Positions 1-64,000 of a stretch of DNA of 64,000 bases are shown in pieces (positions within the stretch are counted from its first letter, which is position 1; each line of letters opens with the position of its first letter). The stretch covers positions 1,024,001 to 1,088,000 of the forward strand of contig CM000435.1 of the NCBI GenBank assembly GCA_000165345.1, given 5' to 3'. The position numbers were made by a program, and so were the translations under genes. Under the pieces are notes generated by a model. That model searched no databases. It was not told where the DNA came from and saw only the letters and a list, made by a program, of their open reading frames with translations.

Positions 1-689
1 AACTTACAATAAACTCTATTTCTCAAATTCCATTGAAATTCTCTGCCGTCAGATACCTTTCTTCAACTTCTTTTAATTAATCTGCAGTTATTTCTCTTTT
101 TACTTCAATTCCGGTACTAATTCAGTACTTTCCCACTTTTGTTTGACAATGAATTTCTTTTACCTCTTCTCTTTTGTTTTCCACTTAAGTCAATTAAAAA
201 TTCAAATTTACTTATTTCAACACTTGTGTTCTTCGCCATTTTTTTTTTGCACATATTTGCTACTCAGAAAATCCATCCAATAACAAGTACCGGTGTTTTG
301 CGTCTTGGCGCCGGCGCGCAAAATCTAATAATTTCCTTATTTGGAAAAGCATGTGAAGAAAAAGTATTAAGTTAGGAGTGGGGAATGATGATGGAAATTA
401 AAATGAATTAATAGAGACTTTGAGTAAAACTTAGGTATCTTGTAAGTGTTTATAAATACACAGGTTTTGCGTGTGTGTTTTTTTAAATTTTAATTTAAAA
501 CATATTATAAGTGACTTTCCAATAGGAAATTAACTATTAGGAAACAATTAAATAGGATTATTCACATCTCAAAATAGGAGCCATAAATTCTAGGATATTT
601 TCTAGGTGTTTTTGTTCTCAGGAGGAGAATAGGAGAATAACATCATTTTTTGAGGAGGAATCGCTCAATCCATTAACCCCCCCAAATAC

Positions 690-960
690 CAGAGTTTCCA
701 ATACTTTTGTTGACGCAGTTGAGACTCTGGATTTGAGGGAAGAAGAAGGGAGGGAGAAAGGAGGAAAAGAAGAAGGAAAGGGTAGAAAGGAAGGGGGAGG
801 AAGAGAAAGAATGGGAGGTGGAAGAGGTGTAAGAAGGAGTGAGCGAGAGGAAAAAAAGAAGAAAGGGAAAGAGAAGGAAAATAGACAGGAAAAGAAGGGA
901 AAGTAGAAAATAAAAAGTAAAGATAAAAGAAGAAAAAAGTGAGATGGAAAAGAATAAGAA
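690..960. repeat. Polypurine (GA-rich) low-complexity tract about 270 nt long. It lies in the 3' flank of the ABC transporter gene and would read as polypyrimidine on the minus-strand transcript.
   Basis: Long runs of gaagaagggagggagaaaggaggaaaagaagg... read directly from the sequence. There is no ORF support. Confidence 0.7.
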
Positions 961-1109
961 ATCGTCTCTTAACCTTTGAAACTAAAGAACTTAAGGGAAT
1001 TTAACGAGAGTATAAAGTTAGTTAAAATACAAATTTCAAAATCGGACCATTCTAAGTGCTTGTAAGCCTACCTAACATAGCTTAGCCTCGTCCCTCCCAA
1101 ACATCAGAA

Positions 1110-4100
1110 TTATACGGAAATCGATGATGCAAGGGAGCTGAAAACGCTCTTAGGATTCCTAAGGAGGTTCTGGGGAGTATCAAATTCAAACACTCTACCT
1201 GATTCAAGAACAAGAATTTTGTCGTAATTGATGATTGTTTTAATCCTGTGGGCAATAGTTAATATAGTACACCCTTTAAACTCGGATTTGATAGTTTCCT
1301 GAATTAGAGAGTCGGTCTGGATGTCCACAAAGGAAGTTGCTTCATCAAGAAGAAGGATCCTGGATTTTCTAAGAATGGCTCTTGTTAGGCAAAATAGTTG
1401 CTTAATACCCACACTAAGCTGGGTTCCACCTCCTTCTAATTGGAAGTTTAACTTCCCTGGAAGGTTGTTAACGTAATCAAATACGTGCGCCCTTTTAAGA
1501 ACCTCATAAAGTTCTTCATCTGAATAACTTCCTTTTGGGTCTAAATTGAACCTTACTGTGCCAGTGAATATTACTGGGTCCTGGGGGACTATAGAAATAG
1601 ATTCTCTGAGCTTTAGAGGGGAAACCTTAGAGGTTTCTAAATCATCTATCAATATTGCACCAAAAGAAGGGTCGAATAGACGAAGTATTGCAGAAAATAG
1701 ACTGCTTTTTCCAGCCCCTGTCCTCCCAACTATTCCAATTCTTTCTCCTGGAGAAATCTTCAAACATATATTGCATAGAGAAGGATTAGGATTAGGGTAG
1801 AATGTCATATCCACATTCCTGAATTCAATCTTGCCTTGAGAAGGCCAGTCTTCTGGTACATTTATATTACTTTTCTCTTGATCTGATACAACTACTTGGT
1901 ACATTTCTGAATCTGTATATGTACGAATTCTTTCAAACCCAACCATATCTGCTTCAAATTCACCGACAGTAAAGATACTATACCTTAACCATCCAGGTAA
2001 AGCTACTGCAAATGACAAAATAGTACCAAGAATACCCGGATTTGATAGATTACAAGCTGAAAGAAGTACGCTGAAAATCCCTGTTACAACTAAAGTCATA
2101 CAACCAATTACCTCAAGACGGAGGTAAAGCCAAATATAGGCAATGTCCAAGTGATATCTGATATTATTTAAAGCAATTATTGCATTATCCATTTTTCTAA
2201 TAAGCATGTTCTCTGCTCCAAATGTGTGAATTGTTGCTAAGCCTGACATAGTTTCCATCAATTGAGACGTAATAGGAGCTGTTAAAGCTGCTGACTTTCT
2301 TTCACTTTGACGGATAATTGGCGGGTACTTTTTGGCCACACAATAAAAAGCGTAAAATATTGGTGGAATGAAGAAAAGGAACTGTGGTGTTATTACTCCA
2401 ACTGATACCAACATTGTTGCTGACATTAAAACTGTTACAGATGAATTGTTAAAGCTTGTTGGTAGGAGCTCATCTAAATGAACAAGATCTGAAGTAAACC
2501 TGTTTAATATTCTTCCAATTGGAGTGTTTTCAAAGAATGAAAGAGGAGCATGCTCAATATGAGAAAGAAGCTTATTGTGATAGATCTTAGACACTCCAAC
2601 ACCTCCTACTCGGAAGATGATTGTGGTTACAGTGCAAACAATTGGGAGTACAATACATGCTGTCAAGTATATGTTAAAGTAAGCTCTCCAGTTTTCTTCA
2701 TTAGCATTTTCTAGCCATATTCCAATGAAGAAAGTAATAAGTACGTATATTGCAACCAATAAAGATACAAAAATTAATAGTTTAAAGAGAGTGAGCTTTT
2801 CGTAAGAGAATATGTACTTCATATAAGTATCTAGAGATACCACTCCTTCTTCTTCCTCCTCTTCCTCTTCTTCATCAACTTTAAACCTTGAACTCTCTCC
2901 TTCCTCTTCTGTTATAGAGATTCCTTCTTGACTATAGTTTTGAGTTGAATTGCTTTTAATAAGACTTGTTAGAGTTAAAGACTCTCTTGAACTGTTATTT
3001 GAGCCAAGTTTTGCAATCTTTTGGTCATTCTTTGTTTGAGTTAAGTTTGAACCAAAAAGATTCTTATAGTGAGGAAACTTTAGCAATCCATAGGGATCTC
3101 CCAAATATAAGGGTTTCTTGCTGATGTCATCCAGAAGTAAAACCTTATCAACATGAACAACTAAATCTGCAAGATGAGTTGCCAAAATGACACATTTATC
3201 TCTAAGCAACCCAAGTATACAATTCTTGAAGATTCTAGCTGATACATTACTATCAACTGCACTAAGACAATCATCAAGTGCATAAATCTGAGACCTCTGG
3301 TAAACAGCTCTTGCCAGACTAATTCTTTGTCGTTGGCCTCCAGAAAGGTTATTAGAGCTACCACTTATCATAGTTTGGTCACCTTTTGGAAAGATCTTGA
3401 AATCTGCTACTAAACAACAAGCATCAACAACTTGAGCATACCATTCAGGGTCAAATGGGGCTCCAAAAAGAATATTTTCTCTAATTGTACCAGTAACAGC
3501 CCAAGCTAATTGAGGAACATAAGCCAATTTTCCACTAACCTGTCGAAGTCCTTTATAATGCTGAAGTTCATTAATTATGGAAAGCAATAGACCACTTTTT
3601 CCGCTGCCAACTGGTCCTAAAATAGCCATCATTTCCCCAGGATTTACTTCAAAAGAAAGGTCTTTCATTAAGAGAGCACCACTTGGCCATCTTAGCTCAA
3701 CTTTCTCGTATTTAACATTTCCTTTTATTGGCTCTGAAAGGTCTTGATCCTCAATTGGCATTGCACGAGAGACTTTAGAGCAAGATGAAGTATTCATAAG
3801 TGAATTAATATTGGATCTATCTTCAATGACTAGGAATTCGCTAATTCTTTCACATGATAGAATTAAATCCCTGAATAGAGCATAAGATTTGGGGAAGGAG
3901 GCAATAAACTCACTCACTGCATCGTACACAACGTATGCAAAGAATATATTGGCAGGGTCATTAACCTCACCCATATACCTTCTTACAATAATAGTAAAAA
4001 GAAGAGCGTGAAAAACAACAGCATGGCATGCTGCTGCAAATCCCCAACATGTACCTTGAGCCAGTAAACTTAAGATTTCGTTTTCTCTATGTGAATCAAT

Positions 4101-5291
4101 ATTTTTGATAAAATATCTTTCCCAAGAGTATGATTTAATAATCTTAATGTAATTAAGATACTCAGAAGTCAAAAGAATACGACGATCTCTGATTTCTGAA
4201 AATGGCTTTCTTAGATAGGCTCTGATATTTAGGAAGCTAATACTCCATGTAGCATGAGCAAACATAACTAATATTCCAACAATTCCTGAAATTCCAATAT
4301 TCATATAAAGCATTATAGCTGCAATAGTGACCGAACAAGCGCCATAGTAGAATTCGTGACTTGTATATAGCCTTCCAAACCTAGAAACATCGTTATTTAG
4401 AAGATTAACAACGTTTCCAGACATGCCAAAGGATCCCGTAGCTCCTTGCAGAGAAATTTCTGAAGCCACAGAAAGTCTGGCTTTGCTAGCTCTAGAAGAG
4501 AGCTCTGTGTTTGATTGAGGGCTTTCTGAAAATATATTCGAGTCCAAATTCAATAATTTCCTGTAAACAACCCCAGTAATCAAGGAGCGAATTTGCCTCC
4601 CTAATCTTGTAACAATCCTGGTTTCTTGCTGTCTTAAAACTGCATAAGCAATTATGAGGGTTGTCATTGCAAATATATAGGCAAAACCTTTGCAAGCAAT
4701 ACTTGAACTAAATCTCTCAGGAACAATCCCCAAAATAACTGCCCACCAAGGGATAGCTGAATCAGCAGAAGATTCAACTCTGGGAATGAGCTCAGAAGAT
4801 TGAATACATTCCAAGAGCTTTCTTAGTAGAAATATCTGAGTTAAATTACAGATATTTGAAAATATAACTAAAGCAAATATAATAAATATTTGCTTACTGT
4901 AACACTGGAATAATACCCTGGCCAGTGAAGGAAATTTAAGCTTTTTACTAGAAGCAGAACTATTTGTATTAGTGTTATTCCCATTTTTGTTTTCAAACAC
5001 TTTAGATTTTCCAAATCTTTCACATTCTGCCTTCCATTTATCTTCAAAGTTAGCAAGCGAGTAACTTGGATCGTTTTGCTCCGGTAAATGGTAATACTCA
5101 TCCAAAGATAGTATATGGTCATATGCAGAGTCAATTATTGGAGTAAACCAAGAAAAAGTAAATTTAGATAAGAAGCTAGCACTCTCTTCTGGAGTTATTC
5201 CACCAGTTTTTTTGTGTATAAACGGCTTTTCATCTTGTACTTGATCATCATTTTCTTTTTTCAAATTTCTATTAAAAATCCCTCCAAGCAT
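1110..5291 (-). CDS. ABC transporter of the ABCC/MRP family, a full transporter with TMD-NBD-TMD-NBD layout. The first real ATG is the 5th codon of the TTG-initiated tracked ORF.
   Basis: The tracked ORF is 1110..5303. Its first codon is TTG (caa on the plus strand), and the first ATG gives MLGGIFNRN. Two nucleotide-binding domains are present: Walker A GPVGSGKS and GRTGAGKSS, and ABC signatures LSGGQRQRISLARAV and LSVGIKQLFCLTRAI. The second signature is the MRP-type NBD2 form LSVGQRQLxCLARAL. Multiple hydrophobic TM blocks are present, plus a poly-Glu acidic linker EEEEEEEEE between the two halves. Confidence 0.85.
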   Translation of the reverse strand: MLGGIFNRNLKKENDDQVQDEKPFIHKKTGGITPEESASFLSKFTFSWFTPIIDSAYDHILSLDEYYHLPEQNDPSYSLANFEDKWKAECERFGKSKVFENKNGNNTNTNSSASSKKLKFPSLARVLFQCYSKQIFIIFALVIFSNICNLTQIFLLRKLLECIQSSELIPRVESSADSAIPWWAVILGIVPERFSSSIACKGFAYIFAMTTLIIAYAVLRQQETRIVTRLGRQIRSLITGVVYRKLLNLDSNIFSESPQSNTELSSRASKARLSVASEISLQGATGSFGMSGNVVNLLNNDVSRFGRLYTSHEFYYGACSVTIAAIMLYMNIGISGIVGILVMFAHATWSISFLNIRAYLRKPFSEIRDRRILLTSEYLNYIKIIKSYSWERYFIKNIDSHRENEILSLLAQGTCWGFAAACHAVVFHALLFTIIVRRYMGEVNDPANIFFAYVVYDAVSEFIASFPKSYALFRDLILSCERISEFLVIEDRSNINSLMNTSSCSKVSRAMPIEDQDLSEPIKGNVKYEKVELRWPSGALLMKDLSFEVNPGEMMAILGPVGSGKSGLLLSIINELQHYKGLRQVSGKLAYVPQLAWAVTGTIRENILFGAPFDPEWYAQVVDACCLVADFKIFPKGDQTMISGSSNNLSGGQRQRISLARAVYQRSQIYALDDCLSAVDSNVSARIFKNCILGLLRDKCVILATHLADLVVHVDKVLLLDDISKKPLYLGDPYGLLKFPHYKNLFGSNLTQTKNDQKIAKLGSNNSSRESLTLTSLIKSNSTQNYSQEGISITEEEGESSRFKVDEEEEEEEEEGVVSLDTYMKYIFSYEKLTLFKLLIFVSLLVAIYVLITFFIGIWLENANEENWRAYFNIYLTACIVLPIVCTVTTIIFRVGGVGVSKIYHNKLLSHIEHAPLSFFENTPIGRILNRFTSDLVHLDELLPTSFNNSSVTVLMSATMLVSVGVITPQFLFFIPPIFYAFYCVAKKYPPIIRQSERKSAALTAPITSQLMETMSGLATIHTFGAENMLIRKMDNAIIALNNIRYHLDIAYIWLYLRLEVIGCMTLVVTGIFSVLLSACNLSNPGILGTILSFAVALPGWLRYSIFTVGEFEADMVGFERIRTYTDSEMYQVVVSDQEKSNINVPEDWPSQGKIEFRNVDMTFYPNPNPSLCNICLKISPGERIGIVGRTGAGKSSLFSAILRLFDPSFGAILIDDLETSKVSPLKLRESISIVPQDPVIFTGTVRFNLDPKGSYSDEELYEVLKRAHVFDYVNNLPGKLNFQLEGGGTQLSVGIKQLFCLTRAILRKSRILLLDEATSFVDIQTDSLIQETIKSEFKGCTILTIAHRIKTIINYDKILVLESGRVFEFDTPQNLLRNPKSVFSSLASSISV

Positions 5292-5487
5292 TTTACAGTG
5301 CAAAGATGAGCTCTTTCGAAGCTAAACCTCCTTGCTTAACTTTTTTTTCCTTAGCTTTAACCCTTCTCTAAATTTGATTGATTTACCTCAATATTCCTTT
5401 CTCTACTTTGATTTATTCTTATTGCCTTGTGTATTCAAAAACTTGGCTATTTCTTATTTTTTGTATAATATACGGTACCGTCTAGAG

Positions 5488-5496
5488 TGGCGCCAA
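5488..5496. promoter_or_regulatory. E2F-like TGGCGCCAA motif in the divergent promoter between the ABC gene and the 1891-aa gene
   Basis: The string gtggcgccaatcc was read at about 5488. A GGCGCC-core palindrome of this kind recurs in most promoters in this window. Confidence 0.4.
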
Positions 5497-5884
5497 TCCT
5501 GTTCCTCATACCATTAAATATAGTTGTTATTTTCTTGGATTAAGAGTTTTTTTTGCCTAACACAAGTTCAAGTTAGCAGATATCTTTTTCTAAAACGATT
5601 TATGTTATCGTTAGAAAGCTCTGAGACTTTTTCCTAGCTCTTTCTCTCTTTAAAAAACCTCTTCCATAAAGATTTATTTGAATCCATACGTGTGCCCGCC
5701 AGATGACCCGCCTTTATGCATCCCCCCACTTTAGCCATGCACTTTGAATCATGTCATCTGAATCTTTTTACATATTTAAAGTGTGTGAAGACTAATAAGA
5801 TTTTGCGTGAGACAACAAACTGACTGGGGATTTGGTAGAATGAGTTGTTGTCTCTTGAGACTATCGCTTCAAAATTGAAAAAGA

Positions 5885-8800
5885 ATGACTTTTTTCAGTA
5901 TAAAGGTCCTTAACCACATAATGTTATGGTTTGGTTTGATCATTTTTTGGGCTATTACGCAAATATATGGCAAATCTCCAGTGGAACATGGAAAGCTAAT
6001 GCGTAATTGCCCCCCTGAATTTACTTATAGTGAGCTTCGAAGACTTACATCAGAAGGATCTTTGGTGGAGGCTCAGAACTTTTTAGACTCTTTGAGATCA
6101 ACTGAGATCAATGTTTTGTATGGAATGATTGAAGTAAGATTTGATACAGACGTTCGAAAGCTTCAAATTGAGCTTCCTAACCTGGAGCTTGCTGATATAA
6201 AAGTATCTTCAAAAATTCGAGAATTTATTTCGTATGAATATGTATTTGATTGTAAAGATATTAAAGAAAGTACCAGGTTCTTGTTTTGGATCATTAGACA
6301 TTTTGATTTGAACTACTTGTCTCCTACCATAGCATTTTCAATCACCAAGTATGTACTTGGAGAGGCTTCCAAAATCTTTGGGAAGGAACATTTTATACCA
6401 GTAACACCTGTTACATCAATTAATTTGTCTGAAGTTATAGCTCAAAATAGTAAAGATGATTTTCCTTCAAGAAAGCAAATCAATGAAGCTATACGGAAGT
6501 TTACTTCCACTGGCAGGTTCCCTGAATATAAGGGAGTTATTGACTTGCCCGACATTACCAGCATTACTCCAGCTTCTATTGAGGATAAAGTTTTGAGAAG
6601 CAGAATCCTAATACTTCAGAGAGGAGGATACGCTCCAAAGAACAAAGATCGTTCTCAAATTCAAACAGTTAAGTATATTATGAGAACTTCCAGGTATTAT
6701 TTGAACATTTATTTATCTGCAGAAATGTCTTATAGGCTTTGGAGTATTGTATATTTTATTATGACAGGAATAAGAATATCTGAATATAAATATAAAATGT
6801 TCCCATTTATCATGAAAAAGAGCCAATCTGATACCTGGCCCCATGAATCTGATGTTTTAGAGGCAATTTCAGGAACTTTAACTAAGTTTGGAATTAAACA
6901 TAAACCTTTGAGTATTCATTCCAGCTGGTATAAAAAATTAAAGCAAGAAGGATATGTACTTTCTGTTCCTCAAAACATAAAAACCTCTCGGTGGTTTTGT
7001 AGATTCTTCCAGCATTATCTTCAAATCATGATTAATCCATACTTACAGTTTAATATATGGAAGACTACTCTTGAGAATCTTTTAGAACCTCATATTAGAC
7101 AAGTCAATGTTTCTGGTGATAAATGTTTTATTAAAGAAGATCCCAAATTCCCGTGGCCAAATTGTAGTCAAGTTCCCATCAATTCTCCTGAATACGATGT
7201 ATTAAAACATGATAAAGCTGTGGACAACTTAACTCATGAATTTGCTCGTATTATCCATAATTTCAATCCTGGATATCCATTTCATGATCTGTGTGAATTA
7301 ACGCGTCAATTGATTGAAACAGGTTCTTTTCGTAGAAAAGTAAGACAACCAATCACTAGAGTAAAGCATGAAATTGCCATTCGTAAACTTGAGAGAAAGA
7401 CATATGTTAGAAATCTTGTAAGATCTTATAATTATGCAAAGAAATACGAGCCTTTCATTCAGCCAAGCGACGAAATGTTGTTCTTCTTTAAAGATTATAT
7501 TGAAAATGACGTTCCTTTGAATGATAAGATCGCTGATAAAATTGCAAGAGAAAAGTTCATGGACGAAGATCTTGAAGATGTTGTTAAGACTAGGAACTTT
7601 GTTATTGACTGTGCGAAAACATATAGTTCTATTACTGCTAGAAAAAGTTGGAACGACTTAGAGATTCGTGAAATCCCAGCTAAAGGAAAGAAAGCCATTA
7701 GTACAGCCTGTAGTAACCTTTTTTACTCAAGACCAAAATGCAAATTTGAGTCTATTCCTCCATTTCATCCAGCAAGAGAACATAGTGATATTTTAACTGG
7801 TGAATTTTCTCTTCGTATATTTTCATATTTTAGAAGTATTGGAGTTTATAATACCATTCCAGATGACTTTTGCCCTGATGCCATTAATGTGATGAGTAAA
7901 ATCTTTAGGATTGAGCCAAAGAACCATGAACAATTAAAGAGAGATTATGCTAAGAATTCCAAAATTCATGAAAGAGATCGATTTATCCGAAATGCTTTGT
8001 TAAAGTTCAAAACTCTTGATAATACTGATGTCCAAAGATCAAGAGCTCGCAAACTGAGTGAGATGATGGAACAAATTGTTAAATCTAAGCTTCAAGATAA
8101 GCTTAAACCAAAAACGTTTGATTATATTTTCGGTAGAATTGTTAATAGGTACTCAGAATTTGTTAGTAAAGCTGATGGTAATTATTGGGAAATTGATGAA
8201 CTGAAAGATATGGTTCGGCTTGGGAAGAGGTTTGTATATTATAACTCTTTCAAACAGTTCCCAAAGAATAAGTTTAAACATGTTTGTGATAAACTTCTTA
8301 CAAATATTGTTCTGAAGATTCATGGTTCTGAAGCAATTATTGAACGTATTAGAAACTCTGACCCCTCTCTTAAGCTCAGCGATCAAAGAATTTCTAGAGA
8401 TATCACCAAAAATCTTTGTTTCAGTCTCGGAAGCTGGCAAATTTCACTTCGAAAAAGAATAAAAAATAAGCTTGAATTCCTTTGGCTTAAAATGAATAAC
8501 CATAAACAAGAATATAAACTTATTGACTCTAATTTGATTCCAATTCCCAAGCACGCTAGCCAAAAATACTATATCCAAGTAGCTGACGCCAATATTATAA
8601 ACTTTTATAATTCATTGGGTACTAATTTGAAGCATCAATTCCCACACTTAGATATAAAGCTCCCAAATACCATTCCAATTGAACCTGAAGTAATGAGACT
8701 TAGAAAGTTGGGATACGATTGTCCACCTCCAAAATCTGCTAAAAGTGATGGAATACCTACTGCTGAGGAATGTATACGATATATTTACAGATATGGACTT

Positions 8801-11560
8801 TATATTTACAATGGCTTGATTCTAGATTTTAAAATCCTTTACAAAGTATACCAGAAATCTTTTATGGATTCAGGATTTCAATCTTTAGCGTATTTACCAA
8901 ACATATATCCCAAATTTCTCAATTTTTCTCTATTGAAATCAAGTTTATTTGATTATAACTTCCACAGATTTGAAACTATATGTTCCTTAAATAAATTAGA
9001 AACCGAATTATATTGGAACCAATATTTTACAGTTGTTGAGAACATTTCCAAAGATTTAATTAAACAATTACATTCTGCAAATGTTATTCTTCCAGGATCA
9101 GCTGATCGTACTAGTAGTACTTACAATATATCCCCCTTAAAAACCAGATCTCGTACTATTTGTGAATTTATTGCCAGAATTCTGAATCCAAACTTTTACA
9201 AGAGTTTTGATGTTAACACTTCTGACTTTTTCAAGGGTCAAATATCAAATTCTGAATATAATAAAGGACTTGTCTGGTATGATTTAAATCAAGTCAACAG
9301 TGGATCTGCACAGCATACGCCTAAACAAATTGATAAGAATGTTATGCGTTCACTTTATACCATCTATTTTGTTCAATCTTGTATTCACTCACTGATGAAA
9401 TACTTTTCTGGTATCCATTTTTTGCATGCAGCTTTATTATGTAGAAAAACAAGAGAATGGAGAGGCTGTGATGAGACTCAGTTTATTGGATATAACTATA
9501 TTGAACATTTGGAGGTTGGTGATCCAATTGAAGAAATTTACTTGAATAGACTATTAAAGGGAGTATTTGTTGATATGGTGACTTTTGAGTTGCAAGAAAA
9601 ATCAACTTCGTTATTCTGGTCAAGCAAGCTTTATGATATGCCAACTGACAGACTTCCAATTTCTTATATGAGATTTTGTCCAGTTTCTATCAGAATACAT
9701 GATTATCTTCAATCTGGGAGGTTCAACAACTTTGTGGATTCTTGTGTTTATGCTTTGGAAACTAGTAATGTTTTTCGTGTTGAAATTAATGGGGACATGT
9801 TTACCATAAAACGAAGTGTTGCTGAAAAGCTTTGTTCAAGTACATTTTGGGGACAAGATTGTAATCACCCTACAATCAAGAGTTCTGCAAAATTTCTTTA
9901 TGAACGTTTAATTCAAGCCCTTAAACTCCCTTCTCCAGTTATTCCAAGCTCAATTATGTGTAATATTGCATATGAAATGGCCTTCAGTAGGAATCCTGTT
10001 AATATCTGCTTTAATCCTAATACTTTCGTGGATACTAGGCCTAAAGCTGGAACAAACCCCTATTCTGAAGACTATAAGCTAAATCACAAAACCAATGATG
10101 AAAAACCCAGACTTAGAACTAAGAAATGGGACACTCCAGAAATGAATTTTGAAAATGCTATTCCTCTCCGCGAAGACCCTATGGGAATGCTTGGGCACAT
10201 TGCAAAAACTTATTCTTTAAGCGAAGTAAATTTTTCTGAGCTTAGAGATGCATGCGAGCAGGCACCAGTTTCCATTAGAGACTGCTCCAAAGTACCTTCT
10301 TTTGTAAAAGAGTATCCAAAAATTGTGAAAAACCCAGAAATCTTAAAGAAAATCAATGAGGAGACCATGAGGTTATTTTACCCTTTAGTCAAAAAAGATA
10401 ACCCAAGGAGTTTTGAAGAATTTCCAATCAGAATTGCCACCTTTGTGGAGCTTTGCAATCTTTCTGTATCAACTTACAATATCAGCCCAGAGCTTTTCAA
10501 CACTGCTTGTGTTTCTTCTTTTGGATGGAATAAACATTTTAAATCCAACCAGGAAATTTGGAAAGGTACAGATTGGCAAACTTCTATACTTTATTGTAGT
10601 TCCACATCCAAATGGAAAAGCTGCTCAAAATGGTCAAACAAGAATAAATTTGAGCTCGAAAATGATCGAGTATTTGAATTATCTTCTTCATATGCTAGTT
10701 CAAGTCCCCTTCAAAAAGCTTCTATTGACTTTATGGCTGCTTTCTTCTCTTCCACTATTTCTCTCTTCCTTTCTGGTGCAAACACTCAAAATATCTCAGA
10801 AGACCCTAAAGACCTTGAAATGATTACAAAATTGAGAGAGAATTATGATATGTTTTGTCCTGCAGCAACTGAGCTTCTTGTAAGTCATAAACTTATTGAT
10901 CAATCGAAATTAAAACCCTCAATTATTGAATTTATGAGGTCTGAGGAAATTTCTTACACTCAAGTAAGGAGAAGAAAGCCAAATAACGGAATTCCATATT
11001 TGTTTTTCAACGCCGATTGCCCTGAAATCCTTACAAATCATATCTTAAACATTGTAAACAGTGATGAGAACTCTGTTAAATCAAATCCTGATGTTCCCTT
11101 ACAATGGTCTAGAAAAGAATTTATCCTCGAATTTGCAGTTAGAGTCTGCAAAAAGCATTTCTCTTGGAAAGACTGCAATTATGACAAAGATATTTTGAAT
11201 AAAAATAATCCACTGGAAATTAACCACTTTGAATATGTTGCCTCTTCAATGTATAGGGAATTCTTGATTAGCTATATTGAAGATAAAGGGTCAGTTCCCA
11301 AGAAAATTGGTAATCATAAAAATGATAACTTTTATGTTTTTTGTAAGCTCTCAATTAACGTAATTTCCGAGCATCCCAGAATAATCCACAGCAACCAAGT
11401 TAGGTCATTAATTGAAAATCTCCTTCCAAAAAAATTCAAAAAATATTCCCAAAATATCGCCAATGTCTTCTTTAGTTCATTCGAAATCTTCCATAAAGGT
11501 GTCAAATATACTAAAAGTATCAAACCTCCAAAAGAAATCACAAAATTCTCATTTTCTTAA
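5885..11560 (+). CDS. Large hypothetical protein of 1891 aa with no domain I recognise. It is probably a lineage-specific protein.
   Basis: One uninterrupted ORF with a real ATG at 5885. It is a 5.7-kb ORF, far longer than chance allows in AT-rich DNA. Only short spurious antisense ORFs lie inside it. Confidence 0.7.
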   Translation: MTFFSIKVLNHIMLWFGLIIFWAITQIYGKSPVEHGKLMRNCPPEFTYSELRRLTSEGSLVEAQNFLDSLRSTEINVLYGMIEVRFDTDVRKLQIELPNLELADIKVSSKIREFISYEYVFDCKDIKESTRFLFWIIRHFDLNYLSPTIAFSITKYVLGEASKIFGKEHFIPVTPVTSINLSEVIAQNSKDDFPSRKQINEAIRKFTSTGRFPEYKGVIDLPDITSITPASIEDKVLRSRILILQRGGYAPKNKDRSQIQTVKYIMRTSRYYLNIYLSAEMSYRLWSIVYFIMTGIRISEYKYKMFPFIMKKSQSDTWPHESDVLEAISGTLTKFGIKHKPLSIHSSWYKKLKQEGYVLSVPQNIKTSRWFCRFFQHYLQIMINPYLQFNIWKTTLENLLEPHIRQVNVSGDKCFIKEDPKFPWPNCSQVPINSPEYDVLKHDKAVDNLTHEFARIIHNFNPGYPFHDLCELTRQLIETGSFRRKVRQPITRVKHEIAIRKLERKTYVRNLVRSYNYAKKYEPFIQPSDEMLFFFKDYIENDVPLNDKIADKIAREKFMDEDLEDVVKTRNFVIDCAKTYSSITARKSWNDLEIREIPAKGKKAISTACSNLFYSRPKCKFESIPPFHPAREHSDILTGEFSLRIFSYFRSIGVYNTIPDDFCPDAINVMSKIFRIEPKNHEQLKRDYAKNSKIHERDRFIRNALLKFKTLDNTDVQRSRARKLSEMMEQIVKSKLQDKLKPKTFDYIFGRIVNRYSEFVSKADGNYWEIDELKDMVRLGKRFVYYNSFKQFPKNKFKHVCDKLLTNIVLKIHGSEAIIERIRNSDPSLKLSDQRISRDITKNLCFSLGSWQISLRKRIKNKLEFLWLKMNNHKQEYKLIDSNLIPIPKHASQKYYIQVADANIINFYNSLGTNLKHQFPHLDIKLPNTIPIEPEVMRLRKLGYDCPPPKSAKSDGIPTAEECIRYIYRYGLYIYNGLILDFKILYKVYQKSFMDSGFQSLAYLPNIYPKFLNFSLLKSSLFDYNFHRFETICSLNKLETELYWNQYFTVVENISKDLIKQLHSANVILPGSADRTSSTYNISPLKTRSRTICEFIARILNPNFYKSFDVNTSDFFKGQISNSEYNKGLVWYDLNQVNSGSAQHTPKQIDKNVMRSLYTIYFVQSCIHSLMKYFSGIHFLHAALLCRKTREWRGCDETQFIGYNYIEHLEVGDPIEEIYLNRLLKGVFVDMVTFELQEKSTSLFWSSKLYDMPTDRLPISYMRFCPVSIRIHDYLQSGRFNNFVDSCVYALETSNVFRVEINGDMFTIKRSVAEKLCSSTFWGQDCNHPTIKSSAKFLYERLIQALKLPSPVIPSSIMCNIAYEMAFSRNPVNICFNPNTFVDTRPKAGTNPYSEDYKLNHKTNDEKPRLRTKKWDTPEMNFENAIPLREDPMGMLGHIAKTYSLSEVNFSELRDACEQAPVSIRDCSKVPSFVKEYPKIVKNPEILKKINEETMRLFYPLVKKDNPRSFEEFPIRIATFVELCNLSVSTYNISPELFNTACVSSFGWNKHFKSNQEIWKGTDWQTSILYCSSTSKWKSCSKWSNKNKFELENDRVFELSSSYASSSPLQKASIDFMAAFFSSTISLFLSGANTQNISEDPKDLEMITKLRENYDMFCPAATELLVSHKLIDQSKLKPSIIEFMRSEEISYTQVRRRKPNNGIPYLFFNADCPEILTNHILNIVNSDENSVKSNPDVPLQWSRKEFILEFAVRVCKKHFSWKDCNYDKDILNKNNPLEINHFEYVASSMYREFLISYIEDKGSVPKKIGNHKNDNFYVFCKLSINVISEHPRIIHSNQVRSLIENLLPKKFKKYSQNIANVFFSSFEIFHKGVKYTKSIKPPKEITKFSFS

Positions 11561-12346
11561 TTTTATTTAACTCTAATCACTAAACCTATATATGGTGAAA
11601 AAAAAGAAGGTATTTTGTGGTTCATTTAGCTCAAAATACGCATGCATGTACGCATGCAATTTTGTTATATACAACGGTACTTAGTCAAGAAATTAGGAAA
11701 GGTATTTTGGAAAAAAAAATACAGGTAATGGAAAGTGTATTATTCCTTGATACAGTTGATATTATTATTAATATTATTATTATTATGATATGCAGAATAT
11801 ATAATTAGGGAAAGTTTTTTTCTAATCTATAATTGATTTTCAATCGTTTATTTGTTTGCTAACATTTTTTTTCCTATTATAATTAAAATCGATAAATATT
11901 AATTTAGTGATATTTATATTCAGGTTTAGAATGAAATTTTTGTTCAGAGCCAACTGATTTAATTCAAGAAAATTTAGGAATTTTCCTTTTTATAGAGTAA
12001 TTTCTAGATCCAACAGCTATTGAGTTTAGGAGGGAAAATTCTTAATTAAGAAGAAATATAAAAACTACCAAATTTTGTATTACCTTATTTTCTCATATTT
12101 TGGTGTTATTAATTGATAATTTATATTAAATAGTATGTAAGCTTTCCGATTTTAGCTGATTTTCTCCTATTTCCTTTTCATTTTGAAATAATAATTAATA
12201 GATGAAAATACCTTTTATAGAGGGGTGGTGCTACACTCGATTGTGTCTCCCCCCAGATAAGTGGAAAAATCCGCACTTAATATATGTAAAGCAAAAGATT
12301 TTGAGATTAACTTATTTTTGAATTATTGATAAAAGAAAAACAAAAC

Positions 12347-12793
12347 ATGGGTAACTTGAAATCCTGTTGTTCTTTTGCCGATGAACACTCCCTAACCTCT
12401 ACTCAACTAGTAGTTGGAAATGGTTCAGGAGCTTCAGAAACTGCTTCCAACCACCCCCAAGAAGAAGTTAATGATATCAATACTTTTAATGTAAAGTTAA
12501 TAATGCAAGATAGAAGTAAGCTTGACTGCGAGGTAGTATTTGATAGCACAAGTATTTCGCTTTCTGGAGATGGAAAATGCAGAAATATTGCTTTGGATGA
12601 AATCCACCAATTATTATATTCAAAGGAAGAGCTTTCTAGAGTTGAAAGTAGTGCTGGAATCAGCGATTCCGACAATTGTGTTGCAATTCATCTCAAAGAA
12701 TCAGGAAACTGTATTCCCCTTTTCTTTAATAATTCGCAAGACAAAGAAAGATTTGTTGCAACAGCAAACAAATTCAAACCAAACTTTAACTAA
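12347..12793 (+). CDS. Small protein of about 148 aa with an N-terminal MGNLKSCCS motif predicted to be dually acylated. It resembles the apicomplexan ISP (IMC sub-compartment protein) family.
   Basis: The tracked ORF starts at a TTG at 12326. The first ATG, at 12347, gives MGNLKSCCSFADEH. Gly2 sits in an N-myristoylation context and is followed by a Cys-Cys palmitoylation pair. The size matches ISP proteins, which are about 150-170 aa and start MGNxxCC. Confidence 0.5.
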   Translation: MGNLKSCCSFADEHSLTSTQLVVGNGSGASETASNHPQEEVNDINTFNVKLIMQDRSKLDCEVVFDSTSISLSGDGKCRNIALDEIHQLLYSKEELSRVESSAGISDSDNCVAIHLKESGNCIPLFFNNSQDKERFVATANKFKPNFN

Positions 12794-13409
12794 AACAGGA
12801 ATTTCATTAATTCTGGATTTGTTTTTTCCAAACCCTATAAATAAAATCCAAATAGCTTTTCTTCAATACCAGGGAGAGAATTAATAAAATATTTTTGATT
12901 TTTTCTGACTACTTCCAGAACTTTTTTTTTCTATTGTGGAAAGGAACTTGAAGAATTAATTTACACTATGAAGTTTCCCATCATTTTCATCAAAGATGAT
13001 GATTCTTTTGGGGAACCGAATAGTCAAGGGGAACCGGTTATAATTGATAAAGTTTGCCCCTACTGAATATGTATTAAGTGAATTTTTTGGAGCTGAATAT
13101 TCCTGATAATTTTTAGAAAAAGTTATATAAGGAAATTCTATAATTCTGAAAAATACAAAAATCGAATAATAATGCTTTGTAATCTTAATATTTCTAGACA
13201 GACAGCTAGCTTTGTAAAGTCTCTTTCATATGGAGATTTTATTTATTATCTACTTTTTAAGATATTCTATTCATTTCCTATCCGTATTTCTTTTTTTTAT
13301 ATATCTACAAATAATTCTCCCTAATATCTTCGAGAATTCTCGATTTTTTATAGTTGGAAAATTTTTTTGCCGGAGATAACAATCATATCTATTTTCTCTT
13401 CTTTTTTTT

Positions 13410-13718
13410 TTATCTTAGTCCGCCTCTAAGTTGTAGAACCATATGTATCGTGCATCCAGCTGTTACTTTATAGTCCAAAAGTCTTAAATCGTCTGACATT
13501 TGCTTTCCAGAATAAATCAAACGAATTTGTTTTACATCAATTCCTTCTTTTTCTTGAAGTGCTTGTTTGACCTATTCAAATAAGTAAACAAATTGTTAAT
13601 TTTTTCATTTACGAAATTTCATATTTGTTAGTATATTTCTTACCTGTAAAACCGTATTTTCAGGCTCAAAGTTGAAGTTTTGTTTTTTACCTGTTAAGGT
13701 TTTGACTAGAATTTGCAT
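13410..13718 (-). CDS. NEDD8: NEDD8-like ubiquitin-like modifier with two exons: exon 1 at 13644..13718 and exon 2 at 13410..13571. A 72-nt GT-AG intron spans 13572..13643. This gene is absent from the ORF track.
   Basis: Exon 1 encodes MQILVKTLTGKKQNFNFEPENTVLQ, and exon 2 encodes VKQALQEKEGIDVKQIRLIYSGKQMSDDLRLLDYKVTAGCTIHMVLQLRGG followed by LR and a stop. The core is exactly 76 aa and ends in GG with a 2-aa propeptide. It carries the NEDD8 hallmark RLIYSGKQM(N/S)D. The donor is CAG|GTAAGA, the acceptor is TTGAATAG|GTC, and the intron contains a TACTAAC branch-like motif. The intron is phase 0. Confidence 0.75.
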
Positions 13719-14166
13719 TAATAATAAATGTGTGTGTTCTTCAAAGACAGTTCAAATTCTAAAATTTAACTATTTATCTCAGTTATTCATTTTCATTCGA
13801 TTTCTATAATTCTTGAAATCTCCTGAATTGTTTCATTTTTTAACCGGGTACACCCAGTCCAGTACAAATGCCCCCCAACATATTTATAACTCTTTTGGCC
13901 ACTAAAATTCAAATAATAAAAAATTTCAATTTACACACAATGTTATAAAAACTAAGAATTAGAATTAATATAGAGGAAACAAAAATATTACATAAAACTT
14001 GAAATATTATATTAATACAGATTCATATTTAACTTATGTATATGTTATTGACCAATTAATTGAGTTACCCTTTGTTTTGCAAAGTACACAAGTGTGTTTT
14101 AATAATTATTATTAGTTAATTTGAGGAATCGAGCTTTTACCTTAAAACCTACAAATTGAAGTGTTT

Positions 14167-17100
14167 CTATAAAAGAACCCCTTTTTGTCTCAGTCCTTTT
14201 CCTTCTGAAGCTGTTTTTTCTCCTTTATAGTTTTTCCTTCCTTTAAACTTAGTGAGTTCTAAACTTGGTTTATCGTGAATTCCTTGTCCAGAAAGTGTAT
14301 GAGAGATATGTTTACTCCCTTTGCTATATCTTTTTTCGGATGGAGACTGAATTTTTGAAAGAAAAGAGCTTTCTTGATTGCTCATCTTTTCTAATTCTGA
14401 TGCAGGACTTGCAGTTTCAATATCACACAAATTATTCTTTCTTTTAACATCTAAAATTGCTAAAGTTTGTTTTTTTACCTCTGTATTTTGGTCATCCTCA
14501 AGGTTTTTCTTCCACTTGTACCTTCTGAACCAGAATAGTATCGCTAAAATTAGCATTCCCAATATTAAGGGAGCGAATAAAATTGCATATAAAGCAGGCC
14601 CAGAAAGTCCTTTACTTTCTGATAGTTTCATTACTTGCTTCGGAACACATTCTATGATAGAAAATATGTTTGTTTCTGACTCTGAGTCCATTTCATCTTG
14701 TTCTTTAAAATTTGATCTATAAAATGAGATAGAGGGAATTTTTGGAAGTGATCCGTGAGATAGTGGTAGATTCAAACTTTCACTATATGTTATTCCATAA
14801 ACCGTTTTAAGTATTAGATTATGAATAAAGTCCATGTCATTACTTTTTGAAATAGTTACAGTATCTCCAGGTATATTATAAAAGTTCCCATTGTTACATG
14901 CCAATAGTATAGGCTCAATCTTTGCTTCATATCCTCTTGAACAAGTTACTTTAAAAACTTTCCAATCTTCACCCTTACTACTAGAAAGATCAAATAGCTC
15001 CTCAACCATGAATTTTTCAGTTCCAAGTACATTAGAAAGGAAACTTGTTCTGCAGTATTTAAGTGAAGCTTCTGCTCCTTTTACACAATTGAACCTTTCT
15101 TCAGAGTTTGATTCCCATTTTCCATTTATACATTGGAAAGTTTCAGAGTCTATTTCTGGATTGTCAGAAACATATCCAGCAGAACAAGAGATTGATCTGG
15201 TGGAACCATGATCATTTCCCACCCCACTTATAATAAATTGACTAAAAGACGAGGGAGAATTTATTTGGTTTTGATAGGGATTTAAGCTTGAATACATATC
15301 TCCACTATAACCAATATTTGTATAAAGCTGTTTTTGATTTGTGTTTGAATTATATATATATTTATTATTGTTTTTATCATCCAAATTACTCTGACCTAAA
15401 TCAGGAAGAGAAAAAGATAAAAGATTGAAAGGTTTGCATGCTTTCTTACAAAGTATTTTTGCTTCATGCTGAGTAATCCTCCATCTCCCATTATCACAAA
15501 TAAAAGGTTGAGAGGCAGGAGAAGGTGAAACTGGGTGATAATTGTAGGAACAAGCCACATTTCTAAAAGCACCTTGTTTGAGAGAGTTATCTCCATTAAT
15601 TTCATACCCTTCTTCCTGATCCTCTATTCCGAGAATTCCCAAGGATGGTTTTGGACAATTTGGAAAATCTAACTGGTTGCTTAGTGAATCCATATCAAAA
15701 GTTCCAACATATGGTGGAGGAGGAGAAATCGAAGTTGATAAAGATCTTGAATGAGAAATTGTTGATTTACTTACTTTGATTCCAAAATCTCTATCAAGAG
15801 AATCTATTTTATTCAATTCATTCGCCAACTGTTCCAATCCTTCTTCTAAAGTCATTAAAACAGTTCTAGAAGACAGTCCTGAGTCTATTAAAACTTCTAC
15901 TACATAGCTCCCAGGCCAAGCTCTGATTCTTGGGATATCAGAAATAGGAATACTCAAGAAACTACTTACTGTCTCACGAATGCTGTTTCTCAATATTTCT
16001 TCTTGAATTGAGTTTGATATTTCAAAGTAATTCAAATCCTTATAAATGAATTCTAAAATTATAAGATCAGTTTTTACTCCAGAACTACAAACTCTATCCA
16101 TGCTGAATCCACATCTTTGTTCCAAATAATCCACACTCCTTTCGCTATTCAGCTTTGGATTATCATTTTCTATCCCTAGAATTCCTCTTTGAATCTCTAA
16201 TTGTGCTGCAAAACAACATCCTCTGTTATTTAATTGATCTAATAATTTCTTCTTACAGTGTGGAGAACACCCAAAGTTTATATGGTAAGGACTACAAATA
16301 TCTTTTTGAGAAATATTTCCAAAGATTGAAGCTCTAAAGGAATCCCACCAGTCTGAACTGTTTTTTATTCCTCCAAATAGAAACTGTCCACAGAATCTAT
16401 TATTCACAGCTTCCTGGCAGAAATACCTTCCGAAAGATCTATATAATAATCCAGCTTGTCTCATTCTCAAGTTATTTGTCTCATTTCCTACTTCTAGTAA
16501 AAGTTGTCCAAAGATTCTAGTCCCAAAGAAAAGACATGAATCCTCTGGAAGATTACGAATACACATATTCATTAAGTTCTGCTTCTTTTTTGTGTCTTTT
16601 TCACTCTCCTTTTCTTTTTCATCTTTTTCTTGTATTAAGGAAAGAAGCCAATTCACTGAAGATCTGTCTGAAGCTATCATTTCTGAAACTGAATTAATAC
16701 ATGAATACTTTTCTTTTGGGTTAGAAAGACCTTTAACACTCAAACAAAGAAGATTTAATGATTTTTCACTTTGTGAAAGTATTATTTGTTTCCAGAAGCC
16801 CTCATTTATATTAGATACCCCATATAAATGATCATCTTTTGACATTTGGTATATAGAATTCTGTCTTCTAACAAAAGATCCTTCTGTTTTTTGATCTATA
16901 TCTTCGTTTTTATTCTGACCTGTAATTTTTGAAAGGTGAGATAAAGCATGTATGAGTCTTAAATTCCTTCTATGACAACTATCCTTTTTGCAAATCTCCT
17001 TTAAAGTTTTTGTTTGACCCAGAAGAAGAGAAGGTTCGTTGACAATCATCAATGTTTCATGAAAGGAGAAGGAACAAACATCTTTAAGGTCCGAAGATTG

Positions 17101-20100
17101 GCATAAATGATACTCTATAATATTTGAGATTGAATTTGCTGCGACACATTCCATTGAAAGCATATTATACTCAAGATTCCGATCCTCTATCGTAAGATCT
17201 GAAGCTTCTTTCTTATATTCATTGAGAGATTCTTTAAGTAAACTCATACATTTTCCTTTACAGAAAGTTTTAATAGTTGTATCTCTTCCTTGTCTATACA
17301 TGGTTCCACATTCCCCACCCCAAACTTCTGAGAATCTTCTAATAAGCTTACAACATTTTCCCGAGTTTTGTTGGCAATTAGCAAAATTTTCCAAAGGGAA
17401 ATTGAGAATATCCTCCTCTATCATATTAGTTGCTTGGGAAACCTTCAAAAGTCCATTTCTTCCACATGGAAGAGATTTAACAGATTCTCTATTTACCCAT
17501 TCTCCATCATTACATGTAAGAGTGACTGAGGCTTCCCTAGAGGAACATCCCACGACTAATTTAGATCCATGATTTGGAACCTCTTCCCTTAGAGAATTTC
17601 CTGAGAGAATATACTTTCCTGAGCTTTCTAATCTGAAAATAAACTCTGGATCACAGGAATTACACTTTCTACAAGAAGAACCTCCACAATCAATTCCTGT
17701 CTCATCTCCATTCTTAATCCCATCATTGCATGAAGAACAATGGTTTTCACAGCTTCCTCCACAATCAACTCCCCATTCATCTCCATTTTGGATTGAATCT
17801 TCACAGCTTGGAGCTGCACATTTAAGACTCATCCTTTCATCTGGGCCAGGAAGAGACCACTTACCATCATTACAAGCCAAGATCTGAAGTTTTGACTTAA
17901 GACTTTCATCTTGTTCCCAACCTGGAATACACCTTATATGTAATTCACTCCCAGAAGCAATTGCCATATTATCTATCAAAAGAGACTCTTTTTGAATATC
18001 CTCAATATAACTAAATCCTCCATCAACACTTAACATTGTTCCTTCTGGAAGTTTACTCAAGGGAAATCCATGACAAGGCTCACAAGTTGGACATTGACTT
18101 CCTCCACAGTCAATTCCTGTCTCATCTCCATTCTTAATCCCATCGTTACATTTGGGACAGTTTTTTGTTCCACAAGAACCTCCACAATCGATTGAGGTTT
18201 CATCTCCATTTAGAACTCCATCAAAACAGGTATCGGGACATTTCTTCTCGCAAACCCCTCCACAATCCACTCCAAATTCTCCCTGATTCTGGATTCCATC
18301 AAAACAGCTTGGTCTTTCACAAATCAATGTCGGAACCTGGAAAACACCATTATAACATTTCAAAGAATCTCTAAGTGGACCTGTTTTCCTAACATATCCT
18401 TTTTTACATCTAATCTTCACTGAATCTCCATGAACAAGCGTTCTTCTTCCTTCTCCAATATTTAAGATTTCAAAAAACTCTCTCAAAGGTTCTAGATCTT
18501 CTAAATTACAGTTTGAAAAGCAGTCGATACTTGGAATCGAAGGTTTCCACTCCCCATTCTTACAAACTATTGTTTCTTCAATATCAGAATTCCCAGGCTT
18601 TGTACAAGCTACAATACGTATATCTCCAGTATCGGCAGAGAAATCTGAATTATTTTGACTTCTAATTAGATATCTAGCTGGAAGTTTTAAAGTAGAGCAT
18701 TTTGATGCACAAATTAATACATTATCAAAGATCCACTCTCCATTAGTACAGCTTGCAGTCTGGTGAAGCTCTCCTCCTTGAATTAAGGTTCCTTGATCAG
18801 AACAGGAAATCACTAATCTCGTTCCGTGAACATACATTCCCTTCCTTTTAACTGATCCAAGCTCATTATTAATTGAATAAGCCTTGCCAAGAACTTGTTC
18901 TGGAGGTTCACAATGATTCATACAAATAGTTTTTGGAATTCCCCAAACTCCATTCAAACATTCGACTATATCATTGGTTCTAGTTCCAATTTGGACTGAC
19001 CCAAAATCCCTTTCACAAGAAATCCTAACCTTAGACCCAGGAAGGCCTCTTTCTAATGCAAGATTCTCAATTTTATAGGCTTTGTTTGAGAAAATCTCCA
19101 TATCTTTGCATTTTCTTTCACAACTAAGTTCATCAGGAAGAGAATTGGAGGTAAGTACATTTGTTGGAGACAAATCTTTGTCCAAAGCAAACCAGGAACC
19201 GTCATAACATCCAAATATAGTTTCCCCAAACTGTCCCATGGGACTCCAATTCTCTGAACATTTAATCCTCGCCATAGATCCATGTTTAAGATATCCAAAG
19301 CTTATTTCTTCACTGTAATCAATGACTAAAGACTTCTCTGAACTCACAGTAGATTCAGATATGGGAATGCATTTCTTGAAACATTTGTATTGATTCTCTG
19401 ATTCCCAACGTCCTTCACTACAAGTAATTTTGAATTCATTGTTTTCTCGATCAATTTTCATTTTCTCATCAGGATATTGAATCAACTTATCTGAATTTTT
19501 ACTACAAGAAATAGTAATTTCAGATCCTGGAGTATGTTTAACTCTGTCTTTTTCGTATTTAAAGACATAGTTTTCATTAGGGAGAGAATAAGGAGGACAA
19601 GATGTCCCACAAATTAATGTCAAAGCACTCCAGACTCCATCTTTACATGTAATCACTTCTGAGCCTTCTGTTCCAACACATTTAACTAAAAGTTTAGAAC
19701 CATTCAAATACTCTGATTCATGATCTTCAGATTCAGAGGAGGGATTTCCAGAGGCAGAATTACTTTGAATGATATAGTTCTGGCTAGAAGAAGAGGAAAT
19801 TGGGTAAGGCTTACATTTTTGGTAACAATGAATTCTTTTGATTACCTCCCATTTACCTCTGACACATCCAAAGCTTCCCACTTCCTCTGTCTCATCTTTC
19901 TTTTCATCTGAATCTTCTTGGTCTCTCTCTTGATCATGAGAAAAACTCTCCAACTCTAAAACTTTCTTTGTAGAAAAGCCTGAACTACACTTAAGTTTTG
20001 CATTAGTTCCTGGAGGAAATAATATTTGATCCGAGGATCCTCTATCGCTTCTTGGAGAATGACTATATTCTAATTGATACCTTGTGATATCATTGTGTTC

Positions 20101-23100
20101 ATAGAAAGACAAAAGATCTAATTCCTTACAGGATTCTCCACTAGTAGTAAAGAATAATTGATTTGGTCCTACATTTCCCCAAGGTTGGTAAGTCAAATCT
20201 GTCAAAGCTCCGAGTTCAGCTGTGATATCATAAACCTCTCCTTCCACCAAATTCTCGTATGGTCTTAGGATTACATCTGATGTCTGATTGGAAATGATAG
20301 AAATTCCTCTATTTTTAGCCTCAAAATCTGTTGGAATATGAATTAAATGGCCAGTTGTTCGTCCTGTAATATTGAACCAGGCCCAATGACCATAGTTCAT
20401 TGCTCTATTAAAGGTAAGCTTAATTTCTGTGTTGTTTGGGGAAACATCTACACTTCCTAATGGAGGATGTATTGCAATCAATGATGGAGGTGACTTTTCT
20501 GGAAAGCTTCTGCAGATAATAGAAATATCTCCATGTTCAATCCATTCTGGTTCTTCCTCTGGGTTAATGGAAACCCACTTTTTCCACTTTGTACTCTTAC
20601 CATCTGGAGGGATATGATTATTTGGCTCTGGTAGAACTGATTCAGCAAAAGAAAGTATATCGCTACTATCTAGATCTCTATCAATTACCCAAGTCCCATT
20701 CTTAGACTCAGAATCCAAAATTGAGTAGTAAATATAAAACTGTTTTCTCTCACCTCCATTCCAAACAGCCTTTCCATTCTTAGGAGCTTTCCATGGCATA
20801 TACAATCCATTAACATTTCCATTGTTTGTACTAAATCCTGTTAAGTACATATAAGGACAAGAAGCGTTTCTACTAATAGTAAATGTCCAGAAAGGAATTC
20901 CATCATTAGGATTTCCATGTAGATCTGAAATTGCACCAGCTTCTAATCCAACTACATAGTTATCTTCAGGAAGAGGAGTCCTGGAATCAAAACTAACCAC
21001 TATTTTCTGATCTCTAACATCAGCCGTATAAAGTACTGGAGCAGTAAATGGAGCTGAATTAGATCCAGAACTAGATCCTTGATTTTTACTTTTGTTCCAC
21101 CAAGTCCACCTGGTAGACTCTGAGTTTCTTGTTTTCTCCTCATTATTCATTACAGGTAATTGTTGGTGGTGATTGTTTGATCTAGACTCTTTTTGAGGCG
21201 GAGAAATAGGAATCTCCAGTGGTCTTGTTCTATAGTATACATTACTTGAGATTACAAGCCTTCTAGGCTGCCAATTCTTTGGATATTCTATATTTTCATT
21301 GAATCTAATAACTAACTGCTTAACAGGAGGAATGAGGGTAGAATGGTTTAAAGGAAAGAATCCTGTTGGATACGGAAGAAGTTGGTCATTCAGACACTTA
21401 TGTTCCGTACAAACTTGTCCTGGTTTGCAATCTTTGTCAGTATTGCACTCTCCAACATTCAAAAGTCCAAGATCAGTATCAAAATCTTCTGCTGAATCAC
21501 ATGGGATCCCATTTCCATCTCTGTCTACTCCACTACATCCACAAAGTCGATTAACTCCAAGAATTGCATTCGTTCCAAGGTTTATTGCACAGTTATTACT
21601 CTTTGGAAGGTTTGGATCTCCTCCTTGAGATTCCTCACTCTGAACAATACATGGGAGTCCCATTCCTCCAGGACCAGTATTTTCCATTTGAGCTTGAACT
21701 TTTTGATAATAATCAGGATCCAGAGCCACATTAGCTCCACATTTAACATAAGGAGCAGTTTGTATAACTCTATACATCTCTCCTCCAATGAATTGTCCAA
21801 TATTTGCAATAGTACAACTCTGTCTTGATAAACATTGCATTGTTCCAAGTCCAATCTGAGCAACACTTGGGAGAACTCCCTGACATTGATTGGTATCCAA
21901 GTTACAGGATGCCAAAGCATTGTGCATGCAATGAGTATTATCAGTACATTCCACAACTCTTACTTGAGCTACTGGAAAGTAGAATTCAGCTGGATCATCA
22001 CAAGGCATTCCCACTGATGCGAAATCTGGACATCCACATAACAACATTGTGTTTGAATTAATCTCACTTCTATTGTATCTTCTTCCTACTCCAAACTGAA
22101 TTTCGCAATCAAAAGGATTACCTCCTTCACAATTCCATTGATTTTGGGAATTAAACATTGATTCTTCTCTTCCCAATATTCTAACTCCACATCCCATCAT
22201 AGGACTTGCTGCTACCTTATATCTAGAAGTTATTTGTTCTCCTAGAATCTTCCCTTTAACTTTACAATCATATCCATCAACACAAAGAATCAAAGGAGGT
22301 TCATATGGATTATTACCAAAGCCTCCATAACAAGTCTTTGGGTTTCCATAACATAATCCATATCCATTAACACAACTAGCACAAGGATCTACCTTTTGAA
22401 GTCTTCTAATTTCAGCTCTTTCTTTGTTCAAAGTGTAATTTTGAGAATTCATAGTCTCTTCCCTTAATTTCTGGTCAGGATCAGTTTTCTGGATTCCTCT
22501 ATGATAAACAACGTTGCCGAGATAAATGTTGTAATCCGAAGAATTAGTACAGCTAGAGTTTTTTGTAATAGTACATCCACATAAAGTAGTAATTTGTGGC
22601 TTTGGCGATAAACTATTAATGTAACATTCAGTTCCATCATTATAAGAAGTACATTTATGAATGTAAATTAGTTCATTTTCGTCCAAATTTCTTCCACAGG
22701 TATTTGAAGCCGAATTATTGATTTCCATAACTCTTGAATTTTCCGATAATCCAAATCCTTGGATTCCTGAAATAGTACAAGGGACATTAGCAGTACAAAT
22801 CTTGGGGTTTTCATTCTTGAATGAAATTTCCTGGCTCAAAAGTTGCCTTTTTATTGTAAGTTTTTGTTTTAAGGATTTCTCCAATAGGTTTTGGGACTCT
22901 TTAAATCCTATAACTAGTAGATTACCAGTAGGAACTTTAAAATCTAAGCGTTTTGAGGGAAGAGTGGTTTCCTTTGGAAATGGAGATCCACATAACTTGT
23001 ACCTGCCTAACTCTAAAACATCAGTAGGAATTCGTAAATTACATGTGTTTTCTGATGTTACAATACATTCATATTTATATAAACTTCTTCCTGAACACTC

Positions 23101-23415
23101 AGAATCGTATGGAATCACTCCAATCTCATAAATTGTTTGCTTTAATGGATGAAAATATCCAGGAACTGAGTCAATAATACATTCCTCTCCCTTATGACAG
23201 AAATAATTCTTTTCTTGTGTTCCAGCAAGTCCAGTACAAAGCTTGTTAAAACATAGTCTTCCTGAACAATCTTGAGACGAAACACATTTTCTGATCTCAA
23301 TCAATTTCCCTAAATCTGGTCCATGCAAATTGCTCCTCACCAGACCTAATGCAGCAAGGCCTAAAAATATATATAAATGAAGTCCTTCTTTAAGAACCCT
23401 ATATAACTGGCTCAT
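14167..23415 (-). CDS. Giant type I membrane glycoprotein of 3082 aa. It has a signal peptide, a very large Cys-rich ectodomain, a single C-terminal TM helix and a basic, Ser-rich cytoplasmic tail. It is a probable surface or adhesion protein.
   Basis: A real ATG at 23415 gives MSQLYRVLKEGLHLYIFLGLAALGLVRS, a signal peptide. The ectodomain contains two clusters of tandem repeats of about 22 residues with the pattern C-x-DG-[IV]-x-NG-[DE]-E-x-G-[IV]-DCGG-[SV]-C, for example CNDGIKNGDETGIDCGGSQCPTC. It also contains many Sushi/CCP-like modules of the form C..NGEW.....C. The TM segment GPALYAILFAPLILGMLILAILFWF is followed by RRYKWKK and a tail of about 110 aa. The 9.2-kb ORF is uninterrupted. 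Confidence 0.85.
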   Translation of the reverse strand: MSQLYRVLKEGLHLYIFLGLAALGLVRSNLHGPDLGKLIEIRKCVSSQDCSGRLCFNKLCTGLAGTQEKNYFCHKGEECIIDSVPGYFHPLKQTIYEIGVIPYDSECSGRSLYKYECIVTSENTCNLRIPTDVLELGRYKLCGSPFPKETTLPSKRLDFKVPTGNLLVIGFKESQNLLEKSLKQKLTIKRQLLSQEISFKNENPKICTANVPCTISGIQGFGLSENSRVMEINNSASNTCGRNLDENELIYIHKCTSYNDGTECYINSLSPKPQITTLCGCTITKNSSCTNSSDYNIYLGNVVYHRGIQKTDPDQKLREETMNSQNYTLNKERAEIRRLQKVDPCASCVNGYGLCYGNPKTCYGGFGNNPYEPPLILCVDGYDCKVKGKILGEQITSRYKVAASPMMGCGVRILGREESMFNSQNQWNCEGGNPFDCEIQFGVGRRYNRSEINSNTMLLCGCPDFASVGMPCDDPAEFYFPVAQVRVVECTDNTHCMHNALASCNLDTNQCQGVLPSVAQIGLGTMQCLSRQSCTIANIGQFIGGEMYRVIQTAPYVKCGANVALDPDYYQKVQAQMENTGPGGMGLPCIVQSEESQGGDPNLPKSNNCAINLGTNAILGVNRLCGCSGVDRDGNGIPCDSAEDFDTDLGLLNVGECNTDKDCKPGQVCTEHKCLNDQLLPYPTGFFPLNHSTLIPPVKQLVIRFNENIEYPKNWQPRRLVISSNVYYRTRPLEIPISPPQKESRSNNHHQQLPVMNNEEKTRNSESTRWTWWNKSKNQGSSSGSNSAPFTAPVLYTADVRDQKIVVSFDSRTPLPEDNYVVGLEAGAISDLHGNPNDGIPFWTFTISRNASCPYMYLTGFSTNNGNVNGLYMPWKAPKNGKAVWNGGERKQFYIYYSILDSESKNGTWVIDRDLDSSDILSFAESVLPEPNNHIPPDGKSTKWKKWVSINPEEEPEWIEHGDISIICRSFPEKSPPSLIAIHPPLGSVDVSPNNTEIKLTFNRAMNYGHWAWFNITGRTTGHLIHIPTDFEAKNRGISIISNQTSDVILRPYENLVEGEVYDITAELGALTDLTYQPWGNVGPNQLFFTTSGESCKELDLLSFYEHNDITRYQLEYSHSPRSDRGSSDQILFPPGTNAKLKCSSGFSTKKVLELESFSHDQERDQEDSDEKKDETEEVGSFGCVRGKWEVIKRIHCYQKCKPYPISSSSSQNYIIQSNSASGNPSSESEDHESEYLNGSKLLVKCVGTEGSEVITCKDGVWSALTLICGTSCPPYSLPNENYVFKYEKDRVKHTPGSEITISCSKNSDKLIQYPDEKMKIDRENNEFKITCSEGRWESENQYKCFKKCIPISESTVSSEKSLVIDYSEEISFGYLKHGSMARIKCSENWSPMGQFGETIFGCYDGSWFALDKDLSPTNVLTSNSLPDELSCERKCKDMEIFSNKAYKIENLALERGLPGSKVRISCERDFGSVQIGTRTNDIVECLNGVWGIPKTICMNHCEPPEQVLGKAYSINNELGSVKRKGMYVHGTRLVISCSDQGTLIQGGELHQTASCTNGEWIFDNVLICASKCSTLKLPARYLIRSQNNSDFSADTGDIRIVACTKPGNSDIEETIVCKNGEWKPSIPSIDCFSNCNLEDLEPLREFFEILNIGEGRRTLVHGDSVKIRCKKGYVRKTGPLRDSLKCYNGVFQVPTLICERPSCFDGIQNQGEFGVDCGGVCEKKCPDTCFDGVLNGDETSIDCGGSCGTKNCPKCNDGIKNGDETGIDCGGSQCPTCEPCHGFPLSKLPEGTMLSVDGGFSYIEDIQKESLLIDNMAIASGSELHIRCIPGWEQDESLKSKLQILACNDGKWSLPGPDERMSLKCAAPSCEDSIQNGDEWGVDCGGSCENHCSSCNDGIKNGDETGIDCGGSSCRKCNSCDPEFIFRLESSGKYILSGNSLREEVPNHGSKLVVGCSSREASVTLTCNDGEWVNRESVKSLPCGRNGLLKVSQATNMIEEDILNFPLENFANCQQNSGKCCKLIRRFSEVWGGECGTMYRQGRDTTIKTFCKGKCMSLLKESLNEYKKEASDLTIEDRNLEYNMLSMECVAANSISNIIEYHLCQSSDLKDVCSFSFHETLMIVNEPSLLLGQTKTLKEICKKDSCHRRNLRLIHALSHLSKITGQNKNEDIDQKTEGSFVRRQNSIYQMSKDDHLYGVSNINEGFWKQIILSQSEKSLNLLCLSVKGLSNPKEKYSCINSVSEMIASDRSSVNWLLSLIQEKDEKEKESEKDTKKKQNLMNMCIRNLPEDSCLFFGTRIFGQLLLEVGNETNNLRMRQAGLLYRSFGRYFCQEAVNNRFCGQFLFGGIKNSSDWWDSFRASIFGNISQKDICSPYHINFGCSPHCKKKLLDQLNNRGCCFAAQLEIQRGILGIENDNPKLNSERSVDYLEQRCGFSMDRVCSSGVKTDLIILEFIYKDLNYFEISNSIQEEILRNSIRETVSSFLSIPISDIPRIRAWPGSYVVEVLIDSGLSSRTVLMTLEEGLEQLANELNKIDSLDRDFGIKVSKSTISHSRSLSTSISPPPPYVGTFDMDSLSNQLDFPNCPKPSLGILGIEDQEEGYEINGDNSLKQGAFRNVACSYNYHPVSPSPASQPFICDNGRWRITQHEAKILCKKACKPFNLLSFSLPDLGQSNLDDKNNNKYIYNSNTNQKQLYTNIGYSGDMYSSLNPYQNQINSPSSFSQFIISGVGNDHGSTRSISCSAGYVSDNPEIDSETFQCINGKWESNSEERFNCVKGAEASLKYCRTSFLSNVLGTEKFMVEELFDLSSSKGEDWKVFKVTCSRGYEAKIEPILLACNNGNFYNIPGDTVTISKSNDMDFIHNLILKTVYGITYSESLNLPLSHGSLPKIPSISFYRSNFKEQDEMDSESETNIFSIIECVPKQVMKLSESKGLSGPALYAILFAPLILGMLILAILFWFRRYKWKKNLEDDQNTEVKKQTLAILDVKRKNNLCDIETASPASELEKMSNQESSFLSKIQSPSEKRYSKGSKHISHTLSGQGIHDKPSLELTKFKGRKNYKGEKTASEGKGLRQKGVLL

Positions 23416-23798
23416 TTCTCTCCTATGAAGAAGCTCATAGAGAACAAAGGAACCTGTTAAAGCTTAATAAAAGTCTATCTTTAGCTATAAAAGTTACAAG
23501 AGAATCGGAACTAGACGAAGTAAAATTCCAGTACATGCGTTCCAACCCGTTTACGAGCATGGATGATTTTAGATTCAATAGTGCGCTTTTGAAAGTAAAA
23601 CCTTTTAAACATCATTTTCTAAATGAGAAGGAAGTTAATAAGGATTTCAAGACACATTTAAATAACAATTACAAGGTTAATTGTCTTTTTGATCCAGTTA
23701 TTAAACAATTTTGAGCAAGTTATGTAAATGACTTTAGGCGGGCACTTTGAAATATAAAATTTCCATCTGTGTAGAATATCAATAGGAATAAAGGAAAT

Positions 23799-24479
23799 AT
23801 GGGGATTTGGGGAAGCAAGGTTGATATAAAGGATGAGGTAAACAAGAACAAAAGAGCAGTTTCGAAGGCAATTCGCGAAGTTGACAGGGAAATTCAAAAG
23901 CTTGAGCAGGAGGAAGCCAAATTGATGAGGGAACTTCGAATAGCTGTGGAAAAAGGTTATACAGAATCTGCAAAGATTTTTAGCAGAGACATTCTGAAAT
24001 TGAGAAAGCAGATGGAGAGATTGAGTTTAGCAAGGAGCCAACTTATGGGGGCAGAGCTAAGACTTACCTCTGTAAAGAGTCAGCTTCAAGTAAACAGCGC
24101 GATTTCTGATCTAAATTCAATAATGGGAAGGGTCAATGATTCAACAGAAATTTCCAGGATACAAGGGATTTTGAAGAACTTTGCTAGAGAATCAGATAAG
24201 ATGGATGTAAAAGGGGAGATAATTAATGATTCAATAGATGTAGCTATGGGAAACGAGTCCCAGCCTGAGGAGGAAGAGGCTTTAGTGAACAAAATATATA
24301 TGGAAGTGTGCGAATCAGTGAGACAAGGGAAAGAAAAAGAGTTAGCCAAAGCCAACGCCAAAGGTCCAAATATCAACAATTTGTTATCTTATAGTTCTTC
24401 TAATAAAGATAATCCTGGAGATGAAGGTTCAGGAATTTCAATTGAAGAAAGAATTAAAAAACTTGGTGAAGATAGATAG
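23799..24479 (+). CDS. ESCRT-III subunit of the Snf7 family, of the Vps2/CHMP2 class
   Basis: The stretch REVDREIQKLEQEEAKLMRELR matches CHMP2 RELDRERQKLETQEKK. The stretch EIINDSIDVAMGNESQPEEEE matches CHMP2 EEMMNDAIDDAMGDEEDEEE. The protein is 226 aa with a basic N-terminal half and an acidic C-terminal half. Confidence 0.7.
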   Translation: MGIWGSKVDIKDEVNKNKRAVSKAIREVDREIQKLEQEEAKLMRELRIAVEKGYTESAKIFSRDILKLRKQMERLSLARSQLMGAELRLTSVKSQLQVNSAISDLNSIMGRVNDSTEISRIQGILKNFARESDKMDVKGEIINDSIDVAMGNESQPEEEEALVNKIYMEVCESVRQGKEKELAKANAKGPNINNLLSYSSSNKDNPGDEGSGISIEERIKKLGEDR

Positions 24480-24591
24480 ATTTAGGCTGGAAAAGTTTAT
24501 TTCCAGATATCTATTAGCTGACTCTTTATAATGCTGAATTTCTATAACTTTTCTTTAATTTTTTCTGATTACCTTTATATTTGAAAATGAG

Positions 24592-24599
24592 TTCCCGCC
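24592..24599. promoter_or_regulatory. E2F-like TTCCCGCC motif upstream of the LSm5 gene
   Basis: The string gagttcccgcctaatt was read in the 205-nt intergenic region. Confidence 0.35.
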
Positions 24600-24684
24600 T
24601 AATTAATAGTAAATGTTGAGGTCCTATGACATCAAAAAGAGTGAAAGTTTGAACTGGATGAAATAAAGTTATAAAGTAAATTAC

Positions 24685-25032
24685 ATGAGCGAGACACCAG
24701 CTAATAAATCTCAGGGAGGAAGTAATCAGAAGGGAGGGAATATAATCCTTCCATTAGCACTGATAGACAAGTGTATTGGGAATAGAATATATGTGGTGAT
24801 GAAAGGAGATAAAGAGTTTAGTGGAGTGCTAAGAGGATTTGACGAATATGTAAATATGGTATTGGATGATGTTCAGGAGTATGGGTTTAAGGCAGATGAG
24901 GAGGACATATCAGGAGGAAACAAGAAGTTAAAAAGAGTGATGGTGAATCGTTTAGAGACTATATTGTTGAGTGGGAATAATGTAGCAATGTTGGTTCCTG
25001 GAGGGGATCCAGACAGCTTTAACTTTTCTTAG
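24685..25032 (+). CDS. LSM5: U6 snRNA-associated Sm-like protein LSm5
   Basis: The stretch [45 protein letters not shown]...[15 protein letters not shown] is nearly collinear with LSm5: [45 protein letters not shown]...ILLNGNNITMLVPGG. Confidence 0.8.
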
Positions 25033-25072
25033 ATTATAGTTTTTGGATAGAAATTAGTAGGAGATTAATTAA

Positions 25073-26281
25073 TTATAAGTTTTTGTTATTTTCTAAAAGG
25101 TGGGGTCTGAGTAAGGCTAATGTAAGTCCGATCGCTTCTTCTGTTCTTATGGTTCTGGATCTTTGCTCTGGACATATATTAATGTACATGTCAAATAAAG
25201 AGGAAGGATTTTTGACCTTGTCTAGAGAGCATTGAGGATCGCTAAGAACATCTTCAAGGCCTCCAAGGCCACCAAACACTATAAGTATGTGTTTAAAACT
25301 TTGTGATTTCGAGTCTTTGCCTTTAGTAGAGAGTTTAAAGTTGTTGTCAACAGGTTCACCTCTCTCAGAAGTTCCTATCTTCAAATCGTACCCTTCTTCG
25401 TATTCTGAGTCATTGAAAACGCTCTTTAATGAGTTTGCTGGTCGAACTTTGTATCCCCAATATATTCCTTTTTTTCTATAAGGAGTTGAGTCATCAACCA
25501 GCTTACCAGTAAAATAGGATTTAATTTCGGAATACCTTCCAAACTTATTAAAGTCAGAACAGAGTTTTTTATGAAGACTTTCTGACTCTTTTGACATTTT
25601 GATAGTGATTCTGGTGTTATTTTCAAGTTTAGTTTCAATCCAAGCTTCAACAGGAAGTCCACAATTAACCCAACTTCCCTTATTTTTATGTTCCGGCGAA
25701 ATAGTTCCTTTAAAGAGCTTTGGGCCTGGAACTATTACTCCCTGTCTGTAAGGAAGCCATTCAGAAATTCTCATATGGTGAGGAGCGTCAATTGGATTCT
25801 GTAAACCTGCAAACTTAAAATCGTTATCAAACTTAAAAAGGGTCTTTCTGAGGTATTGAGGGGTCTCCAGATACTTTAAATTCTTCACAAAAAACTCCAT
25901 CCATTTTGAACAAGCAAACTCTACCCATTCCTTTGAGGACCTATTCTCATTATCTGTTACATCTTTACATTTATCCTCGTAAATAATGATTTCGTCCACA
26001 CCAAATACAGAAATTATCCTGGCAATTTGGCCAACTAAGTAGGCTCTCAGCTCAAAAGATTGGGCATTTCCAGCAATAGATGCTGGAATTGCAACGCTTA
26101 ATGTAGCTTTTGATGGACTTCCTGCAAATGGTATCTTTGAAAGGATATCATCATTTCCTTCCGAACTAGATTGAAGACTAGCCTGGGATTCGTTTTGTCT
26201 CCTACTCCCGGATCTTTCCCTTGAGCTTGGACTATTCTTAGACTGCCCTTGTCTATTTTTAATAGTCTTTTTAGCGTCCAT
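25073..26281 (-). CDS. SPOUT-class methyltransferase, a homolog of the C9orf114/SPOUT1 (DUF171) family
   Basis: The stretch LSVAIPASIAGNAQSFELRAYLVGQIARIISVFGVDEIIIYED matches the DUF171 N-terminal block. The C-terminal stretch HILIVFGGLGGLEDV....RTEEAIGLTLALLRP is typical of the SPOUT knot region. A real ATG is present. Confidence 0.6.
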   Translation of the reverse strand: MDAKKTIKNRQGQSKNSPSSRERSGSRRQNESQASLQSSSEGNDDILSKIPFAGSPSKATLSVAIPASIAGNAQSFELRAYLVGQIARIISVFGVDEIIIYEDKCKDVTDNENRSSKEWVEFACSKWMEFFVKNLKYLETPQYLRKTLFKFDNDFKFAGLQNPIDAPHHMRISEWLPYRQGVIVPGPKLFKGTISPEHKNKGSWVNCGLPVEAWIETKLENNTRITIKMSKESESLHKKLCSDFNKFGRYSEIKSYFTGKLVDDSTPYRKKGIYWGYKVRPANSLKSVFNDSEYEEGYDLKIGTSERGEPVDNNFKLSTKGKDSKSQSFKHILIVFGGLGGLEDVLSDPQCSLDKVKNPSSLFDMYINICPEQRSRTIRTEEAIGLTLALLRPHLLENNKNL

Positions 26282-26322
26282 CTTTAATTTGTTTAAAGAT
26301 TTCTAAATGTCAATAACAGATA

Positions 26323-26338
26323 TTGGCGCCGGCGCCAA
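26323..26338. promoter_or_regulatory. Perfect 16-bp palindrome TTGGCGCCGGCGCCAA. It comprises two overlapping E2F-like sites and sits in the 99-bp divergent promoter between SPOUT1 and DDX41.
   Basis: The palindrome was read directly at 26323..26338. It is centred in the inter-ATG spacer. Confidence 0.5.
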
Positions 26339-26380
26339 CTCTTCCAAATATGGGGATTTAATAAGTGGGTATTTAGTGCA

Positions 26381-28093
26381 ATGGATGATAACAAGAGATC
26401 TCTGTATGCAATTTCGAGGTCTATAAGAGATGAGGAGGAAAAAAAGCGGAAATTGAACCCTCATTACTCTTTAGATACTTTAAAAGCAGAGGAGGAAAAG
26501 TTATTAGCAGCTGTGAACCAATCATACAATGCACCTTTAAAAGCAGTTCATGAGATTGCTAAAGGAATAACTTTTTCTAAGCGTGAGGAAACTTCCTGGA
26601 GGGTTCCAAAAAAATATTCAAGTCTATCAGCATCTGAATGTCAGGATCTCAGATCCCGTTTGCTAATTGTTGTTAATGGTTCTGATGTACCTCCTCCGAT
26701 ATTATCTTTCAAAGATATGGGGTTTCCCCAAGAAATTTTAGACGCTTTAGCAAGTAAGGGGATTTCTAAACCCTCTCAGATTCAAATGCAAGGTCTACCT
26801 ATAATACTCATGGGAAGAGATTTGATAGGGCTTGCTTTTACAGGAAGTGGGAAAACTATAGTTTTTGTTCTTCCTATGATAATGTTTTCTCTAGAGGCTG
26901 AGTTAAGCCTTCCATTTAAAGGAATGGAAGGCCCTCATTCTCTTGTTCTTTGTCCATCTAGAGAGCTTGCTCTACAAATTAAGAGAATTATTGATGAGTT
27001 TATTGAATTTTTAACAGGAAAGTCGAATAAAAGTGACGAGTATTCTTCTAATCCAAGAAATACAAAATATCCAGAATTAAGGGTTTCTTGCGTTATTGGA
27101 GGAGAGGATTCTGGAAAGCAGCTTGCAGAATATAAAATGAAGGGTATACACATGATGGTAGCAACACCTGGAAGATTGGCAGATTTACTGAAAAGACGAA
27201 AAGTGACTCTACAACAATGCGAGTATTTTTGTATGGATGAAGCTGACAGGCTTACTGAACAAGGATTTGATGAACATTTAAGATACATTTTTGATAGTTT
27301 CTATGAGAGAAGACAAACGGTTTTATTTTCAGCAACAATGCCTAGAAAGACTCAAGAGTTTGCTCAAACTGCTTTAATTGATCCAGTTGTAGTAAATGTA
27401 GGTAGAGCAGGAGCAGCAAATTTAAGAGTAATTCAGGAATTCGAATATGTTAGACAGGAGCGTAGACTCGTTAGTTTGCTATCATGTTTGCAAAAGACTG
27501 CACCTAGAGTATTAATATTCAGTGAAAATAAAAAAGATGTGGATGAAATTCACGAATACTTACTATTAAAAGGAGTGAATGCAGTGGCAATACATGGAGG
27601 TCTTACTCAAGAACAACGTTTCAGATCTATTGAAAAGTTTAGAAATGGGGAAATGGATGTACTTGTTGGGACTGATGTGGCATCAAAAGGATTAGACTTT
27701 GAAAATATTCAACATGTAATAAATTTTGATATGCCAAAAGAGATTGAAAATTATGTTCATAGAATTGGGAGAACAGGGAGAGGAGGTTCTGTAGGAGTGT
27801 CAACCACGTTTATAGATAATACTCTACCAGAAGCATTATTATGTGATCTAAAAGCTTTATTAATAGAAGCAAAACAAGAAATTCCTCCATTTTTAGAACA
27901 GTTTGATAGCACAAATACTTCCCTTCAGGAGATTGGAGGAGTTAGAGGTTGTGCATATTGTGGTGGACTTGGACATCGTATTGGTCAGTGTACTAAACTT
28001 TTAGAGTTACAAAGAAAAACCCAGTCTGGAGCTCCTAAAGATGCTCTCTCACTTGGAGCTAGATATACAAGTTCAAATAAAGAAGATTGGTAG
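26381..28093 (+). CDS. DDX41: DEAD-box RNA helicase DDX41/Abstrakt ortholog with a C-terminal CCHC zinc knuckle
   Basis: Motif I is AFTGSGKT, motif II is DEAD (MDEADR), SAT is present, and motif VI is HRIGRTGR. There is a long collinear match to human DDX41, for example LIFSENKKDVDEIHEYLLLKGVNAVAIHGG and VINFDMPKEIENYVHRIGRTGR. The C-terminal CAYCGGLGHRIGQC is a CCHC knuckle, as in DDX41. Confidence 0.9.
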   Translation: MDDNKRSLYAISRSIRDEEEKKRKLNPHYSLDTLKAEEEKLLAAVNQSYNAPLKAVHEIAKGITFSKREETSWRVPKKYSSLSASECQDLRSRLLIVVNGSDVPPPILSFKDMGFPQEILDALASKGISKPSQIQMQGLPIILMGRDLIGLAFTGSGKTIVFVLPMIMFSLEAELSLPFKGMEGPHSLVLCPSRELALQIKRIIDEFIEFLTGKSNKSDEYSSNPRNTKYPELRVSCVIGGEDSGKQLAEYKMKGIHMMVATPGRLADLLKRRKVTLQQCEYFCMDEADRLTEQGFDEHLRYIFDSFYERRQTVLFSATMPRKTQEFAQTALIDPVVVNVGRAGAANLRVIQEFEYVRQERRLVSLLSCLQKTAPRVLIFSENKKDVDEIHEYLLLKGVNAVAIHGGLTQEQRFRSIEKFRNGEMDVLVGTDVASKGLDFENIQHVINFDMPKEIENYVHRIGRTGRGGSVGVSTTFIDNTLPEALLCDLKALLIEAKQEIPPFLEQFDSTNTSLQEIGGVRGCAYCGGLGHRIGQCTKLLELQRKTQSGAPKDALSLGARYTSSNKEDW

Positions 28094-28266
28094 AAGTGTA
28101 GTTATTGCTTGATTTATAGTAATATATATACAAGTCTTTCAAGGGAAAGTTAATAATAAATGAGGTAAACAGGAATTAAAGTAATAAATATTAATAATTA
28201 ATGTATAAGTAGCTCTATAAACTAATATAAAAATTAGTAATTAGTTTGATTTAATTAACAAATATA

Positions 28267-29334
28267 CTATGCGGAATCACTATTAATTAGCCATATAAGA
28301 ACTTTTGAACATTCGTCCATGCATCTAACAACACGTTCTGCATTAACTTCTGGGCATGCTTTTGAAATCCAAGATTGATTTGATCCAGAAATTTCTTCAT
28401 ATGCAAATGACATAGATAGAAAGATTCCAGCATACCATACAGAACATAAGGAGACTTCTAACGCATTATATTGCATACATACATTTGGGAGTCTATAGAA
28501 ATCTTGACTTATAGTTGAAGCAAGGAGTCTAAACATTTTTAAAGATTCAAATTCCTTTCCTTCTTCCTCTCCTTCTTCACCTTCCTCAACATATTCATTG
28601 AGTTTTGGAGAATAAAGTAGGATTCTTGTAAATCTTTCGATATGTGAAAATGGTAGTTCAATAGGAACTAGGTCAAAATTTATTGCTCTAAGTAGTGCAA
28701 ATTCATAGGTTTTAATCTGCTCCATATAATGAGTGTATTCTTTTCCTGAATCCTTATATATCCAGAAACTTGAAGAAAGCTCAAGAGGTATTGGCGCACT
28801 GGATACTTGGGAAAGCGAATTAGCTTTAATAATTCTATATAGAAACCTGGATAATTCAGAAAGTTTTCTAGAACTTCGAGTTGGCTCGATATCTTCTCTA
28901 ACCTTCCAAGATAAGAGAACAGCTGCAGCCGCAATAAATTTACGATCGGTTTCAAGAATATCAAACTTTGACCAAAACTTATATATGTAATGACAGGATG
29001 TCAGAGTAGTTCCTGGTGACAGGTGTAGATTTGTACAGAGAACTGTAGCTAGCTTGCTAGTTCCCAGTAGCAGTTCTCTATATCCACTACTATTTCTAGC
29101 CAGCTGCCACAGCTCTGGCTGTGATGCTGACTTTACGTTCATTTTGACAAATTTTACTAGAATTAATATTATCAAATGTTTGGCGCCACAGGTTTCAAGT
29201 GTCTCTAAAATTCCTAAAGTTGAAATTCTGAGGGTGGTAGGTTGAAAGCGTAATAGTAGGATTGGGAGTTCAGTATAGAAAGGAGAAAACTTGTCATTAC
29301 ACTTTTTCCTTTCATTTTGTAGGAATATTTTCAT
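28267..29334 (-). CDS. Cyclin-fold protein of the transcriptional cyclin C/H/K/L/T-like class
   Basis: The stretch CHYIYKFWSKFDILETDRKFIAAAAVLLSWKVRE resembles the first cyclin box, in which xAAACLFLAxKVEE is the usual form. The stretch YEFALLRAINFDLVPIELPFSHIERF resembles the cyclin ME.xILxxLxFxL motif. A Glu/Gly-rich acidic insert is present. Confidence 0.5.
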   Translation of the reverse strand: MKIFLQNERKKCNDKFSPFYTELPILLLRFQPTTLRISTLGILETLETCGAKHLIILILVKFVKMNVKSASQPELWQLARNSSGYRELLLGTSKLATVLCTNLHLSPGTTLTSCHYIYKFWSKFDILETDRKFIAAAAVLLSWKVREDIEPTRSSRKLSELSRFLYRIIKANSLSQVSSAPIPLELSSSFWIYKDSGKEYTHYMEQIKTYEFALLRAINFDLVPIELPFSHIERFTRILLYSPKLNEYVEEGEEGEEEGKEFESLKMFRLLASTISQDFYRLPNVCMQYNALEVSLCSVWYAGIFLSMSFAYEEISGSNQSWISKACPEVNAERVVRCMDECSKVLIWLINSDSA

Positions 29335-29430
29335 TTATTGACTATTAATAATTTGTTAAATTTTAAGTGTTAAAATTTTGCATGTGGATTTTTTTTTTAA
29401 AAAGGTTAATACCGGCATTTGTTTGTTTGT

Positions 29431-29438
29431 TTGCATGC
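29431..29438. promoter_or_regulatory. TGCATGCA palindrome in the cyclin/RPA1 divergent promoter
   Basis: The string tttgcatgcatacatg was read directly. This motif class recurs in several promoters in this window. Confidence 0.35.
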
Positions 29439-30081
29439 ATACATGAAATAGTGTGGACAATTTAATTACGTAATAGAAAAAATGACCAAATGAACAATTT
29501 TTAGGTATCCAAACATAATAGAATAAAAAAAGGGGGAGTTGAAAGAGAGCGTTTTTTTTTAACATCCAGAGAATATTTTGAAGCCTGTTGAGAGGCCATC
29601 GAGCAGAAAAAGCATTATTGCTCCTTTTTTTTAATTTTCATGGAAAATCCCAAAATAAATAAATAAACAAAAAACAATAGTAACAAGAGTGGGGTTTGGT
29701 TAATTTTCTTGCATTTAAGCGGAAAAAAGCGGGCGTAAAGCCGAATTGAGTGGTTTTTGGGGCCAAGTAAAAAAAAGTCGACATCCAAATACAGATTTTG
29801 GAGAGAAATGATAGAATTTCCTTCAGAACTTCAAAGAGGAACATGTGACCAGCTTCTTTCCGGAGTAGTTTCTCCAAGTGGGTCTATTGTGGTGGTATTG
29901 GCAATAAACCTGATTCGTTCAGGGCCGAGAGCACTGTAAGTTTGTCTGATTGTTTTGGTCAAAAAGGATTTTTATTCCACACGGTTCTTTTTCTGGCCAG
30001 AAATATATAATTTGAACGATTTAACTAATTTTAAAAATTTTTTTCATTCACAGAGTCCACGTAACAGATGCAGGTTCAAAT

Positions 30082-32148
30082 ATGTTTGATAATGGTTCTC
30101 CGTTGAGCATAAGGCTGGTAATGTCGGATGCTACTCAGTTACAACCAGGAGATATGATTAAGATAACAAGATTTTCTTTGAATGAGATCCATTCCACAAA
30201 GTTGGTTACTGTTGTTCAGTACGACAAAGTTGGACATTGGTCAGGATTTACTTCTATTGGAAAGGCAACTCCACATCCATGTATGGGGTCCAGCAAGGCT
30301 GCAGGGGGAGGCCCGGGGGACCAGAAGCAGCCTGCAGTTCAAAATCAGATGGGAGCTTCATCAGGCACTCCAAATTCAAGTCATTCAACTGAGCCAAGTA
30401 GCGTCAGCATGCAACAACAACAACAGCAACACAATATTCAGATGCAGCCACAACAAGTTGGATACAGAGCGAGCGGGCCATCAGAACAAATGCCAGGATC
30501 CGCAGGACCCATTTCAGGTAGAGATGGCATGCAATCCTCAGGGCCAGGCTCTATGAATATGGGTAATACAATGAGAAGTGGTCCATACGGAGGAGGTGGA
30601 ATGGGTTCAGGTCAGTCAAAGGGTCCAGTTTCAAGGAATCAGGAAATTCCAGTGTATCCAATAAAGAACATAACTTCTTATCTACACAGGTGGAGAATTG
30701 TTGGCCGTGTAGTGAGCAAAAGCGATATCAGAAAGTTCTCATCATCCAAGACAAAGGAAGGCAAAGTGTTTTCATTCGAGATTTGTGACGCTGATGGGAG
30801 CGAGATCAGGGCAACATGTTTCACCAAAGCCGTTGATAAATTCTATGATATGCTGAAAGAGGGGGAAGTATATAGTTTCTCAAGAGGAGATGTCAAAGAA
30901 GCAAATACTCGTTTTAATACTACAGGGCATGAATTTGAAATAATCTTCAACGAAGATGCAGAAATTCAAAGTTTGCCACAGGATGATCGGATCCCAAAGA
31001 AGACCTTTAATTTTGTTCCTATTTCAGAAATCCGAGGCTATTCCAAGGGCCAATCACTGGATCTTTTGGGCATTTTACTCAAAGCTGGACCAATTACAAC
31101 AATTACCGTTAAATCTACCGGTGCAGATACCCAGAAAAGAGAACTAACAATCATTGATAAGTCTGGCCACAGCATTGACTTGACATTGTGGTCAGAAAGG
31201 ACCCACTTAGATGAGGGCCTCATTTCTCAAAACCCAGTTATTGCTGTTAAAAACGCCATTGTTGAGGAGTTTAATGGATTTAGATTGAAACTGGGATCAA
31301 GCTCTTCCATTGAATGGAACCCTTCTGGAGTTGAACAATCGCAGGAACTCAAGAATTGGTTCTTCTCCCAGTCAAATTTACACGAGTCGGTTGTTTCGCT
31401 CTCGTCCTCTAGTCCAAGTCCTGGAAACACTAACTCAAGTTCCTCAGCCAAAAGGCTTAGTATTGATGAAATTGTAGCTACTGCTACTTCTGGGTCTAGC
31501 TCGTCTGATATGCTCGATGGAGGGATTTGGGTTCACACTTATGGAACTATAAGGTCAATTCGTGATAATAAGTACTACTGGAGTAGCTGCCCTAAATGTA
31601 AGAGAAAAGTTACTGAAATCGAAGATCCTAACAGTATTAACGCTTTGGTGTTGCCTTATGGGTCAGAAAAGGAGACTAGTACATCTCTCGGACCAAACTA
31701 CCACTGTCCAAGTTGCCAGCAGTCCATTGAAAACCCTATTAAAAAGTACATCTTGAGTTGTGAGATTGTTGACTCTACAGGAACAATCAGAGCCGTAGCT
31801 TTTGCAGAACATGGAGAAACCATAATGGATGGTCTTTCACCAGAAAAACTTGAATCTCTTAAAGAGAATACAGACAAAAATACTGAGGATTGCTTCTCTG
31901 ATAAACTCTTCAGTGAGTGGGTCTTTAAACTGAATGGAAAAAAAGAACTCTATCAGGACTCTGAGATAATTAAGTACCGAATCTTTTCAGCTGAAGATAT
32001 GACAAATCCAGAAATCCTAAACAGAGAGGCCAAAAGAAAGCTCGAGTATATTTATGACAAGCTTAATAATATTAAGGAAACTAATACTAGTAGCAATGCT
32101 TATAGTGCTGTTAAAGTCGGTATGGGATTTGGACAGTTTGGATATTGA
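30082..32148 (+). CDS. RPA1: Replication protein A large subunit (RPA1/RPA70-like). It has OB-fold DNA-binding domains and a C-terminal zinc ribbon.
   Basis: The stretch YPIKNITSYLHRWRIVGRVVSKSDIRKF...GKVFSFEICDADGSEIRATCF is an RPA70 DBD-A-type OB fold. The C-terminal C-x2-C...C-x2-C (CPKCKRKV...CPSCQQ) is an RPA70 DBD-C zinc motif. The N-terminal region is Gln/Gly-rich and low-complexity. Confidence 0.8.
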   Translation: MFDNGSPLSIRLVMSDATQLQPGDMIKITRFSLNEIHSTKLVTVVQYDKVGHWSGFTSIGKATPHPCMGSSKAAGGGPGDQKQPAVQNQMGASSGTPNSSHSTEPSSVSMQQQQQQHNIQMQPQQVGYRASGPSEQMPGSAGPISGRDGMQSSGPGSMNMGNTMRSGPYGGGGMGSGQSKGPVSRNQEIPVYPIKNITSYLHRWRIVGRVVSKSDIRKFSSSKTKEGKVFSFEICDADGSEIRATCFTKAVDKFYDMLKEGEVYSFSRGDVKEANTRFNTTGHEFEIIFNEDAEIQSLPQDDRIPKKTFNFVPISEIRGYSKGQSLDLLGILLKAGPITTITVKSTGADTQKRELTIIDKSGHSIDLTLWSERTHLDEGLISQNPVIAVKNAIVEEFNGFRLKLGSSSSIEWNPSGVEQSQELKNWFFSQSNLHESVVSLSSSSPSPGNTNSSSSAKRLSIDEIVATATSGSSSSDMLDGGIWVHTYGTIRSIRDNKYYWSSCPKCKRKVTEIEDPNSINALVLPYGSEKETSTSLGPNYHCPSCQQSIENPIKKYILSCEIVDSTGTIRAVAFAEHGETIMDGLSPEKLESLKENTDKNTEDCFSDKLFSEWVFKLNGKKELYQDSEIIKYRIFSAEDMTNPEILNREAKRKLEYIYDKLNNIKETNTSSNAYSAVKVGMGFGQFGY

Positions 32149-32341
32149 AATTCCCAAATTTAATTAACTAAAAAGTTTTCTCATTTCAAAGCCTAACCAA
32201 TTGGCTAAGACTACAGAGCTATTAATTACTTTTCCCTTCTTTTTCTCTTTTCATCCTCTTTTATTCTATTGAATTCTTTATCTTTTCTCTCATATTACTA
32301 AAATCAACTGTTTGGATGAATACAGTGCATACATCTCTTCA

Positions 32342-32740
32342 TCACGCTTTGACCTCTGAGGAAGACGAGGATGCTGAAGCAGACGAAGAAATACCCATGT
32401 TTGATTCTTTATTAAGATTCTCAATTAAAGTTTTAAGTTCCTCCTCTATCGATTCATATTGCTTCTCTAGCTCGGAAATTGCTGAGTCCAAGGCAGCCTT
32501 TTCCTTTTCCAGTGCAGGCTTTACTGTTTTCACAGTCCTTTCCACCATAACTCCGCCAATTACTCTAAAACATCTCCTTTCTGGGTCAACCTTCTCAAAA
32601 GCATTAAGTACAAGACCATGTTCTTTACTATCTTGAGATAATTCTGAAATCTTACTGCTCAAAACCTTTAGCTTTCTATCTAACTGTGAGATCTTCTCTC
32701 TAGAAGCTCTTTCTTTGTCTATAGGAAAAGAAGAATTCAT
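32342..32740 (-). CDS. PFD2: Prefoldin subunit 2 (prefoldin beta-type)
   Basis: The stretch RRCFRVIGGVMVERTVKTVKPALEKEK matches prefoldin-2 RKCYRMVGGVLVERTVKEVLPALE. Coiled-coil regions flank it on both sides. The protein is 132 aa. Confidence 0.7.
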   Translation of the reverse strand: MNSSFPIDKERASREKISQLDRKLKVLSSKISELSQDSKEHGLVLNAFEKVDPERRCFRVIGGVMVERTVKTVKPALEKEKAALDSAISELEKQYESIEEELKTLIENLNKESNMGISSSASASSSSSEVKA

Positions 32741-32963
32741 TTTAATTAAATTTGAGATATACCAATTTCATGTCTATACAGACACTTCCTCCTAGAAACT
32801 CACCTGTAGACATTTTGCTTATTTTACCCGAATTACCGAAAGAAGGAACTTCTAGTTGTATTTCTTTTTTTTCTTGCACCGTTTTTTTCCCTCAAAATTC
32901 GGTACCTCTAAATTAATTTTAATATAAATTCACATGGGGACCTTATTAATGGAAAATGCCAAG

Positions 32964-32975
32964 TTTCCCGCCAAA
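32964..32975. promoter_or_regulatory. Canonical E2F site TTTCCCGCCAAA in the divergent promoter between prefoldin-2 and the PTC7-like phosphatase
   Basis: The string aagtttcccgccaaatcat was read directly. Confidence 0.5.
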
Positions 32976-33055
32976 TCATAATTTATGCAATTAAATAAAT
33001 GTCAGAAAGAGAATAAATAGATTTGGCAAAGGAAAAAAAGAATTTGATTGAAAGA

Positions 33056-33961
33056 ATGAAGTACCTTCCAATGGTCAGTTCTTCACTTAATTCTACTTCC
33101 TATAACAGATTTTTATCAAAATTTGGAAGTAAGCAGAGACCAGTATCTAGTAAGAATAGGATATTATTAACGGGAGTGTACACATCAAGGAATCCAACGA
33201 AGCCACCAGGATATGAAAATGAGGACTCTTGTTGCGTAGGAACAAGTTATATTTGTGTTGCGGATGGAGTTGGTGGTTGGATTTCACAGGGAGTTAGTTC
33301 AGCTATGTATAGTAGACAGCTTGTAAATTACATAGAAACATGTATTAATGATTACTCAAGGGAACAGAAATGCGAGTTGGACAAAGATAAGTTCATTGAA
33401 ATGGTGAATAAGTGTTATGAAAATATGAAATCTTCCAAAATTATTGGTAGTTCTACGCTCTGTTTAGCTTATTTGGATAATAATAACAAACTTCATGTAT
33501 TTAATTTAGGGGATTCAAAGTGCGTAATATATAGAAAGGAAGAAAAAGAAGTCATTTTTGAGTCAGAGATTCAGCAACACAACTTTAACACTCCTTTTCA
33601 ACTAGGAACTGGGAGTATTGATACTCCTTATAATGCAGATTATATGATGTTAGAAGGTATCAAATCTGGAGATGCGATTATTGTAGCAACTGATGGACTA
33701 TGGGATAATATTTCAATGGATAAAGTTATTCGAATAGTCGATAATAATTTGTTGTATGAACCACAGAAAATTGCAGAAAAGCTTGGGAGGGAGGCTTTAC
33801 AGCTATCTTTGAACTCGGAGCATATTTCTCCATACTCGATGAGTTTAAATAACTATTTAAGCCAGAAATTGCAGTCGAATATTCAATCAAATGGTACTTT
33901 TGGTTTTGTATCTGGAGGAAAGCCTGATGATATCACTGTATCGATAGGGGTAGTCCAATAG
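33056..33961 (+). CDS. PP2C/PPM-family phosphatase of the PTC7 (PPTC7-like) type
   Basis: The tracked ORF starts at a TTG at 33023. The first ATG, at 33056, gives MKYLPMVSS. It carries the hallmark VADGVGGW motif, then IVATDGLWDNIS and a C-terminal GGKPDDITVSIGVV (PTC7 GGKxDDITV). Confidence 0.7.
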   Translation: MKYLPMVSSSLNSTSYNRFLSKFGSKQRPVSSKNRILLTGVYTSRNPTKPPGYENEDSCCVGTSYICVADGVGGWISQGVSSAMYSRQLVNYIETCINDYSREQKCELDKDKFIEMVNKCYENMKSSKIIGSSTLCLAYLDNNNKLHVFNLGDSKCVIYRKEEKEVIFESEIQQHNFNTPFQLGTGSIDTPYNADYMMLEGIKSGDAIIVATDGLWDNISMDKVIRIVDNNLLYEPQKIAEKLGREALQLSLNSEHISPYSMSLNNYLSQKLQSNIQSNGTFGFVSGGKPDDITVSIGVVQ

Positions 33962-33987
33962 TTTGCCAGAAGTATGTCTTTAATCTT

Positions 33988-34473
33988 CTAAGGTCTAGAT
34001 TCTTGTTTATTCATCGTAACCTTAATTGAAATTCCACTCACATTTCTTGTGCTTTTCGAAGATTCCCATTCTCTTTCTTCATTAATATGTACATCAGTTA
34101 CTTTGATAGTATTTGTAGTCACTTCAATCTTGATTTTATCTCCTAAATTTGACTTCAAGTCCTGAACAAGCCAAATTGCTGTCATTATACAGGCTCCCAT
34201 TCCATGTATTACTACAAATTGTTCATTTTTTCCTGACTTAAAAAGCTTTTTATTCCGTCTACATCCAAGCCTTTCTTCGTAAATAGAATTATGAGCCTCT
34301 GAAACTGTGAGAAGATTCATTGCTCTTCTAAAGTATACTATTAATGGTCTCTTTCTTGTTACATAGATATCATTTTCCTTAATTTCCTTTGGTATCACTG
34401 CCTTCTTAACCATTCGAGTCTTTTTTTCTTCTTTACCTACTTCATCAGGTACTTTCATCAACACATCATTCAT
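33988..34473 (-). CDS. RNase P/MRP subunit POP7/Rpp20-like protein of the Alba superfamily
   Basis: The stretch IYVTRKRPLIVYFRRAMNLL.....FVVIHGMGACIMTAIWLVQDLK resembles Rpp20 IYVNSKTPFKAQLARCQKLL....IYIHGLGLAINRAINIALQL. The protein is 161 aa. Confidence 0.5.
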   Translation of the reverse strand: MNDVLMKVPDEVGKEEKKTRMVKKAVIPKEIKENDIYVTRKRPLIVYFRRAMNLLTVSEAHNSIYEERLGCRRNKKLFKSGKNEQFVVIHGMGACIMTAIWLVQDLKSNLGDKIKIEVTTNTIKVTDVHINEEREWESSKSTRNVSGISIKVTMNKQESRP

Positions 34474-34556
34474 CTTTCACTCTCAAAATGGCTATTTTTG
34501 CACGTACAAGATTAGAGATCTCAATTTTTACAGACATTAGTCTATGTTAATTTGGG

Positions 34557-34568
34557 TTTTGGCGCCAA
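34557..34568. promoter_or_regulatory. E2F-like TTTTGGCGCCAA motif in the POP7/mucin divergent promoter
   Basis: The string gggttttggcgccaaccact was read directly. A second, weaker site TTTTGGCGG lies at about 35135..35143. Confidence 0.45.
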
Positions 34569-35462
34569 CCACTCATTATATTTGAAATTAAGCTTGGAAT
34601 AATAGAAAGGCCAAAGGTTACTAAATAAAAGTTATTTATCAGTATTACAACAAATTAAAACGAGTTTTATTGTTTTTCTATTTACTTCATTACTAATATT
34701 TATTTTCTTCTCTATTTGTTGTATAAGTAGAGAGTAGTCATTTTAAGCTAAGGATCAAGTTCATTTAAAAGGATAATATACAATATTCTAAGTAAATTAT
34801 TGCAATTTTAAATAGATCTGAAAGGGAAAATATCTTAGAAATATAAAATAAATTAGAAAACTATTCGTTCAAATATAATTATTACTATATATAAAAAGGC
34901 TTTTGCGTATTCATAATTTTAATTTTGACTTTATTATATTCCATTATTACGTGAAGACCTCGAAATATAGGTAAACAAATTCAAGTTTTAACTTAACAAA
35001 ATTTGTTAAAAAAAATTGTCCACAATTTTAACATATTTCCCACCAAAAATAACCAATCCAAAATATTTGTAACTCAATATATCAATTTCATTTATTTGCA
35101 TGTAATTATAATGTCAGCGCGCATAGTACCGGAGTTTTGGCGGTAACTACACCCACAAATTGATTATTGGCCAATGAAATAGAAACAAATAAAAACTTTA
35201 TCAATTGAACCTGCTTTTCTTTGAAATTAAGAACAAATGGGCCGATTATTCCCATGTATCAATAGATCATCCTTAATACTTCTTATTTTTTTTAATCCTT
35301 TGATCTTTTGGTCTAATTTTTTCTTTTTTTTTAATCAAGATATAAACTCGATGTGGATACCCGCGATGTCTCGTATGTCTTATTTAGGTACTGATTTGAA
35401 ACTTGGAAAAGAGCTGATTTAAACTAGGAGATATTAATATAAAGGTGATATTGTAGTTTAGA

Positions 35463-36860
35463 ATGGCTAGGATGTTATTAAAGAACTTTATTATATTTTT
35501 ATTGTCAGCTTTATGCTTGGCTTTTGTGCCAAATTTTGCTGTACTTGGTGCGGAAAATGAGACTGGATCTTACCAAACCAAAAGCCTTTCGATGGAATCA
35601 TTCACCTCATCTTCTTCTTCATTTAGTTCATCTTATCAATTTCAATCTTCTACAACAACCCCCGCTACAGAATGTAGTGAATGTCCAGATTCCATGTTCC
35701 CCGAGAAGAGTGAAGATGGCGAGAAAGACTCACAATCTCCAATATTTTTAGATGAACTTTATTCCAAATATTACGAATTTAAGAGTAGCCAGGAAGGTTC
35801 AAGTATTGATGAATCCTCTTCTGATCAAATTGTTCTTGTCACACCGCCTGTAACCACGCCAGTTGCGACGCCAATTCCAGCTCCAAGAACTACAACTACT
35901 ACAACTACCACTACTACCACTACTACCACCACTACCACCACCACCACTACTACTTCGCCTACTGAATCTCCAAAGTTCCCTCTTGATGATATAATTGTTT
36001 CAGTTTCTCCAATTGACGAATCATTTTTATACTCTCCTAAAAATGAAAATTCAAAGTATTTCAATGAATGTATAGGTCAAGACTGTATGGAACTTGCAGC
36101 AGTCGGTTCAAAGGTCAGTGATTTGGTTAACATATTTGAGCAAGGACCTTCCGATTTTGCTAAGCCAAGAGGTGAATCCTCGAGATCAGAGGTTGCAAAG
36201 CTTGTCAATGTATTCGAGAAATTTGATGATGAAGACCAGTTTGAACCCAAAGTTGTTAGTCCAACTTTGAATGCCTTGAGGGAAGGTACCTTAGAATACT
36301 TACAACTCCCAGAAAAGGTTGAGCCTGAGGTTTCCCATTTTATAACAACTAGGGAAGTTGTACCAAAGATGGCTTTGAAATTCGAATCTCTCAAATATGA
36401 AGACCCTAAAAACGAGATTGATGATGAATATGTTGCTACTTCTCTTGTGGAAGTTACTGATCGTTCTTCTGAGAAGCAATTAAGGTCCAGAGTAACTAAA
36501 GAGGCTGTTCCAAAGCTTATTGAAGCTTGGGAAAGTCTTAGAAAAGACGAGGAACTGATTCCTCTCCGTTCTAGAAAGACTGGATACACCTTTAAAGAGT
36601 TTTGCGATGATAAGATTAAGAAATGTTCAGATTCATTAACCGAGAAGCCTGCTTTAATTGAAGGCATTCAATTCCCTCCAGCAGAATATGATATTGTTGA
36701 AGTTCAACCTATTAAGAAACACAAAATCAAGATTAGAGCAGTATCCAATAATCCAGAATCCGCAAAGGAAGAGCTCAAAAAAAGTGCCAAAAAATTAGGA
36801 TTGGATTTGGAAGATGAAAAAATCAAAATTTCTAAATTAAGAGGGTACAAATTAATATAA
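35463..36860 (+). CDS. Secreted mucin-like glycoprotein. It has a signal peptide and a 22-residue poly-Thr tract in a Thr/Pro-rich stalk.
   Basis: MARMLLKNFIIFLLSALCLAFVPNFAVLGA is a signal peptide. The stretch VTTPVATPIPAPRTTTTTTTTTTTTTTTTTTTTTTSPTESP follows. No TM segment is present. The C-terminal half is acidic. The antisense ORFs 36077..36667 and 35825..36064 are artefacts of the low-complexity sequence. Confidence 0.7.
   Translation: MARMLLKNFIIFLLSALCLAFVPNFAVLGAENETGSYQTKSLSMESFTSSSSSFSSSYQFQSSTTTPATECSECPDSMFPEKSEDGEKDSQSPIFLDELYSKYYEFKSSQEGSSIDESSSDQIVLVTPPVTTPVATPIPAPRTTTTTTTTTTTTTTTTTTTTTTSPTESPKFPLDDIIVSVSPIDESFLYSPKNENSKYFNECIGQDCMELAAVGSKVSDLVNIFEQGPSDFAKPRGESSRSEVAKLVNVFEKFDDEDQFEPKVVSPTLNALREGTLEYLQLPEKVEPEVSHFITTREVVPKMALKFESLKYEDPKNEIDDEYVATSLVEVTDRSSEKQLRSRVTKEAVPKLIEAWESLRKDEELIPLRSRKTGYTFKEFCDDKIKKCSDSLTEKPALIEGIQFPPAEYDIVEVQPIKKHKIKIRAVSNNPESAKEELKKSAKKLGLDLEDEKIKISKLRGYKLI
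35889..35954 (+). repeat. ACT/ACC/ACA trinucleotide (Thr-codon) microsatellite encoding the poly-Thr tract
   Basis: The run actacaactactacaactaccactactaccac... was read directly. It is a likely length-polymorphic site. Confidence 0.8.
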
Positions 36861-37542
36861 AACTTACTACCTTTACAAATAGGGCGTGACATTCCCCTAA
36901 TAAATTCCCTTTTACATATTAGTTCATCCCCATCATCTATTGATTTTATAGGAATGTTATAGCTTTGGTCAAACATTAGTAAATGCCTGTATTCCTATGG
37001 AATCAAGAATTACAATCCTTCTATGAGTTAGCTTATATATACTTAAAGGGAGAATTATAGAGAAGTGACGGGTGATTACCGTTAATCCCTATCTTCAAAG
37101 ATAACAACATGCTTTATGGCATATTTACAGTGTTTTAACATACAAAATAAGGATCTGTATTTGGAAGGTCCTGGTCTTGAACTTTTTCCAGAGTCTCAAA
37201 TTGGAAATCCTGAAATCTACAGTACTAACTTTCGAAGATTTGGTCAAAAATCCAAGTTGAATGACTTTTTTCTTGGAATCGGCAGATCATCCAGGAATAA
37301 TAAAGGTTATTTGTTCCTCTCAATAAGAATTTTTTAATTGCGAGTAGTAGTAGGTATTCTTCAATAGACTCAACCATACGCGAATAGGCCCTTTAAAATT
37401 CATGTTCCTGTTTGTAACAAGCTCTGCTAAAGACCTATTTTCCATTCTTTCTCCCCTCACACCCCCTCCTTTTCTATCGAACTCTTTTCTTATAAAATCA
37501 TTCAACTTTCTTTGCCATTATATTATTTTGAGTGGGGAGAGA

Positions 37543-37551
37543 TTTGGCGGG
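37543..37551. promoter_or_regulatory. E2F-like TTTGGCGGG motif upstream of the gene at 37610
   Basis: The string gagatttggcgggctcaacggg was read about 60 nt upstream of the ATG. Confidence 0.35.
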
Positions 37552-37609
37552 CTCAACGGGTCCAGATATTGTATTAACTTAGTAAGAAGTAGAGGTAAAA
37601 AGAAAAAAG

Positions 37610-38065
37610 ATGACAAAAAGTTCAGAAATGAGTGGATCAGTAGGAGGTAAAAACATTGAAAAGTTGATAAATAGTAGTCTAGATGACATTGTGAGAGAGG
37701 CCAAGAAGGAAAGACAAAAGAAGGCAAATCTTACACAGAGTAGAGTAAGGAATGGAAGAGGTGGTAAAGGCCAAAATTTAAAGAAGAGGGGTGAAAGAAG
37801 ACCAAATAGTGTGAATTCAAATGGTAGGAGAAACTTTAAGGGTTCTCCAGGTAAGATTTCAAGAAGTAGAGGAGGAAATCGAGGAAGAGGTTTTGATCAA
37901 GGGAAGAGGATGAGTAGAGATCAAGTTAAAAGTATCCAAATTGTAGCCAAGCTTGATTCTATTCCAACCCCAACAGCACAACAGAAGGCGGGTTTAAATA
38001 ACTTGGAGATAATTCCAAGCTCAATTTCGTCTCAAAAGGCCAGGAGAAATCGAGTATTTAGTTAG
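37610..38065 (+). CDS. Small basic RGG/RG-rich protein of 151 aa. Its N-terminal SLDDIV motif resembles the UAP56-binding motif of Aly/REF and FoP/CHTOP-type mRNA export adaptors.
   Basis: The stretch LINSSLDDIVREAKKERQKK resembles Aly/REF MSLDDIIK. Multiple RGG and RG boxes are present, for example NGRGGKGQ and RSRGGNRGRGFDQGKR. A real ATG is present. Confidence 0.4.
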   Translation: MTKSSEMSGSVGGKNIEKLINSSLDDIVREAKKERQKKANLTQSRVRNGRGGKGQNLKKRGERRPNSVNSNGRRNFKGSPGKISRSRGGNRGRGFDQGKRMSRDQVKSIQIVAKLDSIPTPTAQQKAGLNNLEIIPSSISSQKARRNRVFS

Positions 38066-38185
38066 AAGAGTCAAGGAAAGTGAATAGGAGAGAAGAGAGA
38101 AAGGAATCATAATTACTTTAAACTGAATAAATTAGGATATTACTTGAAACTTAACTCATGAGGGATATACTAAGTCATATTTCCT

Positions 38186-39352
38186 CTACCTAATAAACTT
38201 GCTGGGTTTTGGGACAACTAAACCCATTTTTTGCAATTGACGATACCAATTAGTCATCATTCCGCTACACCATTGTTTAAGTTCTCTATTAATTGAATTA
38301 CTCACAACTCGGTTGATTTTATTGCTAAACATCATTCCAGATACAGTTAAATAATGTAGTTTGAAGGCCTTGTGATAGTTGTTTGTACACTCAGTAACAG
38401 TTTTTGATAGTTTCATCCCAAGTGGAGGGATACGTTTAATAATCCTAACATTGTCAAGTTCTGGGCTATAGGATGTTAAGAAAAACCTCCATTGCATCCT
38501 ATTTAGATCGTAGTCAGATGGGTGTTGAGGTTGGATTGGCAAATAGCCTTTTGGGGGAATTGCTTGTATGGGGGAATTTTGTGAAAATGTAGGTGAAGCC
38601 AGCTCCAACTCTGGAACAGTGGTCTTAAAGGTATCCCTGAAAATACCCTTAATTCCTTTTCTGCCTGCAATTGGAGGTGTATTCTGTTCTTCGAAGTATC
38701 TTGCAATGTCTGCTTCATCAGAATCTCCAGGAACTGTAGTTGAAGTTTGATATACTTTTTGAATTCTGCTAGGGATAGTTTTTCTTTCAATTCTAGTTTG
38801 TTGCAAAGCTGGATATCCTCCTGCTCTAGTATTGTACTCCCTGTGGCTTTTAGTTGAGATTGAGGGCATTTCTTGAAGCTGTAAAGGTGAAGCTTCATCG
38901 CTTTGACTCTCCTCGTCCCAAGTAAATTGTTTTCCTTGTTGTTGAGTAATAGATGGCTGAACTAATTCAAAACTATCTTCTGAGAACATTTCTTGATCTA
39001 ATTCTTCAAATGAAGGAGACATAATTCTTTCCCTATACATTTGTGGAACTTTTCTAGGTTTTCTGGACAACTGTGACCTCATTTGTTTCACCATTTGAGG
39101 AGGTACTCTCGACTCACTAACTGGAATCCACCCTGTCCACCTTCCATTTATTCTTCTTGAACAAAGCCATCCGATGGAACCATCTGAATATAGTTCCCCC
39201 CTGAACCTCTCCGGAAGGGGTCTGGTTGGGATTTTCTTCCTTGAAACATAGACTGTTCTATAATTAGGACTTCCTAAATGAATAGCATTCGCACACAAAA
39301 TGTGTGTAACAATAAGTAATAAGCATCCTAGTCCAACTAGAACCTTCATCAT
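38186..39352 (-). CDS. Hypothetical secreted protein of about 389 aa, Pro/Gln/Ser-rich, with an N-terminal signal peptide
   Basis: The tracked ORF 38186..39448 starts with a TTG. The first ATG, at codon 33, gives MMKVLVGLGCLLLIVTHILCANA, a classic signal peptide. The 32-codon extension overlaps a TGGCGCCAAA plus TGCATGCA promoter element at about 39420..39444. This supports the later start. Confidence 0.55.
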   Translation of the reverse strand: MMKVLVGLGCLLLIVTHILCANAIHLGSPNYRTVYVSRKKIPTRPLPERFRGELYSDGSIGWLCSRRINGRWTGWIPVSESRVPPQMVKQMRSQLSRKPRKVPQMYRERIMSPSFEELDQEMFSEDSFELVQPSITQQQGKQFTWDEESQSDEASPLQLQEMPSISTKSHREYNTRAGGYPALQQTRIERKTIPSRIQKVYQTSTTVPGDSDEADIARYFEEQNTPPIAGRKGIKGIFRDTFKTTVPELELASPTFSQNSPIQAIPPKGYLPIQPQHPSDYDLNRMQWRFFLTSYSPELDNVRIIKRIPPLGMKLSKTVTECTNNYHKAFKLHYLTVSGMMFSNKINRVVSNSINRELKQWCSGMMTNWYRQLQKMGLVVPKPSKFIR

Positions 39353-39481
39353 TGAAAGAATCTCATTTATTCCACTCTGCTTTTTTACTGAACGAGCAAC
39401 ATTGGCATTTTTAGATCGTAATGGCGCCAAAGCATGACATGCATGCAAATTTATTGTGGGGCGGGAGAAAGAGTCTGGAAA

Positions 39482-42226
39482 CTAAGAAAAGAAGTCAGAA
39501 ACTTGAACTTCCATTTTGACAGCGTCAGTACAGCCATCGTTGTACCTGTAAATGCAGAAAGAGCTTGGTTTCTCTGAATTAATTTTTGATTTTTCTTTAA
39601 CTTTTAGTTTGTTAATTAGATCTTGGAATTTAGGAATAGAGACAAAAATATCAGCCGGTACTTGTTTTTCAAGTAACTTATTTTTTTCATTTGATCGTGT
39701 ATTTTTTTTACAAGAAGATTTGGGGTTAAAGTAGTGAATTCCTGGGATAATTTCTTTGGAAATATCTTCTCTGAAAAAATCTATCAACTGGTTAATGAGA
39801 GTGTAAAACCCAATATCGTAAATGAACTTTCCAGGGCTTGGAGGTAAAACTGAGGGATTTCTGACATATCCTGACTCTATTGAGTTAGTCAGACATTGAA
39901 AAGTGTAAAGGGATTCAATATTTGGCTTGAGGAAATGTGAGATTTTACTGTTTGTAGTATTTTTCTCAGAAAATAAGCCACGGGTTTGGTCTTCAAACTT
40001 TAATCCAAAGCAAATCATCTTTGAGATGAGGTTTTTGAGAATTGAGAGGGATTCTAACTCCTCAGAACTGAGAGATTTTCTGTCATTATTGATGAGACAT
40101 TTAAATTTTGGGAAAATTTTGGTGGATTTCCATACATTGAGATTTTTTAATAAACCAATTCCATTGAAATGAGTTAACATGGAAGGTAAAGTGTATACTT
40201 TGAAGGCATTTGTCATGGTTTCTACTCTTATTGTTTCTATTGTTGAGGAGGAGATATCCCTGTAAATACTGTTGATCGAATTTGAAATATTTTGTGAAAA
40301 AGTAAAGGTTGAGGAGCCTAGATGCCTAAATTGGTTACAATGAAGTCCCATGATTCTCTTGGAAACAAGAGTTGCTGAACTTAAGAATGGAACTAATGAA
40401 TTTGTTCTTGAGAAAAGAATATTATGTTCAACAATTGAGTCTAAAATTAGTTTCAAATAGTCGTAGTAGAAATCACTCATCAAGTTACAACGGTATATAT
40501 TCTCGTTAAGTAATCCAGCAAGGTTTAATCCGAAATTTGCTAAACATTCTTCTCCATATTCCAGCACATATTCAAAGACTTCATTTTTCTTTATTCCAGA
40601 TTCAAGTCCAAAACATGTTTTAATAAACCCTGAAATATCCTGATCCAGATCTTTGGTATAACAACAATTCTCAAAATCCTCCCAATATATTGGAATCTGA
40701 GCTTTTTTCTCTCTTATATTCCCATTTTCCCCATCTTCTTTACTAACCTCTTTCTGGCTCATCAAATATATTGAGTTAAGACATGATCTAATATCACAAT
40801 TATGGATCTTAATAAGTTCATTCAGAATTTCATCATCCTCTAGCTTCAATCTTTCGCTTCTACAAACATAACTAAGCCTTTTAAAGATCTTTTCCTTTGG
40901 AGGAGATGGAATTACAATGTTTAATGACTTCGCTCTTAGAGATCTTAGAGATCTTTCGTGGATATCGTTACAGATACATATTATTGGCCTACTAACTGTC
41001 TCACGGGTTTTAGAGTGAGTTTCTGACAATTTTACCAGGAAATTAAAACAATCTGATCTCTTCACAGCTCCACTATTTGACAAACTATCCAACTCATCTA
41101 TCATTATTAAGCTTGGCTTACTAGACCCTCGAATAGTCCCAAAATTAATTCCCATCTTAATTGAGTTCTCAAAGCTCTCTATTGTCTTCTCATCTGAAAC
41201 CTTTATCTCATTCACATTATATCCACATTGTTTTGCTAAGATCTTAACCATACTTGTCTTTCCACTCCCAGATGGACCTCCAATTAATAAAATAGGAATT
41301 TCTGGTGCCTCAGAACCTTTATTAGAGCTTTCTGATTTGAATACAAAGTTATCCCAGCTCTTAATCCATCTCAAAATACCTCTAATTGAACCCTCATCAT
41401 TTACTAAGTCTAAACAAGACTTTGGTATATATTTGGTTGTTAGTACTGGCCTATTTGTATATGTTCTTGAGATTTCATTCTTTTCAAAATCATTATTTGA
41501 ATCTTTGCTTGTCTTAAACTCTAGTAATGATTCTTCTAACAAATCCTTCTCTAGTTCAAGTTCTACAACATCAACATTTAATCTATTCCTTTTAATACTT
41601 CCTACAGGCCTTTCTTTAGATTTTATCTCCCCAAGTAAATTCAAAGTATCTTCTTTTTCCCAAGTTTCAACAAAGAATGTCTTAGAAGGGTTATATACAC
41701 CTGAAAATCGAATTATGCCTTTATTTAATCTTTCCATAGAAGAAATATTCTCAAAGATCTTATTTGATCTAGAATTATGTTTATCAATTTGCAATGTCTT
41801 TATGGAATTTAGGCCAAAAGTATCGTAAGCTTGCTCAAAGTCTAAATCATAGTCTATTGACTCAAATCTTGAGAAATCTAACTCTATTAATTCTTCTTCT
41901 TGAACTCCCATTCTATGATCTGAACTCTGACTTAGACTAAAATCCATGCTCACATCCATACCTGAATCCATTTTAATGCTTTCCTTTGTTCTAGAGTCGT
42001 TTAATCTTTTGTCCAGGTTATGTAAAGCTTTGGAAAGGGAAGTTTCACGAATATTTATAGAAGAGTTCTCATCAAGCTCTATACTTTCGCTTCCAGATAT
42101 GGGTTGGGGAGGAACATGTAATTCCTCACTCTTTTTCTGACCATCCAATTTCTTTCGCTTGGTTTCTGGCTTCCCTACCAAGCCAAAGGATTCATCCTCA
42201 CTCCAGTCTTCTTCTATGTCCCACAT
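39482..42226 (-). CDS. RFC-like AAA+ clamp-loader large subunit, closest in form to Ctf18 (CHTF18)
   Basis: The Walker A is LLIGGPSGSGKTSMVKIL and the Walker B is SLIMIDELDSL. An RFC-box block follows: RPIICICNDIHERSLRSLRAKSLNIVIPSP...NCDIRSCLNSIYLM. This matches CHTF18 ...CNDQFAPSLRQLKQQA...FPPT...DNDIRACINTLQF. The protein is 914 aa and starts with a real ATG. Confidence 0.6.
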   Translation of the reverse strand: MWDIEEDWSEDESFGLVGKPETKRKKLDGQKKSEELHVPPQPISGSESIELDENSSINIRETSLSKALHNLDKRLNDSRTKESIKMDSGMDVSMDFSLSQSSDHRMGVQEEELIELDFSRFESIDYDLDFEQAYDTFGLNSIKTLQIDKHNSRSNKIFENISSMERLNKGIIRFSGVYNPSKTFFVETWEKEDTLNLLGEIKSKERPVGSIKRNRLNVDVVELELEKDLLEESLLEFKTSKDSNNDFEKNEISRTYTNRPVLTTKYIPKSCLDLVNDEGSIRGILRWIKSWDNFVFKSESSNKGSEAPEIPILLIGGPSGSGKTSMVKILAKQCGYNVNEIKVSDEKTIESFENSIKMGINFGTIRGSSKPSLIMIDELDSLSNSGAVKRSDCFNFLVKLSETHSKTRETVSRPIICICNDIHERSLRSLRAKSLNIVIPSPPKEKIFKRLSYVCRSERLKLEDDEILNELIKIHNCDIRSCLNSIYLMSQKEVSKEDGENGNIREKKAQIPIYWEDFENCCYTKDLDQDISGFIKTCFGLESGIKKNEVFEYVLEYGEECLANFGLNLAGLLNENIYRCNLMSDFYYDYLKLILDSIVEHNILFSRTNSLVPFLSSATLVSKRIMGLHCNQFRHLGSSTFTFSQNISNSINSIYRDISSSTIETIRVETMTNAFKVYTLPSMLTHFNGIGLLKNLNVWKSTKIFPKFKCLINNDRKSLSSEELESLSILKNLISKMICFGLKFEDQTRGLFSEKNTTNSKISHFLKPNIESLYTFQCLTNSIESGYVRNPSVLPPSPGKFIYDIGFYTLINQLIDFFREDISKEIIPGIHYFNPKSSCKKNTRSNEKNKLLEKQVPADIFVSIPKFQDLINKLKVKEKSKINSEKPSSFCIYRYNDGCTDAVKMEVQVSDFFS

Positions 42227-42392
42227 TGCGGAACAACGACCTGGAGGATTGAATCTGATTTAAAGCTAATTAGTTAATTAATTCCCTGAGGGTTTTTTGT
42301 GTGATTTTTAACTTGTCATGCGGCATTTTCACTTCCCTTTTTACCTTTTCACATCATTTTGCTACTTTAATACGGACTTAGCACCCCTCTTG

Positions 42393-42403
42393 TTTTGGCG
42401 CGC
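42393..42403. promoter_or_regulatory. E2F-like TTTTGGCGCGC motif in the Ctf18-like/MARCH divergent promoter
   Basis: The string ctcttgttttggcgcgcatatg was read directly. Confidence 0.4.
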
Positions 42404-42543
42404 ATATGCATTAATTAAATTCAAGCATGCTGTAAGATTAATGATTAAAAAAAAGGTATTAAAGTTCAGAAAGAAGGTATTAAAGAAACCAGAGCATTAA
42501 TTGGCTGTTTGAATGGGAATAGCGGACCATTAGACCGTCAAAA

Positions 42544-43191
42544 ATGCCTGAATATATTCAGATAGTGGGAGATGAAGATTCAAGAAGTAATACAAATGAT
42601 ACATGTTTTATATGCCTTGAAGATTCGTCCCAAGGAAAGCTTAAGCGATGTTGCTCTCAATGCTATGCAGTTGTACATGGGAAATGTTGGTCAAAATGGA
42701 GTAGTTCACAACAGATTGCAATCTTGAGAAGTATTTTGCTTGGAGAAGAGAGAAGAGAGTTAAAGCTATGTTCAATTTGCAGAAGTGGATCTATTAAGAT
42801 TGAACATTCAGAGGATGACTCTGAAGATTTTTCAAAAGCTCTGAATGGAGGTTTAATTTATAGATTCTTTAGAATTATTGCAAACAGAGTATATGGTAAT
42901 CAGTATGGCTCTTTTATGGTTTCATCAGTAGATAATCCTTTCTCAAACCTTAGAACCTTACTAATAAATGGAGTGTTTCTTTCACTATTTTTTATATATA
43001 TTCTATATCAAGAAGAGCATTCAGATGCCAAGAGTTTGATTACAATATCTTTATGGGCATATATTACATTAGTATTACAGTTTCTGACAATAACAGGAGT
43101 ATATAGAAGACAAGTATTGGATGAACTGGCAATAGATGAGCCAAGTCTAACTGATACATATGAATCTGTGAGACCAAACGAACAAATATGA
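42544..43191 (+). CDS. Membrane-bound RING-CH (MARCH-type) zinc-finger protein, a probable E3 ubiquitin ligase
   Basis: The Cys/His spacing is C4HC3: CFIC..(11)..CCSQC.AVVHGKCW...(24)..CSIC. Two predicted TM helices follow: VFLSLFFIYILY and ITISLWAYITLVLQFLTITGVY. Confidence 0.55.
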   Translation: MPEYIQIVGDEDSRSNTNDTCFICLEDSSQGKLKRCCSQCYAVVHGKCWSKWSSSQQIAILRSILLGEERRELKLCSICRSGSIKIEHSEDDSEDFSKALNGGLIYRFFRIIANRVYGNQYGSFMVSSVDNPFSNLRTLLINGVFLSLFFIYILYQEEHSDAKSLITISLWAYITLVLQFLTITGVYRRQVLDELAIDEPSLTDTYESVRPNEQI

Positions 43192-43288
43192 TAGGAATTT
43201 AGATTATGTTTAAAGAAGAAAAAGTTTAAGTGAAAACTTAACAAATCTTAGGTTGGAATAATTCTATAATATTTAGATTTCTACATAA

Positions 43289-44284
43289 TTACTTATCTTC
43301 TTCTCGGGTAGATGAGCTTTCTGAGATTTCATCCTCTTTATCCTGTGAAAAGTAGAGGTCAATATTGTCCAACAAGTGTTTTTTCAATGCATTCAAACTT
43401 TGAAGTTGGGTAGCGAGGACAATCCTTTGTAACATTAACGGGACAGAACCACCAAGATCCATCTTTTGAGCGAAAAAGAGTTCAGTTTCACCTTTAAATT
43501 GACGAATTAAGAACCCAACAAACTTGATTTCTCCCCTTACATATGACTCAGTGACAGGAATTTCCTCTTCAGATTCAGTAAGATTTTTAGTATCAGACAC
43601 AGAGGAAGCGACCAAAGCATAACAATTATCGCTTAGGGTAAAGTTTCTCCCCATAATGAGAAATTCCCTTCCTTGAACTCCCATCATTCCTCTATAGCAC
43701 TGTTTAGCCAATGCTAAATGCCCTAAATAATAAATAATAGATGATTCTGCACAAGTACTGTCGTACAAAGGTTTGTTCTCAACATTGATCATGAAGTCAA
43801 AGATTTGCTTTGGTGTTAAGGATGTTCCAAATGAGCATTTCCCAACGTAAGTAGATAATGCGTCTTCTGATTTGGAAGAAGAAGAATCAAATCTACTACA
43901 GAGTGCATCCCCCATGTTTCCCAGATTCACATGAACTTGTGGAGTTTTCTGGCAGCTACCAAGCGCTTTAAAGTTGGATTCGCTTTCTTGAGCGACATTA
44001 AAATCTTCAATTACGCTTAGAAAAGAGTTCAAAGCTTCTTGGGTCTTCTGGATATACTCTTGGTATAAAACTTTTTCCCTTTCTGTTTTTGGATATACAA
44101 CTTCAAGCCGTTCTCCAATGATAGCCCCATTGCTCGCTACATTTGAAGGATACTCGGAAGTAGTGTTTCTTGTAGCACATCTAGTTTGATTCGGGGACGA
44201 AGTACCTTGGTTTTCTGTTGTTTTCTTTTCTAGTTTGTTAGAGACAGAATTTGTCCCATTTACTCCACTTAAAAGATCCCACAT
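43289..44284 (-). CDS. START (StAR-related lipid-transfer/Bet v1-like) domain protein
   Basis: The C-terminal stretch YVRGEIKFVGFLIRQFKGETELFFAQKMDLGGSVPLMLQRIVLATQLQSLNALKKHL is typical of the last strands and helix of a START domain. A real ATG is present and the protein is 331 aa. Confidence 0.5.
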   Translation of the reverse strand: MWDLLSGVNGTNSVSNKLEKKTTENQGTSSPNQTRCATRNTTSEYPSNVASNGAIIGERLEVVYPKTEREKVLYQEYIQKTQEALNSFLSVIEDFNVAQESESNFKALGSCQKTPQVHVNLGNMGDALCSRFDSSSSKSEDALSTYVGKCSFGTSLTPKQIFDFMINVENKPLYDSTCAESSIIYYLGHLALAKQCYRGMMGVQGREFLIMGRNFTLSDNCYALVASSVSDTKNLTESEEEIPVTESYVRGEIKFVGFLIRQFKGETELFFAQKMDLGGSVPLMLQRIVLATQLQSLNALKKHLLDNIDLYFSQDKEDEISESSSTREEDK

Positions 44285-44633
44285 GGACTAATTATTACAA
44301 AGTTAAAAATACGTCAAATATCAAGGAAAATGTGAATTTTATTTAGCTTTTCCTTTGGGGTTCCCCCTATCTCTTCCCAATGCAAAAACGCATACTAGTT
44401 GTACCGCCCATTACGTGTTCTGCTCGAATTTTTGTAGTGATGGATGGCGCACAAAAAAGCTTTGCATGCAGCTCGGAAAATGGGAGAAAATAGGTCCAGT
44501 ATGATGAATAGGAAAAATTCTAGAAATATAGGAAGTGAGCAATATATAGAATAAGGAAAGAATATAATATATATTTGTTGAGGATTAGGATGGTGGATTA
44601 AAACATAGGAATATTTCTACCTCATTTTTGCAG

Positions 44634-45470
44634 CTACTCTGGGTCTGATGAGTCAGAGTCTGACTGATTACTAATTAAATGTAAACCTCTATATTTTGAA
44701 TGAGAGTGTGTTGAGTGTTTGTGTGCATGGCTTTCATGAATATTTGTTGTTTGTTGAGGAGTTTCGTAAGAAGCACTATTGTCCAGGTCGTGAAATGAAC
44801 CGGAAACGTCTCTTGAAGAGATTTCAGATCCATAATTCGACTCATATTCTTGAATGCTAAAGCTTTGTTCAACTGGCACACTATTATAAAATCCTGGCTT
44901 ACTAGAGAAAGCTTTGATTAAATAGCTTCCTAACCCTTCAACATAGATAGGCTCTGAATATATCTGTTCTTTTGAGCCATTTAACTGGTAAATAATAACA
45001 ACATTCTTTTGAATAGATGTTATTTCAATTCTTTTTGAAGACGGAGATATTTCAATAAGTTTTATCTTGGGTTTTAAACACGGGAGTTGTTTAGCATTAT
45101 AAAGCTGTGATAACTGAATATGAGCAATTGATGGACAGGGAAATCTGTAGCTTGGCCTTTTGGAGAGATCTTTACCTGTAAGATCATCATATTCAGGAGG
45201 AGCTCTGGTTGTTCCAGAATATCTTAAGCTGATATATGCTATATTTCCGAGAGTTAGATTCTCAAGAACAGACTCTAATTAATTAAAAGTATAAAATTTA
45301 GTATTCATACATTTATATTAAAGCAATTTCTTAAAATTGAAAAATTCATACTTACCTTGGTTTTTGGATCTTTCTATGAGCTCTAATCTATGGTCAACTC
45401 TTGCCAATGTAGACTCTATTTTTCTCTTTAACTCAATAAATTTATCAATATTCTCATCGTTTACAATCAT
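44634..45470 (-). CDS. Hypothetical protein of about 251 aa encoded by two exons. Exon 1 is 45356..45470 and exon 2 is 44634..45274, with an 81-nt GT-AG intron at 45275..45355. It has an N-terminal coiled coil and a His/Ser-rich acidic tail.
   Basis: Exon 1 encodes MIVNDENIDKFIELKRKIESTLARVDHRLELIERSKNQ and carries one extra nucleotide. The donor is CCAAG|GTAAGT and the acceptor is AATTAATTAG|AG. The phase-1 junction gives ...NQESVLENLTLGNIAYISLRYSG... This continues in frame into the tracked ORF 44634..44879, whose apparent start is a GTG. Confidence 0.55.
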
Positions 45471-45768
45471 TTAAGCAGATATATCAATTTTTATCAAAAC
45501 CAAATTCAACAAAAATTGAGATCCCTATATAGACTCCCACTTTTCCTTCTCCTTTCCGTCCTTAACTCAGATTAACTAAATTACTATATATTATGAGAAG
45601 ATCTTTTTAAACCTAATAATATAGTTTTTTAAAGATAAATAAATTTGCCTACTATTTATTTTTTTCTTCAAGTTATTTATTTTTATTATTCTTCTATGTT
45701 AAGGGGTAACGTAATTAAAGGACCCTTGCGGGATTTAAAGTAACTTAGATCTACAATAATTTAAGAAC

Positions 45769-45781
45769 TTTTGGCGGGAAA
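45769..45781. promoter_or_regulatory. E2F-like TTTTGGCGGGAAA motif in the divergent promoter between the spliced gene and the gene at 46112
   Basis: The string gaacttttggcgggaaagtgcagc was read directly. Confidence 0.45.
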
Positions 45782-46111
45782 GTGCAGCACATTTTTTAAA
45801 CAAATTATTACATGCGAATAGAAAATATGATAAGATTGTTTAAAAAAATGCATGAAACAACTATAAGATATAAATATAGGATATGGGATCTGGCAGAGAA
45901 GAGAAGAAAAAAGAAAGTCATGATATTTAAAGTCAACATAAAAGAACTCTGTAATAGTGATCGCAATTGATTGAATGTGTAATAGAGACAATACATGGGA
46001 GGGTTTAATGTCACGTCGTTTTTGTGCGTAGTAAAGCGAAAAAGAGAGAATTTGAATTTAAAAAATATATATATATATAGGAAAGTAGTGACGAAATCAT
46101 ACTTTTGAAAT

Positions 46112-46831
46112 ATGGAAGAGCCCAGAGTCACTTATTCAGAAGACCGTAGACGCCAATCCGAGTTGTTAGCAGAGGCTCAAAATCAGGCAATGGAGGGGGA
46201 ACTCTCTAGAGGCTTCTTTGTATCAACAGAGGTGGAGAATAACCAATCAAGCGTCTGCGGAATTGGCTGTGGATCAAATGGGCAAAGACTTACCCATACT
46301 ATACGTGCGTTCACTAAGCCAATCCCAGTAGCTCCAGGTCAAGTAAAGCTAAATTCTGCTGATGAATTGATTGGAAAGCCAATAATTAAGCAAAGATTAA
46401 ATGAAATGTACACTAACAGGAACCTAAATACATCTACAACCAATAAATTTATGTCTTTTGGAGTAGCTTCTTTGAGATCAATGAATTCTAATGCGCTTTC
46501 GTCATATCGTTCAACAGGTTCAGGTTCTATGCCTACGAATAGAAGCTATACATATTTAAGCCAAGTAAATACTAACAACTTTAGCACCATGAATACAGGT
46601 ATTTCCCAATATTCAAGAGGAGTCACTTCAAATACTTCATCAGTCTTTAATACTTTCACAACAATCTTGAATGGCTTGTGTAGTTGTCCAGGATTCATCT
46701 CGGTATGCAATAACAAGAAAAAAATACATGCAATCGAGCAAGAGCAAATACCTTCGGATTCCGACTTTGCTGAATCTGGCTCTGAGAGTGATGATGCAGG
46801 CCTAGATGTTGCTCAGGAAGAGCAAAACTAA
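46112..46831 (+). CDS. Hypothetical Ser/Thr/Asn-rich protein of 239 aa with an acidic C-terminus. No domain was recognised.
   Basis: An ORF with a real ATG at 46112. Its composition is low-complexity. Gene status is supported mainly by ORF length and by its position downstream of an E2F-like site. Confidence 0.4.
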   Translation: MEEPRVTYSEDRRRQSELLAEAQNQAMEGELSRGFFVSTEVENNQSSVCGIGCGSNGQRLTHTIRAFTKPIPVAPGQVKLNSADELIGKPIIKQRLNEMYTNRNLNTSTTNKFMSFGVASLRSMNSNALSSYRSTGSGSMPTNRSYTYLSQVNTNNFSTMNTGISQYSRGVTSNTSSVFNTFTTILNGLCSCPGFISVCNNKKKIHAIEQEQIPSDSDFAESGSESDDAGLDVAQEEQN

Positions 46832-47671
46832 TCGATAGTTAATGAAAACTTAATATCGGAGTAACAAGATGTAAATCAAACCACATATAAGTTTATTATT
46901 TTTTTTATTCAAATATTAATTTTTTTATATAATAGAAAAGAAGTAATTAATTTCCACTTTTTCAAAGTCGGAGCACCGAATGCAACTTAAAAAGATTAAT
47001 GATTTCTATTTCTATTTTGAAAAGTTGACCGATTTTCAGTAAATGTTTTTTTCCTAATGTATTTTTTGAGCTATTATGAGTCATTTTTTCAGCAGTAGAA
47101 GATAAACAAAATCTAAAATACTTTATTCTCTATTGAAAGAAGAAAGAAAACTCAAACAAATTAAGAATTTTCAAAAGAAGATAATAATTCATATCTAGAG
47201 TTTAACGAAATTTGACTACAGGACTCATTCCAAAATAGGTTTTAACTGTAGATATTCTGCTCAGTTCTTTCTAACACATAACTTCATTAATTTATTTAGT
47301 AATGAAGATAAGGTTTCCCCGATAAATTGAACATTGTGCGCTTTTTGCATTGGCCTGCATGAAAGCAAATATCCTCGGAATTTAGTGGAAAATTCAGCAA
47401 TAGATAAAAATTGTCCACATGATTGTATATAAAAAAAAATAGTTAAATAATAGTAAATAAAAAATAGTATTTCGCACAATTAGCATTTTTTGGTTTTGAG
47501 AAAGGCCAATTTAAATTCTAATCAATGTTTCAAAGATTTATAAATCTTAATTCTTGCAGTTCTCCTCTGTATGTTCTTATTAGTATTACTTTTCCTCCCA
47601 TAGTTATTTCTGCTATAACTCTTACTTGTATACCAGAAGTTACATTATTTGAGAGCTAAATTGTGAGTTAC

Positions 47672-47680
47672 TTTCCCGCC
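47672..47680. promoter_or_regulatory. E2F site TTTCCCGCC about 80 nt upstream of RAD23
   Basis: The string gagttactttcccgccttgtc was read directly. Confidence 0.45.
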
Positions 47681-47757
47681 TTGTCTTTTTGTAAGTTAAA
47701 CAAAAAAAAACAATTAAAGGTAGAAAAAAGTCGATTCAAAAAAATTTAAGGAACGCG

Positions 47758-48783
47758 ATGAAGATTAAGATCAGAACAGTTCAGAATACAGAGATGGAGG
47801 TAGAGGTGGAAGCAGATTATTCTATTGAGAAAGTAAAGCAGGCAATTCAAGAATTGAACCCAGTAATGGAGGCTTCGAGACTAAAGCTCATTTTTGCTGG
47901 AAGAATATTGAATGATTCTCAAACTGTTCAGGATGTTGGAATAAAAGAGGGAGAGCGATTGGTAGTTCTTTTATCTAAGGGTGCTTCCCAGAAGGCAGCA
48001 GAAAGTCAACAGAATAAACAAAACAATACGTCAAATGAATCAAACACAAATACAGATCCAGCAGCAAGTGCTACAACTTCAAATATCCAAGCTCAATCAG
48101 GGAATTCTGATCCATCAATAGATTCAAGAGCCTCAGCTTTATTAACAGGGACAGAACTTGAGAAAACTATTACAAATATTGTAAATATGGGTTTCGAAAG
48201 AGAACAAGTTACAAGAGCAATGAGAGCAGCATTTAACAATCCAGATAGAGCTGTTGAGTACCTTACTTCAGGATTACCAATTCCAGAGAATCCAGTGGCA
48301 CCTAATCACACTAATATTACACCAGTAAACTCAAATGCTTCTTTGAATGCAGGCTTAACATCATCAGAAGACTTGTCATCAGAACAGCTCCCGGGAAATT
48401 TGGAATCGCTTAGAACTAACCCATTATTCCAACAACTGAGGTCTGTAGTTCAACAAGATCCAAGAATCCTCCCAGAGCTACTTGTAAGAATTGGTCAGTC
48501 AAATCCTGAGATCCTCCAACTTATTACAGAAAATCAAGAAGAGTTTATACGAATGATGGAGAGAACTGACTCTGATGAAGTTGGAGAAACTTCCCAATTT
48601 CCAATGCAGACAACTATTCAGCTTACTCCCCAGGAAGCCGAGTCCGTTGAACGTCTGCAGGCCCTCGGATTCCCAAGAAATGCTGTCATTGAAGCCTATT
48701 TAATTTGTGAAAAGAACGAGGAGCTTGCTGCAAATTATCTTCTCGAAAACAGTGCCGATTTCTTTACTGATGGTGCGAACTGA
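47758..48783 (+). CDS. RAD23: UV excision repair protein RAD23 homolog, with the layout UBL - UBA1 - XPC-binding domain - UBA2
   Basis: The N-terminal ubiquitin-like domain reads MKIKIRTVQNTEMEVEVEADYSIEKVKQAI...LKLIFAGRILNDSQTVQDVGIKEGERLVVL. UBA1 reads ITNIVNMGFEREQVTRAMRAAFNNPDRAVEYL. The XPC-binding region reads NPLFQQLRSVVQQDPRILPELLVRIGQSNPEILQLITENQEEFIRMM. UBA2 reads SVERLQALGFPRNAVIEAYLICEKNEELAANYLLEN. Confidence 0.9.
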   Translation: MKIKIRTVQNTEMEVEVEADYSIEKVKQAIQELNPVMEASRLKLIFAGRILNDSQTVQDVGIKEGERLVVLLSKGASQKAAESQQNKQNNTSNESNTNTDPAASATTSNIQAQSGNSDPSIDSRASALLTGTELEKTITNIVNMGFEREQVTRAMRAAFNNPDRAVEYLTSGLPIPENPVAPNHTNITPVNSNASLNAGLTSSEDLSSEQLPGNLESLRTNPLFQQLRSVVQQDPRILPELLVRIGQSNPEILQLITENQEEFIRMMERTDSDEVGETSQFPMQTTIQLTPQEAESVERLQALGFPRNAVIEAYLICEKNEELAANYLLENSADFFTDGAN

Positions 48784-49037
48784 GCCTCCTTTAACTCTTT
48801 TTTGACTATAATGTTTTACCGAAAATCATTCAAGTATTTAATTCTTTAATTTAAATTCACTAGATCCAACTCTTCAGATTTTATAATTCACCTCACTTTT
48901 CACCTTCTTCTTTCCTCTTATTACACTCTCAAAGTTTCTCTTTTTTCTTTCTTCGCATTTTAAACTTCTCCTTTCCCACCTTATTCTTTGTTGTTTTCTT
49001 AATAAGAAGATTAGTGCGAAACTTTAACTACATGTCA

Positions 49038-49047
49038 TTTTGGCGCC
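49038..49047. promoter_or_regulatory. E2F-like TTTTGGCGCC motif upstream of the GDI/REP gene
   Basis: The string catgtcattttggcgccattgac was read directly. Confidence 0.45.
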
Positions 49048-49117
49048 ATTGACATTCGGCACCAATTTGTATATTTAAACCCAATTTCTATTTGAAATAC
49101 TTGATACTTTAAAAATT

Positions 49118-50881
49118 ATGGAAACCTCCCAAGATGGAGACTACTGGGATGTGATTATTATTGGTACAGGGTTGATAGAATGTATTGTTGCTTCAGGCCT
49201 CTCAATGAGAGGATATTCGGTTTTAGTTTTAGAGTCAAATACCTCATATGGAGGCTTAAATAATACACTTAAACTCCCCACAGTTCATAATTGGATCTCA
49301 AACAACCCAGAACATTCAGAATCTCTATTTGAAACTTCTTCTTTCTTTGAAAAAGAGTGTGATCTTCAGTTATACTCATCACTAACTGAAGCAGAATCTC
49401 AATCTTTAAAGAATATATATGTGGATATGATGCCTAAAGTACTATTTTGTCGTGGCCATCTTGTAGAAATGATTTTATCGTGCAATATTTCTGGTTATCT
49501 AGAATTTCAAGGAATAAATGATATTTATTTTGCAGAAATTAAAGATAATGAGACATTTAGATTAACAAAAACACCATTTTCAAAAAAAGAGGTATTTTCC
49601 TCATCCGATTTGAATTTGGTAGAAAAGAGACAAGTTATGAGGTTGTACAGTGGAATTAGAGATATTTTAGAGATATCCAAAATTGAGGAAAAGGTTGATT
49701 TGGATTTGGTTTCTGATCCTTTTAGGTCCCCAGCATTAATTGTAAATTGTCAAAATAGTTCTAAAAAGGTTAATGAGAGCAATAATGACCAAACTAATCG
49801 TAACCGTAGTTTTGGTGGCAGTAGTAGAAATGCATGCATTCCTGAAGTAACTTCTTTCTCAGACTTTCAAGATTTCTGGAAAATCAATGACAGAGTGTTA
49901 AATTTAGTTAAACACAACGTAGTTTTTAGCAATTCACACCAAAACAATAATTTTGAATGGGAAAAGAACTTTACAAGGTATTTTAACCTTCTATTAAGTT
50001 CATTAAATCAACATGGATGTGTAGGAACTCCTTTTTTGTATCCAAATTATGGTACATGTGATCTACCTCAGTCATTTTCTAGACTTGCAGCAGTTAAAGG
50101 ATCTCTTCAAAGACTTGGGACAACCATTTCAACTATTCAAAAACAAGATGAAAAGGAAAAACTATGGAAAGTTCATATTAACTCAAGTAATTCAAAAGAA
50201 GTTATTAAGTGTAAGTCAATATTGGGGTCTTTAACAAATCTTTCAAAATACTTGAAGAATTCTGTAAATAATTTAATAGAAAACAAGGTTTTGTGTTATT
50301 TCATGATTTTAAATCGTCCATTAATCAAACCAAAAAACTCTCAGAATACTAAAAATCTTTGTCTCACAAGTATCCAAATTGGAGAAAACCAATTTGAGAA
50401 TAATATAGCTTATATTCTACAATGTGACTATAGTACAGGATGTTGCCCTCCTGGATATTATATTGTTTACATAAATAAGGTAATGGGAAAAGAAGAAACT
50501 ATTTTTCATGCAAGAAGTCAGGTCCAAAATGGAATTAACTCACTGTTATCTGCGAAAACAAATGATGAGACAAAGGTTTTATATAAAGCAAGTTATATTT
50601 ATATACAAAGGGTTGAGAATCCACAACAACTTGGAGACGGATTAATACTTTTGTCAGATCCATCTATTAACAACAATAGCTTCTTACTTCTGGATGAAGA
50701 TGTTGATAAAGCTTTACTAGCTCTTGATAAATCAATCAAGTTTCTAGATTCTCAACATAAGGATTATGTGACATTTAAGAACTTTTCAAATTCTAAAAAA
50801 GATCAAAAAGAAGAAAATTCAAAAATCCGAGATTCAAATAATCAATATTTTATAGAGAAGTTACAAAACATCTTAGACTAA
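49118..50881 (+). CDS. Rab GDP-dissociation inhibitor/Rab escort protein (GDI/CHM family). A long insert after the FAD/GDI N-terminal motif suggests the REP type.
   Basis: The stretch YWDVIIIGTGLIECIVASGLSMRGYSVLVLESNTSYGG matches the GDI/REP N-terminal motif [37 protein letters not shown]. The stretch MPKVLFCRGHLVEMILSCNISGYLEFQ matches GDI [26 protein letters not shown]. The protein is 587 aa, longer than a typical GDI. Confidence 0.65.
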   Translation: METSQDGDYWDVIIIGTGLIECIVASGLSMRGYSVLVLESNTSYGGLNNTLKLPTVHNWISNNPEHSESLFETSSFFEKECDLQLYSSLTEAESQSLKNIYVDMMPKVLFCRGHLVEMILSCNISGYLEFQGINDIYFAEIKDNETFRLTKTPFSKKEVFSSSDLNLVEKRQVMRLYSGIRDILEISKIEEKVDLDLVSDPFRSPALIVNCQNSSKKVNESNNDQTNRNRSFGGSSRNACIPEVTSFSDFQDFWKINDRVLNLVKHNVVFSNSHQNNNFEWEKNFTRYFNLLLSSLNQHGCVGTPFLYPNYGTCDLPQSFSRLAAVKGSLQRLGTTISTIQKQDEKEKLWKVHINSSNSKEVIKCKSILGSLTNLSKYLKNSVNNLIENKVLCYFMILNRPLIKPKNSQNTKNLCLTSIQIGENQFENNIAYILQCDYSTGCCPPGYYIVYINKVMGKEETIFHARSQVQNGINSLLSAKTNDETKVLYKASYIYIQRVENPQQLGDGLILLSDPSINNNSFLLLDEDVDKALLALDKSIKFLDSQHKDYVTFKNFSNSKKDQKEENSKIRDSNNQYFIEKLQNILD

Positions 50882-50924
50882 GTTAAATATAATATAAATA
50901 TGTATACAAAGAGTAGACTATCCT

Positions 50925-51665
50925 TTAATTAATAATATCTCGTGAATATGGAACATTTGTATCAATAGGAGCAACAATCAAATCGTTCCTATACAAATAT
51001 TTCATTAACATTTGAACAGCTTCTAGCCCTTGAGCATGATCTTTAACCTTGTGTACTAGAATATAGTTAACAGAGACTACAAAACAACATTGAGTTATCT
51101 CATTTTTTGCCTCTTCTACTTGCTCATCTGGAAATCTAAGAAACTTATTAGCTGATGTTGTGTCTTCATTGGAATAAATACCATTTGGTTGAAAACTTAT
51201 TATCATAGCTGTATAGAGCTCTGGATCAAAGAGTATTTCAAAAACGTGATTACTAGCAATAATAGTATTATATAATTTAAATATATTTATTAATCCAATT
51301 TTGGATGGCATTTCAACTCTCAAGATAGAATTCACTTGTTTGATTTCTAAAGGAACTGATGGATCATGCTGTCTAAACTTCTTTCTAAGCCATGAAATAT
51401 ATTCAGTACAAGTTTCCTCGTTCTCCCCAATACTCAAAATATACCCACTATTATAAGCAATAATACACCCATCCTCCTTCACTCCTCTACGTCTGGGAGT
51501 TGGGCAAATTAATGCTTTCTTACTATGACAATAAACAAACATTTCTGAACTTTTCCTTAGCATATTTTTGTATATGTCCCATGATGTTACACTATTCGAG
51601 AAGTCTAGATATCCCTCAAGGACAATCCTTCGTCTAGTAGTAACCTCAGGGATTGTCAGGTCCAT
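50925..51665 (-). CDS. Hypothetical conserved-looking protein of 246 aa with no domain recognised
   Basis: A real ATG is present. The ORF is uninterrupted. A TGCATGCA-like motif at about 51695 and GGCGCC motifs lie upstream. Confidence 0.45.
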   Translation of the reverse strand: MDLTIPEVTTRRRIVLEGYLDFSNSVTSWDIYKNMLRKSSEMFVYCHSKKALICPTPRRRGVKEDGCIIAYNSGYILSIGENEETCTEYISWLRKKFRQHDPSVPLEIKQVNSILRVEMPSKIGLINIFKLYNTIIASNHVFEILFDPELYTAMIISFQPNGIYSNEDTTSANKFLRFPDEQVEEAKNEITQCCFVVSVNYILVHKVKDHAQGLEAVQMLMKYLYRNDLIVAPIDTNVPYSRDIIN

Positions 51666-52008
51666 TTCTGCTGTTTTTTATGTGTGAACTTGAAGCATGC
51701 AAATTCAGATTCTTAGGTTAGGTTAACCAGAACAACTTAACTGAGGAATTTGGTTGTTGTTTTTAAATGAGTAATTCTAATTTAAAATTTTACATACGTC
51801 CCTTTTTAAATACCGTTTAAAACAACTTTTTTTTCCTTGCAATCACCAAGAAAAATTAAAAAATTATACGGGAAAAATTCAACCATTTTTTTGACAAATA
51901 TTTTTAATTAATTTAGGCGCCACATGCCATTAATAATTAGTAAATATTTACATACCGGTATTTAGTCAGAATGATAATATTTTTTTTTTAATAAATAATT
52001 AAACAATG

Positions 52009-52016
52009 TTGGCGCC
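52009..52016. promoter_or_regulatory. E2F-like TTGGCGCC motif in the RPS4 promoter region. A second copy, TTAGGCGCCA, lies at about 51913..51922.
   Basis: The strings caatgttggcgccttagg and atttaggcgccacatgcc were read directly. Confidence 0.45.
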
Positions 52017-52261
52017 TTAGGTGTATAATTACTATTTAATAATAAATTATAATAATGGAAAGTGGTAAATAAAATGAATAGTAAATAAATTAAAAAAAAT
52101 GGAGACATATTCAATTTTGACGCATTATTATTAATTATAATTAACAATAATCGAGACGGGAAAACAAAATAGATAAATACAATCAGCTTGGTTCAAGTTG
52201 AAGGCGAGGCTTTAAGCTAGGAATTTTAAAGTTGTAAACTGTATTTTAGAATTAGTAAAGA

Positions 52262-53481
52262 ATGGTAAGTTAGGAGTATTTTTAAGCAAGACGAGGAAGT
52301 TTCTAACTGGAGCTTGTTAATTCTTTAGGCACGTGGTCCAAAGAAGCATTTAAAGCGTGTGGCAGCTCCATCCAACTGGATGTTGGACAAATTGACAGGT
52401 GTATATGCACCTCGTCCATCAAGTGGTCCACATAAACTAAGAGAATGTATTCCATTAGCAATTTTACTCCGTAACAGATTAAAGTTTGCTTTAACATATA
52501 CTGAAGCAAAGTATATTGTAATGCAACGTCTTATCAAGGTTGATGGTAAGGTCAGAACTGATATCTGCTTCCCATTAGGTTTGATGGATGTTGTAAGCAT
52601 TGACCGTGTTGGAAAGAATATACGTATAATGTATGATACAAAGGGTAGATTCGTACCAGTCCAAATTGATTCTAAGGAGGCAGGATTCAAGCTATGCAAA
52701 GTAACTAAGGTTGCTCTTGGAGCAAAGGGTATTCCAACTGCCACAACAAATGACGCCCGTACTTTGAGATACATCCACCCAGATGTCAAGGCAAATGATA
52801 CTGTTAAAGTTGACTTGGCCACAGGAAAGGTAAGTTGATTTAGAAAAAATTGGTTCAAATAAGGCAATGAAAGGGGTGAGACGAGGATATTTTTGGTAAT
52901 TTTTATTATATAGTCGATTTGACGTGTTGGCTTTTCGGTGATGAACAACGACTTAAATGGGAATCTCTCTTACAAACAAATAATATGGTGAGATATGGTC
53001 TCGACTTTCTGTCATGATTGTCCTGATGTTCTGCTTAAAACACGTCATTTTTGTACTTTTAGAGTTAACAAAGATTCCAATATACCCTCATATATGATTA
53101 TTGCATATTTTATAGAAAGATTTGGTATTCTTATTTCTGATTTGCCTTGAAACCAAATATACTTTACTGAACAATATTTAATTTCCCCCTTTAATATAGG
53201 TAATTGACTTTGTCAAATGTGAAGTTGGTAACATGTGTATGGTCACTGGTGGTAGATCCCAAGGCCGTGTTGGTACCATTACTCACTTTGAGAGAAAGAT
53301 GGGTGCTCAGTGCATCGTCACTATTCGTGACCAAAAAGGTGCTACCTTTGCAACTTTAATGAAGAATATCTTCGTTATTGGAGAGGAGGGCAAACCCTTG
53401 GTCACTCTTCCAAAGGATAAAGGTATTAGATTATCAAATGTGGAGGACAGAAACTTAAGAATGAAGAAGCACAGGAACTAA
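52262..53481 (+). CDS. RPS4: 40S ribosomal protein S4 (eS4) with three exons. Exon 1 is the ATG codon alone at 52262..52264. Exon 2 is 52329..52829 and exon 3 is 53200..53481. Intron 1 is 52265..52328 (64 nt) and intron 2 is 52830..53199 (370 nt).
   Basis: The junction ATG|GTAAGT....TTCTTTAG|GCACGTGGTCCAAAGAAGCAT gives [44 protein letters not shown].... This is collinear with eS4 [41 protein letters not shown]. Exon 2 ends at ...DLATGK|GTAAGT. Exon 3 follows TTAATATAG| and reads [33 protein letters not shown]..., against eS4 [33 protein letters not shown]. All junctions are phase 0. The tracked ORFs 52359..52838 and 53233..53481 are fragments of this gene. Confidence 0.85.
52922..53045 (+). 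ncRNA. Candidate intron-encoded box C/D snoRNA inside RPS4 intron 2
   Basis: A C box GTGATGA lies at about 52938..52944 and a D box CTGA at about 53023..53026, about 80 nt apart. They are flanked by an inverted repeat ACGTGTT (52922..52928) and AACACGT (53039..53045) that could form the terminal stem. The 370-nt intron is unusually long compared with the other introns here, which are 50-80 nt. Confidence 0.3.
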
Positions 53482-53738
53482 TTAGAGACTGATTTCCAGG
53501 AACACATGCATTAGTTAAGATATTAGTCATTTTTTTCCTCACATAGTTTCATAATTGTTTCAATTTTATTTTAACACTTGCGGAATTGATTGTCTCCTTT
53601 TCTGTCTCTTATCTTGTTACTCAAGTGGAATTTATAACTCTTGTTGGAAATATCATCTAATAATATTAAAAATAAAATCTACAGTTAATTGAATACTAAT
53701 TCTAAATAATAATTACTTATGAAATCTAGTTATTTTAC

Positions 53739-54128
53739 TTAATCTAAAATTAATTCATCAATCTTCCAGTCCTCATAATTCCCATTTGGGAGATATCTTC
53801 TAATAACAAAAGGAATTTTCTTAGTATAAAGCTCTTTCTCCGCTATTAATAAAGGATCGGTTTCTCCATCTAATGGTATTGCAACCGGAGCATTCATACT
53901 AATTTGTAGTGCTCTTGTTCCAATAATTCTTGCCTTTTCAAACTTTGTCATATAAGGAGTTGTAATACGAGGACCTTCATTTGGTTTACCATCATATCTA
54001 CTATGTACTGCATCTTCTGTCAATATTTCTATATTCTCATCTCCTTCTATCTCTTCTTCTATTAATTCCTCTTCCATATACTCCTCTTCCTCATCATAAT
54101 TTCCTCCTGATTCATCATAATCATTCAT
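53739..54128 (-). CDS. RPB6: DNA-directed RNA polymerases I, II and III common subunit RPB6 (RPABC2/omega-like)
   Basis: The stretch [75 protein letters not shown] is collinear with RPB6 [27 protein letters not shown]...[34 protein letters not shown]. The N-terminal tail is acidic. Confidence 0.9.
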
Positions 54129-54256
54129 TTTTATAAATTACTTTAAACTGCTCTAACTTGACAGCTTTTTTGTTTTAATTAAATAATTATTTTAATTCTT
54201 AATTAAAAAGTCTTATTCAGAAACTCCTAACCCCGGAAAAAATAAATTCATGAACA

Positions 54257-54266
54257 GGCGGGAAAA
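54257..54266. promoter_or_regulatory. E2F-like GGCGGGAAAA motif in the RPB6/GST divergent promoter
   Basis: The string catgaacaggcgggaaaatcag was read directly. TGCATGC-like elements, gttgcatgctaaaa and agtcatgcaaaaac, lie nearby. Confidence 0.35.
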
Positions 54267-54744
54267 TCAGTTCACTATTGTAAAAGTTGCATGCTAAAAT
54301 TTAGTCATGCAAAAACAAATTTATGAATAAAATGAAAATTAATGTACTGTAGGTGGCTTTGCAGAGGGAAGAATATGGGGGAACCATCGAATAGTTGATT
54401 TTTTTTAAAATAATAGACTAGATTAACGTTATGATCTGACAATTATCTTGAATTCTGTTTGAAAAACTATTTATTAAGTTTTAAGTAAATAGCATTTCTA
54501 TTAAGCGTTGTATAATAAATATAATTTTTTCAGAAAATTCAAACATATAATAAATTACGTGTAATTACCTGTAATTTGACTGAATTTATTGAGGAAAATT
54601 ATTATTTTTTTGAATAGAAAAAAGGACTTAATTAGATTTTCACTACTAATGGAATATATTGGCTCTTTGGATAATCCATTAAGACTCATTTACTTTTCAT
54701 GCAGGTAAGAGATATTACATAGAACTCAAGGAAAATATGGAGTT

Positions 54745-55553
54745 ATGTTACTGGAAAATTATTTAGAAAATATGTAAAATCCAGTATCAGTTAATGGAAT
54801 GAATAATTCAATTTATATTTTAGAGGAACTTGTGATGTAATAAGGTTGCTGCTGGTAGACCAAGAAATACCATATGAGGGTAAGTGAAGTGAAGTCAATA
54901 TTATTATGTAATATACAATAAACTTTAATCTGAATTATAAAAATGATTGAATATTTAGAGCATAATATTTCAGGAAAAGACTTTTTACAGCCCGAGTTTC
55001 AACAAGTCCTAGTGGAATCTGGGAACTTTCCAATGCTCCCATATTTGTCAGACTCAAACAATGAAGTCGAGCTAACAGGATCATTCACAATATTAAGGTA
55101 CCTCGCAGATAAGTGTAAGTTGATGGGTAAAAGTCCTGAGGAAAGAAATAAGATAGAAAATTGGCTGGAATATCTTCAATCTTTACTACATTCAGTATGG
55201 GATTTCGAAAATATGTCAGATAATTATACAGGAATCCAACAGGCAAAGAAAAAGAGCCAGTTTCTATTAGAAACTCTTCATCCAATGCTTAAATGTATAG
55301 ATGAAAAGATTGAACAAGGAATCTGGGCTCTAGAATCCTATTCAGTAGTGGACATTGTCCTATATTCAGCAATAAGCGTGATAATTAGATCTTGGGGAAG
55401 CGATCTATTGAAACCTTATATTAGGTAAGTTATCATTGTATGGAAGGATCAGCTGTATAACTAACGAATGCCAGAATATTAACACATAAAAAGAATATGG
55501 AGAAATTGAGAAAGCAAATAGATTCGTTTAAGGATGACCCTAGACGTTTTTAA
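54745..55553 (+). CDS. Glutathione S-transferase-like protein. The proposed model has four exons: 54745..54773, 54824..54879, 54959..55424 and 55475..55553.
   Basis: Exon 3 lies inside the tracked ORF 54943..55428. It contains the GST thioredoxin-like and helical core, for example FPMLPYLSDSNNEVELTGSFTILRYLADKCKLMGKSPEERNKIENW, against GST [43 protein letters not shown]. Exons 1 and 2 give MLLENYLENI-GTCDVIRLLLVDQEIPYEG, against GST MPMILGYWDIRGLAHAIRLLLEY. The splice sites are AT|GTAAAA..TTTTAG|A, GAGG|GTAAGT...ATATTTAG|AG, and ATTAG|GTAAGT..CTAACGAATGCCAG|A, the last with a CTAAC branch point. All phases are consistent. The choice of first exon is the least certain part of the model. Confidence 0.55.
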
Positions 55554-55578
55554 AAAGAAATAACTAACTAGTAATAAA

Positions 55579-57633
55579 TTAATCTCTTGAGTATTTGAAT
55601 TGATCAGGTCTACTATTTAAAATGATTTGATCTCGCTCACTTACAACCCATGCAACAACAACTGTAATGTCATCAAGCTTTCCTCCAGTACTAAACTGCC
55701 AAAGTTCATCGCTGACGCTACAATGTCTGTTAAAAGGGGTCTTTGCCTTTGGATCCAAAGATTTGATGTATGCTGCATTTGCTAGAGCCTTGGATATGTT
55801 ATGAGGGCTTGAATATAATTTGGGATCTTTTAGTAACCTAATTGCCTCATATGGGGAGATTGCTCCGCTACATATGCTACAAATTTCATAATCAAACAAA
55901 TTATCAAATAAACCATCGGTAGCAACTACAATTAAGTCACTTTGGGAAAGGGTAATCTCTTTGGTTATTGAATGAGATGGTAAATCCTGAGGAACATCCT
56001 CGCTATTTTTAACAAGATTAATAAAACAAGTCAATCCCTTTTCTTGTAACATTGGAAAATCTTCAGGAGTTGGAAGCCTTGATAACTGAAATGGACAATT
56101 AAAAGAATGTTGCTGAGCTGGACTTCTATAAACAATACCCATCCTAAAAGTTTCAGGAGTTCTTCTTAATATAATTATCCCAGAGTCTCCCAAATATGAA
56201 ATCTGAAGTTTGCTAGTCTTTGGGTCAAAACATGCAACAAAAGCTGTAGATGAGCCAAAAGACTGCGTATTCTTATATCCCTCCATCAACAAAAACTGAG
56301 AGTAAGAAAGAGCCTGAGAGTCACTGTTGAATTGTTTTCCTAAGTTAAACATTTCCTCTTTATCGTCTTTATCCAACTCATTCTGTGGCTCAGTCCTTTC
56401 TTCCATACTGTAACCTATATCAAACTTTAATTTTGCTCCTTTAGAACGATGCGTAAATCCACGAAATTCCGAGACCTCCCTACTTTCCATTGTCATTTTC
56501 TTTGTCGCATCTGGCTTAATGTTTGCATGCACCACATTTTTCTTTAAAATTGCCACGTCATTAGGCGGGGGGCGGGGTTGCATGCATTTTGTATTAAGAT
56601 AAGCTTCTCTCATTCCAGAAATGAGTTCAGAAGCGAATAATTTTGGGTTAACTCCAAAGTTGGCCCATTCTCCCACTCCATCGGCAATTCCGATTACATT
56701 TTCCTCATAAAAGTGTGCATCCTCTCCTCCGTAGTGAACTTTTGAAGGATGGGGGTGAGAGCAGCTCCCAATGGATAAATTCAAGACTGCTCCATCTTTT
56801 TTTGGTCGAATATATTCTGGAATTCTAAGGAAAATATCAATTCCTTTAAGGTAGCTAGTAACATTTGAAGGCCAAGCTTTATTAGAGTGTGTTGAAATCC
56901 TCCTAAGTCTGTCCTCTTTCAGAGCCATATTTAGCCTTTCCATACCATCGTCATTATAGGGTGGAAATGCAACAGTAGTACTTGTCATAACTCTGTATAT
57001 GGCGGGCCGTCCTGAAGTTGGAGTATTAGAAGAGGGAGAGTTTATGGTAGAGGATGCAGATGAAGATGCAGAGGTACTTTTTGAATAGTCATAAATATCT
57101 TTATTAACATTCCATTCGTATACTTCTCTTTGGGTAGTTGTTTTGTCTTGTCCTTCTACTTCTAACTCCAATTCTAAATCCAAAATTTCTCCCGAATAAA
57201 AGTTACTATTCTGACTGAGGTTTGAACGAGCAAACATTAGACCATCGCTAAAGCATCTACTCATGAAGGATTTCTGGTAAATATTGTCATTACGTTCTCT
57301 TTTTCCTTGGCTACTTTCTTCGACTTCTATTTCTGCCTCCCTACTACCTTCTGAGCCCTTTGACCAAGCCTCATTTGGGCTCTGATTGGACGTTGCATTC
57401 TGGGATGGAGAGAAATTACCTGAAATTGAACCAGCTGTTGACTGGGATGAATATCTTTTTGAATGGTAAAGCTTTTCAGGAAGCTCTTTTGAAAATATCC
57501 TCAATACATTCTTTGAATGGCTTACTATACTCTCTCCTCCCAAATGGCTATTCCTTGCTAAATCCTCCAAAAACCTCCGAAATATTACAGAGGGCTCTTG
57601 CTCTTCCTGTATTCTTTCATTTTCTTTATACAT
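55579..57633 (-). CDS. PTC7-type PP2C/PPM phosphatase with a long Ser-rich N-terminal extension of about 684 aa. It is the second PTC7-like gene in the window.
   Basis: The tracked ORF ends at 57657 with a GTG start. The first ATG, at 57633, gives MYKENERIQEE. The catalytic core follows: IGIADGVGEWANFGVNPKLFASELI, then IVVATDGLFDNLFD and a C-terminal GGKLDDITVVVAWVV. An E2F-like TTGGCGCC at 57688..57695 lies just upstream of the trimmed start. Confidence 0.65.
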   Translation of the reverse strand: MYKENERIQEEQEPSVIFRRFLEDLARNSHLGGESIVSHSKNVLRIFSKELPEKLYHSKRYSSQSTAGSISGNFSPSQNATSNQSPNEAWSKGSEGSREAEIEVEESSQGKRERNDNIYQKSFMSRCFSDGLMFARSNLSQNSNFYSGEILDLELELEVEGQDKTTTQREVYEWNVNKDIYDYSKSTSASSSASSTINSPSSNTPTSGRPAIYRVMTSTTVAFPPYNDDGMERLNMALKEDRLRRISTHSNKAWPSNVTSYLKGIDIFLRIPEYIRPKKDGAVLNLSIGSCSHPHPSKVHYGGEDAHFYEENVIGIADGVGEWANFGVNPKLFASELISGMREAYLNTKCMQPRPPPNDVAILKKNVVHANIKPDATKKMTMESREVSEFRGFTHRSKGAKLKFDIGYSMEERTEPQNELDKDDKEEMFNLGKQFNSDSQALSYSQFLLMEGYKNTQSFGSSTAFVACFDPKTSKLQISYLGDSGIIILRRTPETFRMGIVYRSPAQQHSFNCPFQLSRLPTPEDFPMLQEKGLTCFINLVKNSEDVPQDLPSHSITKEITLSQSDLIVVATDGLFDNLFDYEICSICSGAISPYEAIRLLKDPKLYSSPHNISKALANAAYIKSLDPKAKTPFNRHCSVSDELWQFSTGGKLDDITVVVAWVVSERDQIILNSRPDQFKYSRD

Positions 57634-57687
57634 TATTAAATTATTGCATTTCTGCACACGACTCCTCCTCTAACATGATTTCGCCTC

Positions 57688-57695
57688 TTGGCGCC
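57688..57695. promoter_or_regulatory. E2F-like TTGGCGCC motif upstream of the long PTC7-like gene
   Basis: The string tcgcctcttggcgcctaaatgc was read directly. Confidence 0.4.
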
Positions 57696-58041
57696 TAAAT
57701 GCTGGACATGCCGCTCACAGGTACCGAATCTAAAAATACGTTTGGGGGCCCCCAAAGCTGGTGTAGGAGAAAAATATCAAAAATTAATTAAATATCAAAA
57801 ATTACAAAGGAGACAAAAATATAAGATATTATTCAGGAAAAATTTCTTCAGGATTAGATTTATTAAGGTTTTATTTTCCTTTATTGATACTATTATGATT
57901 ACGGCTATTCCTTTAAATCTATCTACGTTCTCAGCAGATTCGACTATTCATCTTTAATACTTACCACGATTTCTCCTTTTTTTCCCATATTCCAGCTTCT
58001 TCCTCTTCTTAGTTTTCACCCAGCTCAATCTTTTTAACTGA

Positions 58042-59847
58042 TTATATTATGCATACTAGATTTCTAGGATTGGTCTCCCAACTTAAAATTGCCATAGTAA
58101 CGGAGGTAAAGGAGATTACGCTACCAATAAAAACCATAAATCCAATAAAGAGTTGTCCGGCTTTTGAAATTCTCTCCCTATTAAGACTGAAATAGAATAA
58201 AGGTGGATAAACAAATGCTAAAGGAACACATAATAGTCCTCCAGTAATTGTTACAAAGCTTCCTAACTCATCTTCAAAGTTATAGGCTAAAATCCCACAT
58301 AATAAAACCAGAGAATAAGAAATTAAAGCCCTCAGAGCTGAGTGGTGGAACTTTGATCTGGAATCTATGAGTCTGTCTTGGCTCAAGTCAACGATCTGGG
58401 CCCCATCGTCTTCTATTTCCTCTAGCCTTTCCAAGCTTTCCTTCTTTACTATTCTTGGAATACTTTTATTACTCTTATCACCGCCAATACCGCTACAAAT
58501 ATCAGTCTCCAAATTCTCAATAACTGCTCCTTTCTCTGATTTATTCTCTTTATTAGCCTTCATATTTTCCAATTTCAAACTGGAAGTTGAATTCTCCACA
58601 GGAGAGTAAACCACTTTGTTCCCAATGGAGGAATCCCAGCTTTCAGATATTGACGCAAGCTGAATAATCTTTGAAGTAGAAAACAGATTGTTCTGGAATG
58701 ATGATATATTCTCTGAATTCTTCAAAGAGGAGGAAGAAAAATTCAGCTGAGAAGCCCTTAAAATATTTGTACTCGTAGGATTTATCCGGATATTCTTTTT
58801 TGAAAGCTCACTTTCATGCTGGTCATCTGTGATCATGAAAAGTTCTTTCTTAATCTCTTTTCCGGTTACTTTCTCTTTATCAACTTTTGAAACAGGATTT
58901 GTCTCAATCTTCTCCAGATTCTCCATACTCTTTCTTCCTATAAAGGGAAGTTTTATCTGAAATATATATTTTTCTATAATCCCCATAGATGGGAAAAGCT
59001 GTAATGGGACGGAAAACATTATTGCAGATGAGTATATTATTAGAGAAATTATTTTGGCTTTTGGATTCAATATATTCTCAGTTACTGGAGAGGTAGTATC
59101 ATCACCAAATGAATAGTAAACAAAGCTTGCAAAGAAGTTTGAGATTACCCCAATCAATATCATTGTAAAGGTTAATATTGCTGGAAAAGCTTGGAGTAAA
59201 TACTCCGGAGTTGAATTCCTTATTGGAAGTATCAACGCTATTCCTTCATAATTAAATGCACTTGTTCCAAGTACTAACCCTGCTCCATATATGCTACCAA
59301 GCCTTGAAATTTCTGGTCTACCAATCGGATATCTTTCCAGATTTTGATAACCATAATAGATTATTACTCCAAGTACTGAGAACACTGAAATATTTGCTAA
59401 TACACTGAGAAATCCCAGATTTTCAATATCTCTCAAAAAGATAAAGGGTAAGTAAATTACCATCTGGAAACAAATCAGCTTAAGTATTGGAATTTCTAAC
59501 TGGCAACTTGAAATGGAATATATTATTTCTTGAATATTATGAGATACAAAAATCATATAAACTGTAGAAAAGCCTAGCTGAGAAAAGAATATTGAAGTAT
59601 CAACCAAAATTAATCCAGATCTTCCCCAAACTCTCTCTGCTAACTCTCCTAAGGTTTCTTTGCCTTGACAACACTTAACCAAAAATCTGATTGAAATGAT
59701 AGCCAAGAAACAAACCAAAGTTGATAATATATTTCCACTAATAATACCTGAAACTCTAAACGTTCCTGGCAAAAAGATAATCCCAGTCCCAATAAAAGAC
59801 TTGATCAGTGTGACCATTATCCTCAAGCACGGCCTCACTCTTTTCAT
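58042..59847 (-). CDS. Amino-acid transporter of the AAAP/Aa_trans (SLC32/36/38-like) family, a multi-pass membrane protein
   Basis: The N-terminal TM1 motif LIKSFIGTGIIFLPGTF is diagnostic of the Aa_trans family, which has KxFxGxGxLxLP. About 10 hydrophobic segments are present, with a long hydrophilic loop of about 170 aa. The tracked ORF starts with a TTG at 59871, and the first ATG gives MKRVRPCLRIMVTL. A TTTTAG acceptor-like sequence lies immediately upstream, so a short 5' exon cannot be excluded. Confidence 0.6.
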   Translation of the reverse strand: MKRVRPCLRIMVTLIKSFIGTGIIFLPGTFRVSGIISGNILSTLVCFLAIISIRFLVKCCQGKETLGELAERVWGRSGLILVDTSIFFSQLGFSTVYMIFVSHNIQEIIYSISSCQLEIPILKLICFQMVIYLPFIFLRDIENLGFLSVLANISVFSVLGVIIYYGYQNLERYPIGRPEISRLGSIYGAGLVLGTSAFNYEGIALILPIRNSTPEYLLQAFPAILTFTMILIGVISNFFASFVYYSFGDDTTSPVTENILNPKAKIISLIIYSSAIMFSVPLQLFPSMGIIEKYIFQIKLPFIGRKSMENLEKIETNPVSKVDKEKVTGKEIKKELFMITDDQHESELSKKNIRINPTSTNILRASQLNFSSSSLKNSENISSFQNNLFSTSKIIQLASISESWDSSIGNKVVYSPVENSTSSLKLENMKANKENKSEKGAVIENLETDICSGIGGDKSNKSIPRIVKKESLERLEEIEDDGAQIVDLSQDRLIDSRSKFHHSALRALISYSLVLLCGILAYNFEDELGSFVTITGGLLCVPLAFVYPPLFYFSLNRERISKAGQLFIGFMVFIGSVISFTSVTMAILSWETNPRNLVCII

Positions 59848-60045
59848 TATTAATGGCTCTAAAATTCCCAAGTTATAAAAGAATATTGTACAATTATCTT
59901 TCTATGAGCCAGTTACACTGTATATCATAACTCCTTCTTGTATTTTTCTCTTTTATTTTTCCTTTTTTCTCTTCTTCCAGATAATTTCTCTTTTCTCTTT
60001 ATTAAATGCTTTTACATGCAAAAATGCACCAAATTTTGAGATTAT

Positions 60046-60055
60046 GCCGCCAAAA
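60046..60055. promoter_or_regulatory. E2F-like motif GCCGCCAAAA (reverse complement TTTTGGCGGC) upstream of the amino-acid transporter gene
   Basis: The string gattatgccgccaaaaatgattg was read directly. Confidence 0.35.
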
Positions 60056-60666
60056 ATGATTGTCTTTAATTATATTCCCAATTAGAACCAGAGGAATTAA
60101 TTTGAATGAGTGTTATAGATCGAACTTTTTTAAAGCATTTCTATAAAATATGAACTCAACATATTTGGATTCTTATATTCTTTAAAACTTACCTTGGTTA
60201 AGTTTGGACTGATCTAACTTACCAGAATATTAGAAGCCTTGATTTCCAAATTAATTATAGCTTTTATTATCCCTAATAATATAGAAGGGATTTTTAATAT
60301 AATATATCTGATCTTGAGAAATGATTACTCTGTTTATGAAGGAAATCTGAAAAGAAAAAAACAAAATTGAAGTTGAGTAATATTAATTTATTAGGTGTGG
60401 GAAGATGAAAATTGGTTTCTGAACTGATGAAAAGATAGACTGCATTGAACTGAGTTAAACAAGAAATAATTAATAATCTGAAATATAAATTTCTATAAGC
60501 CAATAATAAATTAATCTTCTTGCTGTTTTTGAATATAAATCTTTATCATATATTGATCAGCTTTGGCTGGAAGAATAATTAAGAATGATTTGCTGTATAT
60601 AGGGAGTCGTTATATTGTTTATTTGGATTATAAGATTTGCATACAATACAGTAAAATTCTTTTCTA

Positions 60667-62805
60667 TTACTCTGTAGAAGTTGTAGTACTAGTAGTATCC
60701 TTTGTACAACTCTTTCCGTAAATCATAAAGGAACCACCAGTTTGAGTGCTATCAACAAACATTTGAGAAACCTCAATCTTGACCTCCTTTGCAGTTAATG
60801 GGTACTGTAACATATATTTATGAGCATTTAGACTGGCAGTGTGGGCAAGAGTAAACTTCTCTTGGACGTTAGTCTCATGCATTTCATCAACTTGTTGTTT
60901 AATATACATGGTCAATGAAGCTGGCCACATTGATGGATTATCCAATGGAATATATTGGAAGTCAGTGACTTCAACAGGTTGCTTGAATTTGATGGTAATG
61001 CTCTCACCGATAGTATTTCCTACAGAAGTTTTCCAAGCTCCAAAAGGCTCATCGCGATTCTTTCCCTTTAATGCATAGATCCCATCATATTCAGGACTTT
61101 GAGAAGATGAAGACTTTACAGATTCAACAAAAGCATCAGTACTGAGGAGCTTTCTTTCTGAACATTGTGTGGTAGCTAAGGATGCTTCAGTTGGATGCTG
61201 CTTGAAGAAGAGAATGAAAGGTTTGGATTCATTAACCTTAAGAGAGATATCAGTTGCTTTTGGGATAGTTACTTGTGCAACCTTCATTGTTTGAGTTTCA
61301 ACAGCCTTGCTGGAATCAGTTTTGTCAGTCTTATAGATTGAGAATACAGAGTCAGTGTTAGTGAATTGGAGATTTTCAGCAGTGACTGGCAATTTATCAG
61401 TAACATCAGCAGCAATGAACATTGTGCATGGCTGATTAACACTAACCTTCATATTGTGTAGTTCTGGGGAAGATGATGACTTAAGCATCTTTAAGCCTTC
61501 AAATCCAGATGGTAAGTCAGCAATGAAATGGGTATTACTATCCTTGTGAGCAAATTCTCCATTTCTTAAAGTAGAGATCTCATAAAATACTGGGTTAACA
61601 CCTGAAAGTTTCAATGGTTGTCTTGGATTTCCAGTATAGAAGTATGAACTTGGGATAACCTGCTCTTGAATATTTGAAGTCTTCCACATTAATTTAATTG
61701 AGGCAATATCTGGATTTTTATATCTAAGATGACTGCTATGGAACATCTCAACTCTAATTCTATACTTTTGCCCACCAACTAATTCTTGAGCTACTGAAGT
61801 AACTTTAACTGGGCCATCATGTCTTGCATCCAATAATAATGGAACAGCTCTCTCAGAGGAGGCATCCCCAGAGGAAGGTTGTGGCATTCTGTCGATAATG
61901 ATTGCTCTTCCACCCAAGAATAATCTTGCTCCACAATCAGCTTCAATGCTGAAGTAGTATCTTCCAGACTCAGGAGCAAGTAAAAATCCGTCCCATCTGA
62001 TGGAAAATTGCTGATTTGGAACACCCTCAATCGGGTCCTTTGAAATATACATCATATTAATATTTCTATCATTTCTATAATTTCTTGGAGCACCATCAAA
62101 CTTTGGATTGTCATAATATGACCCTCTTAAACCATCTGGGAAAGGAATATCTTCATATCCTGGTAACAACTCACAGTTTTCTGGTCTGCTCAAAGCAAAG
62201 TCACGATCTCTTACGATATCTTTTTCTAATTCATCAATGCTTGTTTTTAAAACATCAACCTTTGTAATTGATTCTTCAATCTTATTCAGGCAATGCTGAC
62301 CTTTCTGAATTAATGACTCAATATTGTCCAATCTACTGCTTACTATTGATTGCTGAGAACCACAAGTACTGTTGTATCTCTCAAGCAAGTCTGTTAATCT
62401 TGAAGCTTGGTTATCTAATTGATTTGCAATCTTAGCTGATTCTCTTGCCTTGACTTCAAAAATCTCATTTGCCTTTGTACGGAGCATATCATAGTTCACA
62501 ACAGGTAAGCAGTAATTCCAGTTCTTTGAACCTTGGGATGCTACCTGTGGCTCAACATAACACCACTCTCTTCCAGAAGTCCCATCTGGAGACTTTGCTA
62601 TTGTACAATCTGTATATGTCTGGAAATCCTGTACAAATACTGCAGAACAGAGTCTTCCATCTACTGTTCTCCTAAATTGTTGTCTATACTGAGCAAGCTC
62701 CTGAAGAAGCTGCGAAGTTGGTGCTTGTTGAGTTGTTTGGCTCAAAGCATTTCCTGCCAATAATATGAAGCTTAGGCCTTTAAATACACCCTTGAATTTC
62801 AACAT
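60667..62805 (-). CDS. Secreted multidomain protein with a fibronectin type II-like module, a coiled coil and a PA14 (anthrax protective antigen N-terminal-like) domain. Its architecture matches apicomplexan FNPA/CCp5-type adhesion proteins.
   Basis: The tracked ORF ends at 62979 with a GTG start. An in-frame ATG at 62805 gives MLKFKGVFKGLSFILLAGNALSQ, a signal peptide. The FN2-like stretch is CSAVFVQDFQTYTDCTIAKSPDGTSGREWCYVEPQVASQGSKNWNYC. A heptad-rich coiled-coil region follows. The PA14-like stretch is GSYYDNPKFDGAPRNYRNDRNINMMYISKDP......FSIRWDGFLLAPESGRYYFSIEADCGARLFLGGRAIIIDRM. No TM segment is present. An alternative earlier ATG (M11, about 62949) lies within a TGCATGC-rich promoter-like segment. 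Confidence 0.6.
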   Translation of the reverse strand: MLKFKGVFKGLSFILLAGNALSQTTQQAPTSQLLQELAQYRQQFRRTVDGRLCSAVFVQDFQTYTDCTIAKSPDGTSGREWCYVEPQVASQGSKNWNYCLPVVNYDMLRTKANEIFEVKARESAKIANQLDNQASRLTDLLERYNSTCGSQQSIVSSRLDNIESLIQKGQHCLNKIEESITKVDVLKTSIDELEKDIVRDRDFALSRPENCELLPGYEDIPFPDGLRGSYYDNPKFDGAPRNYRNDRNINMMYISKDPIEGVPNQQFSIRWDGFLLAPESGRYYFSIEADCGARLFLGGRAIIIDRMPQPSSGDASSERAVPLLLDARHDGPVKVTSVAQELVGGQKYRIRVEMFHSSHLRYKNPDIASIKLMWKTSNIQEQVIPSSYFYTGNPRQPLKLSGVNPVFYEISTLRNGEFAHKDSNTHFIADLPSGFEGLKMLKSSSSPELHNMKVSVNQPCTMFIAADVTDKLPVTAENLQFTNTDSVFSIYKTDKTDSSKAVETQTMKVAQVTIPKATDISLKVNESKPFILFFKQHPTEASLATTQCSERKLLSTDAFVESVKSSSSQSPEYDGIYALKGKNRDEPFGAWKTSVGNTIGESITIKFKQPVEVTDFQYIPLDNPSMWPASLTMYIKQQVDEMHETNVQEKFTLAHTASLNAHKYMLQYPLTAKEVKIEVSQMFVDSTQTGGSFMIYGKSCTKDTTSTTTSTE

Positions 62806-62900
62806 TTCTTCCTTTTTTATTTTGAAACTCTCAAGATGAGAATATTTCTTGTTTTTAAAAAATATATTTTCAAAAACTATTACTTTTACTATCCTGTAAT

Positions 62901-62968
62901 TGCATGCGTGGGGACCATATTTGCATATACCGTCTTTATTGGCATGCATACTTGCAAATTTGCATGCG
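62901..62968. promoter_or_regulatory. Cluster of three TGCATGC(G/A) palindromic motifs immediately upstream of the FN2/PA14 gene. There is no GGCGCC motif in this promoter.
   Basis: The motifs are tgcatgcg at 62901, gcatgcat at 62942 and tgcatgcg at 62961, all within 70 nt. Confidence 0.4.
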
Positions 62969-63217
62969 CACTTGTCCACATGCTTAATATTAATTTAATT
63001 AAAATATATATGAAATTCCAATATATAAATTTCAAAGTTTTATTTGTTAGTTAAAAGAGGTAAAATTTCAATATTAACCCTACTTTGATTTTTTTTTTTT
63101 ATAATTTAAATTTAAAAATTCTATTTATAGTTAATACTAAAAAGGATATAAATATAGATATATGTTATTTTATTTAGAAATATCTGGATACTTTGATTAA
63201 TTGAACCAATTTATGCC

Positions 63218-64000
63218 TTATTTTTTTATTAACAAAAAGCATAAAACGGCCAAAACAAGCAAAGCCCCAAACCCTAAAACCAAATAAAATGTATTACTAG
63301 ACAAGAACGATTGCAGACTGTTTGGAGGTTTTCCACTGAAGACGATTTGTCTTCCTAGCTGTAACTCTCTGCTAACCTCTCTTGGCACCTTCCTGCTAAT
63401 CTGTACCTTTTCTGTATATTTGTAATTCTTCTCTGCCTCGTCCTTATCTTCATCTTCTTTGTTAGATGATTGTGCGTTTTTTGATACCCTCCCATGTTCA
63501 AATTCCTCAAAGTCCTCCTCATCTTCATACTCCTCCTGCTGTACCGTATTTCCAGGATAATCTTTCAAAAGTCCCTGAACAATTTTATATTGTGCTAACT
63601 GTGATTCAAGCATCCTTGAACACGACAAACGGAGGCAAAACTTATAAAATCTCATATCACATGATTTTTTTTCTTTGCATTTAGCTTTAACTTTAAATTC
63701 ATATGGTCTATAAACCCCAGACCTATCAAGTGGTAAAGAAAATGATCTAGAAATCATTGTCATGGTTTCTTTCGTCTTCTTGTGTTTTAATTTTAATGGA
63801 TTCAAATTATGGGTAATCGGACAAAGAGAATTTCCTCTTGATGCCCTAACATTCATACCACGCATATTAATCTCCTCCAAGGTTTCATCTAAATCAATCT
63901 GAAATTCAATTGGAGGAATTGTCTTACCTTTTGGCTTATTGATCAAGACCGCAATGTTAAAAGTGACAGTGGAATAAAGTGAAGTATAACTACCTGTTGA
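63218..64000 (-). CDS. Hypothetical tail-anchored membrane protein with an acidic middle region and a C-terminal TM helix. The 5' end is unresolved. The reading frame stays open to the window edge, so the N-terminus may lie outside the window.
   Basis: The tracked ORF 63218..63946 begins with a TTG. The frame stays open upstream through 63947..64000, reading STGSYTSLYSTVTFNIAV-LINKPKGK.... The C-terminus FYLVLGFGALLVLAVLCFLLIKK followed by a stop is a TM anchor. The alternative start is internal Met28, MRGMNVRAS. Confidence 0.35.
   Translation of the reverse strand, partial: STGSYTSLYSTVTFNIAVLINKPKGKTIPPIEFQIDLDETLEEINMRGMNVRASRGNSLCPITHNLNPLKLKHKKTKETMTMISRSFSLPLDRSGVYRPYEFKVKAKCKEKKSCDMRFYKFCLRLSCSRMLESQLAQYKIVQGLLKDYPGNTVQQEEYEDEEDFEEFEHGRVSKNAQSSNKEDEDKDEAEKNYKYTEKVQISRKVPREVSRELQLGRQIVFSGKPPNSLQSFLSSNTFYLVLGFGALLVLAVLCFLLIKK

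What the first reader, a model, noticed from the sequence alone, without database searches (positions are those of the whole stretch)
14167..23415. 3082-aa surface protein with a distinctive tandem DCGG cysteine repeat and Sushi-like modules
The ectodomain carries two separate clusters of three tandem repeats of about 22 aa each. The repeat pattern is C-x-DG-[IV]-x-NG-[DE]-E-x-G-[IV]-D-C-G-G-[SV]-C, with instances CFDGIQNQGEFGVDCGGVC, CFDGVLNGDETSIDCGGSC, CNDGIKNGDETGIDCGGSQC, and a second cluster CEDSIQNGDEWGVDCGGSC, CNDGIKNGDETGIDCGGSSC. I cannot confidently assign this repeat to a named family. It has Notch LNR-like flavour, DGGDC versus DCGG, but a different cysteine order. Between and around the repeats are many CCP/Sushi-like units of the form C...NGEW...C. 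The protein has a signal peptide and a single TM helix, and a long Ser-rich cytoplasmic tail with possible phospho-regulation. It is a candidate parasite adhesin or receptor.
Basis: partly seen in the sequence, partly recalled or inferred. Interest (0 to 1): 0.65.

Follow-up and report, generated by a model that had tools for sequence, protein, structure and literature searches.

The report
Known Cryptosporidium giant Sushi/ARC-repeat protein
This is the already annotated Cryptosporidium parvum "gigantic extracellular protein"; its odd DCGG cysteine repeat is real, but it is the "archaeal protease-type" (ARC) repeat noted in 2004, a small module common in secreted proteins of archaea and bacteria that still has no database model, structure or tested function.

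Summary
The ORF 14167-23415(-) is real and matches C. parvum Iowa II XP_628605.1/EAK90429.1 exactly. That record is named [quoted passage not shown] and is almost certainly cgd7_4560. The protein has a signal-peptide-like N-terminus, one transmembrane helix, divergent Sushi/CCP modules and DCGG repeats. There are five DCGG repeats (3+2), not six. The 119-aa tail is Lys-rich, not Ser-rich. The repeat is not parasite-specific and not LNR-like. It belongs to a large prokaryotic family: 3,882 cluster representatives at E<=1e-3, in Woesearchaeota, Methanosarcinales, Altiarchaeota, Bacteroidota and others. Consensus: C-x-D-G-[IV]-Q-N-x-x-E-T-G-[VI]-D-C-G-G-x-C-x-x-C, period 24-28 aa. In prokaryotes it forms arrays in secreted proteases, glycan-binding proteins and T9SS cargo. 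Woo et al. 2015, citing Templeton et al. 2004, call it "ARC" and list chromerid proteins combining ARC, Big_5 and CCP. No Pfam or NCBIfam model, PDB sequence or PDB fold match exists. Most likely reading: a type I membrane protein with a long beaded ectodomain, in which ARC units are disulfide-stapled, possibly Ca2+-binding connectors. Its adhesin or receptor role is untested. Verdict: already known; low interest.

The parts
14167..23415 (-). Complete ORF of 3082 aa plus stop. It equals C. parvum Iowa II XP_628605.1/EAK90429.1 'gigantic extracellular protein with interesting sushi (9x) and archaeal protease type repeats' and is probably cgd7_4560.
   Evidence: ORF. (exact-sequence look-up in the cluster). 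(orthologues at 99-51% identity across Cryptosporidium). (the literature names cgd7_4560).
23332..23415 (-). Signal-peptide-like N-terminus, aa 1-28, with h-region LHLYIFLGLAALGLV.
   Evidence: 13-residue hydropathy peak of 2.46 at aa 14. A comparable peak is present in all seven orthologues. No dedicated predictor was run.
22384..23331 (-). N-terminal Cys-containing region, aa 29-344. It is moderately conserved and has no family match.
   Evidence: no Pfam hit. (conservation 0.31-0.62).
21316..22383 (-). The most conserved part of the protein: a Cys-rich region at aa 345-700 with no family assignment.
   Evidence: 0.84-0.96 identity across the genus. (no Pfam hit). (no PDB sequence hit). (no hit in the word-indexed search).
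20878..21057 (-). Weak Big_5-like (bacterial Ig-like) segment, aa 787-846.
   Evidence: PF13205 at E=0.0013 and 19.9 bits, below the cut-off of 23.6.
20143..20496 (-). Big_5 bacterial Ig-like domain, aa 974-1091.
   Evidence: PF13205 at E=2.4e-13 and 51.2 bits (cut-off 23.6).
18319..20130 (-). Array of about eight divergent CCP/Sushi modules, aa 1096-1699. Units at 1096-1197 (pattern only), 1201-1269, 1273-1345, 1349-1432, 1436-1498, 1502-1569, 1573-1632 and 1636-1699.
   Evidence: Cys/Trp pattern. (Pfam Sushi at 41.7 bits and E=1.5e-10 for the array). (33.5 bits for aa 1460-1710). (single units score only 14-18 bits). (the last unit models as a beta module and matches CCP structures).
18070..18306 (-). 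ARC ('archaeal protease-type', DCGG) repeats 1-3, aa 1704-1782. Each unit is about 26 aa with 4 Cys.
   Evidence: (58-66% identity to metagenomic repeat proteins). (207 prokaryotic loci). (3,882 representatives). (AF2 pLDDT 75-83).
17818..18075 (-). CCP/Sushi module between the two ARC clusters, aa 1781-1866.
   Evidence: (Sushi at E=0.075)..
17656..17805 (-). ARC repeats 4-5, aa 1871-1920.
17464..17655 (-). CCP/Sushi module after the second ARC cluster, aa 1921-1984.
   Evidence: (pLDDT 75-86). (CCP hits, for example C4BP 5hyp_A with 69 columns, rmsd 2.5 and probability 1.00).
15658..17463 (-). Cys-containing region of about 600 aa, aa 1985-2586, with no family match.
   Evidence: no significant Pfam hit. 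(no PDB sequence hit). (conservation 0.41-0.79).
14647..15657 (-). Three membrane-proximal Sushi-like units, aa 2587-2656, 2660-2776 and 2788-2923. The assignment rests mostly on the pattern.
   Evidence: (only the middle unit gives a weak Sushi hit, E=0.016).
14527..14595 (-). Single transmembrane helix, aa 2941-2963.
   Evidence: Kyte-Doolittle 19-residue mean up to 2.73; conserved in all orthologues and followed by R[RK]YKWK.
14170..14526 (-). Cytoplasmic tail of 119 aa. It is Lys-rich, poorly conserved and variable in length (about 71-119 aa in orthologues).

Best explanation
Identity (shown). The ORF is the annotated Cryptosporidium parvum gene for the 'gigantic extracellular protein with sushi and archaeal protease type repeats', almost certainly cgd7_4560. 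It is a genus-wide conserved, single-pass type I membrane protein.

Domain order of the ~2,900-aa ectodomain (shown):
- two Cys-rich regions without family assignment
- two Big_5 Ig-like domains
- about 8 CCP/Sushi modules
- 3 ARC repeats
- 1 CCP module
- 2 ARC repeats
- 1 CCP module
- a ~600-aa unassigned region
- about 3 CCP-like modules
- the transmembrane helix and a short basic tail

The DCGG repeat (shown). It is the ARC ('archaeal protease-type') repeat, a ~26-aa unit with 4 Cys. It belongs to a large family of tandem repeats in secreted and cell-surface proteins of archaea and bacteria.

Mechanism (inferred).
- Each ARC unit is a tiny fold stapled by two disulfides. It has almost no regular secondary structure.
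- The conserved D3, N7, E10 and D14 side chains plausibly hold a Ca2+ ion.
- In prokaryotes, ARC arrays lie in secreted proteins that often carry an enzymatic or binding domain and a C-terminal sorting domain. In the one case where I read the positions (P0066), the array lies between the catalytic head and the C-terminal anchor.
- The arrays therefore most likely act as stiff, protease-resistant connectors. In the Cryptosporidium protein they would space and orient neighbouring CCP modules within a long beaded stalk projecting from a parasite membrane.
- The CCP, Big_5 and conserved N-terminal regions would carry the protein-protein or protein-glycan contacts.

My probabilities: identity and family assignment about 0.9; 'structural connector, probably metal-stabilised' about 0.45; 'adhesin or receptor at a parasite surface' about 0.5. 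The confidence value given for this explanation (0.8) refers mainly to the identity and family assignment.
For: Identity:
- The sequence is an exact match to EAK90429.1/XP_628605.1 with that name, on a 1.32-Mb contig.
- Orthologues of 2,955-3,355 aa occur in C. hominis, ubiquitum, felis, xiaoi, ryanae and muris.
- Woo et al. [quoted passage not shown]

Repeat family:
- phmmer of the triplet against 1.84 billion representatives gave 3,882 proteins at E<=1e-3, 1,365 at <=1e-10 and 185 at <=1e-30. Some proteins carry up to 38 DCGG motifs.
- 207 loci were confirmed in prokaryotic genomes. By my count, 35 of the best 80 are archaeal.
- 1,811 units gave the consensus, with E10 at 100%, D3 at 91% and N7 at 90%, none of which the extraction pattern required. 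The period is 24-28 aa.

Context in prokaryotes:
- Of 88 scanned representatives, 30 carry a T9SS sorting domain, 12 carry a reprolysin-type M12 peptidase and 6 carry Peptidase_M43. Others carry M4, M14, CBM, GH26, CAP or endonuclease I domains.
- An Altiarchaeota protein has a subtilase plus ARC repeats.
- P0066 has endonuclease I at 51-280, its ARC array at about 890-1150 and its sorting domain at 1188-1264.

Conservation:
- The 3+2 layout is kept from C. parvum to C. muris.
- The repeat windows score 0.79-0.87 against a protein mean of 0.66.

Structure:
- The AF2 model of the triplet has pLDDT 75-83, with only a beta-bridge and a one-turn helix per unit.
- The flanking modules match factor H, CR2, beta2-GPI and C4BP CCP structures.

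Topology.
Against: - I could not fetch AF1946 or the Templeton 2004 paper. The equation 'ARC = DCGG repeat' therefore rests on the annotation string, the quoted description and the archaeal and protease-linked distribution. It does not rest on a direct alignment.
- The gene number cgd7_4560 is inferred, not read from a record.
- Disulfide connectivity and metal binding are not shown, because model coordinates could not be inspected.
- The spacer role is an inference from the kinds of partner domains. The array position was read in only one protein (P0066).
- High conservation of the repeats within the genus would also fit a direct binding role.
- I found no localisation, stage or phenotype data.
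- The signal peptide was not tested with a predictor.
Confidence: 0.8

Rival explanations
1. The DCGG repeat is a new, parasite-specific cysteine repeat that belongs to no described family.
For: There is no Pfam or NCBIfam model, no PDB sequence match and no fold match for the repeat.
Against: - Thousands of prokaryotic homologues share up to 58-66% identity over the triplet.
- The 2004 GenBank product name already says 'archaeal protease type repeats'.
- Woo et al. 2015 list the ARC domain.
Confidence: 0.02
2. The repeat is a divergent Notch/LNR-type, or other known Ca2+-binding, Cys-rich module such as LNR, LDLa, TSP type 3, disintegrin or the Myxococcus Cys-rich repeat.
For: - It has conserved acidic and amide residues next to cysteines.
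- It co-occurs with Peptidase_M43 (pappalysin-type) and reprolysin-type peptidases in bacteria. In animals these peptidase families carry LNR or disintegrin modules; this rests on my own knowledge.
- One bacterial ARC protein gives a marginal hit to NCBIfam NF033662 'acidic double-disulfide repeat' (E=0.054, 13.3 bits, cut-off 41).
Against: - hmmscan of the repeat segments against all of Pfam-A at E<=10, and against NCBIfam at E<=10, returned nothing.
- The unit has 4 Cys in the order C..DCGG.C..C. From my own knowledge, LNR has 6 Cys and DGGDC at its end.
- The PDB fold searches found nothing.
Confidence: 0.07
3. The ARC repeats are themselves the ligand-binding (adhesive) elements of the protein, for instance Ca2+-dependent glycan or protein binders, rather than passive connectors.
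For: - They are more conserved than the protein average (0.79-0.87 vs 0.66).
- Their number and position are fixed across the genus.
- In prokaryotes they accompany carbohydrate-binding modules and glycoside hydrolases.
Against: - Copy number varies from 1 to about 38 and the partner domains are highly diverse. This is typical of structural repeats.
- The conserved residues are those expected for fold and metal stabilisation, while the surface positions 2, 6, 9 and 11 vary.
Confidence: 0.25
4. The protein is a TRAP/MIC2-type micronemal gliding adhesin, coupled through its tail to the actomyosin motor and shed by rhomboid cleavage.
For: - It has type I topology and adhesive-type modules.
- Other Cryptosporidium Sushi- or TSP-related proteins are assigned to micronemes and proposed as rhomboid substrates (PMC13095730).
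- The transmembrane helix contains Pro and Gly.
Against: - No TSP1 or vWA domain was found.
- The tail is basic (16.8% Lys), has no subterminal Trp and is poorly conserved.
- The gene is not among the ten candidate rhomboid substrates in the passages read from that paper.
Confidence: 0.1

Closest known systems
ARC / 'archaeal protease-type repeat' (Templeton et al. 2004, Genome Res 14:1686, as quoted in Woo et al. 2015, eLife, PMC4501334)
   Same: It is a small tandem domain with characteristically spaced cysteines. The literature names this very protein (cgd7_4560) as the place where the domain was first described. The repeat has archaeal homologues and is fused to proteases in prokaryotes.
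   Different: Nothing differs in kind. What is added here is the consensus, the size of the family (about 3,900 representatives), its equal or greater abundance in Bacteroidota and other bacteria, and the absence of any Pfam, NCBIfam or PDB entry.
Chromerid extracellular proteins Cvel_8234 (ARC + BIG_5 + Notch + CCP) and Vbra_10966 (ARC + BIG_5)
   Same: They show the same unusual combination of ARC with Big_5, and with CCP in Cvel_8234. This suggests that the architecture predates the split between apicomplexans and chromerids.
   Different: I did not see their sequences, so orthology, domain order and size are untested. Cvel_8234 also has a Notch/LNR domain, which was not detected here.
CCP/Sushi arrays of complement regulators (factor H, CR2, C4BP, beta2-glycoprotein I)
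   Same: Both are beads-on-a-string arrays of ~60-aa modules with 4 Cys and 1 Trp. Pfam Sushi passes on the array, and Foldseek matches CCP structures.
   Different: The modules here are very divergent: single units score below Pfam's cut-off and several carry long insertions. The array is interrupted by ARC repeats. There is no evidence of complement binding.
Notch LNR module (Pfam PF00066)
   Same: Both are small, Cys-rich modules with acidic residues in extracellular proteins.
   Different: The Cys number and order differ, and there is no profile match. The repeat is not a member of this family.
Linker or 'stalk' repeat arrays of bacterial T9SS cargo and archaeal surface proteins (for example Big, cadherin-like and FN3 arrays)
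   Same: They have the same context: variable-copy tandem arrays in secreted proteins that carry an enzymatic or binding domain and often a C-terminal sorting domain.
   Different: ARC is much smaller (about 26 aa) and disulfide-based, not a beta-sandwich. Disulfide-rich repeats are unusual for prokaryotic surface proteins; this rests on my own knowledge.

Membership tests
ARC / archaeal protease-type repeat (Templeton 2004; Woo 2015) | Small tandem domain with characteristically spaced cysteines | tested here: met
   Five units of C-x13-C-G-G-x(1-2)-C-x(2-4)-C with a period of 25-26 aa. The same spacing holds in 1,811 units from 274 proteins.
ARC / archaeal protease-type repeat (Templeton 2004; Woo 2015) | Described in the Cryptosporidium extracellular protein cgd7_4560 | tested here: met
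   The window protein is an exact match to EAK90429.1, whose product name includes 'archaeal protease type repeats'. The paper names cgd7_4560. The gene number itself is inferred. It is consistent with a 1.32-Mb contig and with a UniProt accession (Q5CXX5) close to that of cgd7_4330 (Q5CXZ3).
ARC / archaeal protease-type repeat (Templeton 2004; Woo 2015) | Homologous repeats in archaeal secreted proteins, fused to protease domains | tested here: met
   35 of the best 80 prokaryotic loci are archaeal. An Altiarchaeota ORF carries Peptidase_S8 plus ARC. Bacterial members carry M12, M43, M4 and M14 peptidases.
ARC / archaeal protease-type repeat (Templeton 2004; Woo 2015) | Direct alignment with the repeats of A. 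fulgidus AF1946 (papain-like protease) | not testable with these tools
The Templeton 2004 paper is not held. No Peptidase_C1 partner appeared among the families listed for the proteins scanned.
Sushi / CCP / SCR (Pfam PF00084) | Profile match above Pfam's gathering score | tested here: met
   41.7 bits for aa 1096-1699 and 33.5 bits for aa 1460-1710, against a cut-off of 20.7. Single units reach only 14-18 bits. The whole-protein scan listed no Sushi hit.
Sushi / CCP / SCR (Pfam PF00084) | ~60-aa unit with four Cys and a conserved Trp; beta-sandwich fold | tested here: met
   13 units show the C..C..C-x-x-G-x-[WF]..C pattern. The AF2 modules have pLDDT 70-86 and are beta-rich. The top Foldseek hits are all CCP proteins, with per-module hits at rmsd 2.5-3.8 and probability 0.99-1.00.
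   hmmscan against Pfam-A at E<=10 gave 0 families for aa 1695-1800 and aa 1790-1960. NCBIfam at E<=10 gave 0 families.
Big_5 bacterial Ig-like domain (PF13205) | Profile match above the gathering score | tested here: met
   aa 974-1091 score 51.2 bits against a cut-off of 23.6. A second, weaker copy at aa 787-846 scores 19.9 bits.
TRAP/MIC2-family gliding adhesins | TSP1 and/or vWA ectodomain modules, and a short acidic tail with a subterminal Trp | tested here: not met
   There are no TSP1 or vWA hits. The tail is Lys-rich, and its only Trp is juxtamembrane. The family definition comes from my own knowledge.
Type I single-pass membrane protein | Cleavable N-terminal signal peptide plus one transmembrane helix near the C-terminus | tested here: inconclusive
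   Hydropathy and conservation support both features. No SignalP- or TMHMM-type predictor and no experiment were available.

The most novel reading that the evidence does not exclude
The gene and its repeat are known. Even so, ARC may be a large, uncatalogued and structurally new class of metal-stabilised double-disulfide mini-domain. It has about 3,900 cluster representatives, is rich in DPANN archaea, Methanosarcinales and Bacteroidota, and has no Pfam, NCBIfam or PDB entry. On this reading an alveolate ancestor acquired it from prokaryotes, and Cryptosporidium keeps it in a fixed 3+2 arrangement in one giant receptor, because the ARC-CCP junctions form a specific binding platform (for host attachment or gamete/oocyst biology) rather than inert spacers.
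Probability: 0.25. Interest if true: 0.45.

Novelty: already known. Interest (0 to 1): 0.2.

Why it matters
For the scan, this is a correctly spotted but already annotated feature, so little is new. The residual value has three parts.

1. The ARC repeat is still missing from Pfam-A and NCBIfam and has no solved structure, although it occurs in thousands of prokaryotic secreted proteins. A curated model and a structure would improve annotation of many archaeal and Bacteroidota surface proteins.
2. cgd7_4560 is one of the largest and best conserved surface-type proteins of Cryptosporidium. In the literature searchable here, no function, stage or localisation is reported for it. It is therefore a reasonable candidate for tagging and knock-down.
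3. The combination of ARC, Big_5 and CCP shared with chromerids bears on how apicomplexan surface proteins were assembled from prokaryote-type and animal-type modules.

Tried and rejected
- Whole-protein Pfam and NCBIfam scans gave only Big_5. Segment scans were needed to see Sushi.
- The afdb50 fold library was unavailable.
- The second AF2 model (aa 1634-1986, 7 sequences) resolved the CCP modules but not the ARC units, which had pLDDT 26-38.
- Templeton et al. 2004 could not be read. The Guerin et al. 2023 hyperLOPIT paper is not held.
- Searches for cgd7_4560 and other identifiers found only Woo et al. 2015.
- Supplement searches in four Cryptosporidium papers found nothing or no held files.
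- The 'sushi' mentions in the rhomboid-substrate paper and the AGP paper concern other genes.
- The word-indexed homologue search with the most conserved region (aa 345-700) found nothing. In the other two calls of that tool (7, 12), the hits were all close to the query in length. This negative therefore says little about distant orthologues.
- PDB sequence searches of aa 345-700, 691-1100 and 1985-2560 found nothing.
- One alignment of 72 proteins failed internally and was split.
- A motif grep for papain-like active sites among ARC proteins gave nothing convincing.
- I considered recent duplication or gene conversion of the repeats. DNA identity between units is 60-82%, and units 3 and 5 share a ~35-nt identical stretch. 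The 3+2 layout is nevertheless conserved down to C. muris, so the duplication is old.
Full report
**1. What is in the sequence**

The window has 29-41% G+C. One uninterrupted ORF lies on the minus strand at 14167..23415 and encodes 3082 aa. Its neighbours are ordinary eukaryotic genes: an ABC transporter, an RNA methyltransferase, a DEAD-box helicase, an RPA large subunit, an AAA ATPase, a GDI/REP-like protein, an amino-acid transporter and a PA14-domain protein.

The protein matches an existing record exactly. That record is C. parvum Iowa II EAK90429.1 / XP_628605.1 / UniRef100_Q5CXX5, named 'gigantic extracellular protein with interesting sushi (9x) and archaeal protease type ...', on a 1.32-Mb contig. 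Full-length orthologues of 2,955-3,355 aa exist in:
- C. hominis (99% identity)
- C. ubiquitum (85%)
- an unnamed assembly (79%)
- C. felis (70%)
- C. xiaoi and C. ryanae (55% and 54%)
- C. muris (51%)

**2. Check of the observation**

The DCGG motif occurs five times in the protein, against 0.045 expected from composition. It occurs in no other frame of the 64-kb window.

The units are:
- aa 1704-1729 (CFDGIQNQGEFGVDCGGVCEKKC)
- aa 1730-1755 (CFDGVLNGDETSIDCGGSCGTKNC)
- aa 1756-1782 (CNDGIKNGDETGIDCGGSQCPTCEPC)
- aa 1871-1895 (CEDSIQNGDEWGVDCGGSCENHC)
- aa 1896-1920 (CNDGIKNGDETGIDCGGSSCRKC)

So there are 3+2 repeats, not 'two clusters of three'. At the DNA level the five units are 60-82% identical. 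The 3+2 arrangement is present in all seven orthologues.

A hydrophobic N-terminal h-region at aa 14-26 and a single transmembrane helix at aa ~2941-2963, followed by RRYKWKK, are conserved across the genus.

The cytoplasmic tail is 119 aa. Its Ser content is 11.8%, essentially that of the whole protein (10.4%). It is Lys-rich (16.8% vs 6.7%), is the least conserved segment (0.32-0.36) and varies in length among species (about 71-119 aa). 'Ser-rich tail with phospho-regulation' is therefore not supported.

**3. The Sushi modules**

Thirteen units carry the C..C..C-x-x-G-x-[W/F]..C spacing:
- eight in a row at aa 1096-1699
- one between the ARC clusters (aa 1781-1866)
- one after them (aa 1921-1984)
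- three next to the membrane (aa 2587-2923)

They are divergent. Single units reach only 14-18 bits against Pfam Sushi, but the array scores 41.7 bits and aa 1460-1710 score 33.5 bits, against a cut-off of 20.7.

An AF2 model of aa 1634-1986 gave beta-rich modules with pLDDT 70-86. Its PDB Foldseek hits are all CCP proteins: factor XIII B, factor H, CR2, beta2-glycoprotein I, C4BP and PAPP-A. Single-module alignments have rmsd 2.5-3.8 Å at probability 0.99-1.00.

Other assigned parts are a Big_5 Ig-like domain at aa 974-1091 (51.2 bits) and a weaker copy at aa 787-846.

**4. What the DCGG repeat is**

No Pfam-A model matches the repeat segments, even at E<=10. That covers LNR, TNFR_c6, EGF and GCC2_GCC3. 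NCBIfam also gives nothing. There is no PDB sequence match.

The repeat is nevertheless far from unique:
- A word-indexed search with the triplet found 45 short metagenomic and bacterial proteins at 36-78% identity (most of them 50-66%). Many have lipoprotein-type signal sequences.
- A scan of one genome per prokaryotic species confirmed 207 loci. By my count, 35 of the best 80 are archaeal: Woesearchaeota, Methanosarcinales, Altiarchaeota, Nanohaloarchaea, Aenigmatarchaeota and Nanoarchaeota. The other 45 are bacterial: Saprospiraceae and other Bacteroidota, Scalindua, Polyangiaceae and Patescibacteria.
- An exhaustive phmmer search of 1.84 billion cluster representatives gave 3,882 proteins at E<=1e-3, 1,365 at <=1e-10 and 185 at <=1e-30. 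Single proteins carry up to 38 DCGG motifs.

From 1,811 units I derived the consensus C-x-D-G-[IV]-Q-N-[GQ]-x-E-T-G-[VI]-D-C-G-G-x-C-x-x-C, with a period of 24-28 aa. E10 is conserved at 100%, D3 at 91% and N7 at 90%, although the extraction pattern did not require them. The Cryptosporidium units fit this consensus almost perfectly.

**5. It has been described before**

The GenBank product name already calls the repeats 'archaeal protease type repeats'. Woo et al. [quoted passage not shown] The same table lists:
- Cvel_8234 under ARC, BIG_5, Notch and CCP
- Vbra_10966 under ARC and BIG_5
- Cvel_23546 and Vbra_14534 under ARC

The unusual combination of ARC, Big_5 and CCP is therefore shared with chromerids.

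I could not read Templeton 2004 or fetch AF1946. 'ARC = DCGG repeat' is thus an inference. It rests on three points:
- The DCGG unit is the only small tandem Cys module in this protein.
- It has abundant archaeal homologues.
- In prokaryotes it is fused to proteases.

The gene number is also inferred. It is consistent with the chromosome-sized contig and with a UniProt accession (Q5CXX5) close to that of cgd7_4330 (Q5CXZ3).

**6. Context of the repeat in prokaryotes**

I scanned 88 representatives against Pfam:
- 30 carry the T9SS C-terminal sorting domain.
- 12 carry reprolysin-type M12 peptidases.
- 6 carry Peptidase_M43.
- Others carry M4, M14, CBM96, CBM31, GH26, CAP, endonuclease I, tyrosinase, cohesin or FN3 domains.

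Archaeal ORFs combine ARC units with Big_9 or cadherin-like domains, a beta-helix with CBM9, a subtilase (Altiarchaeota, L060), and even an AI-2E-type transporter.

In P0066 the order is endonuclease I (51-280), Ig_7, an ARC array (about 890-1150), then the sorting domain (1188-1264). None of the scanned proteins matched a Pfam family that covers the repeats themselves.

**7. Structure**

**8. How it most likely works**

Shown:
- a secretory-type N-terminus
- one transmembrane helix
- a ~2,900-aa ectodomain made of small disulfide-bonded modules
- ARC units that belong to a prokaryote-rich family of variable-copy tandem repeats in secreted proteins

Inferred:
- Each ARC unit is a two-disulfide knot, probably holding Ca2+ through D3, N7, E10 and D14.
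- ARC arrays act as stiff, protease-resistant connectors.
- In cgd7_4560, two short arrays sit between CCP modules and set their spacing and orientation within a long stalk.
- The ligand contacts are made by the CCP and Big_5 modules and by the very conserved Cys-rich region at aa 345-700 (0.84-0.96 identity in the genus).

The tail is basic and lacks a subterminal Trp, and there are no TSP1 or vWA modules. This argues against a TRAP/MIC2-type motor-coupled adhesin.

A direct binding role for the ARC units is the main rival. Their above-average conservation (0.79-0.87 vs 0.66) and fixed 3+2 layout fit it as well.

I found no stage, localisation or phenotype data.

**9. Verdict**

The object is an already annotated gene whose repeat was recognised twenty years ago. 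Novelty: already known. Interest is low.

Three gaps remain:
- ARC has no Pfam or NCBIfam model and no structure, despite about 3,900 representative proteins.
- Its fold and metal binding are untested.
- The Cryptosporidium protein itself is uncharacterised.

Noticed in passing
window 21316-22383 (-), aa 345-700 of the same protein: This Cys-rich region is the most conserved part of the protein (0.84-0.96 identity across seven Cryptosporidium species, against a mean of 0.66). It has no Pfam, NCBIfam or PDB sequence match. It may be the functional head of the molecule.
   Followed up: partly
window 20521-20865 (-), aa 851-965: A well conserved (0.76-0.85) module lies between the two Big_5 domains (…NGLYMPWKAPKNGKAVWNGGERKQFYIYYSIL…GTWVIDRD…). 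It has no family match.
   Followed up: no
window 17666-17725 and 18086-18145: ARC units 5 and 3 are 82% identical over 60 nt and share a ~35-nt identical stretch. The other unit pairs are 60-77% identical. This suggests a common origin of the last unit of each cluster or past gene conversion, although the 3+2 layout is old (present in C. muris).
   Followed up: partly
window 14167-23415 (method note): hmmscan of the whole 3082-aa protein listed no Sushi hit even at E<=1. The same model scored 41.7 bits on aa 1096-1699 alone. Long multi-module proteins need segment-wise scanning.
   Followed up: yes
window 60670-62979 (-): A 770-aa ORF has a PA14 domain (E=1.1e-23). It is another extracellular, glycan-binding-type protein in the same window.
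   Followed up: no
window 5885-11560 (+): A 1891-aa ORF next but one to the giant gene has no Pfam match at E<=1e-5.
   Followed up: no
L060:2-4402 (Altiarchaeota MAG) and L048:3542-5095 (Altiarchaeota MAG): In L060, ARC repeats are fused to a Peptidase_S8 subtilase with CARDB and Big_13 domains, an archaeal 'protease-type' context. In L048, three ARC units sit in the same ORF as an AI-2E family transporter domain (aa 274-510), an unusual fusion of a Cys-rich extracellular repeat to a polytopic transporter.
   Followed up: no
P0066-P0189 (representatives): 11 of 48 long ARC proteins carry a reprolysin-type M12 metallopeptidase and 4 carry Peptidase_M43. Animal ADAMs and pappalysins carry disintegrin or LNR modules alongside these peptidase types (own knowledge). 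A possible analogy or distant relation was not resolved.
   Followed up: partly
P0041 (EukProt 'Awhi_evm1s9864'): One ARC-repeat hit comes from a eukaryotic transcriptome or proteome set. The prefix may stand for Abeoforma whisleri, but that is my guess. ARC may therefore occur in eukaryotes outside alveolates, or this may be contamination.
   Followed up: no

Follow-up and report, generated by a model that had tools for sequence, protein, structure and literature searches.

The 64-kb stretch of DNA analysed here (the window) lies on chromosome 7 of Cryptosporidium parvum, at ~1,065,105-1,129,104 of CP141124.1 (GCA_035232765.1, a chromosome of 1.36 Mb), and its coordinates are converted to those of the chromosome by adding 1,065,104. 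The original prediction had assigned this DNA to Cryptosporidium, which is borne out by four of the six window proteins that we looked up—the SPOUT methylase, the abstrakt DEAD-box helicase, the Ctf18-like RFC paralogue and Rab GDI/REP—matching C. parvum Iowa II and CPATCC entries exactly. Our gene map follows the deposited CpBGF calls on CP141124.1, except that a short cyclin start was used instead of the annotated long one. On this map, 33 genes, a few of which have introns, lie within or touch the window, and they are separated by 10 divergent, 13 tandem and 10 convergent spacers. One of the divergent spacers harbours the feature from which this study started, a perfect 16-bp palindrome that is present exactly where it had been predicted.

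25073-26281, minus strand: SPOUT methylase gene, left flank of the palindrome spacer
26323-26338: perfect 16-bp palindrome TTGGCGCCGGCGCCAA
26381-28093, plus strand: abstrakt DEAD-box helicase gene, right flank of the palindrome spacer

This palindrome, one of only three of its length in the window, consists of two abutting GGCGCC cores with centres 6 bp apart. From its own centre, the two start codons are 49.5 and 50.5 bp away, so that it marks the middle of the 99-bp divergent spacer.

The GGCGCC core is part of a motif with a long history in this parasite. Its over-representation was first noticed in the non-coding DNA of chromosome 6 (Bankier et al. 2003), and 5'-TGGCGCCA-3' is the first-listed of the upstream motifs with the strongest over-representation in C. 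parvum. Two versions have been defined as E2F-like motif 3 (DTTGSCGCCH) and motif 4 (TTTGGCGGGAAV) (Oberstaller 2013, PMC3734150). The E2F-like motif is the most abundant upstream motif genome-wide, and 161 of 200 co-expression clusters are preceded by it (Oberstaller 2013 and 2014). It also precedes lncRNAs, two copies being present in 22.6% of cases. No motif is more prominent in the regulatory ATAC-seq peaks of sporozoites, and bidirectional promoters make up more than half of those peaks (Xiao et al. 2025 preprint, 10.1101/2025.01.17.633476). The original prediction, in naming an E2F/DP-like element as the dominant upstream motif of the genus, is supported by published work (Bankier 2003, Oberstaller 2013, Xiao 2025). 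Because the pattern was not to be tuned to the data, we adopted the published cores [C/G]GCGC[G/C] or GGCGGG (Oberstaller et al. 2013) as the definition of the motif. There are 28 matches to these cores in the 64-kb window, and the sites considered individually, besides the palindrome, are the following.

307-318, unstranded: double site GGCGCCGGCGCG, abutting, ~460 bp upstream of the ABC-transporter ATG (minus-strand gene just left of the window)
5489-5494, unstranded: GGCGCC (gtGGCGCCaa), divergent spacer shared by the ABC gene (minus) and the 1891-aa gene (plus)
5695-5712, minus strand: two CCCGCC (5695-5700 and 5707-5712), 175-190 bp upstream of the 1891-aa gene
23737-23742, plus strand: GGCGGG, divergent spacer, ~60 bp upstream of the Snf7 ATG
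24594-24599, minus strand: CCCGCC, tandem spacer, ~89 bp upstream of the LSM ATG
29182-29187, unstranded: tttGGCGCCa, 40 bp upstream of the corrected cyclin start at 29142, within the over-extended 355-aa ORF
32967-32972, minus strand: tttCCCGCCaaa, prefoldin/PP2C divergent spacer, ~87 bp upstream of the PP2C ATG
34561-34566, unstranded: ttttGGCGCCaa, ~90 bp upstream of the Alba/Rpp20 gene (minus)
37546-37551, plus strand: tttGGCGGG, ~62 bp upstream of the 151-aa gene
39423-39465, unstranded: GGCGCCaaa (39423-39428) and GGCGGG (39460-39465), 129-bp tandem spacer upstream of the 388-aa gene (minus)
42397-42402, unstranded: ttttGGCGCGc, divergent spacer between Ctf18 and the 215-aa gene
45773-45778, plus strand: ttttGGCGGGaaa, divergent spacer between the 251-aa and 239-aa genes
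47675-47680, minus strand: tttCCCGCC, ~80 bp before the RAD23 ATG, the stop codon of the preceding gene being 844 bp away
49042-49047, unstranded: ttttGGCGCCa, ~74 bp upstream of the Rab GDI/REP ATG
51916-52016, unstranded: two GGCGCC (51916-51921 and 52011-52016), divergent spacer between the 246-aa gene and RPS4
54257-54262, plus strand: GGCGGGaaaa, ~131 bp upstream of the Rpb6 gene (minus)
57690-57695, unstranded: cttGGCGCCtaa, ~60 bp upstream of the 684-aa gene (minus)
60046-60051, unstranded: weak variant GCCGCCaaaaa, ~200 bp upstream of the amino-acid transporter gene, outside the published core

A GC core lies within ~4 nt of each of the 15 positions named beforehand, and 14 of these match the published core, the exception being the weaker GCCGCC at 60046. 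That list had omitted the sites at 307/313 (the second double site), 5695, 5707, 23737, 29182, 39460 and 51916. The window sites are instances of the published E2F-like motifs 3/4 (PMC3734150), with which they share the organism, the core, the flanks and the restriction to upstream regions, and there is no essential difference between the two.

The first finding of this study is that these cores are far too frequent for chance and are concentrated in front of genes. GGCGCC alone is present in 11 copies, whereas 0.77 are expected from dinucleotide-preserving shuffles, none of 100 of which reached 11. Most of the 11 copies are preceded by TT and followed by A[A/C], in keeping with the E2F/DP consensus. 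Matches to the published cores are distributed among the three classes of DNA in the window as follows.

5' intergenic (divergent and tandem), 11.35 kb: 23 core matches, 2.0 per kb
Convergent 3' intergenic, 1.59 kb: 0 core matches
Genic (coding sequence and introns), 51 kb: 5 core matches, 0.10 per kb

The enrichment of 5' intergenic over coding DNA corresponds to an odds ratio of 20.7 (Fisher p = 3.5e-13), despite the spacers being more AT-rich than the genes. The match at 29182 was scored as intergenic because the shorter cyclin start was used, and the split becomes 22 vs 6 with the long annotation. Two of the five coding matches belong to GGCGGGGGGCGGG at 56564-56576, within the coding sequence of the 684-aa gene, which is probably a mere G-rich coding stretch. 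The proposed positional contrast between upstream and downstream spacers thus holds, with a density ~20-fold that of coding sequence in the former and no match in the latter. For the convergent spacers of the window alone, where 0 cores in 1.59 kb are to be set against 3.2 expected, the depletion is marginal (P = 0.04). It becomes solid when C. parvum and five other intestinal species are pooled, with 0 cores in 4.8 kb of convergent spacer vs 11.8 expected (P = 8e-6).

Within 5' spacers, the motif is not quite as universal as had been claimed. At least one core is found in 10/10 divergent spacers, for which the claim that nearly every 5' region carries the motif is correct, but in only 7/13 tandem spacers (17/23 overall), and a strict core is missing from 6/23. 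The median distance from a core to the nearest ATG is 90 bp and the range 42-468 bp, in rough agreement with the predicted 50-250 nt. Seven of the nine matches in tandem spacers are in the half closer to the ATG of the downstream gene. For the asymmetric GGCGGG, a manual tally of orientation relative to the nearest gene gave seven in the CCCGCC sense, two in the GGCGGG sense and one ambiguous, numbers too small to establish a bias.

The position of the motif is of practical help in picking start codons in such a compact genome, and the cyclin gene is an example. This gene (28267-29334, minus strand) is predicted to encode 355 aa in GCA_035232765.1 vs 291 aa in GCA_031892065.1. All six of its orthologues begin at M65 of the long ORF, the 64-residue extension having no counterpart, and the start was placed at 29142 because of this agreement. 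The N-terminal extension is therefore probably an annotation error, as judged from the orthologous sequences. From the corrected ATG the motif is 40 bp upstream, and the orthologous site is 45-78 bp upstream in five species. The use of the motif to support start corrections, as originally advocated, is thus sound for the cyclin, where orthologues agree. The number of ORFs said to swallow the motif was overstated, since extension to the furthest ATG/GTG/TTG engulfs it in two genes rather than several, namely the cyclin and the 388-aa gene at 39352. Their description as TTG/GTG-extended also needs amending, as one of these two extensions starts with ATG.

The second finding is that the enrichment is specific in sequence, which bears on whether these elements could be a by-product of base composition. 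When all hexamers in 5' spacers were ranked against a first-order Markov expectation, GCGCCA came first and GGCGCC second, followed by CATGCA and CCCGCC. Among the 36 strand-collapsed hexamers made of G and C only, enrichment is limited to GGCGCC (11 in 5' spacers, 0 convergent, 0 coding) and GGCGGG (10, 0 and 5, respectively). The isomers of the same composition CCGCGG, CCGGCC, CGGCCG and CGCGCG do not occur at all, and most of the remaining CpG-containing hexamers of 5' spacers overlap double or extended sites. Since the isomers are absent and only specific hexamers are enriched, the motif is not merely the signature of GC-rich promoters. Chance or composition as its source was rejected on the strength of the shuffles, the Markov ranking and this isomer control. 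A more elaborate form of the compositional argument would be that GC-rich islands exclude nucleosomes, or mark promoters, without any sequence-specific reader. It could appeal to the fact that site-bearing 5' spacers are slightly GC-richer than site-free ones; however, it has to contend with the restriction of the enrichment to particular hexamers and with the conservation of the exact core between species while the flanking spacer diverges, and we consider it very improbable.

Two other hexamer families stand out in the same spacers. Second in enrichment is the family of CATGCA and GCATGC (20 vs 2.4 expected), which corresponds to the known AP2_1 motif TGCATGCA. Neither AP2_1 nor the G-box (G.GGGG), the ApiAP2 motifs that we compared, is matched by the GGCGCC or GGCGGG cores, and CATGCA is a separate element. 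CGGTAC/GTACCG is present nine times in the 5' spacers of the window vs 0.6 expected, often 15-70 bp from an E2F-like site, and is not one of the 25 published motifs. The examples are as follows.

112, 287, 5473, 11675, 32900, 35126, 44401 and 57721: CGGTAC/GTACCG, 5' intergenic

Other species, as sampled at seven loci, show little enrichment (0.28 per kb vs 0.12 per kb in coding sequence), so the signal is not clearly replicated and we treat it as unconfirmed.

The third finding is that the motif and its location are conserved in the genus. Syntenic 21-kb blocks were fetched via the SPOUT methylase orthologues of C. ubiquitum, C. felis, C. canis, C. ryanae, C. bovis and C. muris, and gene order is kept throughout all six. 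Pooled over these blocks, the cores are distributed as follows.

5' intergenic, 17.6 kb: 44 core matches
Convergent intergenic, 4.2 kb: 0 core matches
Coding, 104 kb: 15 core matches

The location in 5' spacers is replicated in all five of the other intestinal species, and the motif is never found in their convergent spacers. Sites are retained in the SPOUT/helicase, cyclin, prefoldin/PP2C and LSM promoters in 5/5 of these species and in the Snf7 promoter in 4/5, where the orthologous CCCGCC/GGCGGG is seen in C. felis, C. canis, C. ryanae and C. bovis. As judged from these sequences, the cores at orthologous promoters are under purifying selection.

In the SPOUT/helicase spacer, the orthologous double site reads GGCGCCGGCGCC in C. 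felis and C. canis, and GGCGCCCGCGCC in C. ubiquitum, with a single G to C change that is still within [C/G]GCGC[G/C]. In C. ryanae and C. bovis, the orthologous spacer contains one copy only, GGCGCCAAA. A four-species alignment of this 90-99-bp spacer has 11/12 identical columns in the motif vs 24/91 elsewhere (p = 1.9e-5). The sole substitution in the motif, that of C. ubiquitum, falls on the degenerate first position of the consensus and leaves both cores valid while breaking the palindrome. Selection thus acts on the cores rather than on the palindrome, because C. ubiquitum breaks the latter yet keeps the former, and C. ryanae and C. bovis make do with one copy. The palindrome as the selected unit was rejected on these grounds. 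The same observations weigh against the idea that, instead of two E2F sites, the 16-bp palindrome represents an element of another kind, such as a cruciform, a signal for replication or recombination, or the target of a dimeric factor reading GCCGGC. Perfect palindromes of this length are rare in the window, as mentioned above, and the abutting arrangement is seen again at 307-318, both of which would suit such an element. The central GCCGGC is lost in C. ubiquitum together with the palindrome, the two cores in GGCGCCCGCGCC remaining valid E2F cores, and just one GGCGCCAAA is retained at the orthologous place in C. ryanae and C. bovis. We find a distinct element hardly credible in the face of these losses.

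Several other short sequences in or near these spacers deserve mention. The 99-bp spacer has a third footprint, AGTGGG (CCCACT on the other strand) at ~26362-26368, ~13 bp upstream of the helicase ATG, and this block does not vary between C. parvum, C. ubiquitum, C. felis and C. canis. On the SPOUT side, TGACAT is found 10-15 bp from the E2F-like site (26306-26313 of the window, minus strand) in 7/7 species including C. muris, near 9965-9975 in the other-species loci (L010-L015). A longer form of it, TTGACATT, is common to C. parvum, C. ubiquitum, C. felis and C. canis. In the Rab GDI promoter, TTGACAT comes immediately after the GGCGCC (49049-49055), and the TGACAT element may be initiator-like. 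A second GC-rich perfect 16-bp palindrome, TTTGGGGGCCCCCAAA at 57741-57756, resembles a back-to-back pair of G-boxes (G.GGGG) and is ~110-120 bp upstream of the 684-aa gene and ~50 bp from the E2F-like site at 57690.

Which factor would read these elements is suggested by their resemblance to canonical E2F/DP sites of animals and plants (TTTSSCGC; PMC3734150), which likewise have a symmetric 6-bp CG core with a T-rich and an A-rich flank. The core [C/G]GCGC[G/C] is recognised symmetrically by the winged helices of E2F and DP (Zheng et al. 1999, in the form in which that work is summarised in PMC3734150), and the variants TTTCCCGCC and TTTGGCGGG are common to C. parvum and Arabidopsis E2F sites. 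The genes for such factors, which the original prediction had proposed to look for, are annotated in the C. parvum genome according to the literature, as two E2F (cgd1_1560 and cgd6_1430) and two DP (cgd7_3650 and cgd8_1850); none of them is in the window, as determined from Pfam annotation of its genes. Our preferred reading, to which we give a probability of roughly 0.85, is that the elements are E2F/DP sites acting as a general promoter-proximal element, with occupancy predicted from sequence similarity. GGCGCC, GGCGCG and GGCGGG cores with T on one flank and A on the other would be E2F-like cis-elements for heterodimers of these winged-helix proteins, TTGGCGCCAA being the sequence that E2F/DP would bind. 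Their placement ~40-300 bp upstream of start codons would put them in the nucleosome-free part of very short spacers, from which they would activate transcription. Because the core is palindromic, a single site could serve both genes of a divergent pair, and the 16-bp palindrome would place a pair of adjoining copies exactly midway in a 99-bp bidirectional promoter. The two copies may not both be filled at once, since their centres are 6 bp apart and a heterodimer would cover ~12 bp.

A real promoter motif could also be read by another factor, such as an uncharacterised ApiAP2, Myb or zinc-finger protein, the likeness to E2F sites being coincidental. The role of E2F/DP is derived from sequence similarity, our literature search having found no report of direct binding to the motif in C. 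parvum, and a June 2025 review states that very few regulatory components have been experimentally confirmed. Most canonical E2F partners are reported absent in C. parvum, and the motif precedes most kinds of genes. We nevertheless regard another factor as improbable. The core and flanks fit the E2F/DP consensus ([A/T][C/G]GCGC[G/C][A/T] and TTTGGCGGGAA). Among the apicomplexans examined, Cryptosporidium is the only genus keeping E2F/DP and, according to the papers cited, it is there that the motif is over-represented. Finally, a study of AP2 proteins files the motif under known non-AP2 factors and not among AP2-bound motifs.

If the elements are E2F/DP sites, their use would differ from that in animals and plants. 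As with canonical E2F sites, the motif precedes replication and cell-cycle genes (RPA1, the Ctf18 RFC paralogue and the cyclin), and it is also found upstream of RAD23. Unlike canonical E2F sites, the putative sites of C. parvum are pervasive (17/23 5' spacers) and include those of ribosomal-protein, transporter and trafficking genes, since they are also upstream of the RPS4, Rpb6, Rab GDI, Snf7, LSM, PP2C and ABC transporter genes. The genes concerned in the window are therefore not limited to the cell cycle, replication and repair, and define no classical cell-cycle E2F regulon. The arrangement resembles the bidirectional promoters described by Xiao 2025, as 10/10 divergent spacers have a site, often a single one between two genes, while the sites in tandem spacers resemble the inter-UTR regions of polycistrons in that study.

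The motif was already well described (2003-2013, and by ATAC-seq in 2025), and what was noticed in the window is correct and ordinary, adding nothing fundamental to the biology of the motif. The additions made here—the cross-species footprint, the corrected cyclin start and the smaller number of full 6-bp cores in C. muris and C. andersoni—are minor. The published comparison covered C. hominis only, at 95% intergenic identity, and neither the abutting double site nor a comparison with distant species was found in published work on the motif; likewise, we found no paper on a deficit of 6-bp cores in gastric species. The conserved double site could be a convenient, well-defined test substrate.

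The gastric species differ in the length of their cores. There are no strict 6-bp cores in the whole 21-kb block of C. muris (L013), and two in a second block, that of C. andersoni (L017), vs about 8 and 10, respectively, in the syntenic blocks of C. parvum. The two strict cores of C. andersoni are orthologous to the C. parvum sites at 42397, where it has ttttGGCGCGaaa, and 47675, where an orthologous gttCCCGCC is found 75 bp upstream of RAD23. Together, the two species have two strict cores in 5.3 kb of 5' spacer vs 13 expected at the intestinal rate (P = 2e-4). To say that the motif is absent from C. muris would be too strong, given the 5-bp cores in orthologous 5' spacers and the two strict orthologous sites in C. 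andersoni. The deficit, seen in two ~21-kb blocks, hints at weaker sites or at a lineage-specific shift in E2F/DP specificity. Two points, both resting on these two ~21-kb syntenic blocks, are put forward as tentative and rather doubtful: the retention, in C. parvum, C. ubiquitum, C. felis and C. canis, of an abutting double site centred in a divergent spacer of ~90-100 bp with a further conserved block on either side, and the near-exclusive use of 5-bp cores in C. muris and C. andersoni where the intestinal species have the symmetric 6-bp core. The 5-bp cores with the usual flanks (TTTGCGCGAA, CTGGCGCTT and AAAGCGGGAA) in the gastric species number 17 in 5' spacers and 4 in coding sequence, with none in convergent spacers. 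A rough tally that takes each site once puts the density of cores of 5 bp or more in these species close to that in C. parvum.

Follow-up and report, generated by a model that had tools for sequence, protein, structure and literature searches.

A predicted box C/D snoRNA for the U79 site in the second intron of the Cryptosporidium parvum eS4 gene, whose first coding exon is a lone ATG

The closest described system is SNORD79/U79, known from an intron of the human GAS5 gene and as U79 from Arabidopsis. It is a box C/D snoRNA with the functional guide upstream of the D′ box, it is intron-encoded with one snoRNA per intron, and it guides Am3809 of the human 28S rRNA, which is Am3830 in the newer numbering. 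The same design is seen in CD14 of Neurospora crassa. This RNA is also intronic, and its guide upstream of D′ forms a 10-bp duplex without mismatch. The Neurospora paper names "U79" as the homologue of CD14 for Arabidopsis and for human and gives no homologue for either of the two yeasts.

In Cryptosporidium parvum six C/D snoRNAs are recognised, namely U3, SNORD36, SNORD96 and three new ones (Li et al. 2022, PMC9465071). The same work describes 23 intronic ncRNAs or small RNAs, four of which are snoRNAs and 19 of which have no assigned function. In its sRNA-seq data the introns, which make up 1.29% of the genome, account for 5.35% of the mapped reads, and the authors propose that intronic RNAs may exert a selective pressure which keeps some introns in an intron-poor genome. 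A 2025 review lists cgd2_3583, cgd5_3935, cgd6_3219, cgd7_1545 and cgd7_5107 as gene IDs of C/D snoRNAs and cgd5_1585, cgd7_2033, cgd7_3425 and cgd7_5104 as those of H/ACA snoRNAs. According to this review the modification targets in Cryptosporidium are experimentally unconfirmed.

Here we analyse a locus on the forward strand of a stretch of 64,000 nucleotides (contig CM000435.1, positions 1,024,001 to 1,088,000), which we call the window and by which all positions are numbered. With a probability of roughly 85% we read the locus as a three-exon eS4 gene with an ATG-only first coding exon, the second intron of which hosts a predicted C/D guide snoRNA directed at the U79 site.

The gene itself can be delineated by direct reading. 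The initiator ATG at 52262–52264 is the sole coding part of exon 1 and GTAAGT follows immediately 3′ to it. Intron 1 (52265–52328, 64 nt, phase 0) extends from this GTAAGT over a CTAAC at 52303–52307 to TTCTTTAG, which ends in TTTAG. Exon 2 (52329–52829) encodes the eS4 residues A2 to K168. Intron 2 (52830–53199, 370 nt, phase 0), which begins with GTAAGT and ends with ATAG, is inserted between K168 and V169, and exon 3 (53200–53481) encodes residues V169 to N261 and the TAA stop. Scripted splicing and translation of the three exons gives a coding sequence of 786 nt and an eS4 protein of 261 aa, without any difference to the annotated 261-aa "40S ribosomal protein S4" of C. parvum/C. hominis (P0122). 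An earlier note on this DNA had proposed the methionine codon at 52262 in front of GTAAGT, the start of exon 2 at 52329 and the second phase-0 intron of 370 nt; reading, splicing and translation bear out all of these.

In a protein search the product is 99.6–100% identical to the Cryptosporidium eS4 cluster and shares about 60% identity with the eS4 proteins of animals and fungi across 98–100% of the length. The Pfam domains RS4NT, Ribosomal_S4e, KOW and 40S_S4_C are on record for it, as is fitting for a member of the eS4 family. A segment of 7220 nt around the gene is 100.000% identical to contig CP141124.1 of assembly GCA_035232765.1. This is the T2T assembly of C. parvum IOWA II CpBGF, for the annotation of which PacBio Iso-Seq data were used (PMC12179316). 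The gene is called there with exactly the span 52262–53481 and with 261 aa. The eS4 gene model, including its ATG-only start, is thus already public. The upstream neighbour (49118–50881) is the Rab GDI gene, which is cgd7_4740 in the literature. The locus therefore lies on chromosome 7 with RPS4 at about cgd7_4760, and judged from this numbering cgd7_4760 is probably the RPS4 gene ID. We conclude that the locus is the single-copy C. parvum eS4 (RPS4) gene of chromosome 7.

The ATG at 52262 had also been claimed to be the only possible source of the methionine. Indeed, the frame of exon 2 is closed at once by stops upstream of 52329, and no other ATG is found in the preceding 160 nt. More distant upstream ATGs lack an in-frame donor, as far as can be read from the sequence, and the current annotations begin the gene at exactly 52262. 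Together with the conservation described below, these observations make it hardly credible that the methionine is supplied by another upstream exon or by an unspliced start. Such a start could invoke the older C. parvum Iowa II annotation, where RPS4 is recorded as "partial" with 260 aa and without the methionine, and we found no positive support for it.

We compared the locus in 11 Cryptosporidium genomes, that is, C. parvum, a C. hominis-like genome, C. meleagridis, C. ubiquitum, C. canis, C. felis, C. bovis, C. ryanae, C. muris, C. andersoni and C. serpentis. In 11 of 11 species ATG/GTAAG (the slash marks the exon border) precedes exon 2 by 61–90 nt, while intron 1 itself diverges freely in sequence. 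To judge from this comparison, the conservation of the start within a diverging intron is far beyond chance. The same start is seen in Neospora caninum, where intron 1 has 1279 nt, and in Theileria equi, where it has 104 nt; ATG/GTAAG is therefore conserved at 13 apicomplexan RPS4 loci. An A at position −3 of the initiator ATG is likewise common to the 11 Cryptosporidium species, Neospora and Theileria. The second intron, too, is shared by all 11 Cryptosporidium species, where it follows TGK in phase 0 and has 177–391 nt, and Neospora has a phase-0 intron of 276 nt at the identical position (TGK/IVD, with V or I following TGK). Neospora RPS4 contains two further introns, whereas Theileria RPS4 has the first intron only. 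Because they are found also in another apicomplexan class, both intron positions are, on this sequence comparison, of old standing in the apicomplexans and no peculiarity of genomes with few introns.

These results modify two statements of the earlier note. The first exon had been termed a microexon of 3 nt. This holds for its coding part, but a true 3-nt exon it is not, as the 5′ UTR must lie in exon 1 as well. Further, the ATG-only start had been ascribed to ribosomal protein genes of intron-poor protists. It is present in Cryptosporidium but it is not peculiar to such genomes, as the intron-rich Neospora has it as well, and so has Theileria.

The ATG-only first exon has repeatedly broken the automatic annotation of RPS4. 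In addition to the "partial" record of C. parvum Iowa II, the record of C. hominis TU502 breaks RPS4 up into two fragments with 82 and 152 aa, and the records of C. canis, C. felis and C. andersoni have 312, 195 and 243 aa, so that in five Cryptosporidium genomes one gene is partial, one is split and three are of wrong length. The same exon structure is found at all these misannotated loci.

The second intron had been singled out as unusually long. With 370 nt it is about four times as long as the mean intron of the genome, which we calculate as about 86 nt from the 1370 introns that make up 1.29% of the genome (PMC9465071), with the genome taken as about 9.2 Mb. The accompanying statement that every other intron in the window has 50–80 nt is slightly overstated, as the neighbouring gene at 54649–55553 has an intron of about 118 nt. 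The conjecture that the long intron carries a payload proved right. The cross-species alignment reveals a single island in intron 2 which is conserved across the genus, and the rest of the intron is diverged. Within this island we predict, in sense orientation at about 52921–53046, a box C/D snoRNA. Its C-to-D part has about 89 nt, and with the flanking stem the length is about 126 nt.

In the predicted RNA the order of the C, D′, C′ and D boxes is canonical, and so is their spacing. The C box GTGATGA is located at 52938–52944, and its TGATGA is invariant in the 11 species. After a spacer of 12 nt follows the D′ guide ATGGGAATCTCT at 52957–52968, in which ATGGGRATCTC is invariant in the 11 species. 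Directly adjacent is a degenerate D′ box, CTTA, at 52969–52972, which reads CCTA in C. bovis and CGGA in the gastric species and which stands where the SNORD79 consensus has CUGA. The C′ box ATGGTGA (52985–52991) is replaced by TGATGA in the gastric species and by TGAGGA in C. bovis and C. ryanae. A potential D guide (53003–53022) precedes the D box CTGA at 53023–53026, where CCTGA is again invariant in 11 species. The C and D boxes would be brought together by the terminal stem described below, and the internal D′ and C′ boxes keep fixed positions with degenerate sequences. Degenerate D′ and C′ boxes are common in eukaryotes.

The contrast between the island and the remaining intron is large. 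The identity of the C-to-D block to C. parvum ranges from 0.70 to 0.96, as compared to 0.27 to 0.96 for the intron flanks, and in C. muris the block has an identity of 0.70 and the flanks of 0.27–0.34. One could imagine that intron 2 became long merely through neutral expansion and that the C/D-like motifs arose by chance. In favour of this, the flanks of the block vary greatly in length between the lineages, as reflected in the intron lengths of 177–391 nt, and their rate of evolution is close to that of intron 1. A neutrally expanded intron is however not expected to retain a block with 70% identity between C. parvum and C. muris where the flanks drop to 27–34%, nor boxes and a guide which we count as invariant in 11 species. 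In our view this pattern of conservation effectively refutes neutral expansion as the explanation. We also considered that the 3′ half of intron 2 might hold a further snoRNA or a coding exon, and rejected both: conservation there is confined to close relatives, and the intron contains no open reading frame of more than 51 aa.

The block is flanked by a stem. Its 5′ arm GACGTGTTGGC (in the RNA GACGUGUUGGC) at 52921–52931 pairs with the 3′ arm GCT-TAA-AACACGTC (in the RNA GCU-UAA-AACACGUC) at 53033–53046, and compensatory changes are observed in C. meleagridis and C. ubiquitum. In six parvum-type species 89% of the cells are paired, as compared to 36–50% when the partners are slid against each other. 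In three pairs both partners have changed, as from A-U to G-C in C. meleagridis, and the covariation score, calculated from six related sequences only, was reached by 3 out of 500 shuffles. This test was limited to six species because MAFFT could not align the flanks of the stem across clades, and the structure was derived from C. parvum. The duplex energies are better than those of shuffled sequences in the parvum-type species. In other lineages a stem is located at the same distance from the boxes and is built from unrelated sequence, for instance UGUAUAC/GUAUACA in the gastric species, with weak support from shuffling; for C. bovis and C. ryanae the comparison with shuffled sequences gives it no significance. 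We therefore regard the flanking stem as supported by the sequence comparison and not as proven.

A conserved stem which encloses a conserved block could also be a structured element that acts in cis within the RPS4 pre-mRNA, perhaps in the regulation of splicing or as an autoregulatory site bound by eS4, and from which no stable RNA is released. Intronic structures serve the autoregulation of ribosomal protein genes in other organisms, which speaks for such an element. It would however leave unexplained why RUGAUGA and CUGA are invariant at the spacing of a snoRNA and why an invariant complement of 10 nt to rRNA is present. Further, the overall fold is not unusually stable (z = −0.89), as is expected for a C/D snoRNA. 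The excess of intronic reads in the sRNA-seq data of C. parvum and the 23 intronic ncRNAs (PMC9465071) also argue for released RNAs. We consider the cis-element very improbable and prefer the snoRNA.

What could the predicted snoRNA modify? The nucleotides 52958–52967, that is, the guide positions 2–11 upstream of D′, form 10 contiguous Watson–Crick pairs with GAGAUUCCCA of the LSU rRNA. As a proxy for Cryptosporidium rRNA we used a reference contig which according to Rfam contains a full-length eukaryotic LSU rRNA together with an SSU rRNA. Within this LSU rRNA, which is a generic eukaryotic one and not Cryptosporidium's own, the site is unique. The surrounding sequence agrees with the context of the target in yeast 25S rRNA and is present in at least 120 environmental or metagenomic rDNA contigs. 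The fifth nucleotide upstream of D′ is U52964, and by the box+5 rule it selects the A of CGAGA*UUCCCAC. The guides of C. parvum, C. bovis and C. muris select the same nucleotide, with one pair changed to a G-U wobble in C. muris. On the generic eukaryotic LSU rRNA the predicted RNA accordingly has what is asked of a guide, namely complementarity over some 10 nt or more that ends beside D or D′, and a target opposite the fifth nucleotide. When G-U pairs were allowed, the shuffling control was uninformative (274/500). We used a strict Watson–Crick control in its place, and here only 22 of 5000 shuffled 10-mers found a perfect match in the LSU and SSU rRNA. From the identity of the guides and from the offset between yeast and human numbering, which we calculated ourselves, we infer that the site corresponds to A3809/A3830 of the human 28S rRNA.

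It may still be asked whether the match to the U79 site is incidental. The RNA would then be a real box C/D RNA, but either an orphan or one which acts on another target through its D guide or in the folding of pre-rRNA. Three observations could be taken to favour this: the region of the D guide is well conserved in the parvum-type species and yet has no clean rRNA target, D′ departs from the consensus (CUUA, CCUA or CGGA), and the Rfam score lies under the threshold (see below). On the other hand, the D′ guide is the most conserved element outside the boxes in the 11 species, and its sole variation, A to G, preserves the pairing as a G-U wobble. Perfect matches of this length are rare among shuffled guides, as the strict control demonstrates, and the box+5 nucleotide coincides exactly with the site of SNORD79 and of Neurospora CD14, which share the design with a D′ guide. 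The D guide, for its part, carries substitutions at core positions in three species. An incidental match thus appears improbable to us, and the RNA is better understood as a guide for the U79 site.

The relation to the SNORD79 family deserves a closer look. In a permissive scan of the locus the best match in Rfam is SNORD79 (RF00152) with 25.8 bits and E = 0.17, well below the gathering threshold of 47 bits. The match comprises 14 consecutive identities to the guide of the family, with the D′ box at the equivalent position, and SNORD79 is again obtained in C. bovis with 18.7 bits. A permissive Rfam search of four loci did not recover SNORD79, and neither did a search restricted to the intron of C. 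muris, which returned weak matches to snR56 and SNORD29 instead. When the whole window was scanned, no matches were obtained at the gathering thresholds. A permissive scan of the whole window gave two weak matches, which are probably due to chance; the snoRNA escaped it, as an E-value rises with the length of the sequence that is searched.

The guide core AUGGGAAUCUCU (52957–52968) is identical to the Rfam consensus of SNORD79, and the predicted target of the RPS4-intron RNA is the same LSU adenosine; the D′ guide is thus directed at the equivalent of A3809/A3830, where the mapping of the numbering is our own inference. The differences are as follows. D′ is CUUA in the RPS4-intron RNA and CUGA in SNORD79. 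The host is a ribosomal protein gene, whereas SNORD79 has a non-coding host such as GAS5. Finally, the RPS4-intron RNA has an extended, bulged flanking stem of 11 bp about 5 nt outside the boxes. Common descent with SNORD79 and convergence are indistinguishable, because a shared target forces identity of the guide. As the Rfam score is below the threshold, we suggest that the RPS4-intron RNA is isofunctional with U79 and do not count it as a proven member of the family.

The guide and strict C/D motifs are absent from the RPS4 loci of Neospora and Theileria, including the 276-nt intron of Neospora. Thus, with these two loci compared, the association of the snoRNA with RPS4 as host is observed within Cryptosporidium only.

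The region upstream of the D box offers less. Against the LSU and SSU rRNA of the proxy the best duplexes are imperfect and have 8–9 bp, and no convincing conserved target was found. The region is well conserved in the parvum-type species and is of unrelated sequence in the C. bovis and gastric lineages. C. canis (at position 5), C. felis and C. ubiquitum have substitutions at core pairing positions; they mostly break the candidate duplexes, and we therefore rejected the D region as a confident second guide. In the gastric species the D-guide region pairs with an SSU site which adjoins the target of snR56/U25.

A more far-reaching view would be that the RPS4-intron RNA is a so far unclassified snoRNA from a C/D repertoire that is substantially under-annotated, and that its second guide may direct a lineage-specific modification. 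We regard this as rather unlikely. If it were true, a fixed guide and an evolving guide would sit side by side in one host intron, and the substrate of the second guide would be Cryptosporidium rRNA or another RNA.

We suggest that the biogenesis and action of the U79-site guide proceed in the following steps. The snoRNA would be transcribed together with RPS4. After splicing, the lariat of intron 2 would be opened by debranching, and exonucleases would trim it back as far as the snoRNP that is assembled on the C/D kink-turn. Box C/D snoRNAs accumulate as stable RNAs of about 70–130 nt to which fibrillarin, Nop56, Nop58 and Snu13 are bound. The 11-bp stem could bring the C and D boxes together and thereby aid the assembly of the snoRNP. 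The snoRNP with the methyltransferase fibrillarin would protect the RNA, and the D′ guide UGGGAAUCUC would pair with GAGAUUCCCA of the LSU rRNA. Finally, 2′-O-methylation would take place on the marked A of GAGA*UU, which lies opposite the fifth nucleotide of the guide as counted upstream from D′ and would correspond to the human Am3809/Am3830 site. With a highly expressed ribosomal protein gene as host, the supply of the snoRNA would be coupled to the production of ribosomes.

The RPS4-intron RNA appears to be absent from the published list of C. parvum snoRNAs, and among the gene IDs in the 2025 review no snoRNA is near cgd7_4740–4760. It may either be uncatalogued or be one of the 19 unclassified intronic RNAs (PMC9465071). 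It appears to be a new member of the intronic C/D snoRNAs: the kind, a snoRNA in a ribosomal protein gene, is classic, and the specific assignment appears to be new. The importance of the snoRNA is modest. In C. parvum only about six C/D snoRNAs are recognised. The approach shows that outliers in intron length combined with cross-species conservation can recover snoRNAs which are missed by the Rfam thresholds.

For the biology of Cryptosporidium the finding has two implications. The assigned pair of guide and target provides a concrete candidate site of 2′-O-methylation in the ribosome of an important pathogen. Further, the snoRNA cargo probably explains why intron 2 was kept, and was kept long, in an intron-poor genome, and so offers a specific example for the idea that a snoRNA cargo preserves introns in a genome which has lost most of them.

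The public gene models of eS4 are incorrect or truncated in several Cryptosporidium genomes. The annotated protein has 312 aa in C. canis, 195 aa in C. felis and 243 aa in C. andersoni, the model of C. hominis TU502 is split in two and that of C. parvum Iowa II is labelled as partial. In each of the fetched RPS4 loci with faulty models (L004, L010 and L011) we find the same structure, that is, the ATG directly followed by GTAAG and a phase-0 intron. In the Neospora caninum RPS4 locus (L134) the first intron also starts right after the ATG and is 1279 nt long (positions 1504-2782); a search of this intron for the strict C/D motif found none.

On the minus strand of the window, opposite to exon 2 of eS4 and extending into intron 2, lies an open reading frame of 207 aa (52325-52948). 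We regard it as a shadow reading frame of the coding strand, which is highly biased, rather than as a gene. The neighbour of RPS4 on the plus strand (54649-55553, 218 aa as annotated) is interrupted by three introns, with lengths of about 118, 80 and 48 nt, and its models vary by assembly (218, 213 and 186 aa).

The divergent intergenic region upstream of RPS4 contains a pair of GGCGCC palindromes, TTTAGGCGCCACAT at 51916-51921 and TGTTGGCGCCTTAG at 52011-52016, at distances of 346 and 251 nt to the downstream ATG. Both copies are conserved in a C. hominis-like genome and in C. meleagridis, C. ubiquitum, C. canis and C. felis, and C. ryanae has only one copy upstream of RPS4. Upstream of RPS4 in C. 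bovis, the gastric species, Neospora and Theileria the palindromes were not found. They are similar to the E2F-type promoter motif that has been reported from C. parvum.

A permissive Rfam scan of the window gave weak matches at 17060-17241 and 61637-61757 to rli43 (E = 0.05) and SCARNA7 (E = 0.74), respectively. Both are well under the gathering scores and are probably due to chance.

In RPS4 intron 2 of C. muris (L003, 3636-3715), the top weak Rfam match is snR56 (18.1 bits, E = 4.2). The D-box guide of the gastric species, UCAUUCACAGACUAUC, which is also present in the two further gastric-species loci L010 and L013, pairs over 9 bp with the SSU rRNA sequence GGUCUGUGA, the reference being an environmental eukaryotic rDNA contig. 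By our reading, the box+5 position of this guide is shifted from the snR56/U25 site by a single nucleotide in the 3′ direction. The pairing could be a chance match or else mark a second target which is specific to the gastric lineage.

Follow-up and report, generated by a model that had tools for sequence, protein, structure and literature searches.

The second intron of RPS4 in Cryptosporidium most probably encodes a box C/D snoRNA on its sense strand, a reading to which we assign a probability of about 0.85. The intron carries C and D boxes conserved throughout the genus, an antisense element complementary to LSU rRNA and in register with an internal D′ box, and an outer stem whose arms covary. 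We infer that this RNA is expressed, processed, bound by protein and active in methylation. The snoRNA would be transcribed within the RPS4 pre-mRNA, where an external stem of 8 bp would join the C and D boxes for snoRNP assembly, and it would be trimmed from the spliced or debranched intron in the manner of known intronic snoRNAs. Its D′-side guide would then pair with the conserved LSU rRNA sequence GAGAUUCCCA, allowing fibrillarin to 2′-O-methylate the second A of GAGA, the presumed equivalent of human 28S Am3809. The features of the locus are listed in Table 1, with positions given in the window (the whole stretch of 64,000 nt that was analysed).

Table 1. Position of the predicted snoRNA and its elements within the host gene
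Feature	Position in window	Strand	Basis or remark
Host gene eS4/RPS4 (about cgd7_4760)	52262..53481	+	Spliced translation identical to P0122
RPS4 exons	52262-52264, 52329-52829, 53200-53481	+	
RPS4 intron 2, 370 nt, host of the predicted snoRNA	52830..53199	+	GTAAGT at 5′ end, TAG at 3′ end
External stem, 5′ arm GACGUGUU	52921..52928	+	Pairs with 53039-46; RNAfold and compensatory changes
Conserved core, predicted snoRNA of about 95-107 nt	52929..53035	+	Cross-species identity
C box GUGAUGA	52938..52944	+	UGAUGA invariant in 8 species
D′ antisense element UGGGAAUCUC	52958..52967	+	U at 52964 is guide position 5
D′ box, degenerate, CUUA	52969..52972	+	Aligned with CUGA of SNORD79 consensus
Putative C′ box UGGUGA	52986..52991	+	Read from orthologous sequences
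D-side element between C′ and D boxes	52993..53022	+	
D box CUGA	53023..53026	+	Invariant in 8 species
External stem, 3′ arm AACACGUC	53039..53046	+	RNAfold and compensatory changes

A conserved element in RPS4 intron 2

Removal of both introns yields a 261-aa eS4/RPS4 protein, identical to P0122 of C. parvum and C. hominis and differing at 1 residue from its C. meleagridis counterpart. The upstream neighbour is the Rab GDI gene (49118-50881), which is cgd7_4740, and the downstream neighbour is an amino-acid transporter gene (58042-59871), given as cgd7_4800 in a transcriptome paper; the host gene is therefore about cgd7_4760, on chromosome 7 of C. parvum/C. hominis. The first intron (52265-52328, 64 nt) starts right after the ATG, at a position common to 8 of 8 species. 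The old annotation of C. hominis TU502 splits RPS4 into two proteins, one of 82 aa and the other of 152 aa (P0121 and P0123 of the protein cluster), the gene model apparently having been broken by the introns.

All the motifs on which a sequence-only reading had based its snoRNA candidate are present on the + strand, namely the 370-nt intron, GTGATGA, CTGA and ACGTGTT (52922-52928), and the distance between the C and D boxes, which it had put at about 80 nt, is 78 nt. On their own, such motifs are weak evidence, and the case rests on conservation and on the guide. A C box and a D box at 55-115 nt, flanked by a 7-bp inverted repeat, occurred in 15.5% of simulated 64-kb sequences. On both strands of the real 64-kb window, the element at 52922-53045 is the sole candidate of this kind. 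Other C/D candidates with rRNA-complementary guides were looked for in the window, and none of them has a C box. One further complement of rRNA, ACTAATTAGA (within 53479-53492), overlaps the RPS4 stop codon; it is perfectly complementary over 10 nt to the LSU sequence UCUAAUUAGU, with a CTGA 2 nt further on, and was taken as chance because no C box lies at a snoRNA distance.

The window was compared with the orthologous RPS4 genes of C. meleagridis, C. canis, C. muris, C. ubiquitum, C. bovis, C. ryanae and chipmunk genotype I. An intron of 177-391 nt interrupts the same codon in all eight species, and in each of the seven others this intron carries the element. Segments of the core are 83-100% identical to those of C. 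meleagridis, chipmunk genotype I, C. ubiquitum and C. canis, with the exception of the D′-C′ loop, which is 55-73% identical in comparisons of the window with closer species; the intron flanks range from 31 to 88%. All 8 species have retained the C box, the D box and the guide decamer, with a single G.U-compatible A to G change in C. muris, and the two boxes picked out by the sequence-only reading thus hold in every orthologous intron. Even C. muris, in which the remainder of the intron is unalignable, retains the C and D boxes, the guide and, as its C′ box, a perfect UGAUGA.

The internal boxes are more variable. In most species, the D′ box does not have the G of CUGA; it reads CCUA in C. bovis and CGGA in C. 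muris, and only its C1 and A4 are invariant in the 8 species. The putative C′ box is GAAUGA in C. bovis and GGAUGA in C. ryanae. Degenerate internal boxes are common among box C/D snoRNAs.

These comparisons also bear on the alternative that short motifs came together by chance in an AT-rich intron. The frequency of the motifs in simulated sequences and an Rfam match that stays below the gathering score speak for it. Chance would not predict a sharply bounded island of conservation in 8 species, including one whose intron is otherwise unalignable, and the in-register match between guide and rRNA counts against it as well. We leave this explanation next to no probability, since it is effectively refuted by the cross-species data. 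A coding exon was also considered for the conserved segment and rejected: one reverse frame is open across 107 nt, but a pattern of invariant blocks separated by a variable loop is not that of codons.

No homologous element, SNORD79-like guide or C/D match was found at the RPS4 loci of Neospora caninum, Eimeria tenella and Cardiosporidium cionae. Among the taxa tested, the hosting of this predicted snoRNA by RPS4 is specific to Cryptosporidium.

The 3′ part of intron 2 holds a hairpin, UUUGGU...ACCAAA (53107-53175), which is without a C box and gives a weak SNORD59-like Rfam match (15.6 bits, E=3.1). The 3′ flank of the intron around it (53047-53190) shows 88% identity to C. meleagridis, against 36-53% to C. 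ubiquitum and C. canis. This hairpin is probably not a second snoRNA.

The D′ guide, its predicted target and the D-side element

The guide UGGGAAUCUC ends one base upstream of the D′ box. Its target was sought by an anchored scan under the box C/D rule, by which guide position 5, counted upstream from the box, faces the target nucleotide. In 8 of 8 eukaryotic LSU rRNAs, the decamer GAG[A]UUCCCA makes 10 Watson-Crick pairs with the guide; these rRNAs are metagenomic proxies, the Cryptosporidium target being assumed from universal conservation. The duplex is only 10 bp long; it begins at guide position 2, which places position 5 opposite the A of GAG[A]UUCCCA. Complementarity of a guide to rRNA is thus found in the correct register upstream of D′, and the box C/D reading, first made from motifs, is supported by conservation, by the guide and by its rRNA target.

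No rRNA genes were found within the 64-kb window. The LSU sequence around the target site was used as a metagenome query. The 18-mer CGAGATTCCCACTGTCCC was found in more than 120 metagenome contigs, and all 8 of the long ones that were checked proved to be complete eukaryotic LSU rRNAs. One eukaryotic metagenome contig, Ga0209406_1003833 (positions 2810-4181 of locus L085), carries an rDNA spacer with the genes for 5S rRNA, the U1, U2, U4 and U5 snRNAs and the U3 snoRNA in a row.

Changes of the guide within the genus fit the predicted LSU duplex. With the U to G substitution of C. meleagridis at guide position 1, this duplex grows to 11 bp; the A to G substitution of C. muris gives a G.U pair with the target. 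A search for accessory pairing within +/-250 nt of the LSU target gave nothing convincing.

We take the target adenosine to be the equivalent of human 28S Am3809, by the shared guide and by the 28S sequence. This LSU adenosine is not known to be methylated in yeast. Because its guide and register are identical to those of SNORD79, which guides human 28S:Am3809 (PMC9696202), the RNA predicted in Cryptosporidium would be expected to guide methylation at the Am3809-equivalent A.

The genuine nature of the C/D RNA could be granted while methylation of the LSU adenosine is not its main or only role. It would then act as a guide for lineage-specific rRNA, snRNA, tRNA or mRNA, or as a pre-rRNA chaperone. 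Such a role is suggested by the 30-nt D-side element, whose conservation within the C. parvum clade equals that of the D′ guide (97% identity in three close species, 83% in C. canis). Anchored scans of the conserved cores of SSU, 5.8S and LSU rRNA gave no in-register complement of this element; a partial match (10 Watson-Crick pairs, 2 G.U pairs and 1 mismatch) in the variable 3′ region of the LSU, present in 2 of the 8 LSUs, is a weak lead. Against this possibility, C. bovis/ryanae and C. muris have different sequences in place of the element, and in C. canis its guide position 5 changes from U to A; the sites that vary are guide positions 5, 12 and 17. Of the two guides, only the one upstream of D′ is common to the whole genus. 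We therefore regard a C/D RNA whose main business lies elsewhere than at the LSU adenosine as improbable.

An additional function, in which the D-side element would guide a lineage-specific rRNA segment or a non-rRNA target, is doubtful and is put forward tentatively. If this were true, guide turnover within one intronic snoRNA would track Cryptosporidium speciation, and the snoRNA would be the selective reason for which an unusually long intron persists in an intron-poor genome.

In C. muris, the D-box guide UCACAGACU (about 3636-3680 of locus L004) makes 8 Watson-Crick pairs and 1 G.U pair with the universally conserved SSU sequence AACAG[G]UCUGUGA. The site is a single nucleotide away from that of snR56/U25 (yeast Gm1428), and Rfam gives a weak match to snR56 (18.1 bits). 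This SSU target is at most a weak lead and was rejected as a chance-level match, 6 of 60 shuffled guides doing equally well. The D-box match of C. bovis/ryanae, which has a G.U pair at the target position, was rejected too.

The external stem

The box C/D snoRNA proposed here would be closed by a helix lying outside its boxes. The sequence-only reading had interpreted a 7-bp inverted repeat around the boxes as the terminal stem. The pairing is real, extends to 8 bp (GACGTGTT at 52921-28 with AACACGTC at 53039-46) and covaries; its arms lie 9 and 12 nt beyond the C and D boxes, so that it is an external and not a canonical terminal stem. No canonical stem of 4-5 bp adjoins the boxes, where just 2 pairs are followed by U-U mismatches and 3 further pairs. 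The spacer between stem and boxes (GGCUUUUCG / UGUUCUGCU) does not vary within the C. parvum clade.

The stem was predicted by RNAfold for 5 of the 6 sequences folded (the window, C. ubiquitum, C. canis, C. ryanae and C. muris). An A-U pair is replaced by G-C in C. meleagridis and chipmunk genotype I, and C. ubiquitum shows a further change from C-G to U-A. In C. canis, C. bovis/ryanae and C. muris, the arms are entirely different yet complementary. With the arms of the distant species registered by hand, which biases the pairing count, 91% of the cells are paired, double changes occur in 8 of 8 pairs and 0 of 500 shuffles are as good; in the C. parvum clade itself, the changes are clear-cut. 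As judged from these alignments, the outer stem covaries and stays paired while its sequence changes between species, each of which has a helix of 7-8 bp. An internal helix between the two halves of the RNA (GACU/GGUC), also suggested by RNAfold, was discarded, having no covariation support.

Covariation of the outer stem would also favour a conserved cis-acting structure serving the splicing or autoregulation of RPS4, rather than a trans-acting snoRNA. Intron 2 is unusually long for a compact genome, and ribosomal protein genes are often autoregulated via structured introns, both of which count for this explanation. A purely structural element would not, however, need an invariant RUGAUGA and CUGA, nor a 10-nt single-stranded stretch that exactly repeats a known rRNA antisense element and is in register with D′. 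In addition, RNAalifold indicates almost no conserved internal structure (-1.46 kcal/mol), which argues against a cis-acting structure; little internal structure is expected for a C/D snoRNA. The cis-acting explanation thus appears very unlikely, and we retain the box C/D snoRNA.

Comparison with known box C/D snoRNAs

The catalogued C/D snoRNAs of C. parvum are U3, SNORD36 (cgd7_5107), SNORD96 (cgd5_3935), cgd2_3583, cgd6_3219 and cgd7_1545 (PMC9465071, PMC12246861). Li et al. 2022 (PMC9465071) identified three C/D snoRNAs via Rfam and added three more, and reported 23 intronic small RNAs, 19 of them without assigned function. A 2025 review (PMC12246861) counts five C/D snoRNA genes and states that no C/D or H/ACA snoRNA of Cryptosporidium has a confirmed modification target. 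The RNA predicted in RPS4 comes from the same organism and would belong to the same class; unlike it, the catalogued snoRNAs come without rRNA targets. The published C. parvum C/D list has none near cgd7_4760, and no existing annotation at cgd7_476x was found in the literature, outside the coordinate tables of Li et al. 2022. The RPS4 snoRNA may already be among the 19 unclassified intronic ncRNAs (CryptoDB).

The RPS4 intron RNA is almost certainly a genuine but ordinary intron-hosted snoRNA, conserved in the genus and endowed with a specific predicted LSU target. Its value lies mainly in annotation, the understanding of snoRNA biology being unchanged: the five or six catalogued C. parvum C/D snoRNAs would gain one more, with a specific and testable target. 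Annotation at Rfam gathering thresholds misses divergent protist snoRNAs, which can be found by guide identity combined with cross-species conservation of introns. The locus also lends support to the proposal by Li et al. 2022 that the survival of introns in a compact genome is explained in part by the small RNAs embedded in them.

In another apicomplexan, P. falciparum, half of the C/D snoRNAs of the PFS series are intronic and several lie in ribosomal-protein genes (Mishra et al. 2009, PMC2656528). Their D′ boxes are degenerate (ATGA, CCGA, TTGA) and their guides are 8-15 nt long (PMC2656528). The RNA predicted in Cryptosporidium resembles them as an apicomplexan C/D snoRNA with a degenerate D′ box. 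PFS15/16 target an LSU C eleven nt downstream of the A proposed here (yeast Cm2337). Unlike the RNA described here, none of the 18 published PFS snoRNAs targets this A, and none of the 18 lies in RPS4.

The predicted snoRNA lies 173 nt from the 3′ splice site in the window. A distance of about 70 nt is favoured for splicing-coupled snoRNA assembly, and intronic snoRNAs far from the 3′ splice site tend to need external stems for assembly. Vertebrate and yeast intronic snoRNAs that need external stems for their processing have reportedly been described by Darzacq and Kiss and by Hirose and Steitz. The RPS4 element is like these in having a covarying helix outside the predicted mature RNA and a distant 3′ splice site. 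It differs from them in C. muris, where the stem is present although no more than about 64 nt would separate the snoRNA from the 3′ splice site.

The closest likeness is to SNORD79. At gathering thresholds, Rfam gave no matches in the whole window. When the RPS4 intron was scanned at permissive thresholds (431 nt), SNORD79 (RF00152) was the best match, at 25.8 bits and E=0.052, a value that holds only for the 431-nt search space, and the score is below the SNORD79 gathering score of 47. Support from a covariance model, which the sequence-only reading had looked to for its candidate, was thus obtained in part: the best-ranking family is a C/D snoRNA, but its score does not reach the gathering level. 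SNORD79 was also matched in the C. bovis intron (18.7 bits), and the SNORD79 scan of the C. muris intron gave no match. In the window, cmscan placed the D box and 3′ stem of the model in the C′ region, at 52989-98, which is 25 nt short of the real D box. The segment 52957-52970, made up of the antisense element AUGGGAAUCUCU and the first half of D′, is identical at 14 of 14 nt to the SNORD79 consensus AUGGGAAUCUCUCU, and this match covers the most conserved part of the family.

The Cryptosporidium RNA shares with SNORD79 the antisense element, a D′ box at the same offset and, by the fifth-nucleotide rule, the same predicted LSU adenosine, and both are intron-encoded. It differs in its D′ box, CUUA instead of CUGA, in a D′-to-D spacing of about 50 nt versus about 30, and in a conserved D-side element that is absent from SNORD79. 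Its stem is external, in contrast to the box-adjacent terminal stem of the 83-nt Rfam model, and its host is RPS4 rather than GAS5, the non-coding gene that hosts SNORD79. With a score below gathering and a differing architecture, it is not a SNORD79 member by the Rfam criterion, and we therefore describe it as a probable functional counterpart and distant homologue of SNORD79.
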